Below are positions 1 through 64,000 of a stretch of DNA of 64,000 nt, one piece after another. The position numbers were made by a program, and so were the translations under genes. The notes below the pieces were generated by a model. The model was not told where the DNA came from, made no database searches, and saw nothing but the letters and a program-made list of their open reading frames with translations. The DNA lies in NCBI GenBank assembly GCA_964291405.2, contig OZ219926.1, positions 736,001-800,000 of the forward strand, given 5' to 3'. The DNA comes from Thermodesulfobacteriota bacterium (lineage in GTDB: Bacteria; Desulfobacterota; Binatia; Bin18). Numbering within the stretch: the first letter of the stretch is position 1; the number at the start of each line of letters is the position of its first letter.

Positions 1-56
1 TACCCCTGCCCTTTTGCGTTCCGGTTGTCCGTTCCTTCCAACGGCCCCTAACCGCC

Positions 57-1277
57 ATGAACATGCGCCAAGCCACCCCCCTGGCTCTCTTCTGGTTTCT
101 GATCATGGGCGCCCTCGGAGTCTTTTTCCCCTACTACGGTCTGTATCTACGTGAGAATATCGGCCTTGACGGGTTTCAGGTGGGCGTTGTCTTTGCCACC
201 CTGCCCCTGGTCGGCTTCTTTGTTCAGCCCCTGTGGGGCATTGTCGCGGATCGGAGTGGGCTGCGGATTCGCGTCCTGGCGGTGTTAGCCTCGGGTTCGG
301 CGGTCGGGTATTTCTTCCTTGGTCGTGTGGAGAGCTTTCCGGCTCTGGTGGGTATCACGGTTCTGTTCGCCTTTTTTTCTCGCGCCCTTATTCCTATGAC
401 GGTTTCGGTGAGCCTGGCGGTATTACAGGGGAGTCAGCATGCCTTTGGTATTATCAGAGCGTTTGGAACACTCGGGTTTTTCTGCGCCGTGCTTGGATTT
501 CCGTGGCTGTTGGCCTCCCTCCCGCCGCCGGCAGTCTTCCAGACAACCCATCTTGGTCTGCCGTCAGAGCCCCAGCTTGGTATACTGTTCCCGCTGGCCG
601 CCGGCCTTACCCTGTGTGCAACCGCCTCAGCGCTCACCCTTCCCCACCGTGGGCCAGTTGCGTTGCGCGCTCTGCAAGGTGAGTGGCGCAGCCTCCTCTC
701 TCAGGGCCCGTTCCTGCGCGTGACCCTGGTCGGATTTCTCGCCTTTTTCTTTCTCCACGGCCCGATGGATATCTTTCCCATTTATATCCGCGACCGAGGG
801 GGCGATATCGAGACCATTCGCAACATGTGGTGTGTGATGCTCATCCCGGAGATTATCTTCATGACCTTACTGGGAACGAGTGTTCGCCGCCTCGGTGCGC
901 GTGGACTCCTGGCCGTGGGGATCGGTGCCGGCGCCATCCGCTGGCTTTTCCTCAGCCAAGTGACCGCCCTCCCTCTGCTTTACCCGATCCAGGTCCTCCA
1001 TGCCCTGACAGTCACCGGGCTCTTTCTGGGGGGACCGCTCTATCTCGAAGCAACGATACCGCCCCAACTGCGCTCAACCGGCCAGGCCCTCTTTAGCATG
1101 ATCAGTATGGGCTTGGGCGGGGGGTGTTCCAGCTTGATGACCGGAGCCCTCCTTGAGCAGGCCGGGATTAACGCGCCGTATCTCGTCGGCGGATCTGGCG
1201 CGCTCCTGTTGGCCCTGCTGCTCCCGTCTCTCCTCCCGTCCCTTCAGCCCCCTCCCCCGTCGCGTGACCACGGCTAA
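57..1277 (+). CDS. MFS transporter (MFS_1-like, nucleoside/3-phenylpropionate:H+ symporter type)
   Basis: 406-aa ORF with about 12 hydrophobic segments; N-terminal FFPYYGLYL, QPLWGIVADRSG loop and IRAFGTLGF motif typical of the HcaT/NupG-like branch. Confidence 0.85.
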   Translation: MNMRQATPLALFWFLIMGALGVFFPYYGLYLRENIGLDGFQVGVVFATLPLVGFFVQPLWGIVADRSGLRIRVLAVLASGSAVGYFFLGRVESFPALVGITVLFAFFSRALIPMTVSVSLAVLQGSQHAFGIIRAFGTLGFFCAVLGFPWLLASLPPPAVFQTTHLGLPSEPQLGILFPLAAGLTLCATASALTLPHRGPVALRALQGEWRSLLSQGPFLRVTLVGFLAFFFLHGPMDIFPIYIRDRGGDIETIRNMWCVMLIPEIIFMTLLGTSVRRLGARGLLAVGIGAGAIRWLFLSQVTALPLLYPIQVLHALTVTGLFLGGPLYLEATIPPQLRSTGQALFSMISMGLGGGCSSLMTGALLEQAGINAPYLVGGSGALLLALLLPSLLPSLQPPPPSRDHG

Positions 1278-1278
1278 A

Positions 1279-3342
1279 TTACTGCGGGATCTCGATGTAA
1301 AAGTCGCCGTATGCTGAGACCTTCAAGGTATGGCCGGGAAAGACGATAATCGTCGTGGTCGGCAGCTCGACGACGGCCGGGCCCCGTACCGTCATGCCGG
1401 ACTCGAGCGCTTGATCCGCGTAGATATTCGTGTCGGTGAAACCGTCGTGGTCGGGAAAGTAGAGCGGCCGCGTGCCCGACTTTGCCGATGACGGATCTTC
1501 AGGACCTAGCGTCTGCTCTTCCAGCAGCAGCGGCGGCAGCTGGCCTATCGCGGTGACCCGCCAACCGTTCATGTCGACCGGCATATCGCGCAGGCTATAA
1601 GTGTAGAGGCGTTCGTGGGCACCGTGGAAGGAGTTGGCCATGCGTTCGATGTCGTCCTCGCCGAGTGGACCGCTCGGGATCGATACGATGATTTCGTGCG
1701 TCTGGTAGGGGTATTTCGCGTCGGCAAACCGTGTCGTCTTGATGTTCTCGGCCGCGAAGCCCTGCGCCTTAAGCTCCGCCTGAGCCTGCGCCTCCATCTC
1801 GTCGTAGATCGTATTAACGACACTAATATCCATGTCCCCGGTATTCATCGGGCGCGTCGTGAGGTAGGCGTGTCCGACGTCTGCGGCGAGCATGCCGAAC
1901 GCGCACAATCCGCCTGCGATGGTCGGGCAGATGGCCTTGCTGACACCGAGCTCCTGCGCGATCTTTGCAGCGTGCGCGCCGCCGGCTCCGCCACCGACGA
2001 CGACGGTATAGCCGCGCGGATCAACACCGCGCATGACCGACACCGCGCGCATCGCACCGACCATCTCGGTGTTGATGATTCGGTAGATTGCTGCGGCCGT
2101 TTCGACCGCGCTCATGTCGAGACGGTCGCCGATGGTCGTCAACGCGTGTTCGGCCGCCGTGCGGTCGAGCGTCATCCGTCCGCCGAGAAAATTCTCGGGA
2201 TTGATATAGCCGAGGATCAGGTTCGCATCGGTAACGGTCGGCGCCGTGCCGCCGTGGCCATAACACGCGGGCCCCGGCGCAGCGCCGGCGCTTTGCGGTC
2301 CTACGCGTAACATGCCGCCGGGATCGATCCACGCCATGCTACCACCGCCCGCCCCGATCGAATGGATGTCGACGGCGGCCACACCGAGCGGAAAGCCCGC
2401 AATCTCCATATCCGTGCTCATCGGGATCTCGCCGCCCGTGATCATGGACACCTCGAAGCTCGTGCCACCCATCTCGATCAGCATTTGATTCTGCTCGCCG
2501 TAGCGATGACCGATGAATAAGCTCGCCGGTGGACCTGCGGCGGGCCCCGAGCCGACCGCGAGTACCGGTCGCTTCTGGATCTCGGGCACACGTGCCGATC
2601 CGCCGGTGACCTGCATGATCAAGAGGTCCTTCTGATAGCCATTGTCACGAAAGAACTCGGCGATTTTGGTCAGATAGTCTTCGATCGCGGGACCGACGTA
2701 GGCGCTCAACACCGTGGCACAGGCCCTCGGGTATTCCCGGATCCGGGGTAGGATGTCGGTGCTTAATGCCGTATAGGCGTCCGGCATTTCCTCGGCGAGA
2801 ATCGCCTCGATGCGCCTTTCGTGCGCGGGATTGATCATCGACCAAATCAGGCACACGGCGACCGAGTCTACGCCCTCCTTTTTGAAGTGGGCGAGCGCAC
2901 GCCGCACGCTGTCTTCGTCGAGCGGTTCCTCGACTTCGCCGGTATAGAGCATGCGTTCGGATACGCCCAGGCGCAAGTGGCGCGGGATCAGCGGCTCGGG
3001 AGGCAAGAGCTGGAGGTTATAGCGGTCCGGTTTGTAGCCGTCGCGAAGGTATAGGATGTCGCGAAATCCATCGGTGTGAAGGATTCCCATCTTGGGGCCA
3101 CTGCGATTGATGATGGTATTGGTGGCGATGGTGGTTCCGTGGATGATGTAGTCGCACCGTGAGACGAATTGTGCGACGTCCAGGCCCTGTTGCCGAGCGA
3201 GGTCCCGCACGCCGTCGAAGACGGCTTGCTCGGGCGCCGTCGGCGTGCTCGGCGTCTTCCAGACCTTGAGGCCGTCCGCCTCGGTCGCAAGGATGAAATC
3301 GGTGAATGTGCCGCCGATATCGATGCCGAGGCGCGTGCCCAT
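1279..3342 (-). CDS. Hydantoinase/oxoprolinase subunit A (ATP-dependent N-methylhydantoinase A family)
   Basis: Real start inferred at ATG 3342 (MGTRLGIDIGGTFTD); motifs HGTTIATN, SGPAAG, EMGGTSFE, IGAGGGS, VGPQSAGAAPGPACYG, PTVTDANL. Confidence 0.93.
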   Translation of the reverse strand: MGTRLGIDIGGTFTDFILATEADGLKVWKTPSTPTAPEQAVFDGVRDLARQQGLDVAQFVSRCDYIIHGTTIATNTIINRSGPKMGILHTDGFRDILYLRDGYKPDRYNLQLLPPEPLIPRHLRLGVSERMLYTGEVEEPLDEDSVRRALAHFKKEGVDSVAVCLIWSMINPAHERRIEAILAEEMPDAYTALSTDILPRIREYPRACATVLSAYVGPAIEDYLTKIAEFFRDNGYQKDLLIMQVTGGSARVPEIQKRPVLAVGSGPAAGPPASLFIGHRYGEQNQMLIEMGGTSFEVSMITGGEIPMSTDMEIAGFPLGVAAVDIHSIGAGGGSMAWIDPGGMLRVGPQSAGAAPGPACYGHGGTAPTVTDANLILGYINPENFLGGRMTLDRTAAEHALTTIGDRLDMSAVETAAAIYRIINTEMVGAMRAVSVMRGVDPRGYTVVVGGGAGGAHAAKIAQELGVSKAICPTIAGGLCAFGMLAADVGHAYLTTRPMNTGDMDISVVNTIYDEMEAQAQAELKAQGFAAENIKTTRFADAKYPYQTHEIIVSIPSGPLGEDDIERMANSFHGAHERLYTYSLRDMPVDMNGWRVTAIGQLPPLLLEEQTLGPEDPSSAKSGTRPLYFPDHDGFTDTNIYADQALESGMTVRGPAVVELPTTTIIVFPGHTLKVSAYGDFYIEIPQ

Positions 3343-3374
3343 GAATGCCGTTTCCCTGGTCGTCGGAGTGGGAA

Positions 3375-5333
3375 TTAGAGCGTGGCGTCCGCATCCTCCG
3401 GCGGTAGCGGATTGAGCGCGTACTCGTCCCCCGGTCCGAGGAGGGAGCGGAAGTAAGTCCCCGCGTTCGGCCCTGGCGGATCGATGATCTCGATGGTCTG
3501 ATCCGCCTGCATCTCGGCGCGTAACGCCTGGGTGGCCGCTTCGTCTACCGCGAGGGTTTCCGGATCGAGCACGACGCCGTAATCGTTGCGTGCGGTTTCG
3601 ACGCTGATGAACTCGTCGCGCACGTCGCGCACGACTTTGTCCATCGGGCGATCGAGTGGATTGCCGTAACCACCGCCGCCGGTCGAGACTGCACACCAAG
3701 TCTCGCCTTCGCGCGTACGGAAGTACGATGACGCACTCACGATATACTTCTTGCCGTCCTTGTCCACGCGGTACAGCGCGCCGCCGTCACCTGGCTTGCC
3801 GCCGAACAAGCCGAACGGCGGATTGGACATGCCGTCGCCGTACCCGTAATTGTCGATCTGGCCGGTGCCGCGTGGCGTCACAAAGAAATTCAGACCCGGT
3901 CCACCGCAATGCTTGCCGGCGCCCATCGAATCGGTGCGTACCTGGTATTCCTTCACCACGAGCGGGAAGTGCAGTTCGACGATCTCGGTCGGAGCAAAGC
4001 GCAGCCCACCCACCGTACCGGGTGTGACCATAAACGGCCAGCCGTCGGAGGTTGCAGACGCACCCCCGCCGGAGCTGCCGTTGAAGAGGATCACCCCGAA
4101 GGGTTTCTCAACGCCTTCGATACGTCGGTCGATCCCGGTCGTCACGCAGTTCGGCGTCACGTGCCCGCAACCGGCGACAACCTTCTCCGGGATCGCCTGT
4201 GCGAGACATTTCCACACCGCGTCGGTGATCGAATCGGCCGGCACAATGGTTGCCGCGGCAGTCGGACCCGGCCATTCGGCGTTGACGATGGTGCCCTTCG
4301 GCGCCTTGACCTCGATGTGTTGCAGGCACCCTTCGTTGTGCGGGATGCTGGGATCGATGCACATGAGAACCGCGGTCGACACCGAATTGCGGCAGGTCGC
4401 CCAGCCCGCGTTCACGCCACCGCGCCCCTGTGGATCGGAGCCTTCGAAATCGACGCTGAGCTTGTGTCCGTCGATGGTCAGCTTGCAGCGAATCGCGATA
4501 TCGGTGCGCCCGTAGCCGTCCGAATCGACCCATGCTTCGGATTCGTAGATTCCGTCCGGCCAGGTTTCAAGCTCTTCGCGCGCGCGCCGGTCGGCGTACT
4601 CGATGATTTCGCGCGAGAAGCGTTTGAGCGTACTGGCACCCCAAGTGTCCAGGAGCTCTAGCAGGCGCTTCTTACCGGTTTTCGCTGAACCGATTTGTGA
4701 CATCAGATCGCCGTAGATGAAGTCGCGGTAGCGGACGTTTTCCAACAGGAAGTTCAGGACATCCTTTCGCATCTCGCCGCGGTCGGCGATCTTCAAGGGC
4801 GAGATCTGCAGGCCCTCGCTCCAAATATCGGTAGCGTAGGTCGGCACGCTGGTACGATACGCCGAGCCGACGTCCATTTGGTGCCCAGTCGCCGCCGCCC
4901 AGAACAGGTGCTCGCCCTTGTAGAAGACGGGTGTAGCAAGCACAAAATCGCCCAGATGCGTATTTCCGTAATAAGCGCTGTTGACGAGGATCAAATCACC
5001 GTCGTGGAGTTCCTCGGGGCCGAAGAACTTCGCGATCTCGCCGATCGCGACGGGCTGTGCGTTGACGTGAATGGGCAACCCGTCGAACACGCAGAGTGCG
5101 TTCGGCGGGATCTCCGCATCGTAGACCGCGCAGGAGAAATCCCGCGCCTCTGCGATGATTGACGACCACGCGGAGTACTCGAAGGTCAACGACATCTCCT
5201 TGACGATCGCGTTGAGTGCGTTGAAGACCACCGCAAAGGTGGTCGGATCGAGTTTGCGCGTGGCGTCTTCGAGCGTCCCGCACGCCGTCGTGAGATCCTC
5301 GGCGAAAGCGTCCTTCTTGATTGTGTTCACCAC
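3375..5333 (-). CDS. Hydantoinase B/oxoprolinase family subunit
   Basis: 652 aa; SSIIAEARDFSCA, GNTHLGD, GHQMDVG, EGLQISP, DSMGAGKHCGG and GGGGYGNPLDRP motifs; adjacent to subunit A. Confidence 0.93.
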   Translation of the reverse strand: MVNTIKKDAFAEDLTTACGTLEDATRKLDPTTFAVVFNALNAIVKEMSLTFEYSAWSSIIAEARDFSCAVYDAEIPPNALCVFDGLPIHVNAQPVAIGEIAKFFGPEELHDGDLILVNSAYYGNTHLGDFVLATPVFYKGEHLFWAAATGHQMDVGSAYRTSVPTYATDIWSEGLQISPLKIADRGEMRKDVLNFLLENVRYRDFIYGDLMSQIGSAKTGKKRLLELLDTWGASTLKRFSREIIEYADRRAREELETWPDGIYESEAWVDSDGYGRTDIAIRCKLTIDGHKLSVDFEGSDPQGRGGVNAGWATCRNSVSTAVLMCIDPSIPHNEGCLQHIEVKAPKGTIVNAEWPGPTAAATIVPADSITDAVWKCLAQAIPEKVVAGCGHVTPNCVTTGIDRRIEGVEKPFGVILFNGSSGGGASATSDGWPFMVTPGTVGGLRFAPTEIVELHFPLVVKEYQVRTDSMGAGKHCGGPGLNFFVTPRGTGQIDNYGYGDGMSNPPFGLFGGKPGDGGALYRVDKDGKKYIVSASSYFRTREGETWCAVSTGGGGYGNPLDRPMDKVVRDVRDEFISVETARNDYGVVLDPETLAVDEAATQALRAEMQADQTIEIIDPPGPNAGTYFRSLLGPGDEYALNPLPPEDADATL

Positions 5334-5345
5334 ACCGTCACCCGA

Positions 5346-5999
5346 TCACGCAACGCGGGTCGAGGGTTCGGGTAGCTGCTTAAAGGCCTCGAGCAGCTGC
5401 TCAAGACTCCACACGGCACCCCAGCCAACTTCGCACATTCTGATGGTCGGGGCGTGTAGATCGGGTACGGTCGTACCGCAGCAGTCCTCGATCATGATGG
5501 CCTTATAGTCGCGGTACATCGCGTCCTTCGTGGTGCCGGCGACACATTGATTCGTGAGCACACCCGAGATGATCAGGGTCTCGACCGCGAGCCCCTTCAG
5601 GATCGTATCGAGCTCGGTGTTGAAGAACGCACTCAGGCGCCGCTTGTCCACGGTCCACTCGTCGGGGAGCACTTCGTACTCGTCGTATATGCCGTGGCCC
5701 CAGGAGCCGACGCGGAAGCCGCCGCCGTGTAGAAACGGCCGAGTATCCCAGAAGACCCCGGCATCGATCTCGTTGTGCAGGCCGTGGGTGGTCCATATCA
5801 CCGGTATGCCCTTGGCGCGAGCGCCGTCGAGCATGCGCTTGGTCGGCTCGATAACGCGTTGCATGTGGGAGATGTCGACGCCGCTCTTCGCGTACCAGCC
5901 GTCGTCCGAAAGAACGTCGTTTTGTAGGTCGATCAGGACCAAAGCGGTATGGCCGGGCACCAGTGACCAATCGGGAGCGTCATACGGTTGTCTTGACAT
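5346..5999 (-). CDS. Isochorismatase-family cysteine hydrolase (RutB-like amidohydrolase)
   Basis: Catalytic triad visible: IDLQND (Asp), DKRRLSAF (Lys), GVLTNQCV (Cys); GGAGG RBS upstream. Confidence 0.9.
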   Translation of the reverse strand: MSRQPYDAPDWSLVPGHTALVLIDLQNDVLSDDGWYAKSGVDISHMQRVIEPTKRMLDGARAKGIPVIWTTHGLHNEIDAGVFWDTRPFLHGGGFRVGSWGHGIYDEYEVLPDEWTVDKRRLSAFFNTELDTILKGLAVETLIISGVLTNQCVAGTTKDAMYRDYKAIMIEDCCGTTVPDLHAPTIRMCEVGWGAVWSLEQLLEAFKQLPEPSTRVA

Positions 6000-6012
6000 T
6001 GGAAACCTCCTC

Positions 6013-7017
6013 TCAGCGAATATAAGGCATTACCTTGTTGGCAAACAGTTCGAGCGACTTGGCCACCTTTTCGTGTGCCAGGCCTGGGAAGTGCCACAGG
6101 CCCCACACCTCGTGGATGTCGGGATAATCTGCCTTGAGCTTGTTCACGCGTTCGATCGCGTGCTCGGGCGTACCGACGATGTAGAGGTCGTCCGCCAGCA
6201 GATCATCTGCGTTGAGTTCGTCACCGATCACCTGGGTCACGCCGCGATCCTTCGAATTCTGAAACCATTTGTCGTAGACCTTCATCATGTTCTCGGCATA
6301 GGGTTTCAATTCAGCCCAGGTTTTCTCAGGATCCTCGGAAACGACGAAGTAGCGAAGGTGGCGCACGTCCCCAGGTCCCCAGCCGAGCTTCTTGCATTCC
6401 TCTGCGTAGAGCTTGGGGGACTCCATGCCTGGTCCTTGAGAGAGAATTCCGACGCGGTCTCTCGCCGCACGGCGCAGGCCAGCGGGCGCGCGGCCGCCAT
6501 AGAGGATCGGGATATCATGCGCGGGCGGCGGGTCCGGCGTGATGTTGGAGTATTGCCAGAATTCGCCGTCGTAGCTGAAGGTCTCACCCTGCCAGCACTT
6601 GCGAATGATGTCCGCGCCTTCGCTCAGGCGCCGTCCGCGCTCACTGGTCGAGATCCCCCAGCCGTCGTACTCGACCGCACGGTAGCCCTGCACGAGCCCG
6701 AGGCAGAAGCGCCCGCCGGACATCAAGTCGATGACGGCTGCTTCCTCTGCCACCAAAACGGGGTCGTGCAGCGGCAGGATGAGGTTCGGCCCGATCTCCA
6801 TACGTTTGGTGCGCGCTGCCAGCGCGGCGCAGACCGCCATAGGCGAGGTGCAATGGCCTTCGGGCTCAGTGAAATGATGCTCATAGACCCAGCAGCTGTC
6901 GAACCCCAACTCTTCGGCATACACAGCGAGATCGATTTCATCCTGATAGAGCTGTGACCAGGATTTGGTGCGGAACTGCTGTGGATACCTCATGTGGATC
7001 GAGAAACCTACTTTCAT
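6013..7017 (-). CDS. LLM-class (luciferase-like) flavin-dependent oxidoreductase
   Basis: AEELGFDSCWVYEHHF, LPLHDPVLVAEEAAVIDLMSGGRF and IVGTPE motifs; start taken at ATG 7017 behind a GGAG RBS. Confidence 0.92.
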   Translation of the reverse strand: MKVGFSIHMRYPQQFRTKSWSQLYQDEIDLAVYAEELGFDSCWVYEHHFTEPEGHCTSPMAVCAALAARTKRMEIGPNLILPLHDPVLVAEEAAVIDLMSGGRFCLGLVQGYRAVEYDGWGISTSERGRRLSEGADIIRKCWQGETFSYDGEFWQYSNITPDPPPAHDIPILYGGRAPAGLRRAARDRVGILSQGPGMESPKLYAEECKKLGWGPGDVRHLRYFVVSEDPEKTWAELKPYAENMMKVYDKWFQNSKDRGVTQVIGDELNADDLLADDLYIVGTPEHAIERVNKLKADYPDIHEVWGLWHFPGLAHEKVAKSLELFANKVMPYIR

Positions 7018-7331
7018 GCGGTTCTCCGTTGACTGTCTATCCAATGCAGAATGGTGGGCAATTGCTCGAGTGACGGTGTGGGCGTAACCATGGCTTCGTT
7101 GTTGCTGTGGAGCGATATCTAGCGTACCAGTAGCCAGCCAATAAGCTGCACTATAACACTATACGAATGAAAAGCGCTATACTTTCATACTCCGAAATAG
7201 GCCACTGCGAACACCGCAGCCATTACGATAACGCCGATCCCGGTCATCCTCCTCGGCTGTCGCAAGACCACGGATGAACCGCCATCTTCGCGGTACGGTT
7301 TTCTAAGGACGACTCTCCCGCAGCACACCCG

Positions 7332-7751
7332 TCAGTCCGTCCGACGAATGACTTCCACCTCGATAGTGGACGAAGAGGCGGGCGTATGGGTCTCAAGGCG
7401 CCGCCGAATAGCGCGCTTCAGCGCGGCCCGAGTTGGGGGGAAGAGCAAACTGAAACCGACGATATCGGTCACAATCCCCGGTGTAATCAAGAGGAGTCCG
7501 GCCCCGAGAATAAGCGCAGCGTCGATCAACTCTCCGGTTGGGGCAATCCCGTTGTGGAGGTTTTCCTGCATCTGTCGCAACGTCCGCCAGCCTTCCAGCC
7601 GCGCCAGATACGCGCCAACAACCCCCGTGCCGACAACTAGGAGGATTGTCAGGCCGACTCCGAGGATACTGCCGACCTGAAGGAGCAGATACAATTCCGC
7701 GAGCGGAACAATGGTGAACAATACGAGGAGTCGAAAGAACATGGCTTCCAC
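7332..7751 (-). CDS. fxsA: FxsA family membrane protein
   Basis: FTIVPLAELYLL and GLLLITPGIVTDIVGF motifs characteristic of FxsA. Confidence 0.88.
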   Translation of the reverse strand: MEAMFFRLLVLFTIVPLAELYLLLQVGSILGVGLTILLVVGTGVVGAYLARLEGWRTLRQMQENLHNGIAPTGELIDAALILGAGLLLITPGIVTDIVGFSLLFPPTRAALKRAIRRRLETHTPASSSTIEVEVIRRTD

Positions 7752-7801
7752 AACATCGGGGCCAAGCCTGTCCGAGGCGACGAAAGGCAGTGACAGGATC
7801 G

Positions 7802-7987
7802 TTACCGCACGTCGCGTCTCAATCGATCAGGCAGAAGATTACGCATAAACGGCAGTCCGACCACGAGAACGGCTGCGCCGAGAACGAACCAGATTCCGTT
7901 ACGCCACACCAGTCCCATGACGATCATGGACACACCCCACAGGGCGATGAGAAGACAGAGGGCGGCTTGTAGGACAACAGGATTCAT
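7802..7987 (-). CDS. Small two-TM membrane protein (61 aa), unknown function
   Basis: ATG at 7987 preceded by AAGGAG; two hydrophobic helices; co-oriented with its neighbours. Confidence 0.6.
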   Translation of the reverse strand: MNPVVLQAALCLLIALWGVSMIVMGLVWRNGIWFVLGAAVLVVGLPFMRNLLPDRLRRDVR

Positions 7988-8033
7988 CAGCGTATCTCTC
8001 CTTGAAGAGATTCTCATTCGGCGCGCGCTGCCC

Positions 8034-8618
8034 TTAGGGGGCCTTCTGGGCCTGGTCGGCAGCCAGGGCGTCAACTCTATGGTCTACCAGGGCGTCGGCT
8101 CGCGCGAGCAGGGCTTCATCGTTGGTGAATTTCTCGACCATATAACTCAGGTCGCTGAGATCGTGAATCAGGAGCTTGACCGCCTGTTCACGGACCATCT
8201 GTTCGCGGACGACATGGAGCAGGTCAACGACCACGTCTTCTAGCTCGGAGCCTTCGACGTCTATGGCCATTTCAAAAGCACGCTCGACGGAAATCTCTTT
8301 TCCAGCCTCGCGGCTATAGGCGTTGAGGAGAGACCGGAGACGAACCACGGTTGACGGATCGAACCAGACCTTGCTGCTCTCTGCAACACTAGGGTCGTTT
8401 TCAACCACGCCTTCGACGAGGGCCAGCGCTCCAAGATGACTGGCTTCGTGACGCGCCATGCCAAACCAGAACTTGCGCAGTTCCTCCTGGCCTTCAAACA
8501 GGTGGGTGAACTGCATATAGAGGGCCATCGCCTTTTTCTCGAGATTGACCGCGGTACGGAGAATATCTCTCACCGTTGTCCGTTGCGGTCGCCGCCGCAG
8601 ATCCGCTCGCTCAGCCAT
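8034..8618 (-). CDS. Ferritin-like/rubrerythrin-type helical bundle protein
   Basis: AVNLEKKAMALY...MARHEASH (E...ExxH) and a second AIDVE helix. Confidence 0.7.
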   Translation of the reverse strand: MAERADLRRRPQRTTVRDILRTAVNLEKKAMALYMQFTHLFEGQEELRKFWFGMARHEASHLGALALVEGVVENDPSVAESSKVWFDPSTVVRLRSLLNAYSREAGKEISVERAFEMAIDVEGSELEDVVVDLLHVVREQMVREQAVKLLIHDLSDLSYMVEKFTNDEALLARADALVDHRVDALAADQAQKAP

Positions 8619-8678
8619 ACACTTCTCTTAGCAAAATTGGGGTGGAGAAAAAACCGGGACGTGCAGGCTGGGGAGGCA

Positions 8679-9428
8679 TTACAGCACGACTTTCTGCTGC
8701 TTCAGCATCACGCCTTGTTCCGGGTCAAGGGTCACGACAGCCACACTCCCGCCGTCATCCACCCCCATATATAACGGGGCCGGCGTGCCGGGATAACACG
8801 ACGTTGTTACCCCCTGACTGAGGTCACTGAAAACATGCACATGGCCCATGGCCAGATAATCCAGGCCGGACTGTGCGATCTCTTCCGGTTCCACTGGCGA
8901 GGAGCGCTGTATCTCTTCCTCTTCGACGTAATAGCCGTGGGCCATACCGATATGCCACCAATCTCCTTGGCGATTCGGTACTCCGGCCAGGGGGCGGAAG
9001 GAGGGGTCATGATCGACCAGGCCCTTGCCCCACACGGTTGCCTGCAATTCCGGGAATTGGATTGTGCGGCCCGTCTCTTCCGTCAGGGTGTGGACGTGCG
9101 GTCCGGCCGCGGTAAAATCGACCTTTTTGTATATCGACCGATGGTCATAACAGTCGTGATTGCCAGGAATGAGGATAACCGGACAGGGCACACGCCGGAG
9201 TTCGGCATTGACAAATTCGACTCCGGATTCCGGCACCCGGTTTGAGTCAAACAGGTCGCCGGCAATGAGGAATAAATCGGCCGGCGTATCGCACACCAGG
9301 TCAACGACTCTTCGGAACGCGTCCTGAATACGGCTTCGATAGGCCTGGCCTGCCTCTCCACGGCCAAAGGTATCGCTCTCAAGATGAACATCAGAGGTAT
9401 GAATAATCGTCAGGCGTGATTGCGCCAT
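8679..9428 (-). CDS. Metallophosphoesterase, SbcD/Mre11-like nuclease domain
   Basis: All five motifs present: HTSDVH, AGDLFD, PGNHD, MAHG, GHVH; AAAGGAG RBS before ATG 9428. Confidence 0.88.
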   Translation of the reverse strand: MAQSRLTIIHTSDVHLESDTFGRGEAGQAYRSRIQDAFRRVVDLVCDTPADLFLIAGDLFDSNRVPESGVEFVNAELRRVPCPVILIPGNHDCYDHRSIYKKVDFTAAGPHVHTLTEETGRTIQFPELQATVWGKGLVDHDPSFRPLAGVPNRQGDWWHIGMAHGYYVEEEEIQRSSPVEPEEIAQSGLDYLAMGHVHVFSDLSQGVTTSCYPGTPAPLYMGVDDGGSVAVVTLDPEQGVMLKQQKVVL

Positions 9429-9447
9429 GTACACTCCTTTGGGCGGT

Positions 9448-9894
9448 CTAGGTCGAATCAGGATCAGCTTTCAAAGGCAGGAGCACCGTCGCACTCCCAA
9501 GCGTGAGCCGAGCCGCTTCCGCATCCTCAACCCAGATATCGCAGATGACATGGCCCGTCCCGGCTTCAATCCACTTCTTGGTCACCGTGCCTGTACACAC
9601 CAGACGCTCATTGACATAGGCAATATCGCGGTTGGCATACGATAGCTTCTTCAGCGTTCCTTGTTCACCAATCCACCCCGTCAATAATTGCGATAAAAAC
9701 GCCCCGCGCAGCGGACCGTGCACCACAATATCCCGATAGCCTTCGCCCTGGGTGAAATCCTTATCAAAGTGAATCCGCTGGGGGTTCCAGGTGATACTGC
9801 TATACAGGAACAGCAGGGTGTTTGACGGCGTCTTCTCCAGACTCGGCAGCGTCATCCCCTCGGTCACGTCTTCAAAATACAACTGTGTATCCAT
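9448..9894 (-). CDS. MaoC-family (hotdog-fold) dehydratase, putative catalytic subunit
   Basis: LYFEDV N-terminus and WNPQRIHFD...VVHGPL hydratase-2-like motif. Confidence 0.85.
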   Translation of the reverse strand: MDTQLYFEDVTEGMTLPSLEKTPSNTLLFLYSSITWNPQRIHFDKDFTQGEGYRDIVVHGPLRGAFLSQLLTGWIGEQGTLKKLSYANRDIAYVNERLVCTGTVTKKWIEAGTGHVICDIWVEDAEAARLTLGSATVLLPLKADPDST

Positions 9895-9915
9895 GACTCC
9901 CCGGCCCCGCACCTG

Positions 9916-10410
9916 TCAACGCAAAATAGACGACCCTTTTTCAACAACGACGACCTCATCGTTCTGGTTCGTATAGGTGGTCTCTCGCACCACGAAGATC
10001 AAGGGTCCAGATCTCCCTTCTTTCTGGTAAATGTCCACGATTTTACTGCGCGCGGTCAGGATATCGCCAACGCGCATGGGAACAAAAAACTCGATGTCCG
10101 TTCCGCCATCCATCAGGCGCGGAAGCGGGGTCGGAGGAATGGGGAAGCGCCCTTCGTAGGGCAGCCCGTCGGGACGGAGTTCGTCTTCGGGGACCGGGTC
10201 CGTCAGCGGGGCCATATAGAACAGGGGCGGCGCTATCAGCCCGCCATAGCGGCTCTGCTTCGCTCGCTCGGCATCCGTGTAGAGTGGGTTGCGGTCATCG
10301 GTTGCCACCGCAAAGCGTTTGACATCCAGTGCTGTGACCTCAATCGTCCAAGGCGGCGCCTGACGACCGATCCAGGCCCGAATTTCGTCCGTAATCAGCA
10401 ATTCTGCCAC
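9916..10410 (-). CDS. MaoC-like N-terminal dehydratase domain protein (HadA/FAS1-type partner)
   Basis: VKRFAVATDDRNPLY, GGLIAPP and GRSGPLIFV motifs; GTG start at 10410 behind GAGG. Confidence 0.82.
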   Translation of the reverse strand: MAELLITDEIRAWIGRQAPPWTIEVTALDVKRFAVATDDRNPLYTDAERAKQSRYGGLIAPPLFYMAPLTDPVPEDELRPDGLPYEGRFPIPPTPLPRLMDGGTDIEFFVPMRVGDILTARSKIVDIYQKEGRSGPLIFVVRETTYTNQNDEVVVVEKGSSILR

Positions 10411-10559
10411 AATCTTCCTCGTCAGCGATCTGATAATTAGTCCCATCTCCCTACCAGTTGGCCGTTGGAACGGCAAGCGGGAACACCGCGCCCAGACTTC
10501 CTCAAGGAGGCTCTCCCTCCCGGCTTGAGATCATATTCGGGGGTCGGTACAGTCCGGGC

Positions 10560-11390
10560 ATGACTGACTTTGCGCATACATTTCTCCTCCTCTTCGGCCA
10601 ACTCGCCTTTGGCGGTATCTTTGCCCTGAGCGTACCGGGGTTCCATGAGATTGAACGTGGGTTTTTCAAGTCCACGGCCTGCGTCTATCTGGGGTGTGGT
10701 CTGATTATCTGCGTCGGCAAACTGTCCCTGGCCTACTCAGCACTTCCAGGCACGCTATGGAATACGCGGACCTTTGAAGGCAGTTTGTGGCTGCTGTTTT
10801 GTGTGCTGTGCGGACTGTACACCTATACGTTATGGGGAGAGCGCTTTGTCCTGCGTGCACGTGCCTACCTGTTCACCCTCCTCTCTGGGCTGATTGCTTT
10901 GAGTTTTAGCGCCAGCGTGTATCGGACGGTCCCGTTTTTTTCAGTCGAGACGCTTGTCTATCCGCTCAGTTTTCTGACCTCGGCCCTGATGCTGGGCGCG
11001 GTGGCAACCGGTATGTCCCTGGGGCACTGGTACCTCATCGAACTCGACCTCTCTCTCGACCCTTTTAAGCGCATCTTCAGGTTCTATGCCGGCACTATCG
11101 TCGTCCATCTCGCAACCCTGACGCTTGGCCTCGGCCTCCTTCTGCTCAGTAGCCATGCGGTCACAAGCACGAGCGTCCGGGAGCTGTGGACAGATCATCA
11201 GACTCTGCTCTGGATGCGGCTTGGCTTGGGACCGCTAGCCTCACTCGGTGTCGCCTATATGATCTGGCGGACACTTCAGATTCCGCAGACCATGGCGGCA
11301 ACCGGTCTTTTTTATGTCGCTATCCTGTCGGCTATTGTGGGTGAATTTTTGGGGCGTTTTGTACTGTTTCGGACAACCCTGCCGCTCTAA
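10560..11390 (+). CDS. Polytopic membrane protein (about 8 TM; loosely DmsC/NrfD-anchor-like), function unknown
   Basis: Multiple hydrophobic helices; GMSLGHWYL and MAATGLFY...GEFLGR motifs; start at ATG 10560 inferred. Confidence 0.65.
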   Translation: MTDFAHTFLLLFGQLAFGGIFALSVPGFHEIERGFFKSTACVYLGCGLIICVGKLSLAYSALPGTLWNTRTFEGSLWLLFCVLCGLYTYTLWGERFVLRARAYLFTLLSGLIALSFSASVYRTVPFFSVETLVYPLSFLTSALMLGAVATGMSLGHWYLIELDLSLDPFKRIFRFYAGTIVVHLATLTLGLGLLLLSSHAVTSTSVRELWTDHQTLLWMRLGLGPLASLGVAYMIWRTLQIPQTMAATGLFYVAILSAIVGEFLGRFVLFRTTLPL

Positions 11391-11416
11391 TGACCGTGCG
11401 CCTCAACAGATGAGGG

Positions 11417-11698
11417 CTAGTCGTAGATTTTCAGGGTCGATATGCGCAGCCCCTGCGAAGTCCAGCCAACGTCAAAGCCTACACGCATGCCCTCGGTCAG
11501 GAATCGAATGTCCAGACGCGGGGCCCCAATCAGCCGTAAAAACGGAAAGACAAAGGGAATTTCTTTCCCGGAATCGCTCAGGACGACACCGGTTTCATTG
11601 CCGGAAGAAATTTTATGGATCACTCCCCGGTAGAAACGATCCTGGGAGTGGTCCGAAGCGGGTTCGCCCTCCGGCTTTTGCGGTGTATCCTGTGCCAC
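11417..11698 (-). CDS. Small OB-fold/cold-shock-like domain protein
   Basis: YRGVIHKI...TGVVLSDSGKEIPF...LTEGMRVGFDV resembles the CSD beta-strand pattern; directly downstream of ilvB. Confidence 0.55.
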   Translation of the reverse strand: MAQDTPQKPEGEPASDHSQDRFYRGVIHKISSGNETGVVLSDSGKEIPFVFPFLRLIGAPRLDIRFLTEGMRVGFDVGWTSQGLRISTLKIYD

Positions 11699-11724
11699 GG
11701 CTGGGCCATTTTTCCTGTTCGGCT

Positions 11725-13431
11725 CTACGCAAAGAGCATTTCGTGCATGGCGCTACCGGCCGGCACCATGGGGAACACCCCTTCGCTTTTTGGAATGACC
11801 ACTTCCACCAGAACGGGCCCCGCCTCCGCAAAGGCGGCCTGTAGCGTGGCGGACAGCTCGGACGATTTTTCTGCCCGAAACCCTTTGGCTCCATAGGCTT
11901 CGGCCAGTCTCACAAAGTCCGGCATGGCATCCATATAGGAGTGAGAGTAGCGCTCCTCGTAGAACTTCTCCTGCCACTGCCGGACCATACCCAGATAGTG
12001 GTTGTTCAGAATGATAACTTTGACCGGAACATTATATTGGACGGCAGCGGACAGTTCCTGAATGTTCATCTGAATACTGCCGTCACCGCTAATCACGACG
12101 ACCTGCCTGTCAGGAGCGGCAAAATGAGCGCCGATCCCGGCCGGCAAGCCGTAGCCCATGGTCCCCAATCCCCCCGACGTCAGCCATGAACGCGGCTGGG
12201 TGAACTTCATCATCTGAGCGGCCCACATCTGGTGTTGCCCCACATCGGTCACGACAATAGCCTCGCCTCCGGTTATCTGATTGATCTCTTCCAGCACGGC
12301 CCGGGGGAGAATTTCCCCATTTGCGCCCTGGGTCTGATAGGGAAGCGGCTTTTCCTGTTTCCAGGCCATGATGAGCTGACGCCATTCTCCCCATATCTTC
12401 TGGCGCGGCGCCAGTTGTTCGCGGGTTTTCACTTTTCCGAGCATGACCTGCAAGACTTCCTTGATATCACCCACAATGGGGACATCGACTTTGATGTTCT
12501 TACTGATCGAAGAGGGATCAATATCGATATGGACGATCTTCTCTGCTTTGGGGGCAAAGTCGCTCGTCCGGCCCGTGACTCGGTCATCAAACCGTGCTCC
12601 CACGGCAATAAGCGCGTCACAGTTCTGCACCGCCATATTGGTCCAATACCCGCCGTGCATACCCAACATACCCAGGCTCAACGGGTCATCGCTCGGATAC
12701 ACGCCCAAGGCCATGACCGTTGTAGTAATTGGAATCTTGAGACCGCGGACCAGTTCGATGAGCGGTTCGGACGCCCCGGACCACTGCACCCCGCCGCCCA
12801 CGTAGAAGAGCGGTCGTTCGGCCTGTTCTATGACTTCGAGTGCGCGTTCGATCTGTCGGATATTCCCCTTGAAGGTCGGCTTATAGCCGCGCATGCTCAC
12901 GGTTTCGGGATAGGAAAAGGGAGCTTCGGCGGTCTGCACGTCCTTGGGTAAATCAATCAGGACCGGTCCCGGTCGTCCGCTACCGGCAATGTGGAAGGCC
13001 TCTTTAATCGTCCGGGAGATGTCGTTGACGTCACGGATCAAATAATTGTGCTTCGTGCAGGGACGGGTGATACCGGTCACATCGGCTTCCTGAAAAGCAT
13101 CATTGCCGATCATATTGGTCGGCACCTGACCACAGATGACAACGAGAGGGGTCGAATCCATATAGGCATCCGCGATGCCGGTAACCGTATTCGTTGCCCC
13201 TGGTCCCGAAGTCACCAGCACGACCCCGGGACGACCGGACACGCGCGCATACCCCTCGGCCATATGGGCCGCGCCCTGTTCGTGTCGGACCAGGATGTGG
13301 CGCAAGGCCGTATTCTGAACCAGGGCGTCATAGGTCGGCAGGATGGCACCGCCAGGGTAACCAAAGATGGTATCCACGCCTTCAGCCAGCAGGCTTTCGA
13401 TTGTAATCTGTGCACCGGTCATTGTTGTCAT
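11725..13431 (-). CDS. ilvB: Acetolactate synthase large (catalytic) subunit, biosynthetic type
   Basis: IFGYPGGAILP, RHEQGAAH, TSGPGATN, TDVGQHQMWAAQ and the ThDP-binding GDGSIQMNIQEL...NN motif. Confidence 0.96.
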   Translation of the reverse strand: MTTMTGAQITIESLLAEGVDTIFGYPGGAILPTYDALVQNTALRHILVRHEQGAAHMAEGYARVSGRPGVVLVTSGPGATNTVTGIADAYMDSTPLVVICGQVPTNMIGNDAFQEADVTGITRPCTKHNYLIRDVNDISRTIKEAFHIAGSGRPGPVLIDLPKDVQTAEAPFSYPETVSMRGYKPTFKGNIRQIERALEVIEQAERPLFYVGGGVQWSGASEPLIELVRGLKIPITTTVMALGVYPSDDPLSLGMLGMHGGYWTNMAVQNCDALIAVGARFDDRVTGRTSDFAPKAEKIVHIDIDPSSISKNIKVDVPIVGDIKEVLQVMLGKVKTREQLAPRQKIWGEWRQLIMAWKQEKPLPYQTQGANGEILPRAVLEEINQITGGEAIVVTDVGQHQMWAAQMMKFTQPRSWLTSGGLGTMGYGLPAGIGAHFAAPDRQVVVISGDGSIQMNIQELSAAVQYNVPVKVIILNNHYLGMVRQWQEKFYEERYSHSYMDAMPDFVRLAEAYGAKGFRAEKSSELSATLQAAFAEAGPVLVEVVIPKSEGVFPMVPAGSAMHEMLFA

Positions 13432-13463
13432 GATGTGCCTCTGCTCCAGTCTCTGGGCGGATA

Positions 13464-13491
13464 ATTATACGAGGGACAGGAAAAAACTCAA
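13464..13491 (-). promoter_or_regulatory. Putative sigma70 promoter for ilvB
   Basis: Minus strand TTGAGT-N16-TATAAT about 30 nt upstream of the ilvB start. Confidence 0.55.
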
Positions 13492-13610
13492 GGAACCACA
13501 AGCTCCTGAATATTCGCTTGACAGAATAACCCATTCTCCGCTATTTGTTAGCCCCTTGGCGTCCTTCGCCTCAATAAATTCGGCATGTGATCAAAGTGAA
13601 CAGGGCCCAT

Positions 13611-14150
13611 ATGGAACTCGACAGTATCGACCATTTGGATAGGCATATCCTCTCGGTTCTCCAGGAAAATTGCAAACTGCCACTGGTGAAAATTGGCGAA
13701 CGCGTGGGACTGTCGGCTCCATCCGTTATCGAACGGATTAAGAAATTGGAAGAGAGCGGGGTCATACGCGGGTATACCGCCGTTCTCGATGCCCGCAAGC
13801 TGGGGAAGGATACCACCGCTTTTATTGGCGTTTCCATTAATCATCCGAAGCTGATTACGCAGTTTGAAACGGCTATTGATGGTTTTGAAGACATTCAGGA
13901 ATGTCACCACGTGACTGGCGAATACACCCTCCTGCTGAAGGTCAAAGCCGATAACACCTCAGACCTTGAGGAGGTCATTCGTCAAATTCGCTCGCTTGAA
14001 GGGGTGGAACGGACGGAAACATCCGTGGTGTTGTCCACGCATACTGAAGGACTGTGGCTGAGGCTCCAGTCGGAGCAAAAGGCGGTCGTGGACGGCCGGC
14101 AGCAGGCAGTGGCAACTGCCCTCGCCCCGCGGGTGAGACGCGGGGCCTGA
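13611..14150 (+). CDS. lrp: Lrp/AsnC family transcriptional regulator
   Basis: LDRHILSVLQEN...VGLSAPSVIERIKKLEESGVIRGY HTH and ECHHVTGEYTLLLK C-terminal domain. Confidence 0.92.
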   Translation: MELDSIDHLDRHILSVLQENCKLPLVKIGERVGLSAPSVIERIKKLEESGVIRGYTAVLDARKLGKDTTAFIGVSINHPKLITQFETAIDGFEDIQECHHVTGEYTLLLKVKADNTSDLEEVIRQIRSLEGVERTETSVVLSTHTEGLWLRLQSEQKAVVDGRQQAVATALAPRVRRGA

Positions 14151-14203
14151 CAGCCCACGGAAGCAGGAATCTCTATACGGCACAGGGACAGGAAGGGGCG
14201 TAT

Positions 14204-17200
14204 ATGACACACGCCGGTATACCTCAGAAACAAGGACTCTACGATCCCAGCTTTGAACACGACGCCTGCGGTATTGGCTTTGTGGTCAACATCAAAGGTG
14301 AGCGTTCGCATCAAGTGGTCGAACAAGGTTTAACCGTTCTGGTCAATCTGGATCATCGTGGGGCGCGCGGCTGTGAAGAAGGCACGGGAGACGGAGCGGG
14401 CATGCTCCTCCAACTCCCCCATCGCTTCCTGAGTGCAGCCTGTCGGGCTCTGGATATCAGCCTGCCCGCTCCGGGTCAGTACGGGGTCGGTATGGTCTAC
14501 CTGCCACCCGATAGGGCTCAGCGACACGATTGCGAGCAGCGCCTGGAGACCATCGTCAGAGAAGAAGGCCAAGCGGTCTTGGGCTGGCGGGATGTCCCGA
14601 CAAACAATGCAGGCCTGGGGGAGACGGCCAAGGCGTGTGAACCGTGCATTCGGCAAGTTTTCATTGGTCGTAGTGCCGACGGTCTGGCGAATGATCTCGC
14701 CTTCGAGCGCAAGCTGTATGTAATCCGCCGTCGCGTGACGAACGCCATCCGTTACGGTGGAGTCACCGGTGGAGAATATTTCTATATCCCCAGCCTGTCG
14801 TACAAAACCCTGATCTATAAAGGTATGCTCACGCCGCAGCAGCTCGAAACCTTCTATCCGGACCTGTCCGACCCGAACCTGGAAGCGCTATTGCCGTGGT
14901 CCACTCACGCTTTAGCACCAACACCTTTCCGAGCTGGGAACGCTCCCACCCGTATCGCTACCTCATCCATAATGGCGAGATTAATACCCTGCGGGGGAAC
15001 GTCAACTGGATGCGAGCCCGGCAAGCATTAATGGCGTCAGAACTCTTTGGTGACGATCTGTCGAAAGTCTTTCCCGTCATCCTGGAAGACGGCAGTGATT
15101 CCGCCATCTTTGATAACTGCTTGGAATTCCTGGCGCTGAGCGGACGTTCGCTGCCCCATGCGATGATGATGATGATCCCCGAGCCGTGGGAGAATCATGC
15201 CAGCATGGCCGACGCAAAGCGGGCCTTTTATGAATATCACAGTTGTCTGATGGAGCCCTGGGATGGCCCTGCCTCCATTGCCTTCACGGACGGCACCCGC
15301 GTGGGGGCCGTCTTGGACCGGAACGGACTCCGTCCGTCTCGGTACTATGTCACCAAGGATGACCTCGTCATCATGGGTTCCGAGGTCGGTGCGCTCGAAG
15401 TCGAGCCAGAACGCGTCTTAGAGAAACGACGGCTCCAGCCGGGGCGGATGTTCCTGGTCGACACGGAGAAGGGCCGCATTATTAGTGACGAGGAGTTGAA
15501 ACAGGAAATCATTAGCGCCCAACCCTACCGTCAGTGGCTGAACGAACACACGGTGTATTTCGATCAGCTCCCGGATGTAGAAGAGGAGCAACCGGTATAC
15601 GATCATGAGGCTACGCTCCAGCGTCTGCGTGCGCTTGGATACAGCTTTGAGGATTTGAAGGTCAATATCGGGCCAATGGCGATGAATAAAATCCAGCCCA
15701 TCGGTTCCATGGGCACGGATACGCCGCTGGCCGTGTTGTCCGATAAGCCACAGCTTTTATACAATTATTTTAAGCAGCTCTTTGCCCAGGTGACCAATCC
15801 TCCCATCGACCCGATTCGAGAAGAACTCGTCACCTCAACAACGCTGACGCTGGGCTCAGAGGGCAATTTACTCGACCCCCGGCCGGATAATTGTCGCCAA
15901 ATCCGGCTGCCTATTCCGATTCTGAAGAATTCGGACCTCGAAAAGCTGCGGCGTATTGACCAACCGGGGCTCAAGGCCGTGACCTTGCCCATGCTCTTTA
16001 ACCCCAAGAACGGTAAAGACGGCCTGGAGCAGGCTTTGGACGAGCTCTGTCAGGCCGCAGATACCGCGATTGAGCACGGCGCAACGCTGCTGATCCTGTC
16101 AGATAGAGACGTGAATGCCGAACGCGCCGCGATTCCGGCTTTGCTGGCGGCGTCGGGCTTGCACCACCACCTGATTCGGGCCGGTAGCCGGACCCAGGTC
16201 GGACTCGTGCTCGAATCGGGTGAGCCGCGTGAGGTCCATCATTTCTGTGTGCTGCTCGGTTATGGCGTCCAGGCGATTAATCCCTATATGGTCTACGAGT
16301 GTCTGAACGACATGATCGGCGAGGGCATGCTGACGGGCATTGCCTATCATGACGCAGTGAGCAGCTATATCAAAGCCGCGGTCAAGGGTATCGTCAAAGT
16401 CATGTCCAAGATGGGCATTTCAACGATTAAATCGTACTGCGGCGCGCAGATTTTTGAAGCCATCGGTCTGGGTCGGGATCTGGTTGATCGATATTTTACC
16501 TGGACACCCTCCCGCGTAGGCGGCATTAGTCTGGCGGAACTCGCCCAAGAAGCGAGCCAACAACATGCCAGGGCCTTCCCGGCCATTCCGGTTCGTGGTG
16601 AGACGCTTGAGGTGTACGGTCAGTATCAGTTCCGCAAGGACGGCGAACTGCACCTCTTTAACCCGCGTACTATTCATCTGCTGCAAAAGGCTTGTCGCAT
16701 AAACGACTATGCCACCTTTAAGGAGTATACGCGGCTCATAGACGACCAATCAGAGCGGCTCGCTACGCTGCGCGGGCTGCTGGAATTGAAACCGGCGGCT
16801 GAGCCGATTCCGCTTGAGGACGTCGAGCCGATTGAGGCCATTACCACCCGCTTTAAGACCGGCGCCATGTCCTATGGCTCGATCAGTAAAGAGGCGCATG
16901 AAGCGCTGGCCATTGCCATGAACCGTATCGGAGGCAAAAGCAACACGGGAGAAGGCGGAGAAGATATTGCGCGCTATACGCCGGACCCCAATGGTGACTC
17001 GCGGAATAGCGCGATCAAGCAGGTCGCCTCGGGCCGTTTTGGCGTCACCAGCGAATATCTGACCCAGGCGCGTGAAATCCAGATCAAAATGGCCCAAGGG
17101 GCGAAGCCCGGAGAAGGCGGTGAGCTGCCCGGTCGGAAAGTCTATCCGTGGATTGCCAAGGTGCGGCTGTCCACCCCCGGCGTCGGACTGATTTCGCCGC

Positions 17201-18804
17201 CTCCCCACCACGATATCTATTCAATTGAAGACCTGGCCCAACTCATTCACGACTTAAAGAACGCCAATACCGAGGCACGAATCAGCGTGAAACTGGTCTC
17301 CGAGGTCGGGGTCGGCACGATTGCCGCCGGCGTTGCCAAAGGTCATGCCGATGTCGTGCTGATTAGTGGTCACGATGGCGGGACCGGGGCCTCGCCGCAG
17401 ACGAGTATTAAGCACGCCGGCCTTCCCTGGGAGCTTGGCCTGGCGGAAACGCATCAAACCCTGGTCCTCAACAATCTGCGCAGCCGGATTGCCGTCGAAA
17501 CCGACGGTCAGCTCAAAACCGGACGAGATGTGATAATCGCCGCCCTGCTGGGCGCGGAAGAGTTCGGTTTCGCCACAGCCGCCCTGGTTTCATTAGGCTG
17601 TATTATGATGCGGGTCTGCCATCTCGACACCTGTCCGGTCGGCGTCGCGACCCAGAATCCTGCCTTGCGTAAGAAGTTCATGGGCGACCCGGTCCACGCA
17701 GTGAATTTCATGCAGTTCGTTGCTCAGGAAATCCGTGAGTATATGGCCCAACTCGGTTTTCGGACCATGAATGACATGATTGGTCGGACTGATAGGATCG
17801 AGGCCCATAAAGCCATAGACCACTGGAAAGCCAAGGGGCTGGACTACACCGATATTCTGCACCAACCCCAGGTGGGTCCCGAGATCGGGCGGTACTGTCA
17901 GATTGGCCAGAACCACGGCATTGAGCGCTCTCTGGATAAGCAGGCCCTGATTGACCTGGCACGTCCGGCGCTGGAACGTCAAGAAAAAGTGTCCGCTACG
18001 CTACCCATTCAAAACGTCAACCGCGTCACCGGAACGATCCTGGGCAGTGAGGTCACCCGACGCTACGGTCGAGACGGCCTGCCGGAAGATACCATACACT
18101 TTCATTTTCAGGGGTCAGCCGGTCAGAGTTTTGGAGCATTTGTCCCACCCGGTATGACGCTGGAACTAGAGGGTGATGCCAATGACTACTTCGCCAAAGG
18201 GCTTTCTGGTGGAAAGGTCATACTGTATCCCCCAACAGGTTCGACTTTTACCGCAGAGGAAAACATCATTGTCGGCAATGTCGCCTTTTATGGAGCGACC
18301 AACGGGGAGGCTTATATTCGCGGTATGGCAGGGGAACGCTTCTGTGTACGCAACAGCGGTGCACGCGCCGTAATCGAAGGAGTCGGCGACCATGGCTGCG
18401 AGTATATGACGGGCGGGCGCGTGATCGTGCTGGGCGAGGCCGGGCGCAACTTCGCTGCAGGCATGTCCGGGGGAATCGCCTACGTCTTGGACAGCAACGC
18501 GACTTTTCACAACCAGTGCAATCTCGAAACCGTCACCCTGGACAGGCTCAACGAGGGCGATCTCCGAGATGTCCGCGCCATGCTGCAAAAACACGTCCAG
18601 TATACCCACAGCACGCAAGCGCAGCAGATTCTTGACAACTGGGAGGCGAGAGCGCTGGAATTTGTCAAAGTCATGCCCAAGGACTATCAACGCATGCTCG
18701 ACGCGATTAACCGGGCCGAGGGTAGTGGCTTAGCCGGCGACGAAGCCATCATGGCGGCCTTTGAGGCCAATAAGAACGATGCCGCACGGGTGAGCGGCAA
18801 CTAA
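14204..18804 (+). CDS. gltB: Glutamate synthase large subunit, interrupted by a 1-nt frameshift near 14883-14885
   Basis: N-terminal [17 protein letters not shown] in one frame continues as [14 protein letters not shown] in another; adding one A to GAAGCGCT gives GAA AGC GCT ATT GCC (E-S-A-I-A) and a single continuous ORF. Confidence 0.95.
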
Positions 18805-18843
18805 CACTTTGCGACAGCAGGCAGACTGACGAAGGAAGACCGT

Positions 18844-20328
18844 ATGGGGAAGCCTACCGGATTCATGGAATACGAGCGGGAGTTACCCGTAGACCGTTCA
18901 CCAGCCGAGCGGGTTAATGACTGGGAGGAGTTTCATCAGCATTTTCCCGAGAGTAAACTTCAGGAGCAAGGCGGCCGCTGCATGGACTGCGGCATTCCAT
19001 TCTGTCACACCGGAACCTTGATCAGCGGCATGGCCTCGGGTTGCCCGATTAATAACCTAATCCCGGAGTGGAACGACCTAGTCTATCGTGGACTCTGGCG
19101 GGAGGCGCTGGAGCGGCTGCACAAAACCAATAATTTCCCGGAGTTCACCGGTCGGGTGTGCCCGGCGCCGTGCGAGGGGTCATGTGTCCTCGGGATTACG
19201 AATCCACCGGTCACCATCAAAAATATTGAGTGCTCCATCGTTGATCGAGGCTTTGCCGAAGGTTGGGTCATCCCGCACCAACCGGAGAAACGGACCGGGA
19301 AAAAGGTGGCGGTGGTTGGTTCGGGTCCAGCCGGGCTCTCGTGTGCCGCGCAGCTGAATAAGGCTGGCCATACAGTTACGGTCTATGAACGGGCTGACCG
19401 TATCGGCGGCCTACTCATGTATGGCATTCCCAATATGAAGCTGGACAAGGCCATTGTGCAGCGCCGTATCGACCTGATGGCTCAAGAGGGCATTACCTTT
19501 GTGACGAATACGGCCATTGGCAGCGACATTCCGGCTGCGCAATTACAGGAAGATTTTGACGCCATCGTCCTGTGCGGGGGAGCGACAAAACCACGTGACC
19601 TACCGGCAGAAGGCCGCGACCTCAACGGTATTCATTTCGCCATGGAGTTCCTCCACACCAACACCAAAAGCCTGCTCGACTCGGACCTTGCGGATGGAGC
19701 GTATATCTCCGCGACAGATAAAAATGTGATTGTTATTGGAGGTGGAGATACCGGTACCGACTGTGTTGGCACGTCACTCCGCCACAAATGCAAGACGCTG
19801 ACCCAATTTGAAATTCTTCCTCAGCCTCCCTTGGATCGGCAGCCGGACAATCCCTGGCCGGAGTGGCCCAAAATTTTGCGGGTCGATTATGGACAAGAGG
19901 AAGCAGAAGCCCGGTTTGGTGCGGACCCGCGTATTTATCTGATTCAGACGGAACGATTTACAGGTGACGCACACGGCAATGTCAAAGAGCTGCACACTGT
20001 CGAGATAGAATGGGGAAAAAACGAAAACGGCGCATTTATCCCCAAGCCCATCTCAGGAACAGAAAAGGTCTGGCCGGCAGACCTAGTTCTTCTGGCTATG
20101 GGCTTTCTTGGGCCGGAGGACCCGGTCCTCGAACAGCTCGGGGTTGAGCGTGATCCGCGCTCAAATGCTAAAGCAGAATATGGCCAGTTCCAGACAAACG
20201 TGGACGGCGTATTTGCCGCCGGCGATATGCGTCGCGGTCAGAGTCTGGTCGTCTGGGCCTTTAACGAAGGACGCGGGGCAGCCAGGGAGGTAGACCGATA
20301 CCTCATGGGCAGTACCGAGCTGCCATAG
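18844..20328 (+). CDS. gltD: Glutamate synthase small subunit
   Basis: [10 protein letters not shown] start, [10 protein letters not shown] and [12 protein letters not shown] Fe-S motifs, GSGPAG and GGGDTG dinucleotide-binding motifs. Confidence 0.97.
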
Positions 20329-20376
20329 GGCATGCTCTTAAGATATACAGATAACGGAGTGAAAGGATCAGCCTTC

Positions 20377-20631
20377 ATGAAAAAGATTACCGTCTACTCA
20401 ACAGATTATTGAGGCTTTTGCACCGCAGCAAAGGCTTTGCTCACCCAAAAAGGCGTTCCATTCGAAGACATTGACGTGTCGGACGATCCCACGATGCGGC
20501 AAGAGATTGCTCAGCGTTCAGGACAGCGCACCGTACCCCAGATTTTTATTGGAGAAGAGCCCATCGGCGGCTTCATGGAGTTGCGAGCCCTGGAAGTCAG
20601 TGGCGAGCTAGACGATATGTTGGCCGAGTAG
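20377..20631 (+). CDS. grxC: Glutaredoxin-3-like selenoprotein (U-G-F-C active site)
   Basis: ATG 20377 behind AAAGGA reads MKKITVYSTDY-TGA(20410-20412)-GFCTAAKALL...GQRTVPQIFIGEEPIGGF; the TGA occupies the first Cys position of CxxC; the ORF track shows only the C-terminal part. Confidence 0.88.
20413..20436 (+). promoter_or_regulatory. Candidate bacterial SECIS hairpin of the glutaredoxin
   Basis: GGCTTTTGC-ACCGCA-GCAAAGGCT stem-loop (with G-U pairs) immediately 3' of the TGA. Confidence 0.5.
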
Positions 20632-20738
20632 CACGACACCGCTTCGCCTCCGCATTCTCCATCTCAGCCGGCTTGCTTCTCTTTTTCTCCTGCCTGGACT
20701 TTGCTATACCCTCAACATCTTTTTTGAGGAGGAATAGA

Positions 20739-21047
20739 ATGGCACTCTATCTTGACGAAGTCTGGCTCAAGGACCCAAGCCCGGAGCGAATGAAGGAGTT
20801 TGTCGGGCTCATCGGCTCGGCCGCAAAAAATCCTGCCTCGGTCGGCGCCCCACAAGAGGTCCGCTTTGCCGGTGGCCCATGGTTCTCGAATGAAGAGCCC
20901 AAAGTCATCTTTCTGGTGGATATTCCCGACCATACTCCGACCTTCCAGGTCTTTGGCAAAATCGTCTCGAGCGGCCTGGTTGAAAAGCGACGCCTGACTC
21001 CGATTGTGGAATGGAGCGAGGTCGAGAAGCTGGTCGAGCAGTTGTAA
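20739..21047 (+). CDS. Hypothetical small protein (possibly dimeric alpha-beta barrel, DUF3303-like)
   Basis: Strong GAGGAGG RBS before ATG 20739; 102 aa; family assignment is only by impression. Confidence 0.7.
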   Translation: MALYLDEVWLKDPSPERMKEFVGLIGSAAKNPASVGAPQEVRFAGGPWFSNEEPKVIFLVDIPDHTPTFQVFGKIVSSGLVEKRRLTPIVEWSEVEKLVEQL

Positions 21048-21075
21048 CGGTCCCGGCAAATGGCTCTTCTCTCAG

Positions 21076-21534
21076 TCAGTCGCTGGGAGGAGGTTGGACC
21101 AGCTCAAGAACGATCTGGTCGGGGTCCCAAAAGTAGCAGGTGTACCCTCCCCGGTTGACGCCTGAAGTGATGGCGTTCGGCGGCGAGAAGAAATGAACGC
21201 CGGCCGCCGTGAGTTGCTCGTAACGAGCGTGGATGTCTGTAACCGTTAGCGCGAGATGGGCCTCGCCGGGATTACAGATGTCCGGCTTCTGCCGCCTGCC
21301 TTTCGGATGGATGTACTCAACCAACTCAAGGTCGTGGGTCGAGCGACCGCGCGGCTGGCCTGGGATGACGAATTGGGCAACCTTGAGGTGGGCGTTCTCG
21401 TACCCAACCAAACGACTCGTATAGGCGTTGGCCTGTTCCTGGACGAGCAGCAACTCGAGTCCGAGCTGCTGGTAAAACGCGATTGATCGTTCAAGGTCCG
21501 AAACGGTTAGGCTGAAATGCCATACGCCCAACAT
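21076..21534 (-). CDS. VOC (glyoxalase/bleomycin resistance) family protein
   Basis: HFSLTVSDLERSIAFY, LELVEY, HLALTV and YFWDPDQIVLELVQ metal-ligand motifs. Confidence 0.9.
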   Translation of the reverse strand: MLGVWHFSLTVSDLERSIAFYQQLGLELLLVQEQANAYTSRLVGYENAHLKVAQFVIPGQPRGRSTHDLELVEYIHPKGRRQKPDICNPGEAHLALTVTDIHARYEQLTAAGVHFFSPPNAITSGVNRGGYTCYFWDPDQIVLELVQPPPSD

Positions 21535-21584
21535 GGCAGACTCCTTTGACGCTCAAGAAATAGAGAGCGCGTCTTCCGGATCCC

Positions 21585-22361
21585 TCAGTCAAATGCCAAT
21601 CCGCCGCAGACGTTAAGCGCTTGGCCGGTTATATAGCTCGCTGCATCTGACAGGAGAAACCAAATAACCTCAGCAACTTCCTGGGGACTTTCGATCCGTC
21701 CGAGGGGAATCGTGTCGGCCAACCCAGCCAGGGATTCTTCCACGCTGATGCCACGCCGGACAGCCCGTTCCCTATGGATGCCATACGTCATTGGAGTATC
21801 AACGATTCCTGGGCAGACCGCATTGACTTGGATATTGGCAGCAGCGAGACTGGCGGCGGCGGAGCGAACCAAACTGATGAGGCCGGCCTTACTCGCCGCG
21901 TAGTCGCTACTATCGGCACGTGGACCACGCCCGGCAACCGAGGCAACCATCACCATCCGGCCGGGTTGATTGTTCTCGATCAGGTGACGCCCAGTGGCCT
22001 GGATACTGCAAAATGCACCGGTCAGATTCACCTCGAACGTCTGTCGCCACTGACGGAGAGACAGCTCCAGGAAGTTGCCGGTATAGATAATGCCGGCCGT
22101 ATACACGAGCCGGGTGACGACACCGAAGGCCGCGTGCGCCTGGGCAATCAAAGAGGCAACGGACGCCTCATCGGTTACGTCAACGCTGCGGGCGAGGGCT
22201 TCGGTGGGGAGATTAGCGACGCTTGCCTCAGCACGCGCATAATCGATATCAGCGGCAACAAGCGGGACCCCCAGGTCGGCGAGCTTGGCAATAACCGCGC
22301 TGCCAATACCACCGCACCCAACCACCACAGTGGCTCCGCCAAGTGAGTCACGCCCTGCCAT
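21585..22361 (-). CDS. SDR family NAD(P)-dependent oxidoreductase
   Basis: GCGGIG Rossmann motif, YAASK catalytic motif, NAVCPG, ASYITGQALNVCGG. Confidence 0.92.
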   Translation of the reverse strand: MAGRDSLGGATVVVGCGGIGSAVIAKLADLGVPLVAADIDYARAEASVANLPTEALARSVDVTDEASVASLIAQAHAAFGVVTRLVYTAGIIYTGNFLELSLRQWRQTFEVNLTGAFCSIQATGRHLIENNQPGRMVMVASVAGRGPRADSSDYAASKAGLISLVRSAAASLAAANIQVNAVCPGIVDTPMTYGIHRERAVRRGISVEESLAGLADTIPLGRIESPQEVAEVIWFLLSDAASYITGQALNVCGGLAFD

Positions 22362-22382
22362 TGCGTCTCCTCGGAGGGAAAT

Positions 22383-22414
22383 CCCCACCCTGGCCCTCTC
22401 CCGAAAGGGGAGGA
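22383..22414 (+). repeat. REP-like palindromic element (CCCTCTCCC...GGGGAGG type)
   Basis: CCCCACCCTGGCCCTCTCCCGAAAGGGGAGGA in an intergenic gap; only one copy seen in this window. Confidence 0.4.
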
Positions 22415-22469
22415 AACAGATCTCGGGGGCGATACTGTCTCCCTCTGCCTGACAGTCTGTGTCCGCCTC

Positions 22470-23369
22470 TTAAGCCGCCGTCTCACACACCCCGCAGGCT
22501 TCCGGGTCGTTCTGCTCGGCCAGAATACGGTCTTCTTCGGTTTGATACTGCGGAGTATCGCGGCGTGGGGTGCGGGTGTCGCCGTCATTCATCACGCTAT
22601 CTTTCCAGCCATCGTCCTCCGCCCAGCGGAACGGCAGGTGCTTGATCTGACCAGGCTCTGTAAACGAGGAGAACGCCTCAAGGGCCTCTAGCAGGATCGC
22701 GCGCTGGAGTTCCGGCTCGAACGGCTTGCCGGTTGTGTGGCCGAGCAAGTAGTCGAGAAAGGCCGCGCGCGGCGGATAAACGGACTGGAGAATATCCAGC
22801 GCACTCCCCATGCATAATGTCGGGATACCGGCGGCCTCAGCACTACGGGCAATCAGTCCCACGGACTGATGACACACCGGTCAAACGGGGACCAGCAAAG
22901 CCACATCAACGCGCTCGGCCTTCAACTGTTCGGTCAATTGCGGGGCTAATGCCTCACGGACTTTCCGAGTCGAATAAATCCCGCCCATAAAGGTAAAGGC
23001 ACGGTCAGCCAGCTCACCAATGACGCCCTCTTCTTCCAAGCGACGGAGCGTGTCAATCGGGAAAACGACGTTGGGATCACGCCGGGCGTCGGTCTGGTCG
23101 TAGGCAAAATGGGCGGTCCGCAGGTCTGAGGTTGCGACATCCTTGGGGATCGCTCGGAAGGAAAAATCATCCTTGGTATGAAAGGCGACCTGGCCGGTCA
23201 CATAAATGCCCCCGGAAGCGATCAGACCCAGGCGGCACTCCGACAGTGGCTTGGTCAGCGGGGTCCACGGCGGCGTGTCTTCGTTATGCACCCATTGATA
23301 CGTCTTGTAGCCCAGCGCGGCATAATTATCCGTAATGCGCTTGATGTACTCGACTGGTGGCTTCTGCAT
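22470..23369 (-). CDS. Glycine/sarcosine/betaine reductase selenoprotein B / D-proline reductase PrdB-like selenoprotein (U-P-V-C)
   Basis: ORFs 22881-23369 and 22470-22877 are in frame across TGA 22881-22883: LLVPV-U-PVCHQSVGLIAR..EAAGIPT; PrdB-like motifs TPLTKPLSECRLGLIASGG and DPNVVFPIDTL; GGAGG RBS before ATG 23369. Confidence 0.88.
22852..22870 (-). promoter_or_regulatory. Candidate bacterial SECIS hairpin of the PrdB-like gene
   Basis: ATCAGTCC-GTG-GGACTGAT, a perfect 8-bp stem with a G-containing loop, starting 10 nt after the TGA. Confidence 0.7.
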
Positions 23370-23445
23370 ATATTCCTCCAACGCCTTCAGACTGTCAGGT
23401 TTTCTTTCCAAAGACAACGGGCCTCTGTTCCGTTTTCCCGAGTCT

Positions 23446-24228
23446 TTACGCTGATACGTCGTCGAATGCGGCAATAACCGGTGCGTGATCCGAAGCTCCC
23501 TTGCCTTTGCGCGCCTCGCGGTCTATAGCAACGTCCGTGCAGCGCTCGGCCAACGACTGGGTGACAAGAATGTGGTCAATACGCAGCCCCTTGTTTTTGG
23601 GGAAGGCCAGTTGACGATAATCCCACCAGCTATACAGCTTTCCTTCGGCGTGATGGAGGCGAAACGTATCAACCAGACCCCAGTCACACAGAGCAGAAAA
23701 TGTTTGGCGCATGTCCGGATGAAACAGGACGCTGTCTTCCCACTCCTCCGGGTCATGGACATCCCGCGCTTCGGGCGCGATATTCAGATCTCCGCACAGG
23801 GCGAGCGGTTTTCCGGCATCACCCTGTGCGTCAAGAAAGTGCCGGACGCGACTCAGCCAGGTGCGCTTATACGCAAACTTCTCGCTTCCGACTATCTGTC
23901 CGTTCGGAACGTAGAGACACAGGATATGGACCCCTGCAATCTGGGCGGACAAGAAGCGAGCTTCGGGGTCTTCGGGGTCACCATCGAGGCGGCGCACGAC
24001 CTGGCTCGGCTCCGAGCGAGACAGGATAGCGACGCCATTATACGTCTTTTGTCCACAAACGGTCACACAGTAGCCAACATCCTCAAATTCGCGGTGAGGA
24101 AAGGCATTATCCACGACTTTTGTTTCTTGCAGACAAACAATGTCAGGCAGTTGCTGGCGGGTGAGCCATTCCAACACCCGCTCCTTGCGCGCCCGAATCG
24201 AATTAACGTTCCAAGTGGCAATACGCAC
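23446..24228 (-). CDS. xth: Exodeoxyribonuclease III
   Basis: MRIATWNVNSIRAR, LQETK, YNGVAILS, GDLNIAP, YSWWDYR, GLRIDHIL, SDHAPV. Confidence 0.96.
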   Translation of the reverse strand: MRIATWNVNSIRARKERVLEWLTRQQLPDIVCLQETKVVDNAFPHREFEDVGYCVTVCGQKTYNGVAILSRSEPSQVVRRLDGDPEDPEARFLSAQIAGVHILCLYVPNGQIVGSEKFAYKRTWLSRVRHFLDAQGDAGKPLALCGDLNIAPEARDVHDPEEWEDSVLFHPDMRQTFSALCDWGLVDTFRLHHAEGKLYSWWDYRQLAFPKNKGLRIDHILVTQSLAERCTDVAIDREARKGKGASDHAPVIAAFDDVSA

Positions 24229-24236
24229 CAGTCGGC

Positions 24237-25826
24237 CTATGATCCGGCTCCGGCCAAGAGTGCTCCCTGGAGACCAATCTTGCCATACGTCAGACCGGCA
24301 AAGGATGGGACCGAGTGCGTTAATTCGCTAAAGACGTCAGTAATCGAAACAGAGTCCGGGCCGTCCAACTGCGTGCTCAGCAAAGCCAGCGCTTCCCAAC
24401 CGGCTTTCGCTTCTCCCGGTGGCGGGAAGGCATGAGAGAGCCGCTGGACCCGCCCGGCCTGATTCGTACACGTCCCGTCCGTCTCCACGGCCGCCGCGAT
24501 CGGCAGAATAATGTCTGCATACTCTGTCGTGCCATTATAATCCGTGTCAAGCACGATAACGGTTGTTTCGCCCAGGGCACTATCAATGCGTTCTTGGCCG
24601 AATGCCGTGACGAGGTCCGCGCCAAGAATAAAGAGGACTTTTACCTCCCCCTGCTCTACCGCAGCGAGAACCGCCTCGGCCTCGCCTCCTCCGTTCAGCA
24701 GGCCCAGACTTTTCAGTCCTTGCGTATTCGGGTTTTTGTCGGCGTGGATCAAAAAGTCATCATGAAACGCATCGGCCGGAGACCATGACAAGCCTGCCGT
24801 GTGTGTGGAGCCGATTTGCTCTCTGAGGAGACGGGAAAGAAGAAAGGCTTCTTCGTTGGTTGCCTTGGCACCAATAACCGCCGCGACCGCATCCGCACCA
24901 TGCTCGTCTTGGGTCGAACGGACGGCTTGTGCCACCTTTTTTCCAGCCTCGTCCCACGAAGCGACTGTAAAAGACGATTCACTGCGGACTAAGGGGGTGG
25001 GAATCCGGCTTTCCTGTTGGAAGGACTTATACCAATGCCGCCCCTCATCACACATCCAGTACGCATTGACGTCGAGATTTTGGCGCGGACGAAACCGAAA
25101 GACCTCGCCCCGCCGATGGTAGATATCGATATTGCAGCCAGTGGCGCAGCGGGTGCAGGTTGAGGGCGTTTTTTCAAGATACCAGACCCGGGACTTGAAG
25201 CGGAAATCCTTGCTCGTCAGTGCCCCCACCGGGCACACATCAACAACATTGCCGGAGTAGGGATTGTCGAGTTGCTTCCCAGGAAAGAGACTGATGCGGG
25301 AATGATCCCCGCGTTCAAAAATGCCTAACTCGCCAGTCTGGGTTATTTCATCGCAGAAGCGGGTACAGCGGGCACATAGAATGCAGCGCTCTTCGTCGAG
25401 CACAACTTCAGGTCCAAGGTCAACCACTTTCCCCTTATGCACCTTGGCTTCAAGCTGCATCTCGCTCTTATAGGCACCGTACAGCATGTAATAGTCTTGG
25501 AGCTTGCACTCGCCAGCCTGGTCGCAGATGGGGCAATCGATCGGGTGGTTAATGAGAAGAAATTCGAGCACCGCGGCTTGGGCATGTTTCGCTCTTTCAC
25601 TGGTGGTTTTTACCACCATCCCATCGGCAACACGTGTATTACAGCCAATCTGAAGTTTGGGAACGTTTTCGATCTCGACCAGGCACATGCGGCAGTTGCC
25701 CGATATGCTGAGTCCGGGATGGTAACAGTAGTGCGGCACTTCAATGCCGACCTGTTCGGCAGCCTGGATGACGTTGAGGCCATCTTCGACCGTCACTTCT
25801 TGACCATCGATTTCAAGTGTTGGCAT
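24237..25826 (-). CDS. nuoG: NADH-quinone oxidoreductase subunit G (short form)
   Basis: HYCYHPGLSISGNCRMCLVE, HPIDCPICDQAGEC, RCILCARCTRFC, VDVCPVGALT and an N7-type CTRCATGC...CDEGR cluster. Confidence 0.9.
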   Translation of the reverse strand: MPTLEIDGQEVTVEDGLNVIQAAEQVGIEVPHYCYHPGLSISGNCRMCLVEIENVPKLQIGCNTRVADGMVVKTTSERAKHAQAAVLEFLLINHPIDCPICDQAGECKLQDYYMLYGAYKSEMQLEAKVHKGKVVDLGPEVVLDEERCILCARCTRFCDEITQTGELGIFERGDHSRISLFPGKQLDNPYSGNVVDVCPVGALTSKDFRFKSRVWYLEKTPSTCTRCATGCNIDIYHRRGEVFRFRPRQNLDVNAYWMCDEGRHWYKSFQQESRIPTPLVRSESSFTVASWDEAGKKVAQAVRSTQDEHGADAVAAVIGAKATNEEAFLLSRLLREQIGSTHTAGLSWSPADAFHDDFLIHADKNPNTQGLKSLGLLNGGGEAEAVLAAVEQGEVKVLFILGADLVTAFGQERIDSALGETTVIVLDTDYNGTTEYADIILPIAAAVETDGTCTNQAGRVQRLSHAFPPPGEAKAGWEALALLSTQLDGPDSVSITDVFSELTHSVPSFAGLTYGKIGLQGALLAGAGS

Positions 25827-25845
25827 GAAAACCTCTGGGGTAGAC

Positions 25846-27138
25846 TTAGGCGGCTTCGGGCTGGACCGCTGCTTTTTTCAGCGGGCAACCGCCTTCCGTC
25901 ACATGGGCAACGAACTCATCACGGAACTTCGTCAGATAACTCTGGGTTGGCATGGCAGCCGCGTCAGCTAGGACACACACCGTATTGCCCATCATATTGG
26001 TACAAATCCGATCTATCAGGTCGATATCCTCGGCTTTGCCGTTGCCTTCTTCGAGTCGAACCAGGAGCTTGTGCAACCAGCCGGTTCCCTCCCGACACGG
26101 CGAGCACTGGCCGCAAGACTCATGGTGATAGAAGCGGTCAACGATCTCCAAGGCGCGCACCATACAGGTATCTTCGTCCATCACGATAATACCGGCGGTG
26201 CCCAGAAAGGCGCCAATGGCGCGCATGGAGTCAAAATCCATATGGACGTCAATCTCATCCGGCGTCAAAACGGGGAACGACGACCCGGCCGGCATGACGG
26301 CCTTGAGTTGCTTGCCATCCTTGATGCCCCCCGCATAGTCGTAAATCACCTCGCGCAGCGGCATACCCATGGGCAGTTCGAACATACCGGGCTTCTCAAC
26401 ATGCCCGCTGACTCCATATATTTTAGGACCCGGCCCGCTTTCCGGCCCAATGGACCGAAACCAGTCCGGGCCGTTTTTGATGATAGACGGCACGCAGGCA
26501 AGCGTTTCCACGTTATTCACAATAGTTGGACACCCAAATAAGCCGTATACGGCCGGGAACGGCGGTTTAATGCGCGGGTAGGCACGCTTGCCTTCAATCG
26601 ACTCAATCAGGCCGGTCTCCTCCCCACAAATATAGGCCCCAGCTCCCCGGTGGATATAGACCTCAAGATCAAATCCGGTGCCGAAAATATCTTTGCCAAA
26701 CAGTCCCTGGTCATACGCCTCGGCCAAAGCCTGTTCCAGGCATTTTGCGCCGTAGGCGAATTCACCCCTAATATAGATATAGGCCGTATGGGCGTTGATG
26801 GCGTAGCAGGTGATGAGAATCCCTTCGAGCAGGATATGGGTGTTCTTCTCGATGATCGCCCGATCTTTGAACGTTCCGGGCTCACTCTCGTCGGCATTGC
26901 AACACAGATAGACGGGCTTATCCGAGTCCTTGGGTAAGAACCCCCATTTGACGCCGGCCGGAAAACCCGCCCCACCTCGCCCACGCAGGTTCGATTCTTT
27001 TACTTGGGCAGTGACTTCCTCAGGCTTGAGCGTCGTCAGCGCCTCGCGTGCTGCGACATAGCCATCATGGGCCAGGTAGACATCAAGCTTGTGAATGTCA
27101 GGGACATCTTCATGGCGCAGTAAGACGTTTTCGGCCAT
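25846..27138 (-). CDS. nuoF: NADH-quinone oxidoreductase subunit F
   Basis: LRGRGGAGFPAGVKW, NADESEPGTFKDR, GAGAYICGEET, HESCGQCSPCREG. Confidence 0.96.
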   Translation of the reverse strand: MAENVLLRHEDVPDIHKLDVYLAHDGYVAAREALTTLKPEEVTAQVKESNLRGRGGAGFPAGVKWGFLPKDSDKPVYLCCNADESEPGTFKDRAIIEKNTHILLEGILITCYAINAHTAYIYIRGEFAYGAKCLEQALAEAYDQGLFGKDIFGTGFDLEVYIHRGAGAYICGEETGLIESIEGKRAYPRIKPPFPAVYGLFGCPTIVNNVETLACVPSIIKNGPDWFRSIGPESGPGPKIYGVSGHVEKPGMFELPMGMPLREVIYDYAGGIKDGKQLKAVMPAGSSFPVLTPDEIDVHMDFDSMRAIGAFLGTAGIIVMDEDTCMVRALEIVDRFYHHESCGQCSPCREGTGWLHKLLVRLEEGNGKAEDIDLIDRICTNMMGNTVCVLADAAAMPTQSYLTKFRDEFVAHVTEGGCPLKKAAVQPEAA

Positions 27139-27285
27139 TCGTCCTTCCTTATCTCTCCTAAGGGAACATAAAATAAAGAGAAAATATCAGCTCCGGTCAG
27201 GATATCGGCCCCAGTTTTGAGTGTCAAACATCCTTATCGGGCGGCCATTTACATTTCTAGTGCCCTCTGGTTTAACGTCCGCCTG

Positions 27286-27816
27286 ATGAGTGATTTCATT
27301 CTCTTATGGACGCATGTCCTCAGCTTGGCGGTCTTCTTTGGCAGCGGCGTCACCCTCCTCGTCACCCTGCTTCCACCAGCCGCTCAGATTGATGACCCAG
27401 CGGCAAAACAAACCTACCTGGCCAAGGGTCTGAAATACTACAATCCACTCAGCATCGGCTCACTCGGAGTCGTGCTGATGACTGGCGCGTGGAATCTCAC
27501 GGCATTCAAAGCCAAGCCAGGCTTAGCATTCTTTACTCCAGAGGGATATTTATCAGACTTTGGAAGTCTGCTAAGCCTCAAACTCCTCATTGTCTTTATT
27601 CTGATTAACGTGAGCGCTGCGGTTTCCCTGGGCATGGGTCATCGCCTGGTCCGCACGGAGGTACGCGGGGAGGCCTTCCCGCCGGATAAGCTGCCTGGTC
27701 TGGTCAGGCGCATTCAAATTTTTACCGGAGTGGCGCTGGCCCTGACCGCCTGGATTGTCTGGATTTCGCTCGATATGTCGCGGCTGGGGTTGGCGGTGTC
27801 GGGATTGAGCTCATAG
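27286..27816 (+). CDS. Four-TM membrane protein (CopD/DUF2269-like), function unknown
   Basis: ATG 27286; LWTHVLSLAVFFG first helix with His, LMTGAWNL and LSLKLLIV motifs. Confidence 0.65.
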   Translation: MSDFILLWTHVLSLAVFFGSGVTLLVTLLPPAAQIDDPAAKQTYLAKGLKYYNPLSIGSLGVVLMTGAWNLTAFKAKPGLAFFTPEGYLSDFGSLLSLKLLIVFILINVSAAVSLGMGHRLVRTEVRGEAFPPDKLPGLVRRIQIFTGVALALTAWIVWISLDMSRLGLAVSGLSS

Positions 27817-27820
27817 GCAC

Positions 27821-28642
27821 TCACTTTCCTGACCAACGTGGCGGACGCTTTTCGGTAAAGGCGGCGACACCTTCCCGGAAGTCTGACTCGGTCATCATGC
27901 GGTCAATCAGGCTGCGCGAACGCCGGACCGCCGAGGCCGCGTCGCCGTGCAAGTCGGCATAGATCTGGTTTTTGGTTACCCGCAACGACCCAGGGGAAAC
28001 ACGGGCTATCATCTTGCGGATGTAGTCGTACGTGTAGGGTAGGAGTTCGTCGAACGGCAGGACTTTATTGACCAGCCCCAATTCATAGGCTTCTTCTGCC
28101 AGAAAGATGCGGCTCGTGAGCAGGATATCATTCGCCCGCGTGACGCCCATCAGGCGCGGGAGCAGCCAGGACAGACCAAACTCAGCCGGCAGGTTCAGGG
28201 CTCCGTGAGCAGTTGTGAATTTCGCGCCTTCCGCGGCAAAACGGATATCGGCATAGCAGGCGACAGCCAGACCAGCACCAGCGACCGCGCCGTTAATGGC
28301 CGCAATCACCGGTTTGGTCAGGCCAAATTGATACGCGAAATCCGCGTCAAACTCGGGTCGGACACCATAGCCAGGAGTCGGCATTGAGTCTGGAGTGCCT
28401 GGGTCGTAGCCACCTTTTTCAACATGTCCTTCAAGCGCCCGCGAATCTGCCCCAACGCAAAAATCTCGGCCCGCTCCGGTCACGAGAATGACTCGCACCT
28501 CCGGGTCGTTCTCGGCTTGCTCAATAGACCAGCGATACTCAACGTGCATTCTCCCCGTCCACGAGTTTCTGCGCTGAGGACGGTTGAGGGTGATCGTGGC
28601 GATATGGTCTCTGACGGTATATGCAATGACTTTCCGTTCCAT
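27821..28642 (-). CDS. Enoyl-CoA hydratase/isomerase (crotonase) family protein
   Basis: ITLNRPQRRN, FCVGAD, KPVIAAINGAVAGAG, DFREGVAAFTEKRPP. Confidence 0.93.
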   Translation of the reverse strand: MERKVIAYTVRDHIATITLNRPQRRNSWTGRMHVEYRWSIEQAENDPEVRVILVTGAGRDFCVGADSRALEGHVEKGGYDPGTPDSMPTPGYGVRPEFDADFAYQFGLTKPVIAAINGAVAGAGLAVACYADIRFAAEGAKFTTAHGALNLPAEFGLSWLLPRLMGVTRANDILLTSRIFLAEEAYELGLVNKVLPFDELLPYTYDYIRKMIARVSPGSLRVTKNQIYADLHGDAASAVRRSRSLIDRMMTESDFREGVAAFTEKRPPRWSGK

Positions 28643-28666
28643 AGCATCCCCTTTTATACGTACGGA

Positions 28667-29506
28667 TTACCCCCGCCAACTATTTGCCAGGCGCGCAAAG
28701 GCCTCAAGGCTCAGCGTCTCGCCACGGCGCTGCAAGTCAATATCCGCTCGTTGGCCAATGGCTTCAAGGTCTGCCCCACCAACTCCGCGCAACGCGTTAC
28801 GGAGTGTTTTTCTACGTTGATTGAAGGCCGCCTTCACGATCCGGCGAAACAGGCTTTCATCAGCAACGGCAACCCGGGGCTCCTTGTGGAAAATCAGTTT
28901 AATCACTTGAGAGTGCACTTGGGGTGCAGGGAAAAAGCTGCGGGGTGCAACCGAGTACACCGCTTCCGTCGTCGCGTAGAGTTGAATCAAGACGGACAGC
29001 ACGCCATACGCCTTTGTCCCTGGGGAGGCCGTAATGCGCTCGGCCACCTCTCGTTGGAGCATGACCGTGGCCTGCGGGAACTGCGTCCGATGATCGAGCA
29101 GTCGAAACAGGATGGGAGTCGCCGCATTGTAGGGGAGGCTAGCTACGACCTTGAGAGACTGGGCTCGAAACATTTCCTTCAGCTCCAGGCGAAGAAAGTC
29201 AGCCACAATCATCTGGACGTGCCCATCGTGGGCGAAGCGTTCAGCTAGTCGTGCAGCCAAAGTCGTGTCCATTTCGACTAAAACGAGCTGCCCTGCTTGT
29301 TTGACCAAGACTTCAGATAACGCCCCGAGCCCCGGTCCGATCTCCAACACGTTATCTTCAGGGCGTATGGCCGCCGCCGTCACCATACGCTGGATCACGT
29401 CGGCATCAATCAGAAAATGCTGACCAAGACGTTTATGGGGACGAATGCCAAGTTCGCCAAGGGCGAAACGGGCTTGTTGAAACAAAGTTGGCGGGACGGC
29501 TTTCAC
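28667..29506 (-). CDS. rsmA: 16S rRNA m6,2A dimethyltransferase
   Basis: KRLGQHFLID, VLEIGPGLG, SLPYN, MLQREVAERI, AFNQRRKTLRN. Confidence 0.96.
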   Translation of the reverse strand: MKAVPPTLFQQARFALGELGIRPHKRLGQHFLIDADVIQRMVTAAAIRPEDNVLEIGPGLGALSEVLVKQAGQLVLVEMDTTLAARLAERFAHDGHVQMIVADFLRLELKEMFRAQSLKVVASLPYNAATPILFRLLDHRTQFPQATVMLQREVAERITASPGTKAYGVLSVLIQLYATTEAVYSVAPRSFFPAPQVHSQVIKLIFHKEPRVAVADESLFRRIVKAAFNQRRKTLRNALRGVGGADLEAIGQRADIDLQRRGETLSLEAFARLANSWRG

Positions 29507-29518
29507 ACCGGGGCTCTC

Positions 29519-44174: not shown

Positions 44175-45515
44175 ATGGACCTGACAGAACTTGCTGCAGA
44201 TGTTCTCGATCAAGCCCGTCGGCAGGGTGCAACAGCAGGAGATTTGGTAATTGCGAGCGGGGAATCTTTTTCTGCGGGTATCCGCCTGGGAAAAGTCGAG
44301 AAAATTCAAAACTCCCAAGAGAAACGGATGGGGCTGCGCCTCTTTGCGGGTCAGAGTAGCGCCATTACCTCAACCGCAAATTTTACGCATGCGGCATTAC
44401 AGGCTTTTGTTGCGGAAACCCTCGATCTTGCCAAAGCGACTGCAGCTGATGAATTCTCCGGTCTCCCCGACCAGTCAGATTTGGCCCAGGACGTTCCAGA
44501 CCTCGATCTCACCGACACCAGCGTATCCCTCACCCTAAAAGAGAAACTTGCGCGAGCCCAGGAAGCGGAGGAAGCGGCATTTGCCAGCGATTCAAGGATT
44601 ACGAATTCTGAGGGTGCCGAGTTCGCAAACGCATCTCGTGAAATGGTCTATGCAAGCTCCCTGGGATTTTGTGGTAGCTACCACACCACGAGCTTCTCAC
44701 TAAGTGTTGTTCCGGTCGCTTCCCAAGACGGAGGGATGCAGCGAGACTACTGGTATTCATCGCAACGGAAACTCAAGGACCTTGAAGCGGCAAAAGCGGT
44801 CGGCCAAAAAGCCGCAGAACGGACGGTCCGTCGTCTTGGGGCAAAACAAGTCCAGACTCAAGAAGCGCCGGTCGTCTTTGAGCCGGAGATGGCAGCCAGT
44901 TTACTCCGTCATCTGGCCGGCGCGATTTCCGGCTCGGCCTTATATCGAAAAACTTCCTTCCTGCTCGATAAAATCGACGAGAAGATTGCGGCAGATGGGA
45001 TCTTTGTCGAAGACCACGCGCGCATTCCCTCCGCTTTAGGCTCAAAACCTTTTGACGGAGAAGGACTGCCAACCCGCCAGAATATTGTCGTTGAAGACGG
45101 GGTGCTCACGAGCTATCTCCTGGATACCTATTCTGCACGTAAACTCGGACTCAGATCTACCGGCAACGCCAGCCGTTCTTTTGCCGATACTCCGGCGGCC
45201 AGCACAACGAATTTCTTCTTACGGCCCGGTACGACCCCACCCGAGGATATTATTCGTTCGGTTCGGTCCGGCTTATATGTTACCGAGCTGTCCGGATTCG
45301 GTGTAAATCCCGTGACGGGCGACTATTCGCGGGGAGCGGTTGGACTGTGGATCGAAGGCGGAGAGATCGCCTATCCGGTGGAGGAGATCACTATCGCCGG
45401 TAATCTGCTCGATATGTTCAAAAACATTGAGATCATAGGCAACGACTTAGAACGGCGCGGGACGATCTCCGCACCAACAGTGAAAATTGCCCGTATGACA
45501 ATTGCCGGAACATAA
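44175..45515 (+). CDS. pmbA: TldE/PmbA protein
   Basis: MQRDYWYS, PFDGEG, GVNPVTGDYSRGA, EITIAGNL; directly follows tldD. Confidence 0.95.
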   Translation: MDLTELAADVLDQARRQGATAGDLVIASGESFSAGIRLGKVEKIQNSQEKRMGLRLFAGQSSAITSTANFTHAALQAFVAETLDLAKATAADEFSGLPDQSDLAQDVPDLDLTDTSVSLTLKEKLARAQEAEEAAFASDSRITNSEGAEFANASREMVYASSLGFCGSYHTTSFSLSVVPVASQDGGMQRDYWYSSQRKLKDLEAAKAVGQKAAERTVRRLGAKQVQTQEAPVVFEPEMAASLLRHLAGAISGSALYRKTSFLLDKIDEKIAADGIFVEDHARIPSALGSKPFDGEGLPTRQNIVVEDGVLTSYLLDTYSARKLGLRSTGNASRSFADTPAASTTNFFLRPGTTPPEDIIRSVRSGLYVTELSGFGVNPVTGDYSRGAVGLWIEGGEIAYPVEEITIAGNLLDMFKNIEIIGNDLERRGTISAPTVKIARMTIAGT

Positions 45516-45561
45516 CCGTCCTTTTGCCAAAGACATGGAAAGGCGCTAGGCTACGCTCCGC

Positions 45562-47460
45562 GTGCGACAGAAACTTTACGACTATCTCGCGGACCGGCCA
45601 GGTGGAGCAACCTCGGCCGAGTTGCTCCACGAGATTTTCGTCTCGGGTGCGATTGCCCCCTTTCCTTCTCAACGTGACCCGGAGCTGGGCGCGCGCCTCA
45701 TCCATGCGGCCCTTGGCGCTGATCAACACTGCGCCTACGATGCGAAAACAGACCGTTGGACGCTCACGCTCCACGTCGACCTCAATCGACCACTCCGCGA
45801 TATCCAGTTTGTCGTTCTCGACCTCGAAACAACCGGTCTCAAGCCCGGCAAAGCGGCCATGACTGAAGTCGCCGCAGTTCGAGTCGGCCACGGGAAGCTT
45901 GACGAGGAGTTTCATACCCTACTCAATCCGGGCCAGCATGTTCCAGCCGGGATAACCCGTTTGACCGGCATCACCGATGCCATGCTCAGAGACCAGCCGC
46001 AGATTGAAGAAATCTTTCCTCAGTTACAGCGTTTTCTCGGTCAGGCAGTCATCGTTGCCCATAATGCCAGCTTTGACCTTGGCTTCCTCAACTTTGACGC
46101 GCAGCGTCTCTCTTCTGTCCCTTTACGAAACTCCTCAGTCTGCACCCTGAAGCTGGCTCGACGACTCTTATCTGGCATTCGGTCCCGTTCGCTCGACTCG
46201 GTCGCTGCCCACCTTGGCGTCTCGTATCCGACCCAACATCGTGCCTTGGCCGATGCACGGGTGACGGCGGAAATCTTTTGTATTTTTCTGGAGCAGCTCG
46301 TCCAACAAGGGGTCACCACGCTTGGTCAGCTACTCGAGTTTCAACAGAGCGCCCGCGATGGCCGCCGTTTTGAATGTTTTGTCCCCCGCCCGACGCTGGC
46401 AAATATTCCGGCAAGCCCTGGAGTTTATCGGATGCTCGACGCCGAGGGGAAGCTGCTCTACATCGGCAAAGCCAAGAATCTTCATCGTCGAGTCAACTCC
46501 TATTTCACCAATTCTGCGGGACACAGCGACAAGGTCCTCGATTTGGTCCGCCACGCGCGCGACGTTGTCTACGAACAAACCGGCTCGGAGCTTGAGGCGT
46601 CGTTACGCGAGGCTAGCCTGATTCGCGCCCTCAAACCACCGTATAATCGACTTTCCAAGCATCTCCCCCGGGTCGCATTTCTCAAGCTCAGCGTCAGGAA
46701 TGCCTATCCCCGCCTGTCGGTCACGGCAAAGCCAGGAAGTGATCGTGCCCTGTATATTGGCCCGTTCCGCAATCGCGACTTCGCCGAACGAGCCCAGCGA
46801 CTTCTAGCTCGACTTTTTGGCCTCAGAACCTGTCCGGGCAACCTCTCACCGACTCCTGAGGCGTCGCCTTGCGTGAGCGGTCAAATTGGCGCCTGTACCG
46901 CGCCGTGCGTAGGACGGGTCTCCCGCGAGACCTACCGGGAGCAAGTGCAGCGTTTCAGCGCGGCGCTCAGTGGTGAAGTCCCAATACTGCGAGAGACGTT
47001 AATCACAAAACGTGACCGTCTTGCCGCGGATTTACAATACGAAGGGGCCGCCCGCCTACAGCAGGATATCGAGTTGCTCGACCACGTTCTCCATCTGCAT
47101 CAGCGCTTTCATTGGATTGTGACGCGGGCGAATGCCTTGCTCTTATTGCCCAGCCGCCAAACCGGAACGGCCCAGGCCTATCTTGTCCTCAACGGACGTC
47201 TGATCGAAAACCGCGCCGTCTCCAGTCTTGGCGACCTGGAATGTCTGGCGGCCCTCGCGGATGAACACTTTAATACAGACCGTGATGTCCCTTTACGGCC
47301 TCACGAAATTGACGCCAGCGTGATTCTCTCCGCTTGGTTGCAGAACCCGGAGCAAGCGCAGAGCGCCGTTTTTTCGATTAGCGCCCCGTCGACACTCGGC
47401 AACCAACTGGACGATCTTCAAACAGCCCTGAGCGACCTCCAGCGGATTGAGTTTGCGTGA
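45562..47460 (+). CDS. DEDDh 3'-5' exonuclease (DnaQ-like) fused to a UvrC/Cho-like GIY-YIG endonuclease
   Basis: VLDLETTG, AHNASFD and HRALADA exonuclease motifs; PGVYRM...LYIGKAKNL...PPYN; C..C..CxxxC cluster; UVR-like helix YEGAARLQQ. Confidence 0.9.
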   Translation: MRQKLYDYLADRPGGATSAELLHEIFVSGAIAPFPSQRDPELGARLIHAALGADQHCAYDAKTDRWTLTLHVDLNRPLRDIQFVVLDLETTGLKPGKAAMTEVAAVRVGHGKLDEEFHTLLNPGQHVPAGITRLTGITDAMLRDQPQIEEIFPQLQRFLGQAVIVAHNASFDLGFLNFDAQRLSSVPLRNSSVCTLKLARRLLSGIRSRSLDSVAAHLGVSYPTQHRALADARVTAEIFCIFLEQLVQQGVTTLGQLLEFQQSARDGRRFECFVPRPTLANIPASPGVYRMLDAEGKLLYIGKAKNLHRRVNSYFTNSAGHSDKVLDLVRHARDVVYEQTGSELEASLREASLIRALKPPYNRLSKHLPRVAFLKLSVRNAYPRLSVTAKPGSDRALYIGPFRNRDFAERAQRLLARLFGLRTCPGNLSPTPEASPCVSGQIGACTAPCVGRVSRETYREQVQRFSAALSGEVPILRETLITKRDRLAADLQYEGAARLQQDIELLDHVLHLHQRFHWIVTRANALLLLPSRQTGTAQAYLVLNGRLIENRAVSSLGDLECLAALADEHFNTDRDVPLRPHEIDASVILSAWLQNPEQAQSAVFSISAPSTLGNQLDDLQTALSDLQRIEFA

Positions 47461-47531
47461 GATTCAGCGGAGAGTACGAAGATCTTTAGGGACTTGCGAC
47501 CCGCCGAACCGCCCCCTATAGTTTGCCCACC

Positions 47532-49202
47532 ATGACAGCAACGGCACGTCTGCAGGAATTACTCAAGCAGCCCGATCCAGCTTTGGTTCTGGGGGCACAC
47601 GACGCCCTGTCTGCCCGGCTGGCCCAGGAGGCCGGATTTGATGCCATCTGGGCCAGTGGTTTTGGCATCTCGGCTACCAACGCCATGCCGGATGCCAATA
47701 TACTCACAATGAGCGAGACCCTGGAGGCGGTGCGGCGGATGAGCACCGCAGTGAATATTCCGGTGATTGCCGATTGTGATAACGGCTTTGGCAACGCCAT
47801 TAACGTCATACGCACGGTGGCCGAGTACGAGCATGCTGGGGCAGCCGGCATTTGTATTGAAGATAATATCTTTCCCAAACGATGCAGCTTTTACGCCGGA
47901 GTCCAACGCGAACTCGTCCCGATTGACGAGCACGCCCGAAAAATCCAGGCCGCGACGGCCGCACGGCAGAATGCCGACTTTGTCATTATTGCCCGCACGG
48001 AAGCTTTTATTGCCGGTTGGGGGAAACACGAGGCACTACGTCGAGCCCGTGCCTATGTTGAAGCAGGCGCTGATGCCATCCTCATCCATTCCAAAGCAGC
48101 AACGTTTGATGAAGAACTGAGAGATTTTGCGGCAAGCTGGGATATGCCCTGTCCGCTCGTATCCGTACCAACAACCTATGCCGATATTACTGCCCACGAC
48201 CTTGCGGCCGCCGGTTTTCAGCTCGTTATTTTTGCCAACCAGACCCTGCGCGCCGCTGTCACCGGAATGCGAAACGCGTTAACGACTCTCAAACGAGAAG
48301 GCCGACCGGCGGCGGTTGATAAACAGATTGTTACCTTGTCCGAAATCTACGACCTCGTTGGTGTGCCCGACCTCCAAGCCAACGAAAAGAAATTTCTCGT
48401 CCCCGGCGGACATGAGGTGACCGCGATTATTATTGCGGCCGGCTTTGAGGAGGATCTCTTACCCCTGATCGAGGACCGTCCAAAGGCCATGCTTGAAATC
48501 AGAGGCAAGACCATTCTGGAGCGACAGATTCAGGTGCTGAACGAGTGCGGGGTCAAGGATATCGTCGTTGTCCGGGGCTATCACAAAGAGCGGATCAATC
48601 TGCCGAATATTCGCTACTACGACAATGACCGCTTCCGTGAGACTGGCGAGCTCGCCTCCCTCTTTCTGGCCGAGGCGGAGATGACGGGTCGCTTCCTCTT
48701 TCTGTATTCGGACATTCTTCTCGATCCTTCCATTCTCGAAAAATTGCTCAAGTCTCCAGCTGATATCAACATCGTGGTTGACCGTGCCTGGAACGATCAC
48801 GAACCGGGACAGACGGAGGCACGGAGGAAGAAGCCAGACTTGGTGGTCACCCAGAGACCGCCCAAGACAGGCTATCGCTACCTCCCAACCGCCGAGACCA
48901 CGACGCTGACGCAGATTGGCCAACATATTACACCACAGGATGCCGATGGTGAATTTATTGGCCTCGCCATGTTTTCCGCCTCGGGAGCGCAAGTCTTGCG
49001 GACGACCAATCAAGAGCTTCAGACGTTTACTGCGACACAGCGCTTCCATGAAGCCAGCACCCTGGAAACCGCAGCTTTCACCGACATGCTCCAAGAGCTC
49101 ATTGATCGCAACCACGACATCGCCTGTGTGGATATTTATAAAGGCTGGCTTGAAATCGATACCTTCGAAGATTACCGACGTGCCTGGGCAAAAATCCACT
49201 AG
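47532..49202 (+). CDS. PEP mutase/phosphonopyruvate hydrolase-subfamily enzyme fused to a C-terminal LicC/PntC-like nucleotidyltransferase
   Basis: GAHDALSA, WASG, PDAN, DCDNGFGN, ARTEAFIAGWG, IHSK, VPTTY; the loop reads EDNIFPKRCS instead of EDKxFPKxNS; C-domain AAG...RPKAML...GY...WLEIDT. Confidence 0.85.
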   Translation: MTATARLQELLKQPDPALVLGAHDALSARLAQEAGFDAIWASGFGISATNAMPDANILTMSETLEAVRRMSTAVNIPVIADCDNGFGNAINVIRTVAEYEHAGAAGICIEDNIFPKRCSFYAGVQRELVPIDEHARKIQAATAARQNADFVIIARTEAFIAGWGKHEALRRARAYVEAGADAILIHSKAATFDEELRDFAASWDMPCPLVSVPTTYADITAHDLAAAGFQLVIFANQTLRAAVTGMRNALTTLKREGRPAAVDKQIVTLSEIYDLVGVPDLQANEKKFLVPGGHEVTAIIIAAGFEEDLLPLIEDRPKAMLEIRGKTILERQIQVLNECGVKDIVVVRGYHKERINLPNIRYYDNDRFRETGELASLFLAEAEMTGRFLFLYSDILLDPSILEKLLKSPADINIVVDRAWNDHEPGQTEARRKKPDLVVTQRPPKTGYRYLPTAETTTLTQIGQHITPQDADGEFIGLAMFSASGAQVLRTTNQELQTFTATQRFHEASTLETAAFTDMLQELIDRNHDIACVDIYKGWLEIDTFEDYRRAWAKIH

Positions 49203-49261
49203 CCCTAAGATGGCTGGTACGAGCATCCAGGCTTGCGGTACGGTCTCGGGTGGGGTGCCCT

Positions 49262-50227
49262 ATGGACGTACGAAACATTAATACGCTTATTAAAGACGAG
49301 TACGCGTTTTTCTTGCGCGAGCGGGACAACTGGAGCCTGACCGCCGGTCCACAAGACCTTGAACTCGTTGCCCACGCGCTACGCGTTCTCTTGCACGCAC
49401 GAACCACTCCAGATTTCCTGGACGACTATCGCGCGCTCGTGGCCTGCCAGAATGGGGACGGCGGCTGGAGTCCCCTCTCTTCCAATACCGAGAGCACCGT
49501 CTGGGTGTCGGCGTTCTGCGGCCTCATGCTTATTCGCGGCAACCGTTTTCTTCGGCACGCGCAACTGACCGGGTCGGTCCAGCAAGCCATCGACTACTTT
49601 CTCGATACCCAGCACCAGGACGGCCGGTGGGTTGACCCGGCCTGGGCCGACCTGGATACGACCAGTCATCCGGTCAGTTTTTTTAATGTAGTCATGGCCT
49701 TGGGCGAAACCCACAGGCAGCAGGAGGTCCGGCACGCCTGGCAGCAGGGCATGCGCTTTATCATCGACAACCAGAGCCCGGATGGCGGCTGGTATGATGA
49801 TGAGTTTCATCCGTCTGGCGTAGAGATTACTGCCCACCTAATCCAAGACGCGCTGGTCGCCGATCTCGTTCTTGACCAACAGGTCAGCGGAGTCCGCGAG
49901 GCATGCGCCAAAGGGGCCGCCCGGTTATGTGACTGGCAAGCCCAGGCCGGCTCGTGGGACGAAGAGAACGTCGACCACACCATGGACTGTACGCGGTCGC
50001 TTATGCTGGTGACCCATATTCTACAAGAGCCCCACAAGCGTGAGACTATTCTGCGTGGCCTCGGTTGGATTCTGGACCATAAGAACGACCACGGCTGGGG
50101 CGACTTTCCAGGCATGGAGACAAATCTGGAGCGCACCTGTGACGGCATCGACACCCTGCTGAAATATCAAGCCTACCGTAACAGCGACACGCACGATGTT
50201 GTCAAACTCTGGGGGTATCTCCCCTAG
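49262..50227 (+). CDS. Prenyltransferase/squalene-oxidase-repeat (alpha/alpha barrel) protein, class II terpene cyclase-like
   Basis: QW-type repeats QNGDGGW, QHQDGRW, QSPDGGW, QAQAGSW, KNDHGW; DLDTT motif. Confidence 0.75.
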   Translation: MDVRNINTLIKDEYAFFLRERDNWSLTAGPQDLELVAHALRVLLHARTTPDFLDDYRALVACQNGDGGWSPLSSNTESTVWVSAFCGLMLIRGNRFLRHAQLTGSVQQAIDYFLDTQHQDGRWVDPAWADLDTTSHPVSFFNVVMALGETHRQQEVRHAWQQGMRFIIDNQSPDGGWYDDEFHPSGVEITAHLIQDALVADLVLDQQVSGVREACAKGAARLCDWQAQAGSWDEENVDHTMDCTRSLMLVTHILQEPHKRETILRGLGWILDHKNDHGWGDFPGMETNLERTCDGIDTLLKYQAYRNSDTHDVVKLWGYLP

Positions 50228-50247
50228 ACATCCGTTGCACCTGGTTT

Positions 50248-50571
50248 ATGCCGCCTCACGCTCCGGCAAAAAGCGGCTGGCAGGCAGTCTGCCAGGCCGA
50301 CGCACTTCTCCCAGGAGAACGGAAACTCGTTACAGCCAACGGCGTGGAGATTGCTCTTTTCAATATCGACGGAGCCGTTTTCGCCATTAACAACCGCTGT
50401 CCTCACCGCAAGGGACCCTTGATTCGTGGCTATACAGACAGTGCAGGCGGTATCAAATGTCCGATGCACGGCTGGCGATTTGATCTGCGGACCGGCCAGA
50501 GCCGACGGCCAGCCCAGGCCACGACGTACCGGACAAAGATTGAGAACGGCACGATTCTTCTTGCTCTCTAA
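50248..50571 (+). CDS. Rieske [2Fe-2S] ferredoxin (NirD-like)
   Basis: CPHRKGPL and CPMHGWRFDL motifs. Confidence 0.92.
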   Translation: MPPHAPAKSGWQAVCQADALLPGERKLVTANGVEIALFNIDGAVFAINNRCPHRKGPLIRGYTDSAGGIKCPMHGWRFDLRTGQSRRPAQATTYRTKIENGTILLAL

Positions 50572-50711
50572 CCGACCTTAACAATAAAGGCCATTTCATT
50601 GCTCAACACACAGCGCTTGACTCTTATCCGTTAAAAAGCTGATGATGAAGAAGGCAGTTGGATTTGGGGGATACCATCCCTTCTGAGTGAGAATACTTTC
50701 CGGATCGTCTC

Positions 50712-51146
50712 ATGCAGACACACAAGCAGCGCAAACACCTTACTGCTTTCATATGGCTTCTTCTTTTGCTCCATCCCATTGTCGGAATGGGGATGGCTCA
50801 GGGAGCGGTCCTTTGCCTTACCCCCGATGGGCATTTTGCAATAGAAGTCCCTCATGCAAAGACTGGCTGCGTGGCCGCACACAAAGTTGCTCGTTCTCCA
50901 CTCTCTGAGACCTCACTTAAAAATCCGAGTAACTTACCGTGTTCGGATATCTCAGTCTTCGCAGATGGCTCGCACCTCACGATTCCTTCCGGAGGAGAAC
51001 TGCTGTCTCCGGCTTGTCAGCGGACCGTTGTTTTCATTTTATCGCAGCGGGAATCCTCTGCTCACCAACCCCTCCATTTTCAGGACGCTCTCGTCCCCCC
51101 ACCCTCTTCCTACACGTCTTTGCGTGGCATTATTCTCCTCGTCTAA
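50712..51146 (+). CDS. Small exported Cys/His-containing protein heading the czc-like operon (CzcI/DUF2946-like position)
   Basis: N-terminal hydrophobic segment, LCLTPDGHFAIE..H..C..H..PCSD, and a Pro-rich then hydrophobic C-terminus PPPSSYTSLRGIILLV. Confidence 0.65.
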   Translation: MQTHKQRKHLTAFIWLLLLLHPIVGMGMAQGAVLCLTPDGHFAIEVPHAKTGCVAAHKVARSPLSETSLKNPSNLPCSDISVFADGSHLTIPSGGELLSPACQRTVVFILSQRESSAHQPLHFQDALVPPPSSYTSLRGIILLV

Positions 51147-51252
51147 ATCTCCACTATTTCAGTGCTGAAAAAGCTTGCGTTGGCGTCGTGCGCCGCGCGG
51201 CTGTCGTTTTCTTTGCCCAATAACGTTTCACGACCTCCAAAGACTTTTGGAG

Positions 51253-52671
51253 ATGACAGATATGTTTTATCGCCTTATACACTCTCAACGTTTAGTCTTT
51301 TTGACCCATGTGAGCCTCGGCGTCTATCTACTACTGGAGCTGACAGGCTGTGGCACACTGCCTGTTGCGGAAAGCACACTTGAGCCACGTCGTTTAGGCC
51401 AAGAATACTCAACCTATAATGCTCCGCTCACGCCGTCGGAAGCAGAGACTCCCCCTCCCTTTGTAGAGCCACGCGGCGAACTGACACTCCGTTCGGCCCT
51501 GGTGGCAGCCCTCCTGAATAATCCGACCTTGGCCGCGTTTTCGTGGGAGGTTCGCGCTCGGGAAGCACGAGCCTTGCAAGCCGGCGTTCTCCCGAACCCG
51601 CAAGCGAGTCTTGAAATGGAGGAGTTCGGCGGAAGCGGTAACCGGACAGAGTTTGATGAAACAGAAACAACGCTCTCGTACAACCAACTCCTCGACCTCG
51701 GAGGCAAGCGGGCCAAACGTCAACGCGTGGCAACGTTGGAACGGGACTTAGCCGTGTGGGATTATGAAGCCCGACGCCTTGATGTCTTCACCGCTGTTGT
51801 CAAAGCCTTTGTGGTCACACTTGCTGCGCGGGAACGGGTCGCGCTCGCCGAAGAACAAGTGCAACTGGCAGAAGAAGCCCTCAGAACCGTGGGTCGGCAG
51901 GTCAAAGCCGGGGCAGTGTCACCTGTAGAAGAAACTCGTGCACGAGTCGCATTAGCCAGCAGCCAAGTCGAACTTGCGCTACGACAACGGAAACAGATTG
52001 CTACCCGGCTCCAGCTTGCCGCAACCTGGGGCAGCACGGTGGTCACGTTCTCAACGGTCGAAGGCGATTTAGAGCCTGTCATCCCGCCGCCAGCCGCTGA
52101 CGATCTCCTCCCGCACCTCATCCACAATCCTGACATTGCTCGCTGGCGGATGGAAAAAGAACAACGCCTCGCCGCGTTTGAACTGGAACAGGCCCGCCAG
52201 ATTCCAAACGTCGAGGTCGGCGCGGGCGTGCGATATTTCAATACAGATGATACTGCGGCGCTGATCTTTGAGACCCGCATGCCGCTCATGTTGTTCGACC
52301 GCAATCAAGGCGGCATTCAGGAAGCCTATGCCCGCTTAGCCAAGGCGGACGCGCAACAGCGAGCAGCAGAGATCCAGAGCCGGGCGGCCTTGGCGGCTAC
52401 GCATCAATCCCTGTTCTCTGCTTTTGAGCAGGTCTCTACACTGCGAGATACCATTCTGCCTCAAGCTCACTCCGCTTTTGAGGAAGTGAACCAAGCATAC
52501 CGGCGCGGGCTGTTTCGCTACCTGGACGTTTTAGACGCCCGGCGCACGCTGTTTAAACTGCGCGAACAGTATGTAGAGGCCCTCGCGAGCTACCACACGG
52601 CCGCAGCTGACGTGGAGCGCCTCATAGCCGAGCCGCTTCATGCTCTCAACCATACAGACGGGACACACTAA
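51253..52671 (+). CDS. czcC: Outer-membrane factor, CzcC/TolC family lipoprotein
   Basis: LTGC lipobox, ALLNNPTL, QAGVLPNP, LFDRNQG, YLDVLDARRTL. Confidence 0.88.
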   Translation: MTDMFYRLIHSQRLVFLTHVSLGVYLLLELTGCGTLPVAESTLEPRRLGQEYSTYNAPLTPSEAETPPPFVEPRGELTLRSALVAALLNNPTLAAFSWEVRAREARALQAGVLPNPQASLEMEEFGGSGNRTEFDETETTLSYNQLLDLGGKRAKRQRVATLERDLAVWDYEARRLDVFTAVVKAFVVTLAARERVALAEEQVQLAEEALRTVGRQVKAGAVSPVEETRARVALASSQVELALRQRKQIATRLQLAATWGSTVVTFSTVEGDLEPVIPPPAADDLLPHLIHNPDIARWRMEKEQRLAAFELEQARQIPNVEVGAGVRYFNTDDTAALIFETRMPLMLFDRNQGGIQEAYARLAKADAQQRAAEIQSRAALAATHQSLFSAFEQVSTLRDTILPQAHSAFEEVNQAYRRGLFRYLDVLDARRTLFKLREQYVEALASYHTAAADVERLIAEPLHALNHTDGTH

Positions 52672-52672
52672 T

Positions 52673-53644
52673 ATGAAAACAGACACACGATATCGCTCAG
52701 TCACTCACGTGCTCATCCTCCTCCTGCTTACACTGCTGTTTGCCTGTCATAGCGCAGAAAGTGAAGCGCCTCACGGTCACGACGAGGAGTACAGCCCCGA
52801 AGAGGGAGACGAACATGAAGAAGGGGTCGTGCAACTCTCCCCGGAGGAACTTACCGAGTTCAGTATCGAACTCGCTCGTGCTCAACCCGGCACAATTACA
52901 CGCACAGTTGAGCTACCGGGGGAAGTACAGCCAAACGAAGACCGGCTGGCGCATATTGTCCCGCGCTTTCCTGGCATCGTGACCACTGTCTACAAAAAGA
53001 CCGGAGATACGGTTCACGTACGCGAAACTCTCGCGATTATCGAGAGTAATGAGAGCTTGGCTCCATATGAACTCAAAACACTCACCGCTGGAACAGTCAT
53101 TGAAAAACACATCACCCGTGGCGAGGCAGTCACCCGTGAGAGTCAAGCATTTGTGATTGCCGACCTGAAAAGTGTGTGGGTCAATCTAAGCGTGTATCAG
53201 AAGGATTTACCCGGCGTGCGCGTCGGCCAGTCGGTCACGATTTCTGCAGACCACGGTCTCTCTGAAGCGACAGGAAAAATCTCCTACGTAACGCCGACCG
53301 TCGACGAGGAAACCCGCACGGCGACCGCACGGGTCGTCCTGTCGAATACCAAGAAGCAATGGCGGCCGGGGATGTTTGTCACCGGGCGTGTTGTGGTCGA
53401 GCGTACGGACGTACCGCTTGCGGTTCCCGTCATCGCCCTCCAGACGATGGCCGCCCAGACCATAGTGTTCGTCGAAACAGCCGAGGGCTTTCAGGCCCAG
53501 ACTGTGACGACGGGACGCGCTGATGACCGCTACGTAGAAATCCGAGAAGGGTTAAAGCCAGGGGAGCGCTACGTTAGCCGTGGGGGCTTTACCCTCAAAG
53601 CAGAGATGTCTCGTGAACAGTTTTATGATGGCCACGGACACTAA
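52673..53644 (+). CDS. czcB: RND periplasmic adaptor, CzcB family
   Basis: His/Glu-rich N-terminus (HGHDEE), IADLKSVWV, DEETRT, WRPGMFV, C-terminal GHGH. Confidence 0.9.
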   Translation: MKTDTRYRSVTHVLILLLLTLLFACHSAESEAPHGHDEEYSPEEGDEHEEGVVQLSPEELTEFSIELARAQPGTITRTVELPGEVQPNEDRLAHIVPRFPGIVTTVYKKTGDTVHVRETLAIIESNESLAPYELKTLTAGTVIEKHITRGEAVTRESQAFVIADLKSVWVNLSVYQKDLPGVRVGQSVTISADHGLSEATGKISYVTPTVDEETRTATARVVLSNTKKQWRPGMFVTGRVVVERTDVPLAVPVIALQTMAAQTIVFVETAEGFQAQTVTTGRADDRYVEIREGLKPGERYVSRGGFTLKAEMSREQFYDGHGH

Positions 53645-53657
53645 GGGGGCGGCGGCC

Positions 53658-56600
53658 ATGGAGCGCATCATTCAGTTCAGCCTCTCCAACCGTTCGCTCA
53701 TGGCCGTTCTCGGCGTCCTCCTGGCGGTGGCCGGCTATCGCAGCTACGCGCAGCTCCCCGTGGACGCCTTTCCCGATGTCTCCCCCAATCTGGTGCAGGT
53801 GTTTACCGAGACCGAAGGGCTTGCGCCAGAAGATGTTGAACAATATGTCACCTATCCCATTGAAGCCGTCATGAATGGGCTGCCCGCCATCGAGCGTATC
53901 CGGTCCGTCTCGAACTTTGGCCTCTCTGTCGTCAATATCTACTTTGCGGATGACACAGACATCTATCTTGCGCGACAGCTTGTGAACGAACGGCTGCAAG
54001 AAGCCCGAGAGCGGATTCCCCAAGGTTTTGGAGACCCCAAGCTGGGTCCTATCTCGACCGGCATGGGTCTCGTCCTGTTCTACTATCTGGAAGACGAGGC
54101 TAGTCAGTATACGCTCGAAGAACTCCGGGCCATTCAGGACTGGCTGGTCAAGTTTCATTTGCAAACGGTCCCTGGTGTCACCGAAGTGCTCGGCATTGGG
54201 GGATATGAAAAACAATTTCAGGTAGCCGTCCACCCGGAACTCTTACTCCGGGCCGGGGTCACGATTCGCGATGTGATGACCAGCATCCAAGAAAACAACC
54301 TCAACGTCGGTGCCCAATTTATCGAGAAGAACGCCGAAGAGTTTGTGGTGCGTTCGGTGGGGCTGGTCTCGAACATTGCCGATCTTGAAAACATTGTCAT
54401 CAAGGCCAAGGATGGGACGCCAGTCTTTCTGCGCGAGCTTGCAGACGTCCAGGTCGGCGGCGCCATTCGGCGTGGTGTCCAAACCAAAAATGGGGTCCAG
54501 GAAGTCGTCGCCGGGATGGTAGTCAAGCTCTTGGGGACAAACTCCTCGACGGTGATCGGACAGGTTGAAGCCAAAATGGCAGAGATCAATCGGATTCTTC
54601 CGGCCGGAGTCACGCTTACTCCTTATTACGAACAAAAGACCCTGGTTGCGGCCTGTGTGGCAACGGTTCGGAATGCCTTGGTTCAGGGCGTGATTTTGGT
54701 GGTGTGCGTCCTCCTGCTCTTTCTGGGCAGCCTGCGGCCGAGTGTTGTTGTTGCGCTGGCGGTTCCCTTCTCCGTCCTGTTTGCCACCTTCTGGATGGGG
54801 TATTTGAACATCTCGGCCAATCTCATGTCCCTGGGCGGACTGGCTATTGCGATTGGTATGCTGGTCGACGGGACGATAGTCCTGGTAGAAAACGTGGACC
54901 GCGGGCTGCGGGAGGCGACTCCTGCCATCCCACACGCACAGATAGTCGCTCAGGCGTGTACAGAGGTCGCGCGGCCGATTTTCTTTGCGATTAGCATTGT
55001 TGTGGTTGTTTTTCTCCCGCTCTTTCTCCTCCAGGGGGTAGAGGGCAAAACGTTTCGTCCGCTCGCCTACACAGTGGTGTTGGCCATGGGCGGATCGCTG
55101 CTCTTTACGCTGTTTCTTGCTCCCGTCCTGGCGGTGACGATCATGCGCCGCTCATCGCATCGCCAGGCGTCTTCCACATCCTCCGCGGGTCTCCTCGTCC
55201 GAGGGATTATCCGTCTCTATCGGCCTGTGGTGAGGCTCTTTGTACGGCGACGGGTGATGGCCGTCAGTGTCGCCGTCCTTTTGGTCGCGCTCGGTGGCCT
55301 CGTGCTTCCCTTGCTTGGCTCGGAGTTTACCCCTCGGCTCCAAGAAGGGACCTTAGTCTTGCGGCTCACGATGGCGCCCTCAATTTCGCTGCAGGAGAGT
55401 CAGCGAGTGACCATGATTGTCGAGCGACGGCTGATGAAAATCCCAGAAATTCTCGGTGTGACAACGCGGATTGGCCGAGGGGAAGTCGGCGCGCATACGG
55501 ACCCGATCAATAATGCCGAAATGTATATTCTGCTGAAGCCCCAAGCCGAATGGCGAACGGCGCGGAATCAAGAGCAGCTCGAAGGTGTTATTCGGAAGGA
55601 GTTGGGCCGGGTTCCCGGTGTGTTGACAAACTTTACCCAACCGATCGCCATGGCCGTCGATGAACTCCTTGAGGGTGTCCGCGCAGAGCTTGCCATTAAG
55701 CTTTTTGGCGATGACCTCGAAGTCCTCCTAGCTAAAGGCAACGAAATTGCCAACGTGACGCGACGTATCCGAGGGGCAGCCGACGTGCAGGTAGATCAAG
55801 TGGCAGGGACGCCACAACTCGTCATCCGCGTCAGTCGCCAAGCAGTTGCGCGGTACGGGATGAATGTGGCGGACGTCCAACAGACGATCCGAACCGCAGT
55901 CGGGGGTGAGGTCGTGGGACAGATTTTTGAGGGTGCTCGCCGGTTTGCCATCCTCGTCCGGTTTGCTCCAGAATATCGAAGCACGCGCGCGGCAATCGGC
56001 AACATCCTCATTCCTGGTCCGGGGCGCGTACGCGCCCCGCTCTCAGAGCTGGCAACGATTGAAGAAGTGATCGGCCCGCGCCAGATCACTCGAGAGAATA
56101 CTCAGCGTTTTCTCACCATTCAGTGTAATGTCATGGGCCGGGATATTGGGTCATTCGTGCAGGAGGCCCAAGCCGCCATTGACGCCCAGGTGCGTCTTCC
56201 AGCAGGCTATCTGGTCACTTGGGGCGGTCAATTTCGTTTGCAACAAGAGGCAAATAAACGCCTAGCCATCGTGATTCCCATCACCCTGCTCATCGTCTTC
56301 TTGCTCTTGTTCTCCAGCTTTCAATCGCTCAGAAACGCGTTGTTGATTATCCTCAATATTCCGTTGGCACTTGTGGGCGGAGTGGTCGCGTTATGGGTGA
56401 CGGATCAAAACCTCTCCGTTCCCGCTTCGGTTGGCTTTATTGCGCTCTTTGGCCTTGCTCTTGAGAATGGCATGGTGTTAGTCACCTATCTCAATCAACT
56501 GATTCGGGAAGGCGTCGCGGTTGATGACGCGGTCGTGAGAGGCGCATGTTTACGCTTACGGCCGGTGCTGATGACCGCCGTAACAACCGCCTTGGGCCTT

Positions 56601-56759
56601 ATTCCCCTTCTGGTCTCGCAAGGTACGGGGAGTGAGGTACAGCGCCCACTGGCAACCGTTGTCATAGGAGGGCTGGTTTCGTCAACCGTGCTCACCCTGC
56701 TGGTACTCCCCGCGCTGTACGCCTGGAGTGAACAACGACATCTTCGTCGGACGATATAG
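53658..56759 (+). CDS. czcA: Heavy-metal efflux RND permease, CzcA/CusA family (divalent-type architecture)
   Basis: LPVDAFPDVS, TYPIE, LMSLGGLAIAIGMLVDG, RLRPVLMTA, GSEVQRPLATVVIGGL. Confidence 0.92.
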   Translation: MERIIQFSLSNRSLMAVLGVLLAVAGYRSYAQLPVDAFPDVSPNLVQVFTETEGLAPEDVEQYVTYPIEAVMNGLPAIERIRSVSNFGLSVVNIYFADDTDIYLARQLVNERLQEARERIPQGFGDPKLGPISTGMGLVLFYYLEDEASQYTLEELRAIQDWLVKFHLQTVPGVTEVLGIGGYEKQFQVAVHPELLLRAGVTIRDVMTSIQENNLNVGAQFIEKNAEEFVVRSVGLVSNIADLENIVIKAKDGTPVFLRELADVQVGGAIRRGVQTKNGVQEVVAGMVVKLLGTNSSTVIGQVEAKMAEINRILPAGVTLTPYYEQKTLVAACVATVRNALVQGVILVVCVLLLFLGSLRPSVVVALAVPFSVLFATFWMGYLNISANLMSLGGLAIAIGMLVDGTIVLVENVDRGLREATPAIPHAQIVAQACTEVARPIFFAISIVVVVFLPLFLLQGVEGKTFRPLAYTVVLAMGGSLLFTLFLAPVLAVTIMRRSSHRQASSTSSAGLLVRGIIRLYRPVVRLFVRRRVMAVSVAVLLVALGGLVLPLLGSEFTPRLQEGTLVLRLTMAPSISLQESQRVTMIVERRLMKIPEILGVTTRIGRGEVGAHTDPINNAEMYILLKPQAEWRTARNQEQLEGVIRKELGRVPGVLTNFTQPIAMAVDELLEGVRAELAIKLFGDDLEVLLAKGNEIANVTRRIRGAADVQVDQVAGTPQLVIRVSRQAVARYGMNVADVQQTIRTAVGGEVVGQIFEGARRFAILVRFAPEYRSTRAAIGNILIPGPGRVRAPLSELATIEEVIGPRQITRENTQRFLTIQCNVMGRDIGSFVQEAQAAIDAQVRLPAGYLVTWGGQFRLQQEANKRLAIVIPITLLIVFLLLFSSFQSLRNALLIILNIPLALVGGVVALWVTDQNLSVPASVGFIALFGLALENGMVLVTYLNQLIREGVAVDDAVVRGACLRLRPVLMTAVTTALGLIPLLVSQGTGSEVQRPLATVVIGGLVSSTVLTLLVLPALYAWSEQRHLRRTI

Positions 56760-56782
56760 GCATGGCAGCCGTTCCCACTGAC

Positions 56783-59700
56783 TCAGCTCTCAACCCGTCT
56801 TTGAGCTCGAAACTCTGCGACCCCGCAGTACAGGACCGGCACGACAAATACGGTCAGCAGAGCGATGGCCATGCCGCCGAAGGACGGGATGGCCATCGGC
56901 ACCATGATATCGGCCCCACGGCCCCGCGAGGTGAGCACGGGTAAGAGGGCCAAGAGTGTCGTTGCCATAGTCATCAATGCCGGCCGTATACGCCGTTGAG
57001 CCGCCAATCGAACCGCAGCCCGAATTCCCTCTCTCGTTCCGGGTCCATCTTTTTCAAACCGCTGTTCGAGATAGCTTGCTATCAGGACTCCGTTATCCGT
57101 CGCAATCCCAAACAGCGCAATAAAGCCAACCCACACCGCGACGCTCAAATTAAAGGGACGGACCTGGAACAGGTCACGCAGATTGATCTCGCCTAGGCCG
57201 ACGTTCAAAAACCAGTCCTGAGCATACAGCCACAGCATAAGAAACCCGCCGGCCCATGCGACAAAGATACCCGAGAAGATAAAAAAGGTCGTTGTGACTG
57301 AACGGAATTGCAAATACAGAATAAGAAAAATCACAAAGAGGGTAAGTGGAATAACAACGCTGAGTCGCTTCTTTGCTCGGAGCTGATTCTCATAGCTTCC
57401 GGCAAATGTATAGCTGACCCCGGCTGGCAGCTGCCATTCGCCGCTCGCAAGTTTGTCTTGCAGATACACCTGTGCTTCCCTGACCACTTCCACTTCGGCA
57501 TGGCCGGGCTTTTTGTCAAAGACCACATAGCTCGTCAGGAAGGTGTCCTCACTCTTGATCACTTGCGCACGGCGTTCAAACGAAATATCTGCGAGTTCAC
57601 GGAGCGGGATGTGTTGGCCGAGGGGCGTGGGAATGAGAATCCCGCCCAAGGTGTCCAGGTCGTTTCGAAGTTCTCGGAGGTATCGAATCCGCACCGGATA
57701 CCGCTCCCGTCCTTCAACCGTCAGCGTCAGCGGCTTGCCACCAACGGCGACTTCGATGATGTCCTGGACAGCCTTGATCGTCAGTCCGTAGCGGGCGATC
57801 CGGGCACGGTTAATCCGAATCTCCAGATACGGCTTGCCGATGACGCGGTCCGCGATAACGGTTGCCGGTTCGATAGACGGCACTTCTTTCAGCCACGTTT
57901 CAATCTGTTGCCCAGTGGTATCAATAGTTTCCAGGGTCGGCCCTTTCACTTTTACTCCCATGGGCGCACGCATGCCGGATTGCAGCATGACGATGCGAGC
58001 GGCGATGGGTTGGAGCTTGGGCGCGGACGTGACGCCTGGGATTGTGGTGACCCGGACAATTTCATTCCAGATATCATCGGGAGTACGAATGTGGGCCCGC
58101 CACTGCCGATACGGCCGTCCGTCCGAGTCTGGAATAAGCTGGCCCTGCGCGTCGCGGACAAATTCGTCAGCGGCTGTGTCATAGCGAAAATATACCGGAT
58201 ACCCATTGGCATCGACGATGTACTCCGACTTGTAGTTGATAACGTTCTCAAACATGGAAATAGGGGCTGGGTCGAGCGAAGAATCGACTCGTCCCAGTTT
58301 CCCCACGCTCAATGCAACCTCAGGAATCGCAGCAACGGCCATATCGAGATTCTTCACCACCTCCAGCGCTTCTCCAATGGATGCATGCGGCATGGTCGTC
58401 GGCATATACAGAAATGACCCCTCGTCGAGCGTCGGCATAAACTCCTCGCCCATACGGGACCAGATCGCTCCACCCGCTACTACCACGCTGAGAGGAATGA
58501 CCGCGAAGAGGAGTTTATGTTGGAGACACCAGCCGAGAAGTCGTGGGTACACGTCCTGAAAAAACTTGAAGCCGGTCAACACCAGGACAATCAGTACTCC
58601 CACAAAGACCATGTTGATGGGTGTCCCGGTCTCAACTCCAATGGGGAGCCAAGACCGGGCCAGAAAGAACAGGGTGACGACGATAATGCCAGTCAGAGCG
58701 AGGTAACGTTCGTAACGGGAAAGCCACACATAACGAGAGAGAAACGTCTCACGCGCCAGGTTAGAGACACCCAGCAGCATCAGGACGAGACCAGGAAAGA
58801 GGTAGGTCCACATCAGCAGGAGGCCAGCGATGCTCTCGACGAGGTAGAGTCCTCGCCTCAGTCCGGTTCGCCCCGTCCAGTCCCGAAAAAGGAGATAAGC
58901 CGCTGGTGGGATCACAACGAGCGAAACAAACAGCGCCCCCAGAAGAGCGAATGTCTTGGTGTAGGCAAGCGGCGTAAACAGTTTTCCTTCCGCGGCCTGG
59001 AGGGCAAACACGGGCAGAAAACTCACAACCGTCGTCAGGACCGCGGTGCGCACCGCCCCGGCAACCTCAACGGTCGCTTCATAGACTATCTCCAGACGAC
59101 TCTTACCGGGCGGGGCGGCGTTGAGGTGGAAGAGAATATTCTCACACAGGACAATACCCATATCGACCATCGTGCCAATGGCAATCGCAATGCCGGAGAG
59201 CGCCACAATATTGGCCGGCACTTGAAACGCCTGCATCAGGCCAAAAGCAATGAGGATAGCCAGGGGAAGCACCAGAGCAATCAGGAAGGCGCTCATCAGG
59301 TGGAAGACCATGACGACCACCACGATGACGGTCACGAGGATTTCTTCCGTAAGCGCGGCCCTGAGCGTCCCGAGCGTCTCAAGAATCAATCCGGTCCGGT
59401 CATAGAAGGGCACGATCGTGAGTTTTGATACTGTGCCATCGGCAAGCGTCTTTTCCGGCATACCGGGAGAGATTTCGTCAATCTTCGCCCGAACGTTCTG
59501 GATTGTCGTGAGAGGATTCTCGCCATAGCGGACAACTACGACTCCTCCCACGACCTCCGCCCCATCTTTATCAAGCGCCCCACGGCGCAGAGCCGGCCCG
59601 AGCCGCACCTGCGCGACATCTTTGACCTGAACCGGGATATTGTTCTCCCGAACGGTGATGGCGATATCCTCGATGTCTTGGAGCGTCTGGATAAAGCCCA

Positions 59701-60451
59701 CGCCACGGACGATATATTCCACCCGGTTCACTTCAATAGTGCGCGCACCGACATCGAGATTGGAGCTACGAACCGCATTGATGATCTGGGCAAGACTGAC
59801 ATCATACGCCCGAAGCGCATCGGGGTTGATGTCGATTTGGTATTCTTTGACAAACCCGCCGATAGAGGCCACCTCGGCAACGCCATCCGCCCCTTGCAGC
59901 GCATAGCGAACGTACCAGTCCTGGACGCTACGGATCTCGTCCAGATTCCAGCCACCGGTTGGATTGTCATCAGGATCACGGCCTTCGAGCGTATACCAGA
60001 AGATCTGTCCCAGGGCGGTCGCATCCGGCCCTAGAGCGGGCGAGACATCGTCCGGTAACATGCCTTGTGGGAGGCTGGAGAGTTTCTCCAACACCCGGGA
60101 ACGGGACCAATAGAAGTCCACTTCATCCTTGAAAATGACGTAGATGGAGGAGTATCCAAAATACGAAAAGCTCCGGATGGTTTTGACACCGGGTATCCCC
60201 AGCAGGGAGACCGTCAGCGGGTGGCTGATTTGATCCTCAACATCACGCGGAGAGCGTCCCGGCCATTTCGTAAAGACAATTTGCTGATTCTCGCTAATGT
60301 CCGGGATGGCATCGACCATGACCGGGTTCCGGGGGAGAAAATCGAGCTTCCAATCAAACGGGGCAACCATGATGCCCCACGCAGTAACGAAGATAATGAA
60401 GAGGGCAACGACCAGCTTATTTTCAAGACAAAAGCGGATAGCGGTATTCAT
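56783..60451 (-). CDS. cusA: Cu(I)/Ag(I) efflux RND permease, CusA type (long form)
   Basis: DAIPDISENQQIVFT, LGPDATALGQ, LDEGSFLYMPTTMP, DPAPISMFE, IVMLQSGM (Met sites), RIRPALMT. Confidence 0.92.
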   Translation of the reverse strand: MNTAIRFCLENKLVVALFIIFVTAWGIMVAPFDWKLDFLPRNPVMVDAIPDISENQQIVFTKWPGRSPRDVEDQISHPLTVSLLGIPGVKTIRSFSYFGYSSIYVIFKDEVDFYWSRSRVLEKLSSLPQGMLPDDVSPALGPDATALGQIFWYTLEGRDPDDNPTGGWNLDEIRSVQDWYVRYALQGADGVAEVASIGGFVKEYQIDINPDALRAYDVSLAQIINAVRSSNLDVGARTIEVNRVEYIVRGVGFIQTLQDIEDIAITVRENNIPVQVKDVAQVRLGPALRRGALDKDGAEVVGGVVVVRYGENPLTTIQNVRAKIDEISPGMPEKTLADGTVSKLTIVPFYDRTGLILETLGTLRAALTEEILVTVIVVVVMVFHLMSAFLIALVLPLAILIAFGLMQAFQVPANIVALSGIAIAIGTMVDMGIVLCENILFHLNAAPPGKSRLEIVYEATVEVAGAVRTAVLTTVVSFLPVFALQAAEGKLFTPLAYTKTFALLGALFVSLVVIPPAAYLLFRDWTGRTGLRRGLYLVESIAGLLLMWTYLFPGLVLMLLGVSNLARETFLSRYVWLSRYERYLALTGIIVVTLFFLARSWLPIGVETGTPINMVFVGVLIVLVLTGFKFFQDVYPRLLGWCLQHKLLFAVIPLSVVVAGGAIWSRMGEEFMPTLDEGSFLYMPTTMPHASIGEALEVVKNLDMAVAAIPEVALSVGKLGRVDSSLDPAPISMFENVINYKSEYIVDANGYPVYFRYDTAADEFVRDAQGQLIPDSDGRPYRQWRAHIRTPDDIWNEIVRVTTIPGVTSAPKLQPIAARIVMLQSGMRAPMGVKVKGPTLETIDTTGQQIETWLKEVPSIEPATVIADRVIGKPYLEIRINRARIARYGLTIKAVQDIIEVAVGGKPLTLTVEGRERYPVRIRYLRELRNDLDTLGGILIPTPLGQHIPLRELADISFERRAQVIKSEDTFLTSYVVFDKKPGHAEVEVVREAQVYLQDKLASGEWQLPAGVSYTFAGSYENQLRAKKRLSVVIPLTLFVIFLILYLQFRSVTTTFFIFSGIFVAWAGGFLMLWLYAQDWFLNVGLGEINLRDLFQVRPFNLSVAVWVGFIALFGIATDNGVLIASYLEQRFEKDGPGTREGIRAAVRLAAQRRIRPALMTMATTLLALLPVLTSRGRGADIMVPMAIPSFGGMAIALLTVFVVPVLYCGVAEFRAQRRVES

Positions 60452-60478
60452 GCAGAACTCCCCCCGTGTCTTTGGACC

Positions 60479-61852
60479 TCAATGGGCATGCGTACCGCCT
60501 GCCCGCCCGCCGTGGGGATTCATCATGCTGCGTTTGCCCTGAATCTGGAGGTCTGCATCAATTTTGAACGAGCCGCTTGAAACGACACGTTCCCCCTCAT
60601 GGACGCCCGCTTTGACCACGTAATAGTCCCCTGCGCGCGGACCGAGCGTAACGGTTCGGCCCTCGTACGTCCCAGTGCCCGGTTTCTGCACGTACACAAT
60701 GGCGCGCTTCCCCGTAATGAGCGGTGCGGACGCAGGAATAACCAGTGGCGGCCCTGCCCGGTGTTCATGACTGTGGCCCAGCAGAGGAAGACTGTCGGCC
60801 AAGACCAGAGTCATGCCGCAAATGGGGCAACTGCCCGCCACCTGGCGTATCACCTCCGGATGCATAGGGCAGATATACTGGCCGGTATAAGAAGGCCCAA
60901 CGACGGTTCCCTGGTCCGAAATCTGAGCCTGGATCGTTGCGGTGACGAATAATCCGGGCTTCAGCCTGAGGTCGGGATTTTCCACGTTCACCCGCACCCG
61001 GACTGTGCGTGTTCTCTCGTCCAGGAAGGGCTGAACGAAGGAAACTACGCCGTGAAATTCTTCTCCAGGGAACGCTTCGGCCTGAAAGGCCACCTGTTGC
61101 CCGTAGCGAAGCCAGGGCAGATCAGACTCATAGGCGTCCAGATACAACCACAGGCGTGACAGATCGGCAATCGTATAAATCTCGGTGCCCGTGTCCACAT
61201 ACATGCCCTCGTTGATCTGCTTCTCCACCACAATCCCGCCTATAGGAGCGTAGATGGTGACCTGCTCATCGGCCTGCCCCCGTTTCTCAATCTGACCCAC
61301 CTGCGTACTCGTCAGCCCCAACAGGCGCAGCTTGTCTCGGGCGGCTTGCACCGAGCGCTCCGACGAACGTTTCACGATGGGACTGGTGCTCCCACGTAGC
61401 CGGTCGAGTGAACGGGCCGCCTGAATCAGCTCTTCCTGAGCAGACAGGAGCTCCGGGCTGTAGAGAGAGACCATATGATCGCCCTGGTTGACGCGAATCC
61501 CGGTATAGTTCACATACAGGCGGTCCACACGCCCGGATACCCAAGCAGTAATATGCTTGAGCCGTGTTTCGTCATAATCAATCTTTCCGACCAGCCGTAC
61601 CTCCCGGGCGACCCATTTCCGCTCCACCAGTGCGGTCTCAAGCTGGATCAAGCGCTTGGCAGTGTCGCTGAGCAGAATCTCCTGACCGGAGGCCTCAGCT
61701 TCTCCGCCCGGCATGGCGGTAGCATGCGAGGCGTGTCTGTGCGTGTCATGACCTGCGTGCTGAGCGATACTCTTCTCAACTCCAGTCAATATCGTCAGAC
61801 ACAGGAGCAGACCGTTCAGCACGAAAACGTTGACATGTCTCATTAGATTCAC
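60479..61852 (-). CDS. cusB: RND periplasmic adaptor, CusB type with a heavy-metal-binding domain
   Basis: YSPELLSAQEE, IADLSRLW, LKPGLF; YICPMHPEV...CPICGMTL domain; His-rich termini. Confidence 0.92.
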   Translation of the reverse strand: MNLMRHVNVFVLNGLLLCLTILTGVEKSIAQHAGHDTHRHASHATAMPGGEAEASGQEILLSDTAKRLIQLETALVERKWVAREVRLVGKIDYDETRLKHITAWVSGRVDRLYVNYTGIRVNQGDHMVSLYSPELLSAQEELIQAARSLDRLRGSTSPIVKRSSERSVQAARDKLRLLGLTSTQVGQIEKRGQADEQVTIYAPIGGIVVEKQINEGMYVDTGTEIYTIADLSRLWLYLDAYESDLPWLRYGQQVAFQAEAFPGEEFHGVVSFVQPFLDERTRTVRVRVNVENPDLRLKPGLFVTATIQAQISDQGTVVGPSYTGQYICPMHPEVIRQVAGSCPICGMTLVLADSLPLLGHSHEHRAGPPLVIPASAPLITGKRAIVYVQKPGTGTYEGRTVTLGPRAGDYYVVKAGVHEGERVVSSGSFKIDADLQIQGKRSMMNPHGGRAGGTHAH

Positions 61853-63300
61853 CTTCCCCTCTCCCCATCAGAGAGGAAATCGCTATATCCACCGCTCAGC
61901 ATAAAAAGCTTCGCGATGGCGATGGCTCGGTCCGTTCGAGCCCGGCTCAACGACAGTTCGAAATCCAATAATCGCCGGCCTGAGTCGAGCACGTCCAAGA
62001 AGCCTGCCTGACCACTCTCATAGGCAGTAAAACTGGCTTCAATAGACTCTTCTGCTTTTGGCAGCAGCGTATGGGTAAAGAGGGCTATCTTGCGCTCGGC
62101 ATCGCGTAGCGCAAACCGCGCTCTGGCAAAGTTTGAGGCTAATACTACGACGCTATCTCGACGCTGTGCCTCGAGGCTGTATTGCCGCCATACCGCTTCC
62201 TCGACGATGGCCCGATTCTTCTTCCCATAGATCGGCAGGGTCATTGAGAGCGTTGGTATCAGGGCGTCTTTGCCACTATCGGTTGGTCCCGGACGCTTAT
62301 CCGTCGCGATATAATCAAGACCAAGCGTAAAATCGGGGTAAGCCGTCTTCCCGGCCAGTTCGACCCCCACCCGTCTCGCCTGAATGAGGGCATCGAAGCG
62401 CGCCAGCTTTGGATTACCTGAGAAGACGGTCTCTTCGGTCAGTTGCCGGGCCGCGCGCGCTTCCGCATCCAGAGCCGGGTCCAGGAGCAGGCTGGGAGGA
62501 ATGTGGATGGCTGCCGTCGCGGGACGATTCAACAGCGCGTTAAACGCCACCTGGGTCGGTTGGATGACCTCGCGGAATTCCGCGAGGCGGTCCTCTAATT
62601 GCCCCAACTCGGTCTGTACGCGGACCAGATCGCTATGGGTGCCAATACCAGAGCGAAAACGGACCTGGAGGACTTTTTCCCAGGATTGGACGAGTTGGAG
62701 GGTATCCTCGGCAATGCGGACCGTGGCGTGCAGATAGACCAGTTCGGCATACGTCTTGGCCACCTCAAAAACGAGTTCGTTTTTGAGACTCAGAAAACGA
62801 GAAAAGGCCGCGCGCGCCTCGAAGTCCGCCTCATCACCACGCAGCGCCAGCGTTCCGAACCACGGAAACGCCTGGCTCAGGCCAAGCCGATGCTGTTGCG
62901 CTCCGACCCGAGTCTCAACCGAACGCAAGAAATATCCATAGGTCAGTCGGGGGTCGGCAAGAGCCGTGACCTGAGGCCGTTTCTTGAGGGCCGCCTGATA
63001 GGCCGCAAAACTCCCTCGCAGCCTCGCGCTGTTTTCGAGCGCATAGAGGACATAGCCATAGAGGGTCTTCGGAAATCGCTCTGTCGTGGAGGCGGTAGAC
63101 TTCGCTTGTCTCCCTGGGGTGCTGGCCGTGCCAGACGTATCTTCTCCCAGAAGAGGCGGTAAAACCTGACTCTGAGGCATGGGAGATGACCCGCCTCCGG
63201 TACGTGCCGTGAAGATAGAAGCCGTCGTACACCCCGACGGCAGAGGAGTTATAATGACAAGTATCACAATAAAAAATCGCCACGCGAAACTGTTCATCAT
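61849..63300 (-). CDS. Outer-membrane factor, TolC/CusC family
   Basis: PSGC lipobox-like site, LADPRLTYG, LSQAFPWFGTL, YPDFTLG, FLDVLDS. Confidence 0.88.
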   Translation of the reverse strand: MMNSFAWRFFIVILVIITPLPSGCTTASIFTARTGGGSSPMPQSQVLPPLLGEDTSGTASTPGRQAKSTASTTERFPKTLYGYVLYALENSARLRGSFAAYQAALKKRPQVTALADPRLTYGYFLRSVETRVGAQQHRLGLSQAFPWFGTLALRGDEADFEARAAFSRFLSLKNELVFEVAKTYAELVYLHATVRIAEDTLQLVQSWEKVLQVRFRSGIGTHSDLVRVQTELGQLEDRLAEFREVIQPTQVAFNALLNRPATAAIHIPPSLLLDPALDAEARAARQLTEETVFSGNPKLARFDALIQARRVGVELAGKTAYPDFTLGLDYIATDKRPGPTDSGKDALIPTLSMTLPIYGKKNRAIVEEAVWRQYSLEAQRRDSVVVLASNFARARFALRDAERKIALFTHTLLPKAEESIEASFTAYESGQAGFLDVLDSGRRLLDFELSLSRARTDRAIAIAKLFMLSGGYSDFLSDGERGR

Positions 63301-63429
63301 CAGAGGCTACTTTCTCACTACTGGTATGAGCGTGCGTCTTCGGAAGACACACAAAGAGCGGTTCGGCGGCAATGCGCCGGCACGACACAGAAATGGGCAA
63401 CTATCACCTGCTAGGTGATAGAGCGGGAT

Positions 63430-63831
63430 TTAGAGACGGAAAATAGAAAGGGACAGATACCGGGGGACAGAGTGTTGGGCTCGTCCTTCTGAGAGTCGAA
63501 GATCAAGGGAGAGCGACTGGGGGAAAAAACCAACCGACGCATCCAAGAACGAAAGAGAGCGTGCCGCAGGTGAGCTTGCAGACAGTTCCGCACCTACCAC
63601 TAACAGAGGCTTGAGAAAGAAATGCTCTCCGCAATCTGGACATTTTTCAGGAGTGGAATGCGGCTCCCTGTCCGGTGTATGACACGGGGTTGTCTGGGTG
63701 CTCTGCGCTACATCAGGAGGAGAGACACTGGTCGTCCGGGTATGGCCTGCAGCAAAGCATATCTGTGTGCAATGCAGGAGTACCACCAGGAAAAGAAAGG
63801 TGACGCAATACCGCTGGTAAACTCGACCCAT
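63430..63831 (-). CDS. Small exported Cys/His-rich protein heading the cus-like operon
   Basis: N-terminal hydrophobic segment (LHC..C), PCH...H...CPDCGEH motif, C-terminus SVPRYLSLSIFRL. Confidence 0.7.
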   Translation of the reverse strand: MGRVYQRYCVTFLFLVVLLHCTQICFAAGHTRTTSVSPPDVAQSTQTTPCHTPDREPHSTPEKCPDCGEHFFLKPLLVVGAELSASSPAARSLSFLDASVGFFPQSLSLDLRLSEGRAQHSVPRYLSLSIFRL

Positions 63832-63943
63832 AGTGGTAGGCTAGCACAGGAGAAGGATTGAAACCATGCAGTCTGCTCGGAGGGTCTCACGCCAGCCGTG
63901 CCAGCCGTTCAGGAGATAGCCCAGCCGAGAAACGAGTACGCCG

Positions 63944-64000
63944 ATGAAATGCCAGCGCGATTTATTTTCTTTGCCCGACGGTCAACACTACCTCAACTGT
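63944..64000 (+). CDS. Partial 5' end of a probable class V PLP-dependent aminotransferase/cysteine desulfurase-like protein
   Basis: ATG 63944 reads MKCQRDLFSLPDGQHYLNC, matching the 'R..F..P....YLN(C)A' N-terminus of class V enzymes; truncated by the window edge. Confidence 0.6.
   Translation, partial: MKCQRDLFSLPDGQHYLNC

What the first reader, a model, noticed from the sequence alone, without database searches (positions are those of the whole stretch)
47532..50571. Candidate cryptic phosphonate system: PepM-like enzyme with an EDNxFPKRCS loop fused to a nucleotidyltransferase, plus a terpene-cyclase-like gene and a Rieske ferredoxin
Seen: the enzyme keeps PepM/phosphonopyruvate-hydrolase landmarks (PDAN, DxDxGFGN, ARTEAFIAGWG, HSK, VPTxY), but its gating loop is EDNIFPKRCSF, intermediate between PepM EDKxFPKxNS and the KRCGH loop of (methyl)isocitrate lyases. 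The fused transferase has a degenerate Gly loop (AAGFEEDL). No phosphonopyruvate decarboxylase or other usual driving enzyme is adjacent. Known: phosphonate genome mining filters on EDKxxxxxNS, and PepM-cytidylyltransferase fusions make CMP-phosphonates for lipids and glycans. Inference: a variant that motif screens would miss, possibly making a phosphono-terpenoid or lipid, or catalysing a different reaction through the Cys.
Basis: partly seen in the sequence, partly recalled or inferred. Interest (0 to 1): 0.8.

Follow-up and report, generated by a model that had tools for sequence, protein, structure and literature searches.

The report
Off-motif PEP mutase for phosphonolipid synthesis
This gene most likely makes the carbon-phosphorus bond for a membrane phosphonolipid, but its active-site loop departs from the textbook signature, so the usual motif-based surveys of phosphonate producers would miss it and its many relatives.

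Summary
Window 47523-49202 (+) encodes a 559-aa fusion of a PEP-mutase-like domain and a LicC-like nucleotidyltransferase domain. The mutase domain carries the loop EDNIFPKRCSF where canonical PepM has EDKxFPKxNS. The transferase Gly loop is degenerate (AAGFEEDL). A 321-aa squalene-cyclase-like barrel and a Rieske protein follow.

The system is not "cryptic". The same genome holds a split phosphonopyruvate decarboxylase, an AepZ aminotransferase and a canonical nucleotidyltransferase 1.08 Mb away. They sit between hpnN and hpnK/I/J. In 30 of 80 related loci from other phyla, the orthologue keeps EDNxFPKRCSF and lies beside that split decarboxylase. A CDP-alcohol phosphotransferase is often nearby too.

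All nine genomes with an orthologue that I checked hold the split decarboxylase. The six of them searched for PepM homologues hold no canonical one.

Best reading (0.75): a working PEP mutase with an off-motif loop feeds 2-aminoethylphosphonate into a phosphonolipid, possibly hopanoid-linked. EDKX5NS filters would drop it. The clade lies outside the canonical PepM crown. The barrel and the Rieske protein are predicted to bind each other; their role is open. This is a new variant of a known kind.

The parts
47523..49202 (+). 559-aa fusion protein: PepM-like domain plus LicC/PntC-like domain. The start may instead be the ATG at 47532.
   Evidence: ORF list and translation; Pfam PF13714 and PF12804; 120 listed homologues of about 556-584 aa.
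47541..48410 (+). PEP-mutase/isocitrate-lyase-superfamily barrel (residues 7-296).
   Evidence: Aligned to PepM 5unc (E 1.4e-80), PPH 2dua (6.8e-73) and Mytilus PepM 1m1b (2.2e-61). TIGR02320 scores 274.3 bits and TIGR02321 273.4 bits, both under their cut-offs.
47859..47891 (+). Gating-loop signature EDNIFPKRCSF (residues 113-123): Asn for PepM Lys116 and Cys for PepM Asn122.
   Evidence: Invariant in alignment A1, in 116 of 120 homologues and in 80 of 80 loci.
48414..49199 (+). LicC/PntC-like nucleotidyltransferase-fold domain (residues 298-559), probably not a working cytidylyltransferase.
   Evidence: The best solved relative is LicC 1jyk (E 5.2e-14). The PntC-AEPT structure 6pd1 also matches. 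PF12804 scores 45.1 bits.
48435..48458 (+). Degenerate Gly loop AAGFEEDL, where LicC has AAGLGTRL.
   Evidence: Alignment. AAGFE is invariant in A1. Variants AAGFEPQL, AAGFEEEM and AAGASPGM occur in other loci.
49250..50227 (+). Single (alpha/alpha)6-barrel protein with squalene-cyclase-type repeats. Homologues are 321 aa, so the start is probably the ATG at 49262.
   Evidence: Pfam. 319 homologues, typically 321 aa. AF2 model with pLDDT 93.9. Fold matches to drimenyl-diphosphate synthase, SHC, MstE and cellobiose 2-epimerase. It lies next to the target in 26 of 80 loci.
50248..50571 (+). 107-aa Rieske [2Fe-2S] protein.
   Evidence: PF00355 scores 71.5 bits. C51, H53, C71 and H74 are invariant in 18 sequences. 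It is present in 25 of 80 loci. It is predicted to bind the barrel protein.

Best explanation
The 559-aa protein is the organism's PEP mutase. Its N-terminal barrel converts phosphoenolpyruvate to phosphonopyruvate, even though its gating loop reads EDN...KRCS and not EDK...xNS. A split, two-subunit phosphonopyruvate decarboxylase pulls the unfavourable equilibrium. An AepZ-type aminotransferase then makes 2-aminoethylphosphonate (AEP). A separate nucleotidyltransferase with an intact Gly loop makes CMP-AEP. A CDP-alcohol phosphotransferase family enzyme puts the AEP head group on a membrane lipid alcohol, either diacylglycerol or possibly a hopanoid polyol. In this lineage (closest relatives are Candidatus Binatia MAGs) the pathway is split over at least two places. 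The mutase sits with the barrel and Rieske genes in the window. The decarboxylase, aminotransferase and transferase sit inside a hopanoid side-chain cluster 1.08 Mb away. The fused LicC-like domain has lost the triphosphate-binding loop, so it is more likely a regulatory or scaffolding module than a second cytidylyltransferase. What is shown: sequence features, gene neighbourhoods and co-occurrence. What is inferred: every enzymatic step, the lipid acceptor, and the roles of the fused domain, the barrel and the Rieske protein.
For: (1) Eight of ten PepM active-site residues are kept and invariant: D58, D85, D87, E114, K120, S123, R159 and H190 in Mytilus numbering. (2) Own genome: G000:C3:1860592-1863546 (L011 8593-11546) carries four adjacent genes: a Ppd alpha-like (161 aa), a Ppd beta-like (194 aa), an aminotransferase and a 252-aa nucleotidyltransferase. 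The aminotransferase passes the TIGR03301 PhnW-AepZ cut-off (365.4 vs 360.8 bits). The nucleotidyltransferase has the loop AAGVGKRF. (3) Of 80 related loci, the orthologue has PpdA within about 5 kb in 30, PpdB in 28, AepZ in 20 and a free nucleotidyltransferase in at least 27. These loci come from Nitrospirota, Planctomycetota, Acidobacteriota, Myxococcota and others, and all keep EDNxFPKRCSF. (4) Five genomes whose orthologue has no adjacent Ppd all hold the split Ppd elsewhere (5 of 5). Their only strong TIGR02320 hit is the fused EDN/KRCS protein (276-295 bits, none over 319.55). (5) In a 151-genome sample of the phylum, 5 genomes match the protein, the window's own (G000) among them. Of the four others, the three of the same class have the split Ppd, directly downstream of the target in G081 and G148. 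A class member without the protein (G043) has no Ppd. The 43%-identical fourth genome, G024, has a one-piece Ppd over the cut-off. (6) The own genome has five PF13714 genes. The other four carry KRCG-type or no loop motifs, and none has EDKX5NS. (7) A CDP-OH_P_transf gene closes the operon in L046 and follows the nucleotidyltransferase in L071. Homologues lie in about 18 of 80 loci, often beside an LPG_synthase_TM protein. (8) On trees rooted with lyase-type paralogues, the protein falls on the PepM/PPH side of a 100/98* branch that separates it from KRCG lyases. (9) Contigs identical to parts of the gene occur in two metatranscriptomic libraries, X15 and X16. This is weak evidence, because DNA carry-over is not excluded.
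Against: No activity was measured. The protein fails both curated PepM tests: TIGR02320 scores 274.3 bits against a 319.55 cut-off, and the EDKX5NS motif is absent. A review attributes the mutase-versus-hydrolase difference between PepM and PPH mainly to Asn122Thr, and names Asn122 as a likely ligand of the phosphoryl group (passages read in PMC7916636). A Cys at this position could therefore change the chemistry. The Ppd halves score as well against sulfopyruvate decarboxylase models as against Ppd: alpha 129.2 vs 130.9 bits, beta 181.1 vs 179.5 bits. In the window's own genome the pathway genes are not adjacent, and no CDP-alcohol phosphotransferase lies beside either cluster; two paralogues lie elsewhere. 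26 of 80 loci show neither Ppd nor the barrel gene nearby, although many of these are short contigs. The AF2 model of the fusion is poor in the active-site loops, so it adds nothing.
Confidence: 0.75

Rival explanations
1. The Cys-bearing loop marks a different reaction: a lyase or hydrolase acting with Cys as general acid/base, as in (methyl)isocitrate lyases, or a phosphonopyruvate hydrolase. On this reading the protein is not a PEP mutase.
For: The KRC tripeptide is shared with lyases; the own-genome paralogues read EDQVEPKRCGHY and similar. The PrpB model still scores 210.3 bits. Change at Asn122 is linked to the switch from mutase to hydrolase in PPH (PMC7916636). Both PepM membership tests fail.
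Against: A conserved operon with Ppd, AepZ, a nucleotidyltransferase and a CDP-alcohol transferase needs a source of phosphonopyruvate, and no other candidate exists in the 6 genomes checked. Gly-His after the Cys is replaced by Ser-Phe as in PepM, and the rest of the PepM residue set is kept. The protein is separated from KRCG lyases by a 100/98* branch. The one PPH-type row (P0164, loop K..DTS) falls in the canonical group of the tree (29 rows, support 93/99, unstarred). A hydrolase beside a decarboxylase of the same substrate makes no pathway sense.
Confidence: 0.08
2. The clusters make a sulfonate rather than a phosphonate: the split decarboxylase is a ComDE-type sulfopyruvate decarboxylase and the PepM-like enzyme handles a sulfo-analogue.
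For: The two subunits score almost equally on the sulfopyruvate decarboxylase models TIGR03845 and TIGR03846, and the split architecture is that of ComD/ComE. The controls that ring at E<=1e-20 include two methanogens.
Against: The aminotransferase passes the AEP-specific TIGR03301 cut-off. Nucleotidyl activation and a CDP-alcohol phosphotransferase require a phosph(on)ate group. No enzyme of this superfamily is known to me to make sulfopyruvate (recalled, not tested). The decarboxylase models also stay under the ComDE cut-offs (129.2 vs 147.95 and 181.1 vs 221.5 bits).
Confidence: 0.05
3. The fusion is a catalytically dead or purely regulatory relic, and phosphonopyruvate comes from an unrecognised enzyme or from uptake.
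For: Two signature residues are changed and the fused transferase loop is degenerate.
Against: There is strong purifying selection: 69% mean column identity across phyla, with all metal and substrate ligands invariant. Co-occurrence with Ppd is strict, 9 of 9 carrier genomes. The gene sits at the head of the operon, directly upstream of the Ppd genes, in many loci.
Confidence: 0.05

Closest known systems
Canonical PEP mutase (PepM/Ppm; Mytilus 1m1b/1pym, Streptomyces 5unc; TIGR02320)
   Same: Same fold, with E values of 1e-80 to 1e-61. It keeps the Mg and substrate ligands D58, D85, D87, E114, K120, S123, R159 and H190. It has the same operon partners: Ppd, the AEP aminotransferase and a nucleotidyltransferase.
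   Different: The loop reads EDNxFPKRCS, so Lys116 becomes Asn and Asn122 becomes Cys. It scores under the equivalog cut-off. On rooted trees it branches outside the canonical EDK...NS group: 89 rows at SH-aLRT 95* in the quick tree, and 29 rows at 93/99, unstarred, in the careful tree. Its decarboxylase partner is split into two subunits.
PepM-nucleotidyltransferase (PF12804) fusions described by Rice et al. 2019 (PMC6697681)
   Same: The architecture, a PepM barrel fused to a LicC/PntC-like domain, is the commonest PepM fusion type (33% of motif-bearing PepMs). Some clusters hold both a fused and a free transferase (passages read).
   Different: That inventory kept only EDKX5NS proteins: 883 of 905 fusions passed and 22 fused proteins were discarded. 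The present family would be among the discarded kind. Here the fused Gly loop is acidic (GFEED). Several canonical C-terminal fusions in my sample also have non-canonical loops such as AASRGxxL, so loop decay is not unique to this clade.
Phosphonopyruvate hydrolase (PalA; 2dua; TIGR02321)
   Same: A close homologue (E 6.8e-73) that also changes the Asn122 position.
   Different: PPH keeps EDK and has Thr, not Cys. On the tree it falls in the canonical group (29 rows, 93/99, unstarred). It is catabolic and unfused. The query scores 273.4 bits against a 374.4 cut-off.
(Methyl)isocitrate lyases (PrpB/ICL, KRCGH loop)
   Same: Same superfamily. It shares Lys-Arg-Cys at the same loop positions.
   Different: There is no Gly-His after the Cys. 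It scores 210 bits against a 354 cut-off. It is separated by a 100/98* branch. Its neighbours are phosphonate genes, not propionate or glyoxylate genes.
PepM genes linked to terpene/hopene-cyclase genes in Nitrosococcus and Roseomonas (PMC8942020, PMC7285500, PMC8776678)
   Same: This is genomic linkage of AEP-type phosphonate genes with hopanoid or terpenoid genes. The authors speculated about a 'phosphonoterpene' or 'terpene-phosphonate' (passages read).
   Different: Those are antiSMASH-level remarks on PepMs that passed the motif filter, and no product is known. Here the linked genes are the side-chain enzymes hpnI/J/K and an HpnN-like transporter gene, and the mutase is off-motif.
Class II terpene cyclase beta-domain proteins, including monodomain MstE (6sbb)
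   Same: The 321-aa neighbour is a single (alpha/alpha)6 barrel with squalene-cyclase repeats. VIA Z is 26-27 to drimenyl-diphosphate synthase and SHC, and 24 to MstE.
   Different: Cellobiose 2-epimerases score as high (Z 28). I could not place a catalytic DxD(D) motif: the profile aligned its DLDTT to a repeat in the N-terminal part of SHC (residues ~85-93), not to the acid site. Its invariant residues are rich in His, Asp, Glu and Cys. It is predicted to dock a Rieske protein, which no terpene cyclase known to me does (recalled).

Membership tests
PEP mutase (PepM/Ppm) | PEP_mutase/ICL superfamily barrel (PF13714) | tested here: met
   207.8 bits against a 31.5 cut-off, residues 11-255.
PEP mutase (PepM/Ppm) | Equivalog model TIGR02320 above its curated cut-off | tested here: not met
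   274.3 bits against 319.55. Orthologues in five other genomes score 276-295 bits.
PEP mutase (PepM/Ppm) | EDKX5NS signature | tested here: not met
   The loop is EDNIFPKRCS. This is conserved in the family.
PEP mutase (PepM/Ppm) | Metal and substrate ligands D58, D85, D87, E114, K120, S123, R159 and H190 | tested here: met
   By HMMER alignment to 1m1b they correspond to D57, D84, D86, E113, K119, S122, R158 and H189, all invariant in A1.
PEP mutase (PepM/Ppm) | Coupling to a phosphonopyruvate-consuming enzyme (Ppd) in the genome or operon | tested here: met
   Adjacent in 30 of 80 loci. Present elsewhere in the own genome and in 5 of 5 and 3 of 3 further carrier genomes.
PEP mutase (PepM/Ppm) | PEP to phosphonopyruvate activity | not testable with these tools
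   Needs an enzyme assay.
Phosphonopyruvate hydrolase | TIGR02321 above its cut-off; Thr at the Asn122 position | tested here: not met
   273.4 bits against 374.4. The residue is Cys, not Thr. The PPH-type representative P0164 sits in the canonical group (29 rows, 93/99, unstarred).
Methylisocitrate/isocitrate lyase | K(K/R)CGH loop and equivalog score | tested here: not met
   KRC is present but is followed by S-F. TIGR02317 scores 210.3 bits against 354.4.
LicC/PntC-type cytidylyltransferase (fused domain) | PF12804 fold | tested here: met
   45.1 bits against a cut-off of 27. LicC 1jyk matches at E 5.2e-14.
LicC/PntC-type cytidylyltransferase (fused domain) | G-x-G-[TK]-R triphosphate-binding loop | tested here: not met
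   The loop is AAGFEEDL against LicC AAGLGTRL. The free 252-aa paralogue has AAGVGKRF.
Class II terpene cyclase (49250-50227) | Squalene-cyclase repeats and an (alpha/alpha)6 barrel | tested here: met
   PF13243 scores 35.6 bits against 26.1. The model has pLDDT 93.9, and fold Z is 24-27 to cyclases.
Class II terpene cyclase (49250-50227) | Catalytic DxDD (or DxD in MstE) at the active-site position | tested here: inconclusive
   An invariant DLD(T)T exists, but profile alignments do not place it on the SHC acid motif. The note that MstE uses DxD comes from PMC12414744.
Rieske [2Fe-2S] protein (50248-50571) | CxH ... CxxH cluster ligands | tested here: met
   C51-P-H53 and C71-P-M-H74 are invariant in 18 sequences. 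PF00355 scores 71.5 bits.

The most novel reading that the evidence does not exclude
The EDN...KRCS enzymes are a relic of the lyase-to-mutase transition. They would move the phosphoryl group with the help of the lyase-type Cys, perhaps through a transient S-phosphocysteine. Their product, AEP, would be attached through CMP-AEP to a bacteriohopanepolyol derivative made by HpnI/J/K, giving a 'phosphonohopanoid' exported by the HpnN-like transporter. A previously unknown two-component enzyme, an (alpha/alpha)6 barrel with a docked Rieske cluster, would tailor the lipid or head group.
Probability: 0.12. Interest if true: 0.85.

Novelty: new variant of a known kind. Interest (0 to 1): 0.6.

Why it matters
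Published inventories of phosphonate producers keep only PF13714 proteins with EDKX5NS (PMC6697681, PMC8942020, PMC8931226). This clade fails that filter. Yet it sits in complete AEP operons in Nitrospirota, Binatia, Planctomycetota, Acidobacteriota and Myxococcota. One of the two patterns also fits canonical PepMs, and only the 80 loci kept were checked for the loop.

Among 137 representatives near the query, a further 23 have xNS without EDK. So the filter is too narrow in more than one way. Phosphonate production in soil, sediment and symbiont bacteria may therefore be underestimated.

Mechanistically, a natural Asn122-to-Cys and Lys116-to-Asn mutase would test what these loop residues do. 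The repeated linkage to hopanoid side-chain genes also points to an unseen class of membrane lipid.

Tried and rejected
(1) The AF2 model of the whole fusion (pLDDT 81.7, pTM 0.51) has pLDDT under 50 at residues 48-60, 87-89 and 120-125, which are the active-site loops. I drew no structural conclusion about Cys121 and ran no fold search on it.

(2) I considered reading the barrel's invariant DLDTT as an MstE-like catalytic DxD. The profile search aligned it to a DLDTT repeat in the N-terminal part of SHC (residues ~85-93), not to the acid site, so I dropped the claim.

(3) On 'the EDN/KRCS state is ancestral': the free trees show these rows as a basal grade. The AU test does not reject holding all 18 such rows as one clade (p-AU 0.535; the constrained tree scores 1.87 lnL higher). 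Grade versus sister clade therefore stays open.

(4) A greedy gene caller picked spurious opposite-strand ORFs. I replaced it by scanning all ORFs of at least 110 aa against Pfam.

(5) My first regex for Gly loops found almost nothing. I replaced it with an alignment.

(6) The promoter and terminator scan found 2 promoter-like sites against 2.9 expected, so it gives no evidence. The site at 47494-47522 is only a hint that translation may start at 47532.

(7) RNA-library contigs leave 48843-49508 and other parts of the stretch uncovered, and nothing follows from that.

(8) The search of earlier findings returned nothing for this place.

(9) Literature searches for a described KRCS-type PepM or a hopanoid-AEP conjugate found none. 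The library lacks most subscription journals, and I opened no supplementary files.


Full report
WHAT IS THERE

Window 47523-49202 (+) is one ORF of 559 aa. It has a TTG start.

Pfam finds PEP_mutase (residues 11-255, 207.8 bits) and NTP_transf_3 (319-421, 45.1 bits). NCBIfam scores the N-terminal half almost equally on PEP mutase (TIGR02320, 274.3 bits, cut-off 319.55) and phosphonopyruvate hydrolase (TIGR02321, 273.4, cut-off 374.4). It scores lower on methylisocitrate lyase (210.3). No model passes its cut-off.

Two genes follow after gaps of about 59 and 20 bases:
- A squalene-cyclase-repeat protein at 49250-50227. Homologues are 321 aa, so its start is probably 49262.
- A 107-aa Rieske protein at 50248-50571.

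THE LOOP

HMMER alignments to solved structures place the loop in register:

| Protein | Loop |
|---|---|
| Streptomyces PepM 5unc | IEDKRFPKVNSF |
| Mytilus PepM 1m1b | LEDKLFPKTNSL |
| PPH 2dua | MEDKTFPKDTSL |
| Query | IEDNIFPKRCSF |

In Mytilus numbering, Lys116 becomes Asn and Asn122 becomes Cys. D58, D85, D87, E114, K120, S123, R159 and H190 are kept.

In an alignment of 21 family members at 58-92% identity, all of these residues, N115 and C121 are invariant. The loop occurs in 116 of the 120 best database homologues. It occurs in all 80 related genomic loci. One of the two fetching patterns contained EDN, so that set is partly selected.

A review states that R159 and H190, and hypothetically N122 and S123, contact the phosphoryl group. 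It also says most authors ascribe the PepM/PPH difference to Asn122Thr (PMC7916636, passages read). The Cys is therefore at a position that matters.

THE FUSED DOMAIN

The C-terminal 260 residues are most like LicC (1jyk, E 5.2e-14) and also match the PntC-AEPT structure 6pd1. LicC's AAGLGTRLRPL is AAGFEEDLLPL here. The second Gly, the Thr and the Arg are replaced by Glu-Glu-Asp.

The loop is degenerate throughout the family: AAGFEPQL, AAGFEEEM, AAGASPGM. An alignment of C-terminal tails shows that several canonical EDK...NS fusions also have non-canonical loops such as AASRGxxL. The free 252-aa transferase of this genome has AAGVGKRF. I infer that the fused domain is not the working cytidylyltransferase. 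This is untested.

THE MISSING PARTNERS ARE NOT MISSING

A search of the window's own genome with the Ppd model found an adjacent pair of genes 1.08 Mb away, matching the two halves of the model. The region (L011) reads as follows, by NCBIfam:

| Gene | Bits | Cut-off |
|---|---|---|
| HpnM-like | 46 | 160.1 (under) |
| HpnN-like RND transporter | 601.8 | 751.85 (under) |
| Ppd alpha (161 aa) | 130.9 | 312.5 (TIGR03297, whole protein) |
| Ppd beta (194 aa) | 179.5 | 312.5 (TIGR03297, whole protein) |
| PhnW-AepZ aminotransferase | 365.4 | 360.8 (passes) |
| 252-aa nucleotidyltransferase | – | – |
| HpnK | 303 | 232.6 (passes) |
| HpnI (opposite strand) | 364.8 | 310 (passes) |
| HpnJ (opposite strand) | 727 | 577.6 (passes) |

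The genome has a bona fide squalene-hopene cyclase (677 bits). It has four further PF13714 paralogues with KRCG-type or no loop motif, and none has EDKX5NS.

RELATED LOCI

The best 80 loci were kept. The closest, at 89-94% identity, are Candidatus Binatia MAGs. The rest come from Nitrospirota, Myxococcota (Polyangiaceae), Planctomycetota, Acidobacteriota and others.

I ran tblastn with the window's and L011's proteins, requiring at least 50% query coverage. Counts of 80 loci:

| Gene near the orthologue | Loci of 80 |
|---|---|
| Barrel gene | 26 |
| Rieske gene | 25 |
| PpdA | 30 |
| PpdB | 28 |
| AepZ | 20 |
| Free nucleotidyltransferase | at least 27 |
| HpnI | 4 |
| HpnJ | 4 |
| HpnK | 3 |

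The Hpn hits fall in five loci in all. 26 loci show neither Ppd nor the barrel gene, and many of them are contigs of 2-6 kb.

In two Nitrospiria loci (L046, L063) one strand carries PpdA-PpdB-AepZ-transferase-barrel-Rieske. In L046 this run ends with a CDP-alcohol phosphotransferase. So the barrel/Rieske pair belongs to the AEP module in a second phylum.

L071 carries this run:
- HpnK, a sulfatase-family membrane protein, HpnI and HpnJ;
- then the orthologue and PpdA/B;
- then, after inserted genes, AepZ, the transferase, a CDP-alcohol phosphotransferase and an LPG_synthase_TM protein.

Homologues of the CDP-alcohol phosphotransferase lie in about 18 of 80 loci. The own genome has two unlinked paralogues of about 430 aa.

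CO-OCCURRENCE

Five genomes whose orthologue lacked an adjacent Ppd all hold the split pair elsewhere (5 of 5). Where the 3.5-kb loci reach, AepZ and the transferase lie beside it. In the Binatia genome G004 an HpnN-like gene lies beside it too.

In the same five genomes the only strong TIGR02320 match is the fused protein (276-295 bits), and nothing passes the cut-off.

In a 151-genome sample of the phylum, 5 genomes match at E<=1e-60, G000 included. Of the five further genomes then tested:
- The three carriers of the same class have the split Ppd. In G081 and G148 it starts 53 and 67 bases after the orthologue.
- A class member without the protein has none.
- The 43%-identical hit G024 has a one-piece Ppd over the cut-off.

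At E<=1e-20 the Ppd model rings in 3 of 14 control genomes. Kin are not independent, so these are counts, not statistics.

PHYLOGENY

A search of 1.84 billion representatives with residues 1-296 gave 10,903 hits, and the best 150 were listed. Loops form a spectrum. Among the 137 rows kept (at least 240 aligned residues; 16 of 153 dropped):

| Loop type | Rows of 137 |
|---|---|
| EDK...xNS (canonical) | 80 |
| Another residue after ED, still xNS | 23 |
| N..RCS | 14 |
| Lyase type Q..RCG | 5 |
| PPH type K..DTS | 1 |
| Other or not read by my pattern | 14 |

A quick tree and a careful tree were both rooted on the genome's own lyase-type paralogues. The careful tree has 85 rows and uses LG+C20+F+G4. 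It holds all non-canonical rows, every fourth canonical row and seven Ppd-adjacent orthologues.

Both trees put all PepM-like rows beyond a 100/98* branch from KRCG lyases. They place the N..RCS, Ppd-adjacent rows in several basal lineages. The branches that split them from the rest, canonical rows included, score 100/95* and 100/97* in the careful tree. The canonical EDK...NS rows with the PPH type form a derived group. It holds 89 rows at SH-aLRT 95* in the quick tree, and 29 rows at 93/99, unstarred, in the careful tree.

The AU test does not reject making the 18 N..RCS fused rows one clade (p 0.535). So it is safe to say that the family lies outside the canonical group. It is not safe to say that its loop is ancestral.

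THE BARREL AND THE RIESKE PROTEIN

The barrel family has 319 detectable members. An atlas look-up names it only 'terpene cyclase/mutase family', with members in Binatota, Nitrospinota, Thermodesulfobacteriota and Nitrospirota.

Its model is confident (pLDDT 93.9) and is a single (alpha/alpha)6 barrel. Foldseek ranks drimenyl-diphosphate synthase, SHC, two about-345-residue chains titled 'squalene-hopene cyclase' (8pak, 8paj) and MstE. VIA-align gives Z 28 (rmsd 2.9, 308 aligned) to cellobiose 2-epimerase, Z 26-27 to cyclases and Z 24 to MstE. The fold alone therefore does not decide between a cyclase-like and a sugar-epimerase-like role.

The Rieske ligands are invariant.

A complex prediction supports binding of the two proteins:
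- The score is 0.75, the median of runs scoring 0.04, 0.75 and 0.79. The best of 3 controls scored 0.00.
- The mark was reached by 116 of 157 solved complexes and 2 of 215 mismatched pairs.
- The runs agree in at least 19% of contacts, and partner pLDDT is at least 81.
- My own alignments were used, so the calibration counts hold only roughly.

The predicted interface puts the Rieske cluster loops (53-57, 70-76) against residues 34, 126-128, 181-184, 188, 233-238 and 281-290 of the barrel. Many of these are invariant polar residues. This is a model, not a measurement. I infer a two-component redox tailoring enzyme of unknown substrate.

EXPRESSION

Contigs identical to parts of the mutase gene and to the region just past the Rieske gene occur in two metatranscriptomic libraries (X15, X16). 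Contigs 90-95% alike cover parts of all three genes in two others (X17, X20). Contigs from RNA libraries show presence only.

WHAT IS KNOWN

PepM-PF12804 fusions and nucleotidyl activation of AEP are established (PMC6697681, abstract and passages). Three papers remark in passing on PepM genes beside terpene or hopene-cyclase genes and speculate about a terpene-phosphonate (PMC8942020, PMC7285500, PMC8776678; passages).

My searches found no paper on a KRCS-type PepM or on an AEP-hopanoid. I opened no supplements.

VERDICT

It is wrong that a driving enzyme is lacking.

It works like a PepM, by strong genomic inference. It fails two formal membership tests for canonical PepM. I file it as a new variant of a known kind, with interest 0.6.

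Noticed in passing
window 37412-42331 (-): A complete rRNA operon: 23S at 37412-40390, two tRNAs at 40542-40703 and 16S at 40778-42331. It lies about 5 kb upstream of the finding.
   Followed up: no
window 45562-47460 (+): A 632-aa fusion of a DnaQ-type exonuclease (RNase_T) and a GIY-YIG domain lies directly upstream of the mutase. A homologue lies upstream of the orthologue in 24 of 80 loci. Four of these are distant loci at 44-48% identity, 2-7 kb away (L042, L043, L071, L089).
   Followed up: partly
window 42661-45515 (+): Two adjacent ORFs of 481 and 446 aa, recognised by eye as a TldD/PmbA-type protease pair and labelled so in my scripts; no family search was run on them. They are syntenic in 17 of 80 loci.
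   Followed up: no
window 51175-56759 (+) and 56783-63300 (-): Two RND efflux gene sets lie back to back. The + strand set has an outer-membrane factor (PF02321), an adaptor-like protein and a 1059-aa pump. The - strand set has a 1222-aa pump with two more ORFs of 457 and 483 aa. Apart from the outer-membrane factor, these roles were read by eye from the translations.
   Followed up: no
G000:C3:1399111, 2595068, 3362627, 3671671 (L006, L010, L008, L009): Four further PEP_mutase-superfamily paralogues lie in the same genome. Three have lyase-type loops (EDQVEPKRCGHY, EDQVWPKRCGFL, EDQDVPRRCGHL). The best Pfam scorer (L006, 256 bits) has no recognisable loop motif.
   Followed up: partly
L046 6055-6747; L063; L100/L107: A 2OG-Fe(II) oxygenase (PF13759) lies next to PpdA in Nitrospirota loci. 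It might hydroxylate the phosphonate head group; this is a guess.
   Followed up: no
representatives P0121-P0270: Among 137 PepM-like representatives, 23 have the NS pair but not EDK (EDN, EDQ, EDS, EDG, EDA, EDH). A few have RSS, RHS or NHS. The strict EDKX5NS pattern would therefore drop several other lineages as well.
   Followed up: partly
L071 5305-7749 (-): An 815-aa membrane protein with a sulfatase/phosphodiesterase domain, the architecture of phosphoethanolamine-type transferases as I recall it, lies between hpnK and hpnI next to the orthologue. It was found only in this one of 80 loci.
   Followed up: partly
G000:C3:2850930-2852849 (L098): There is a second, weaker squalene-hopene-cyclase-like match (272.7 bits, under the cut-off) inside a 1273-aa open frame.
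   Followed up: no
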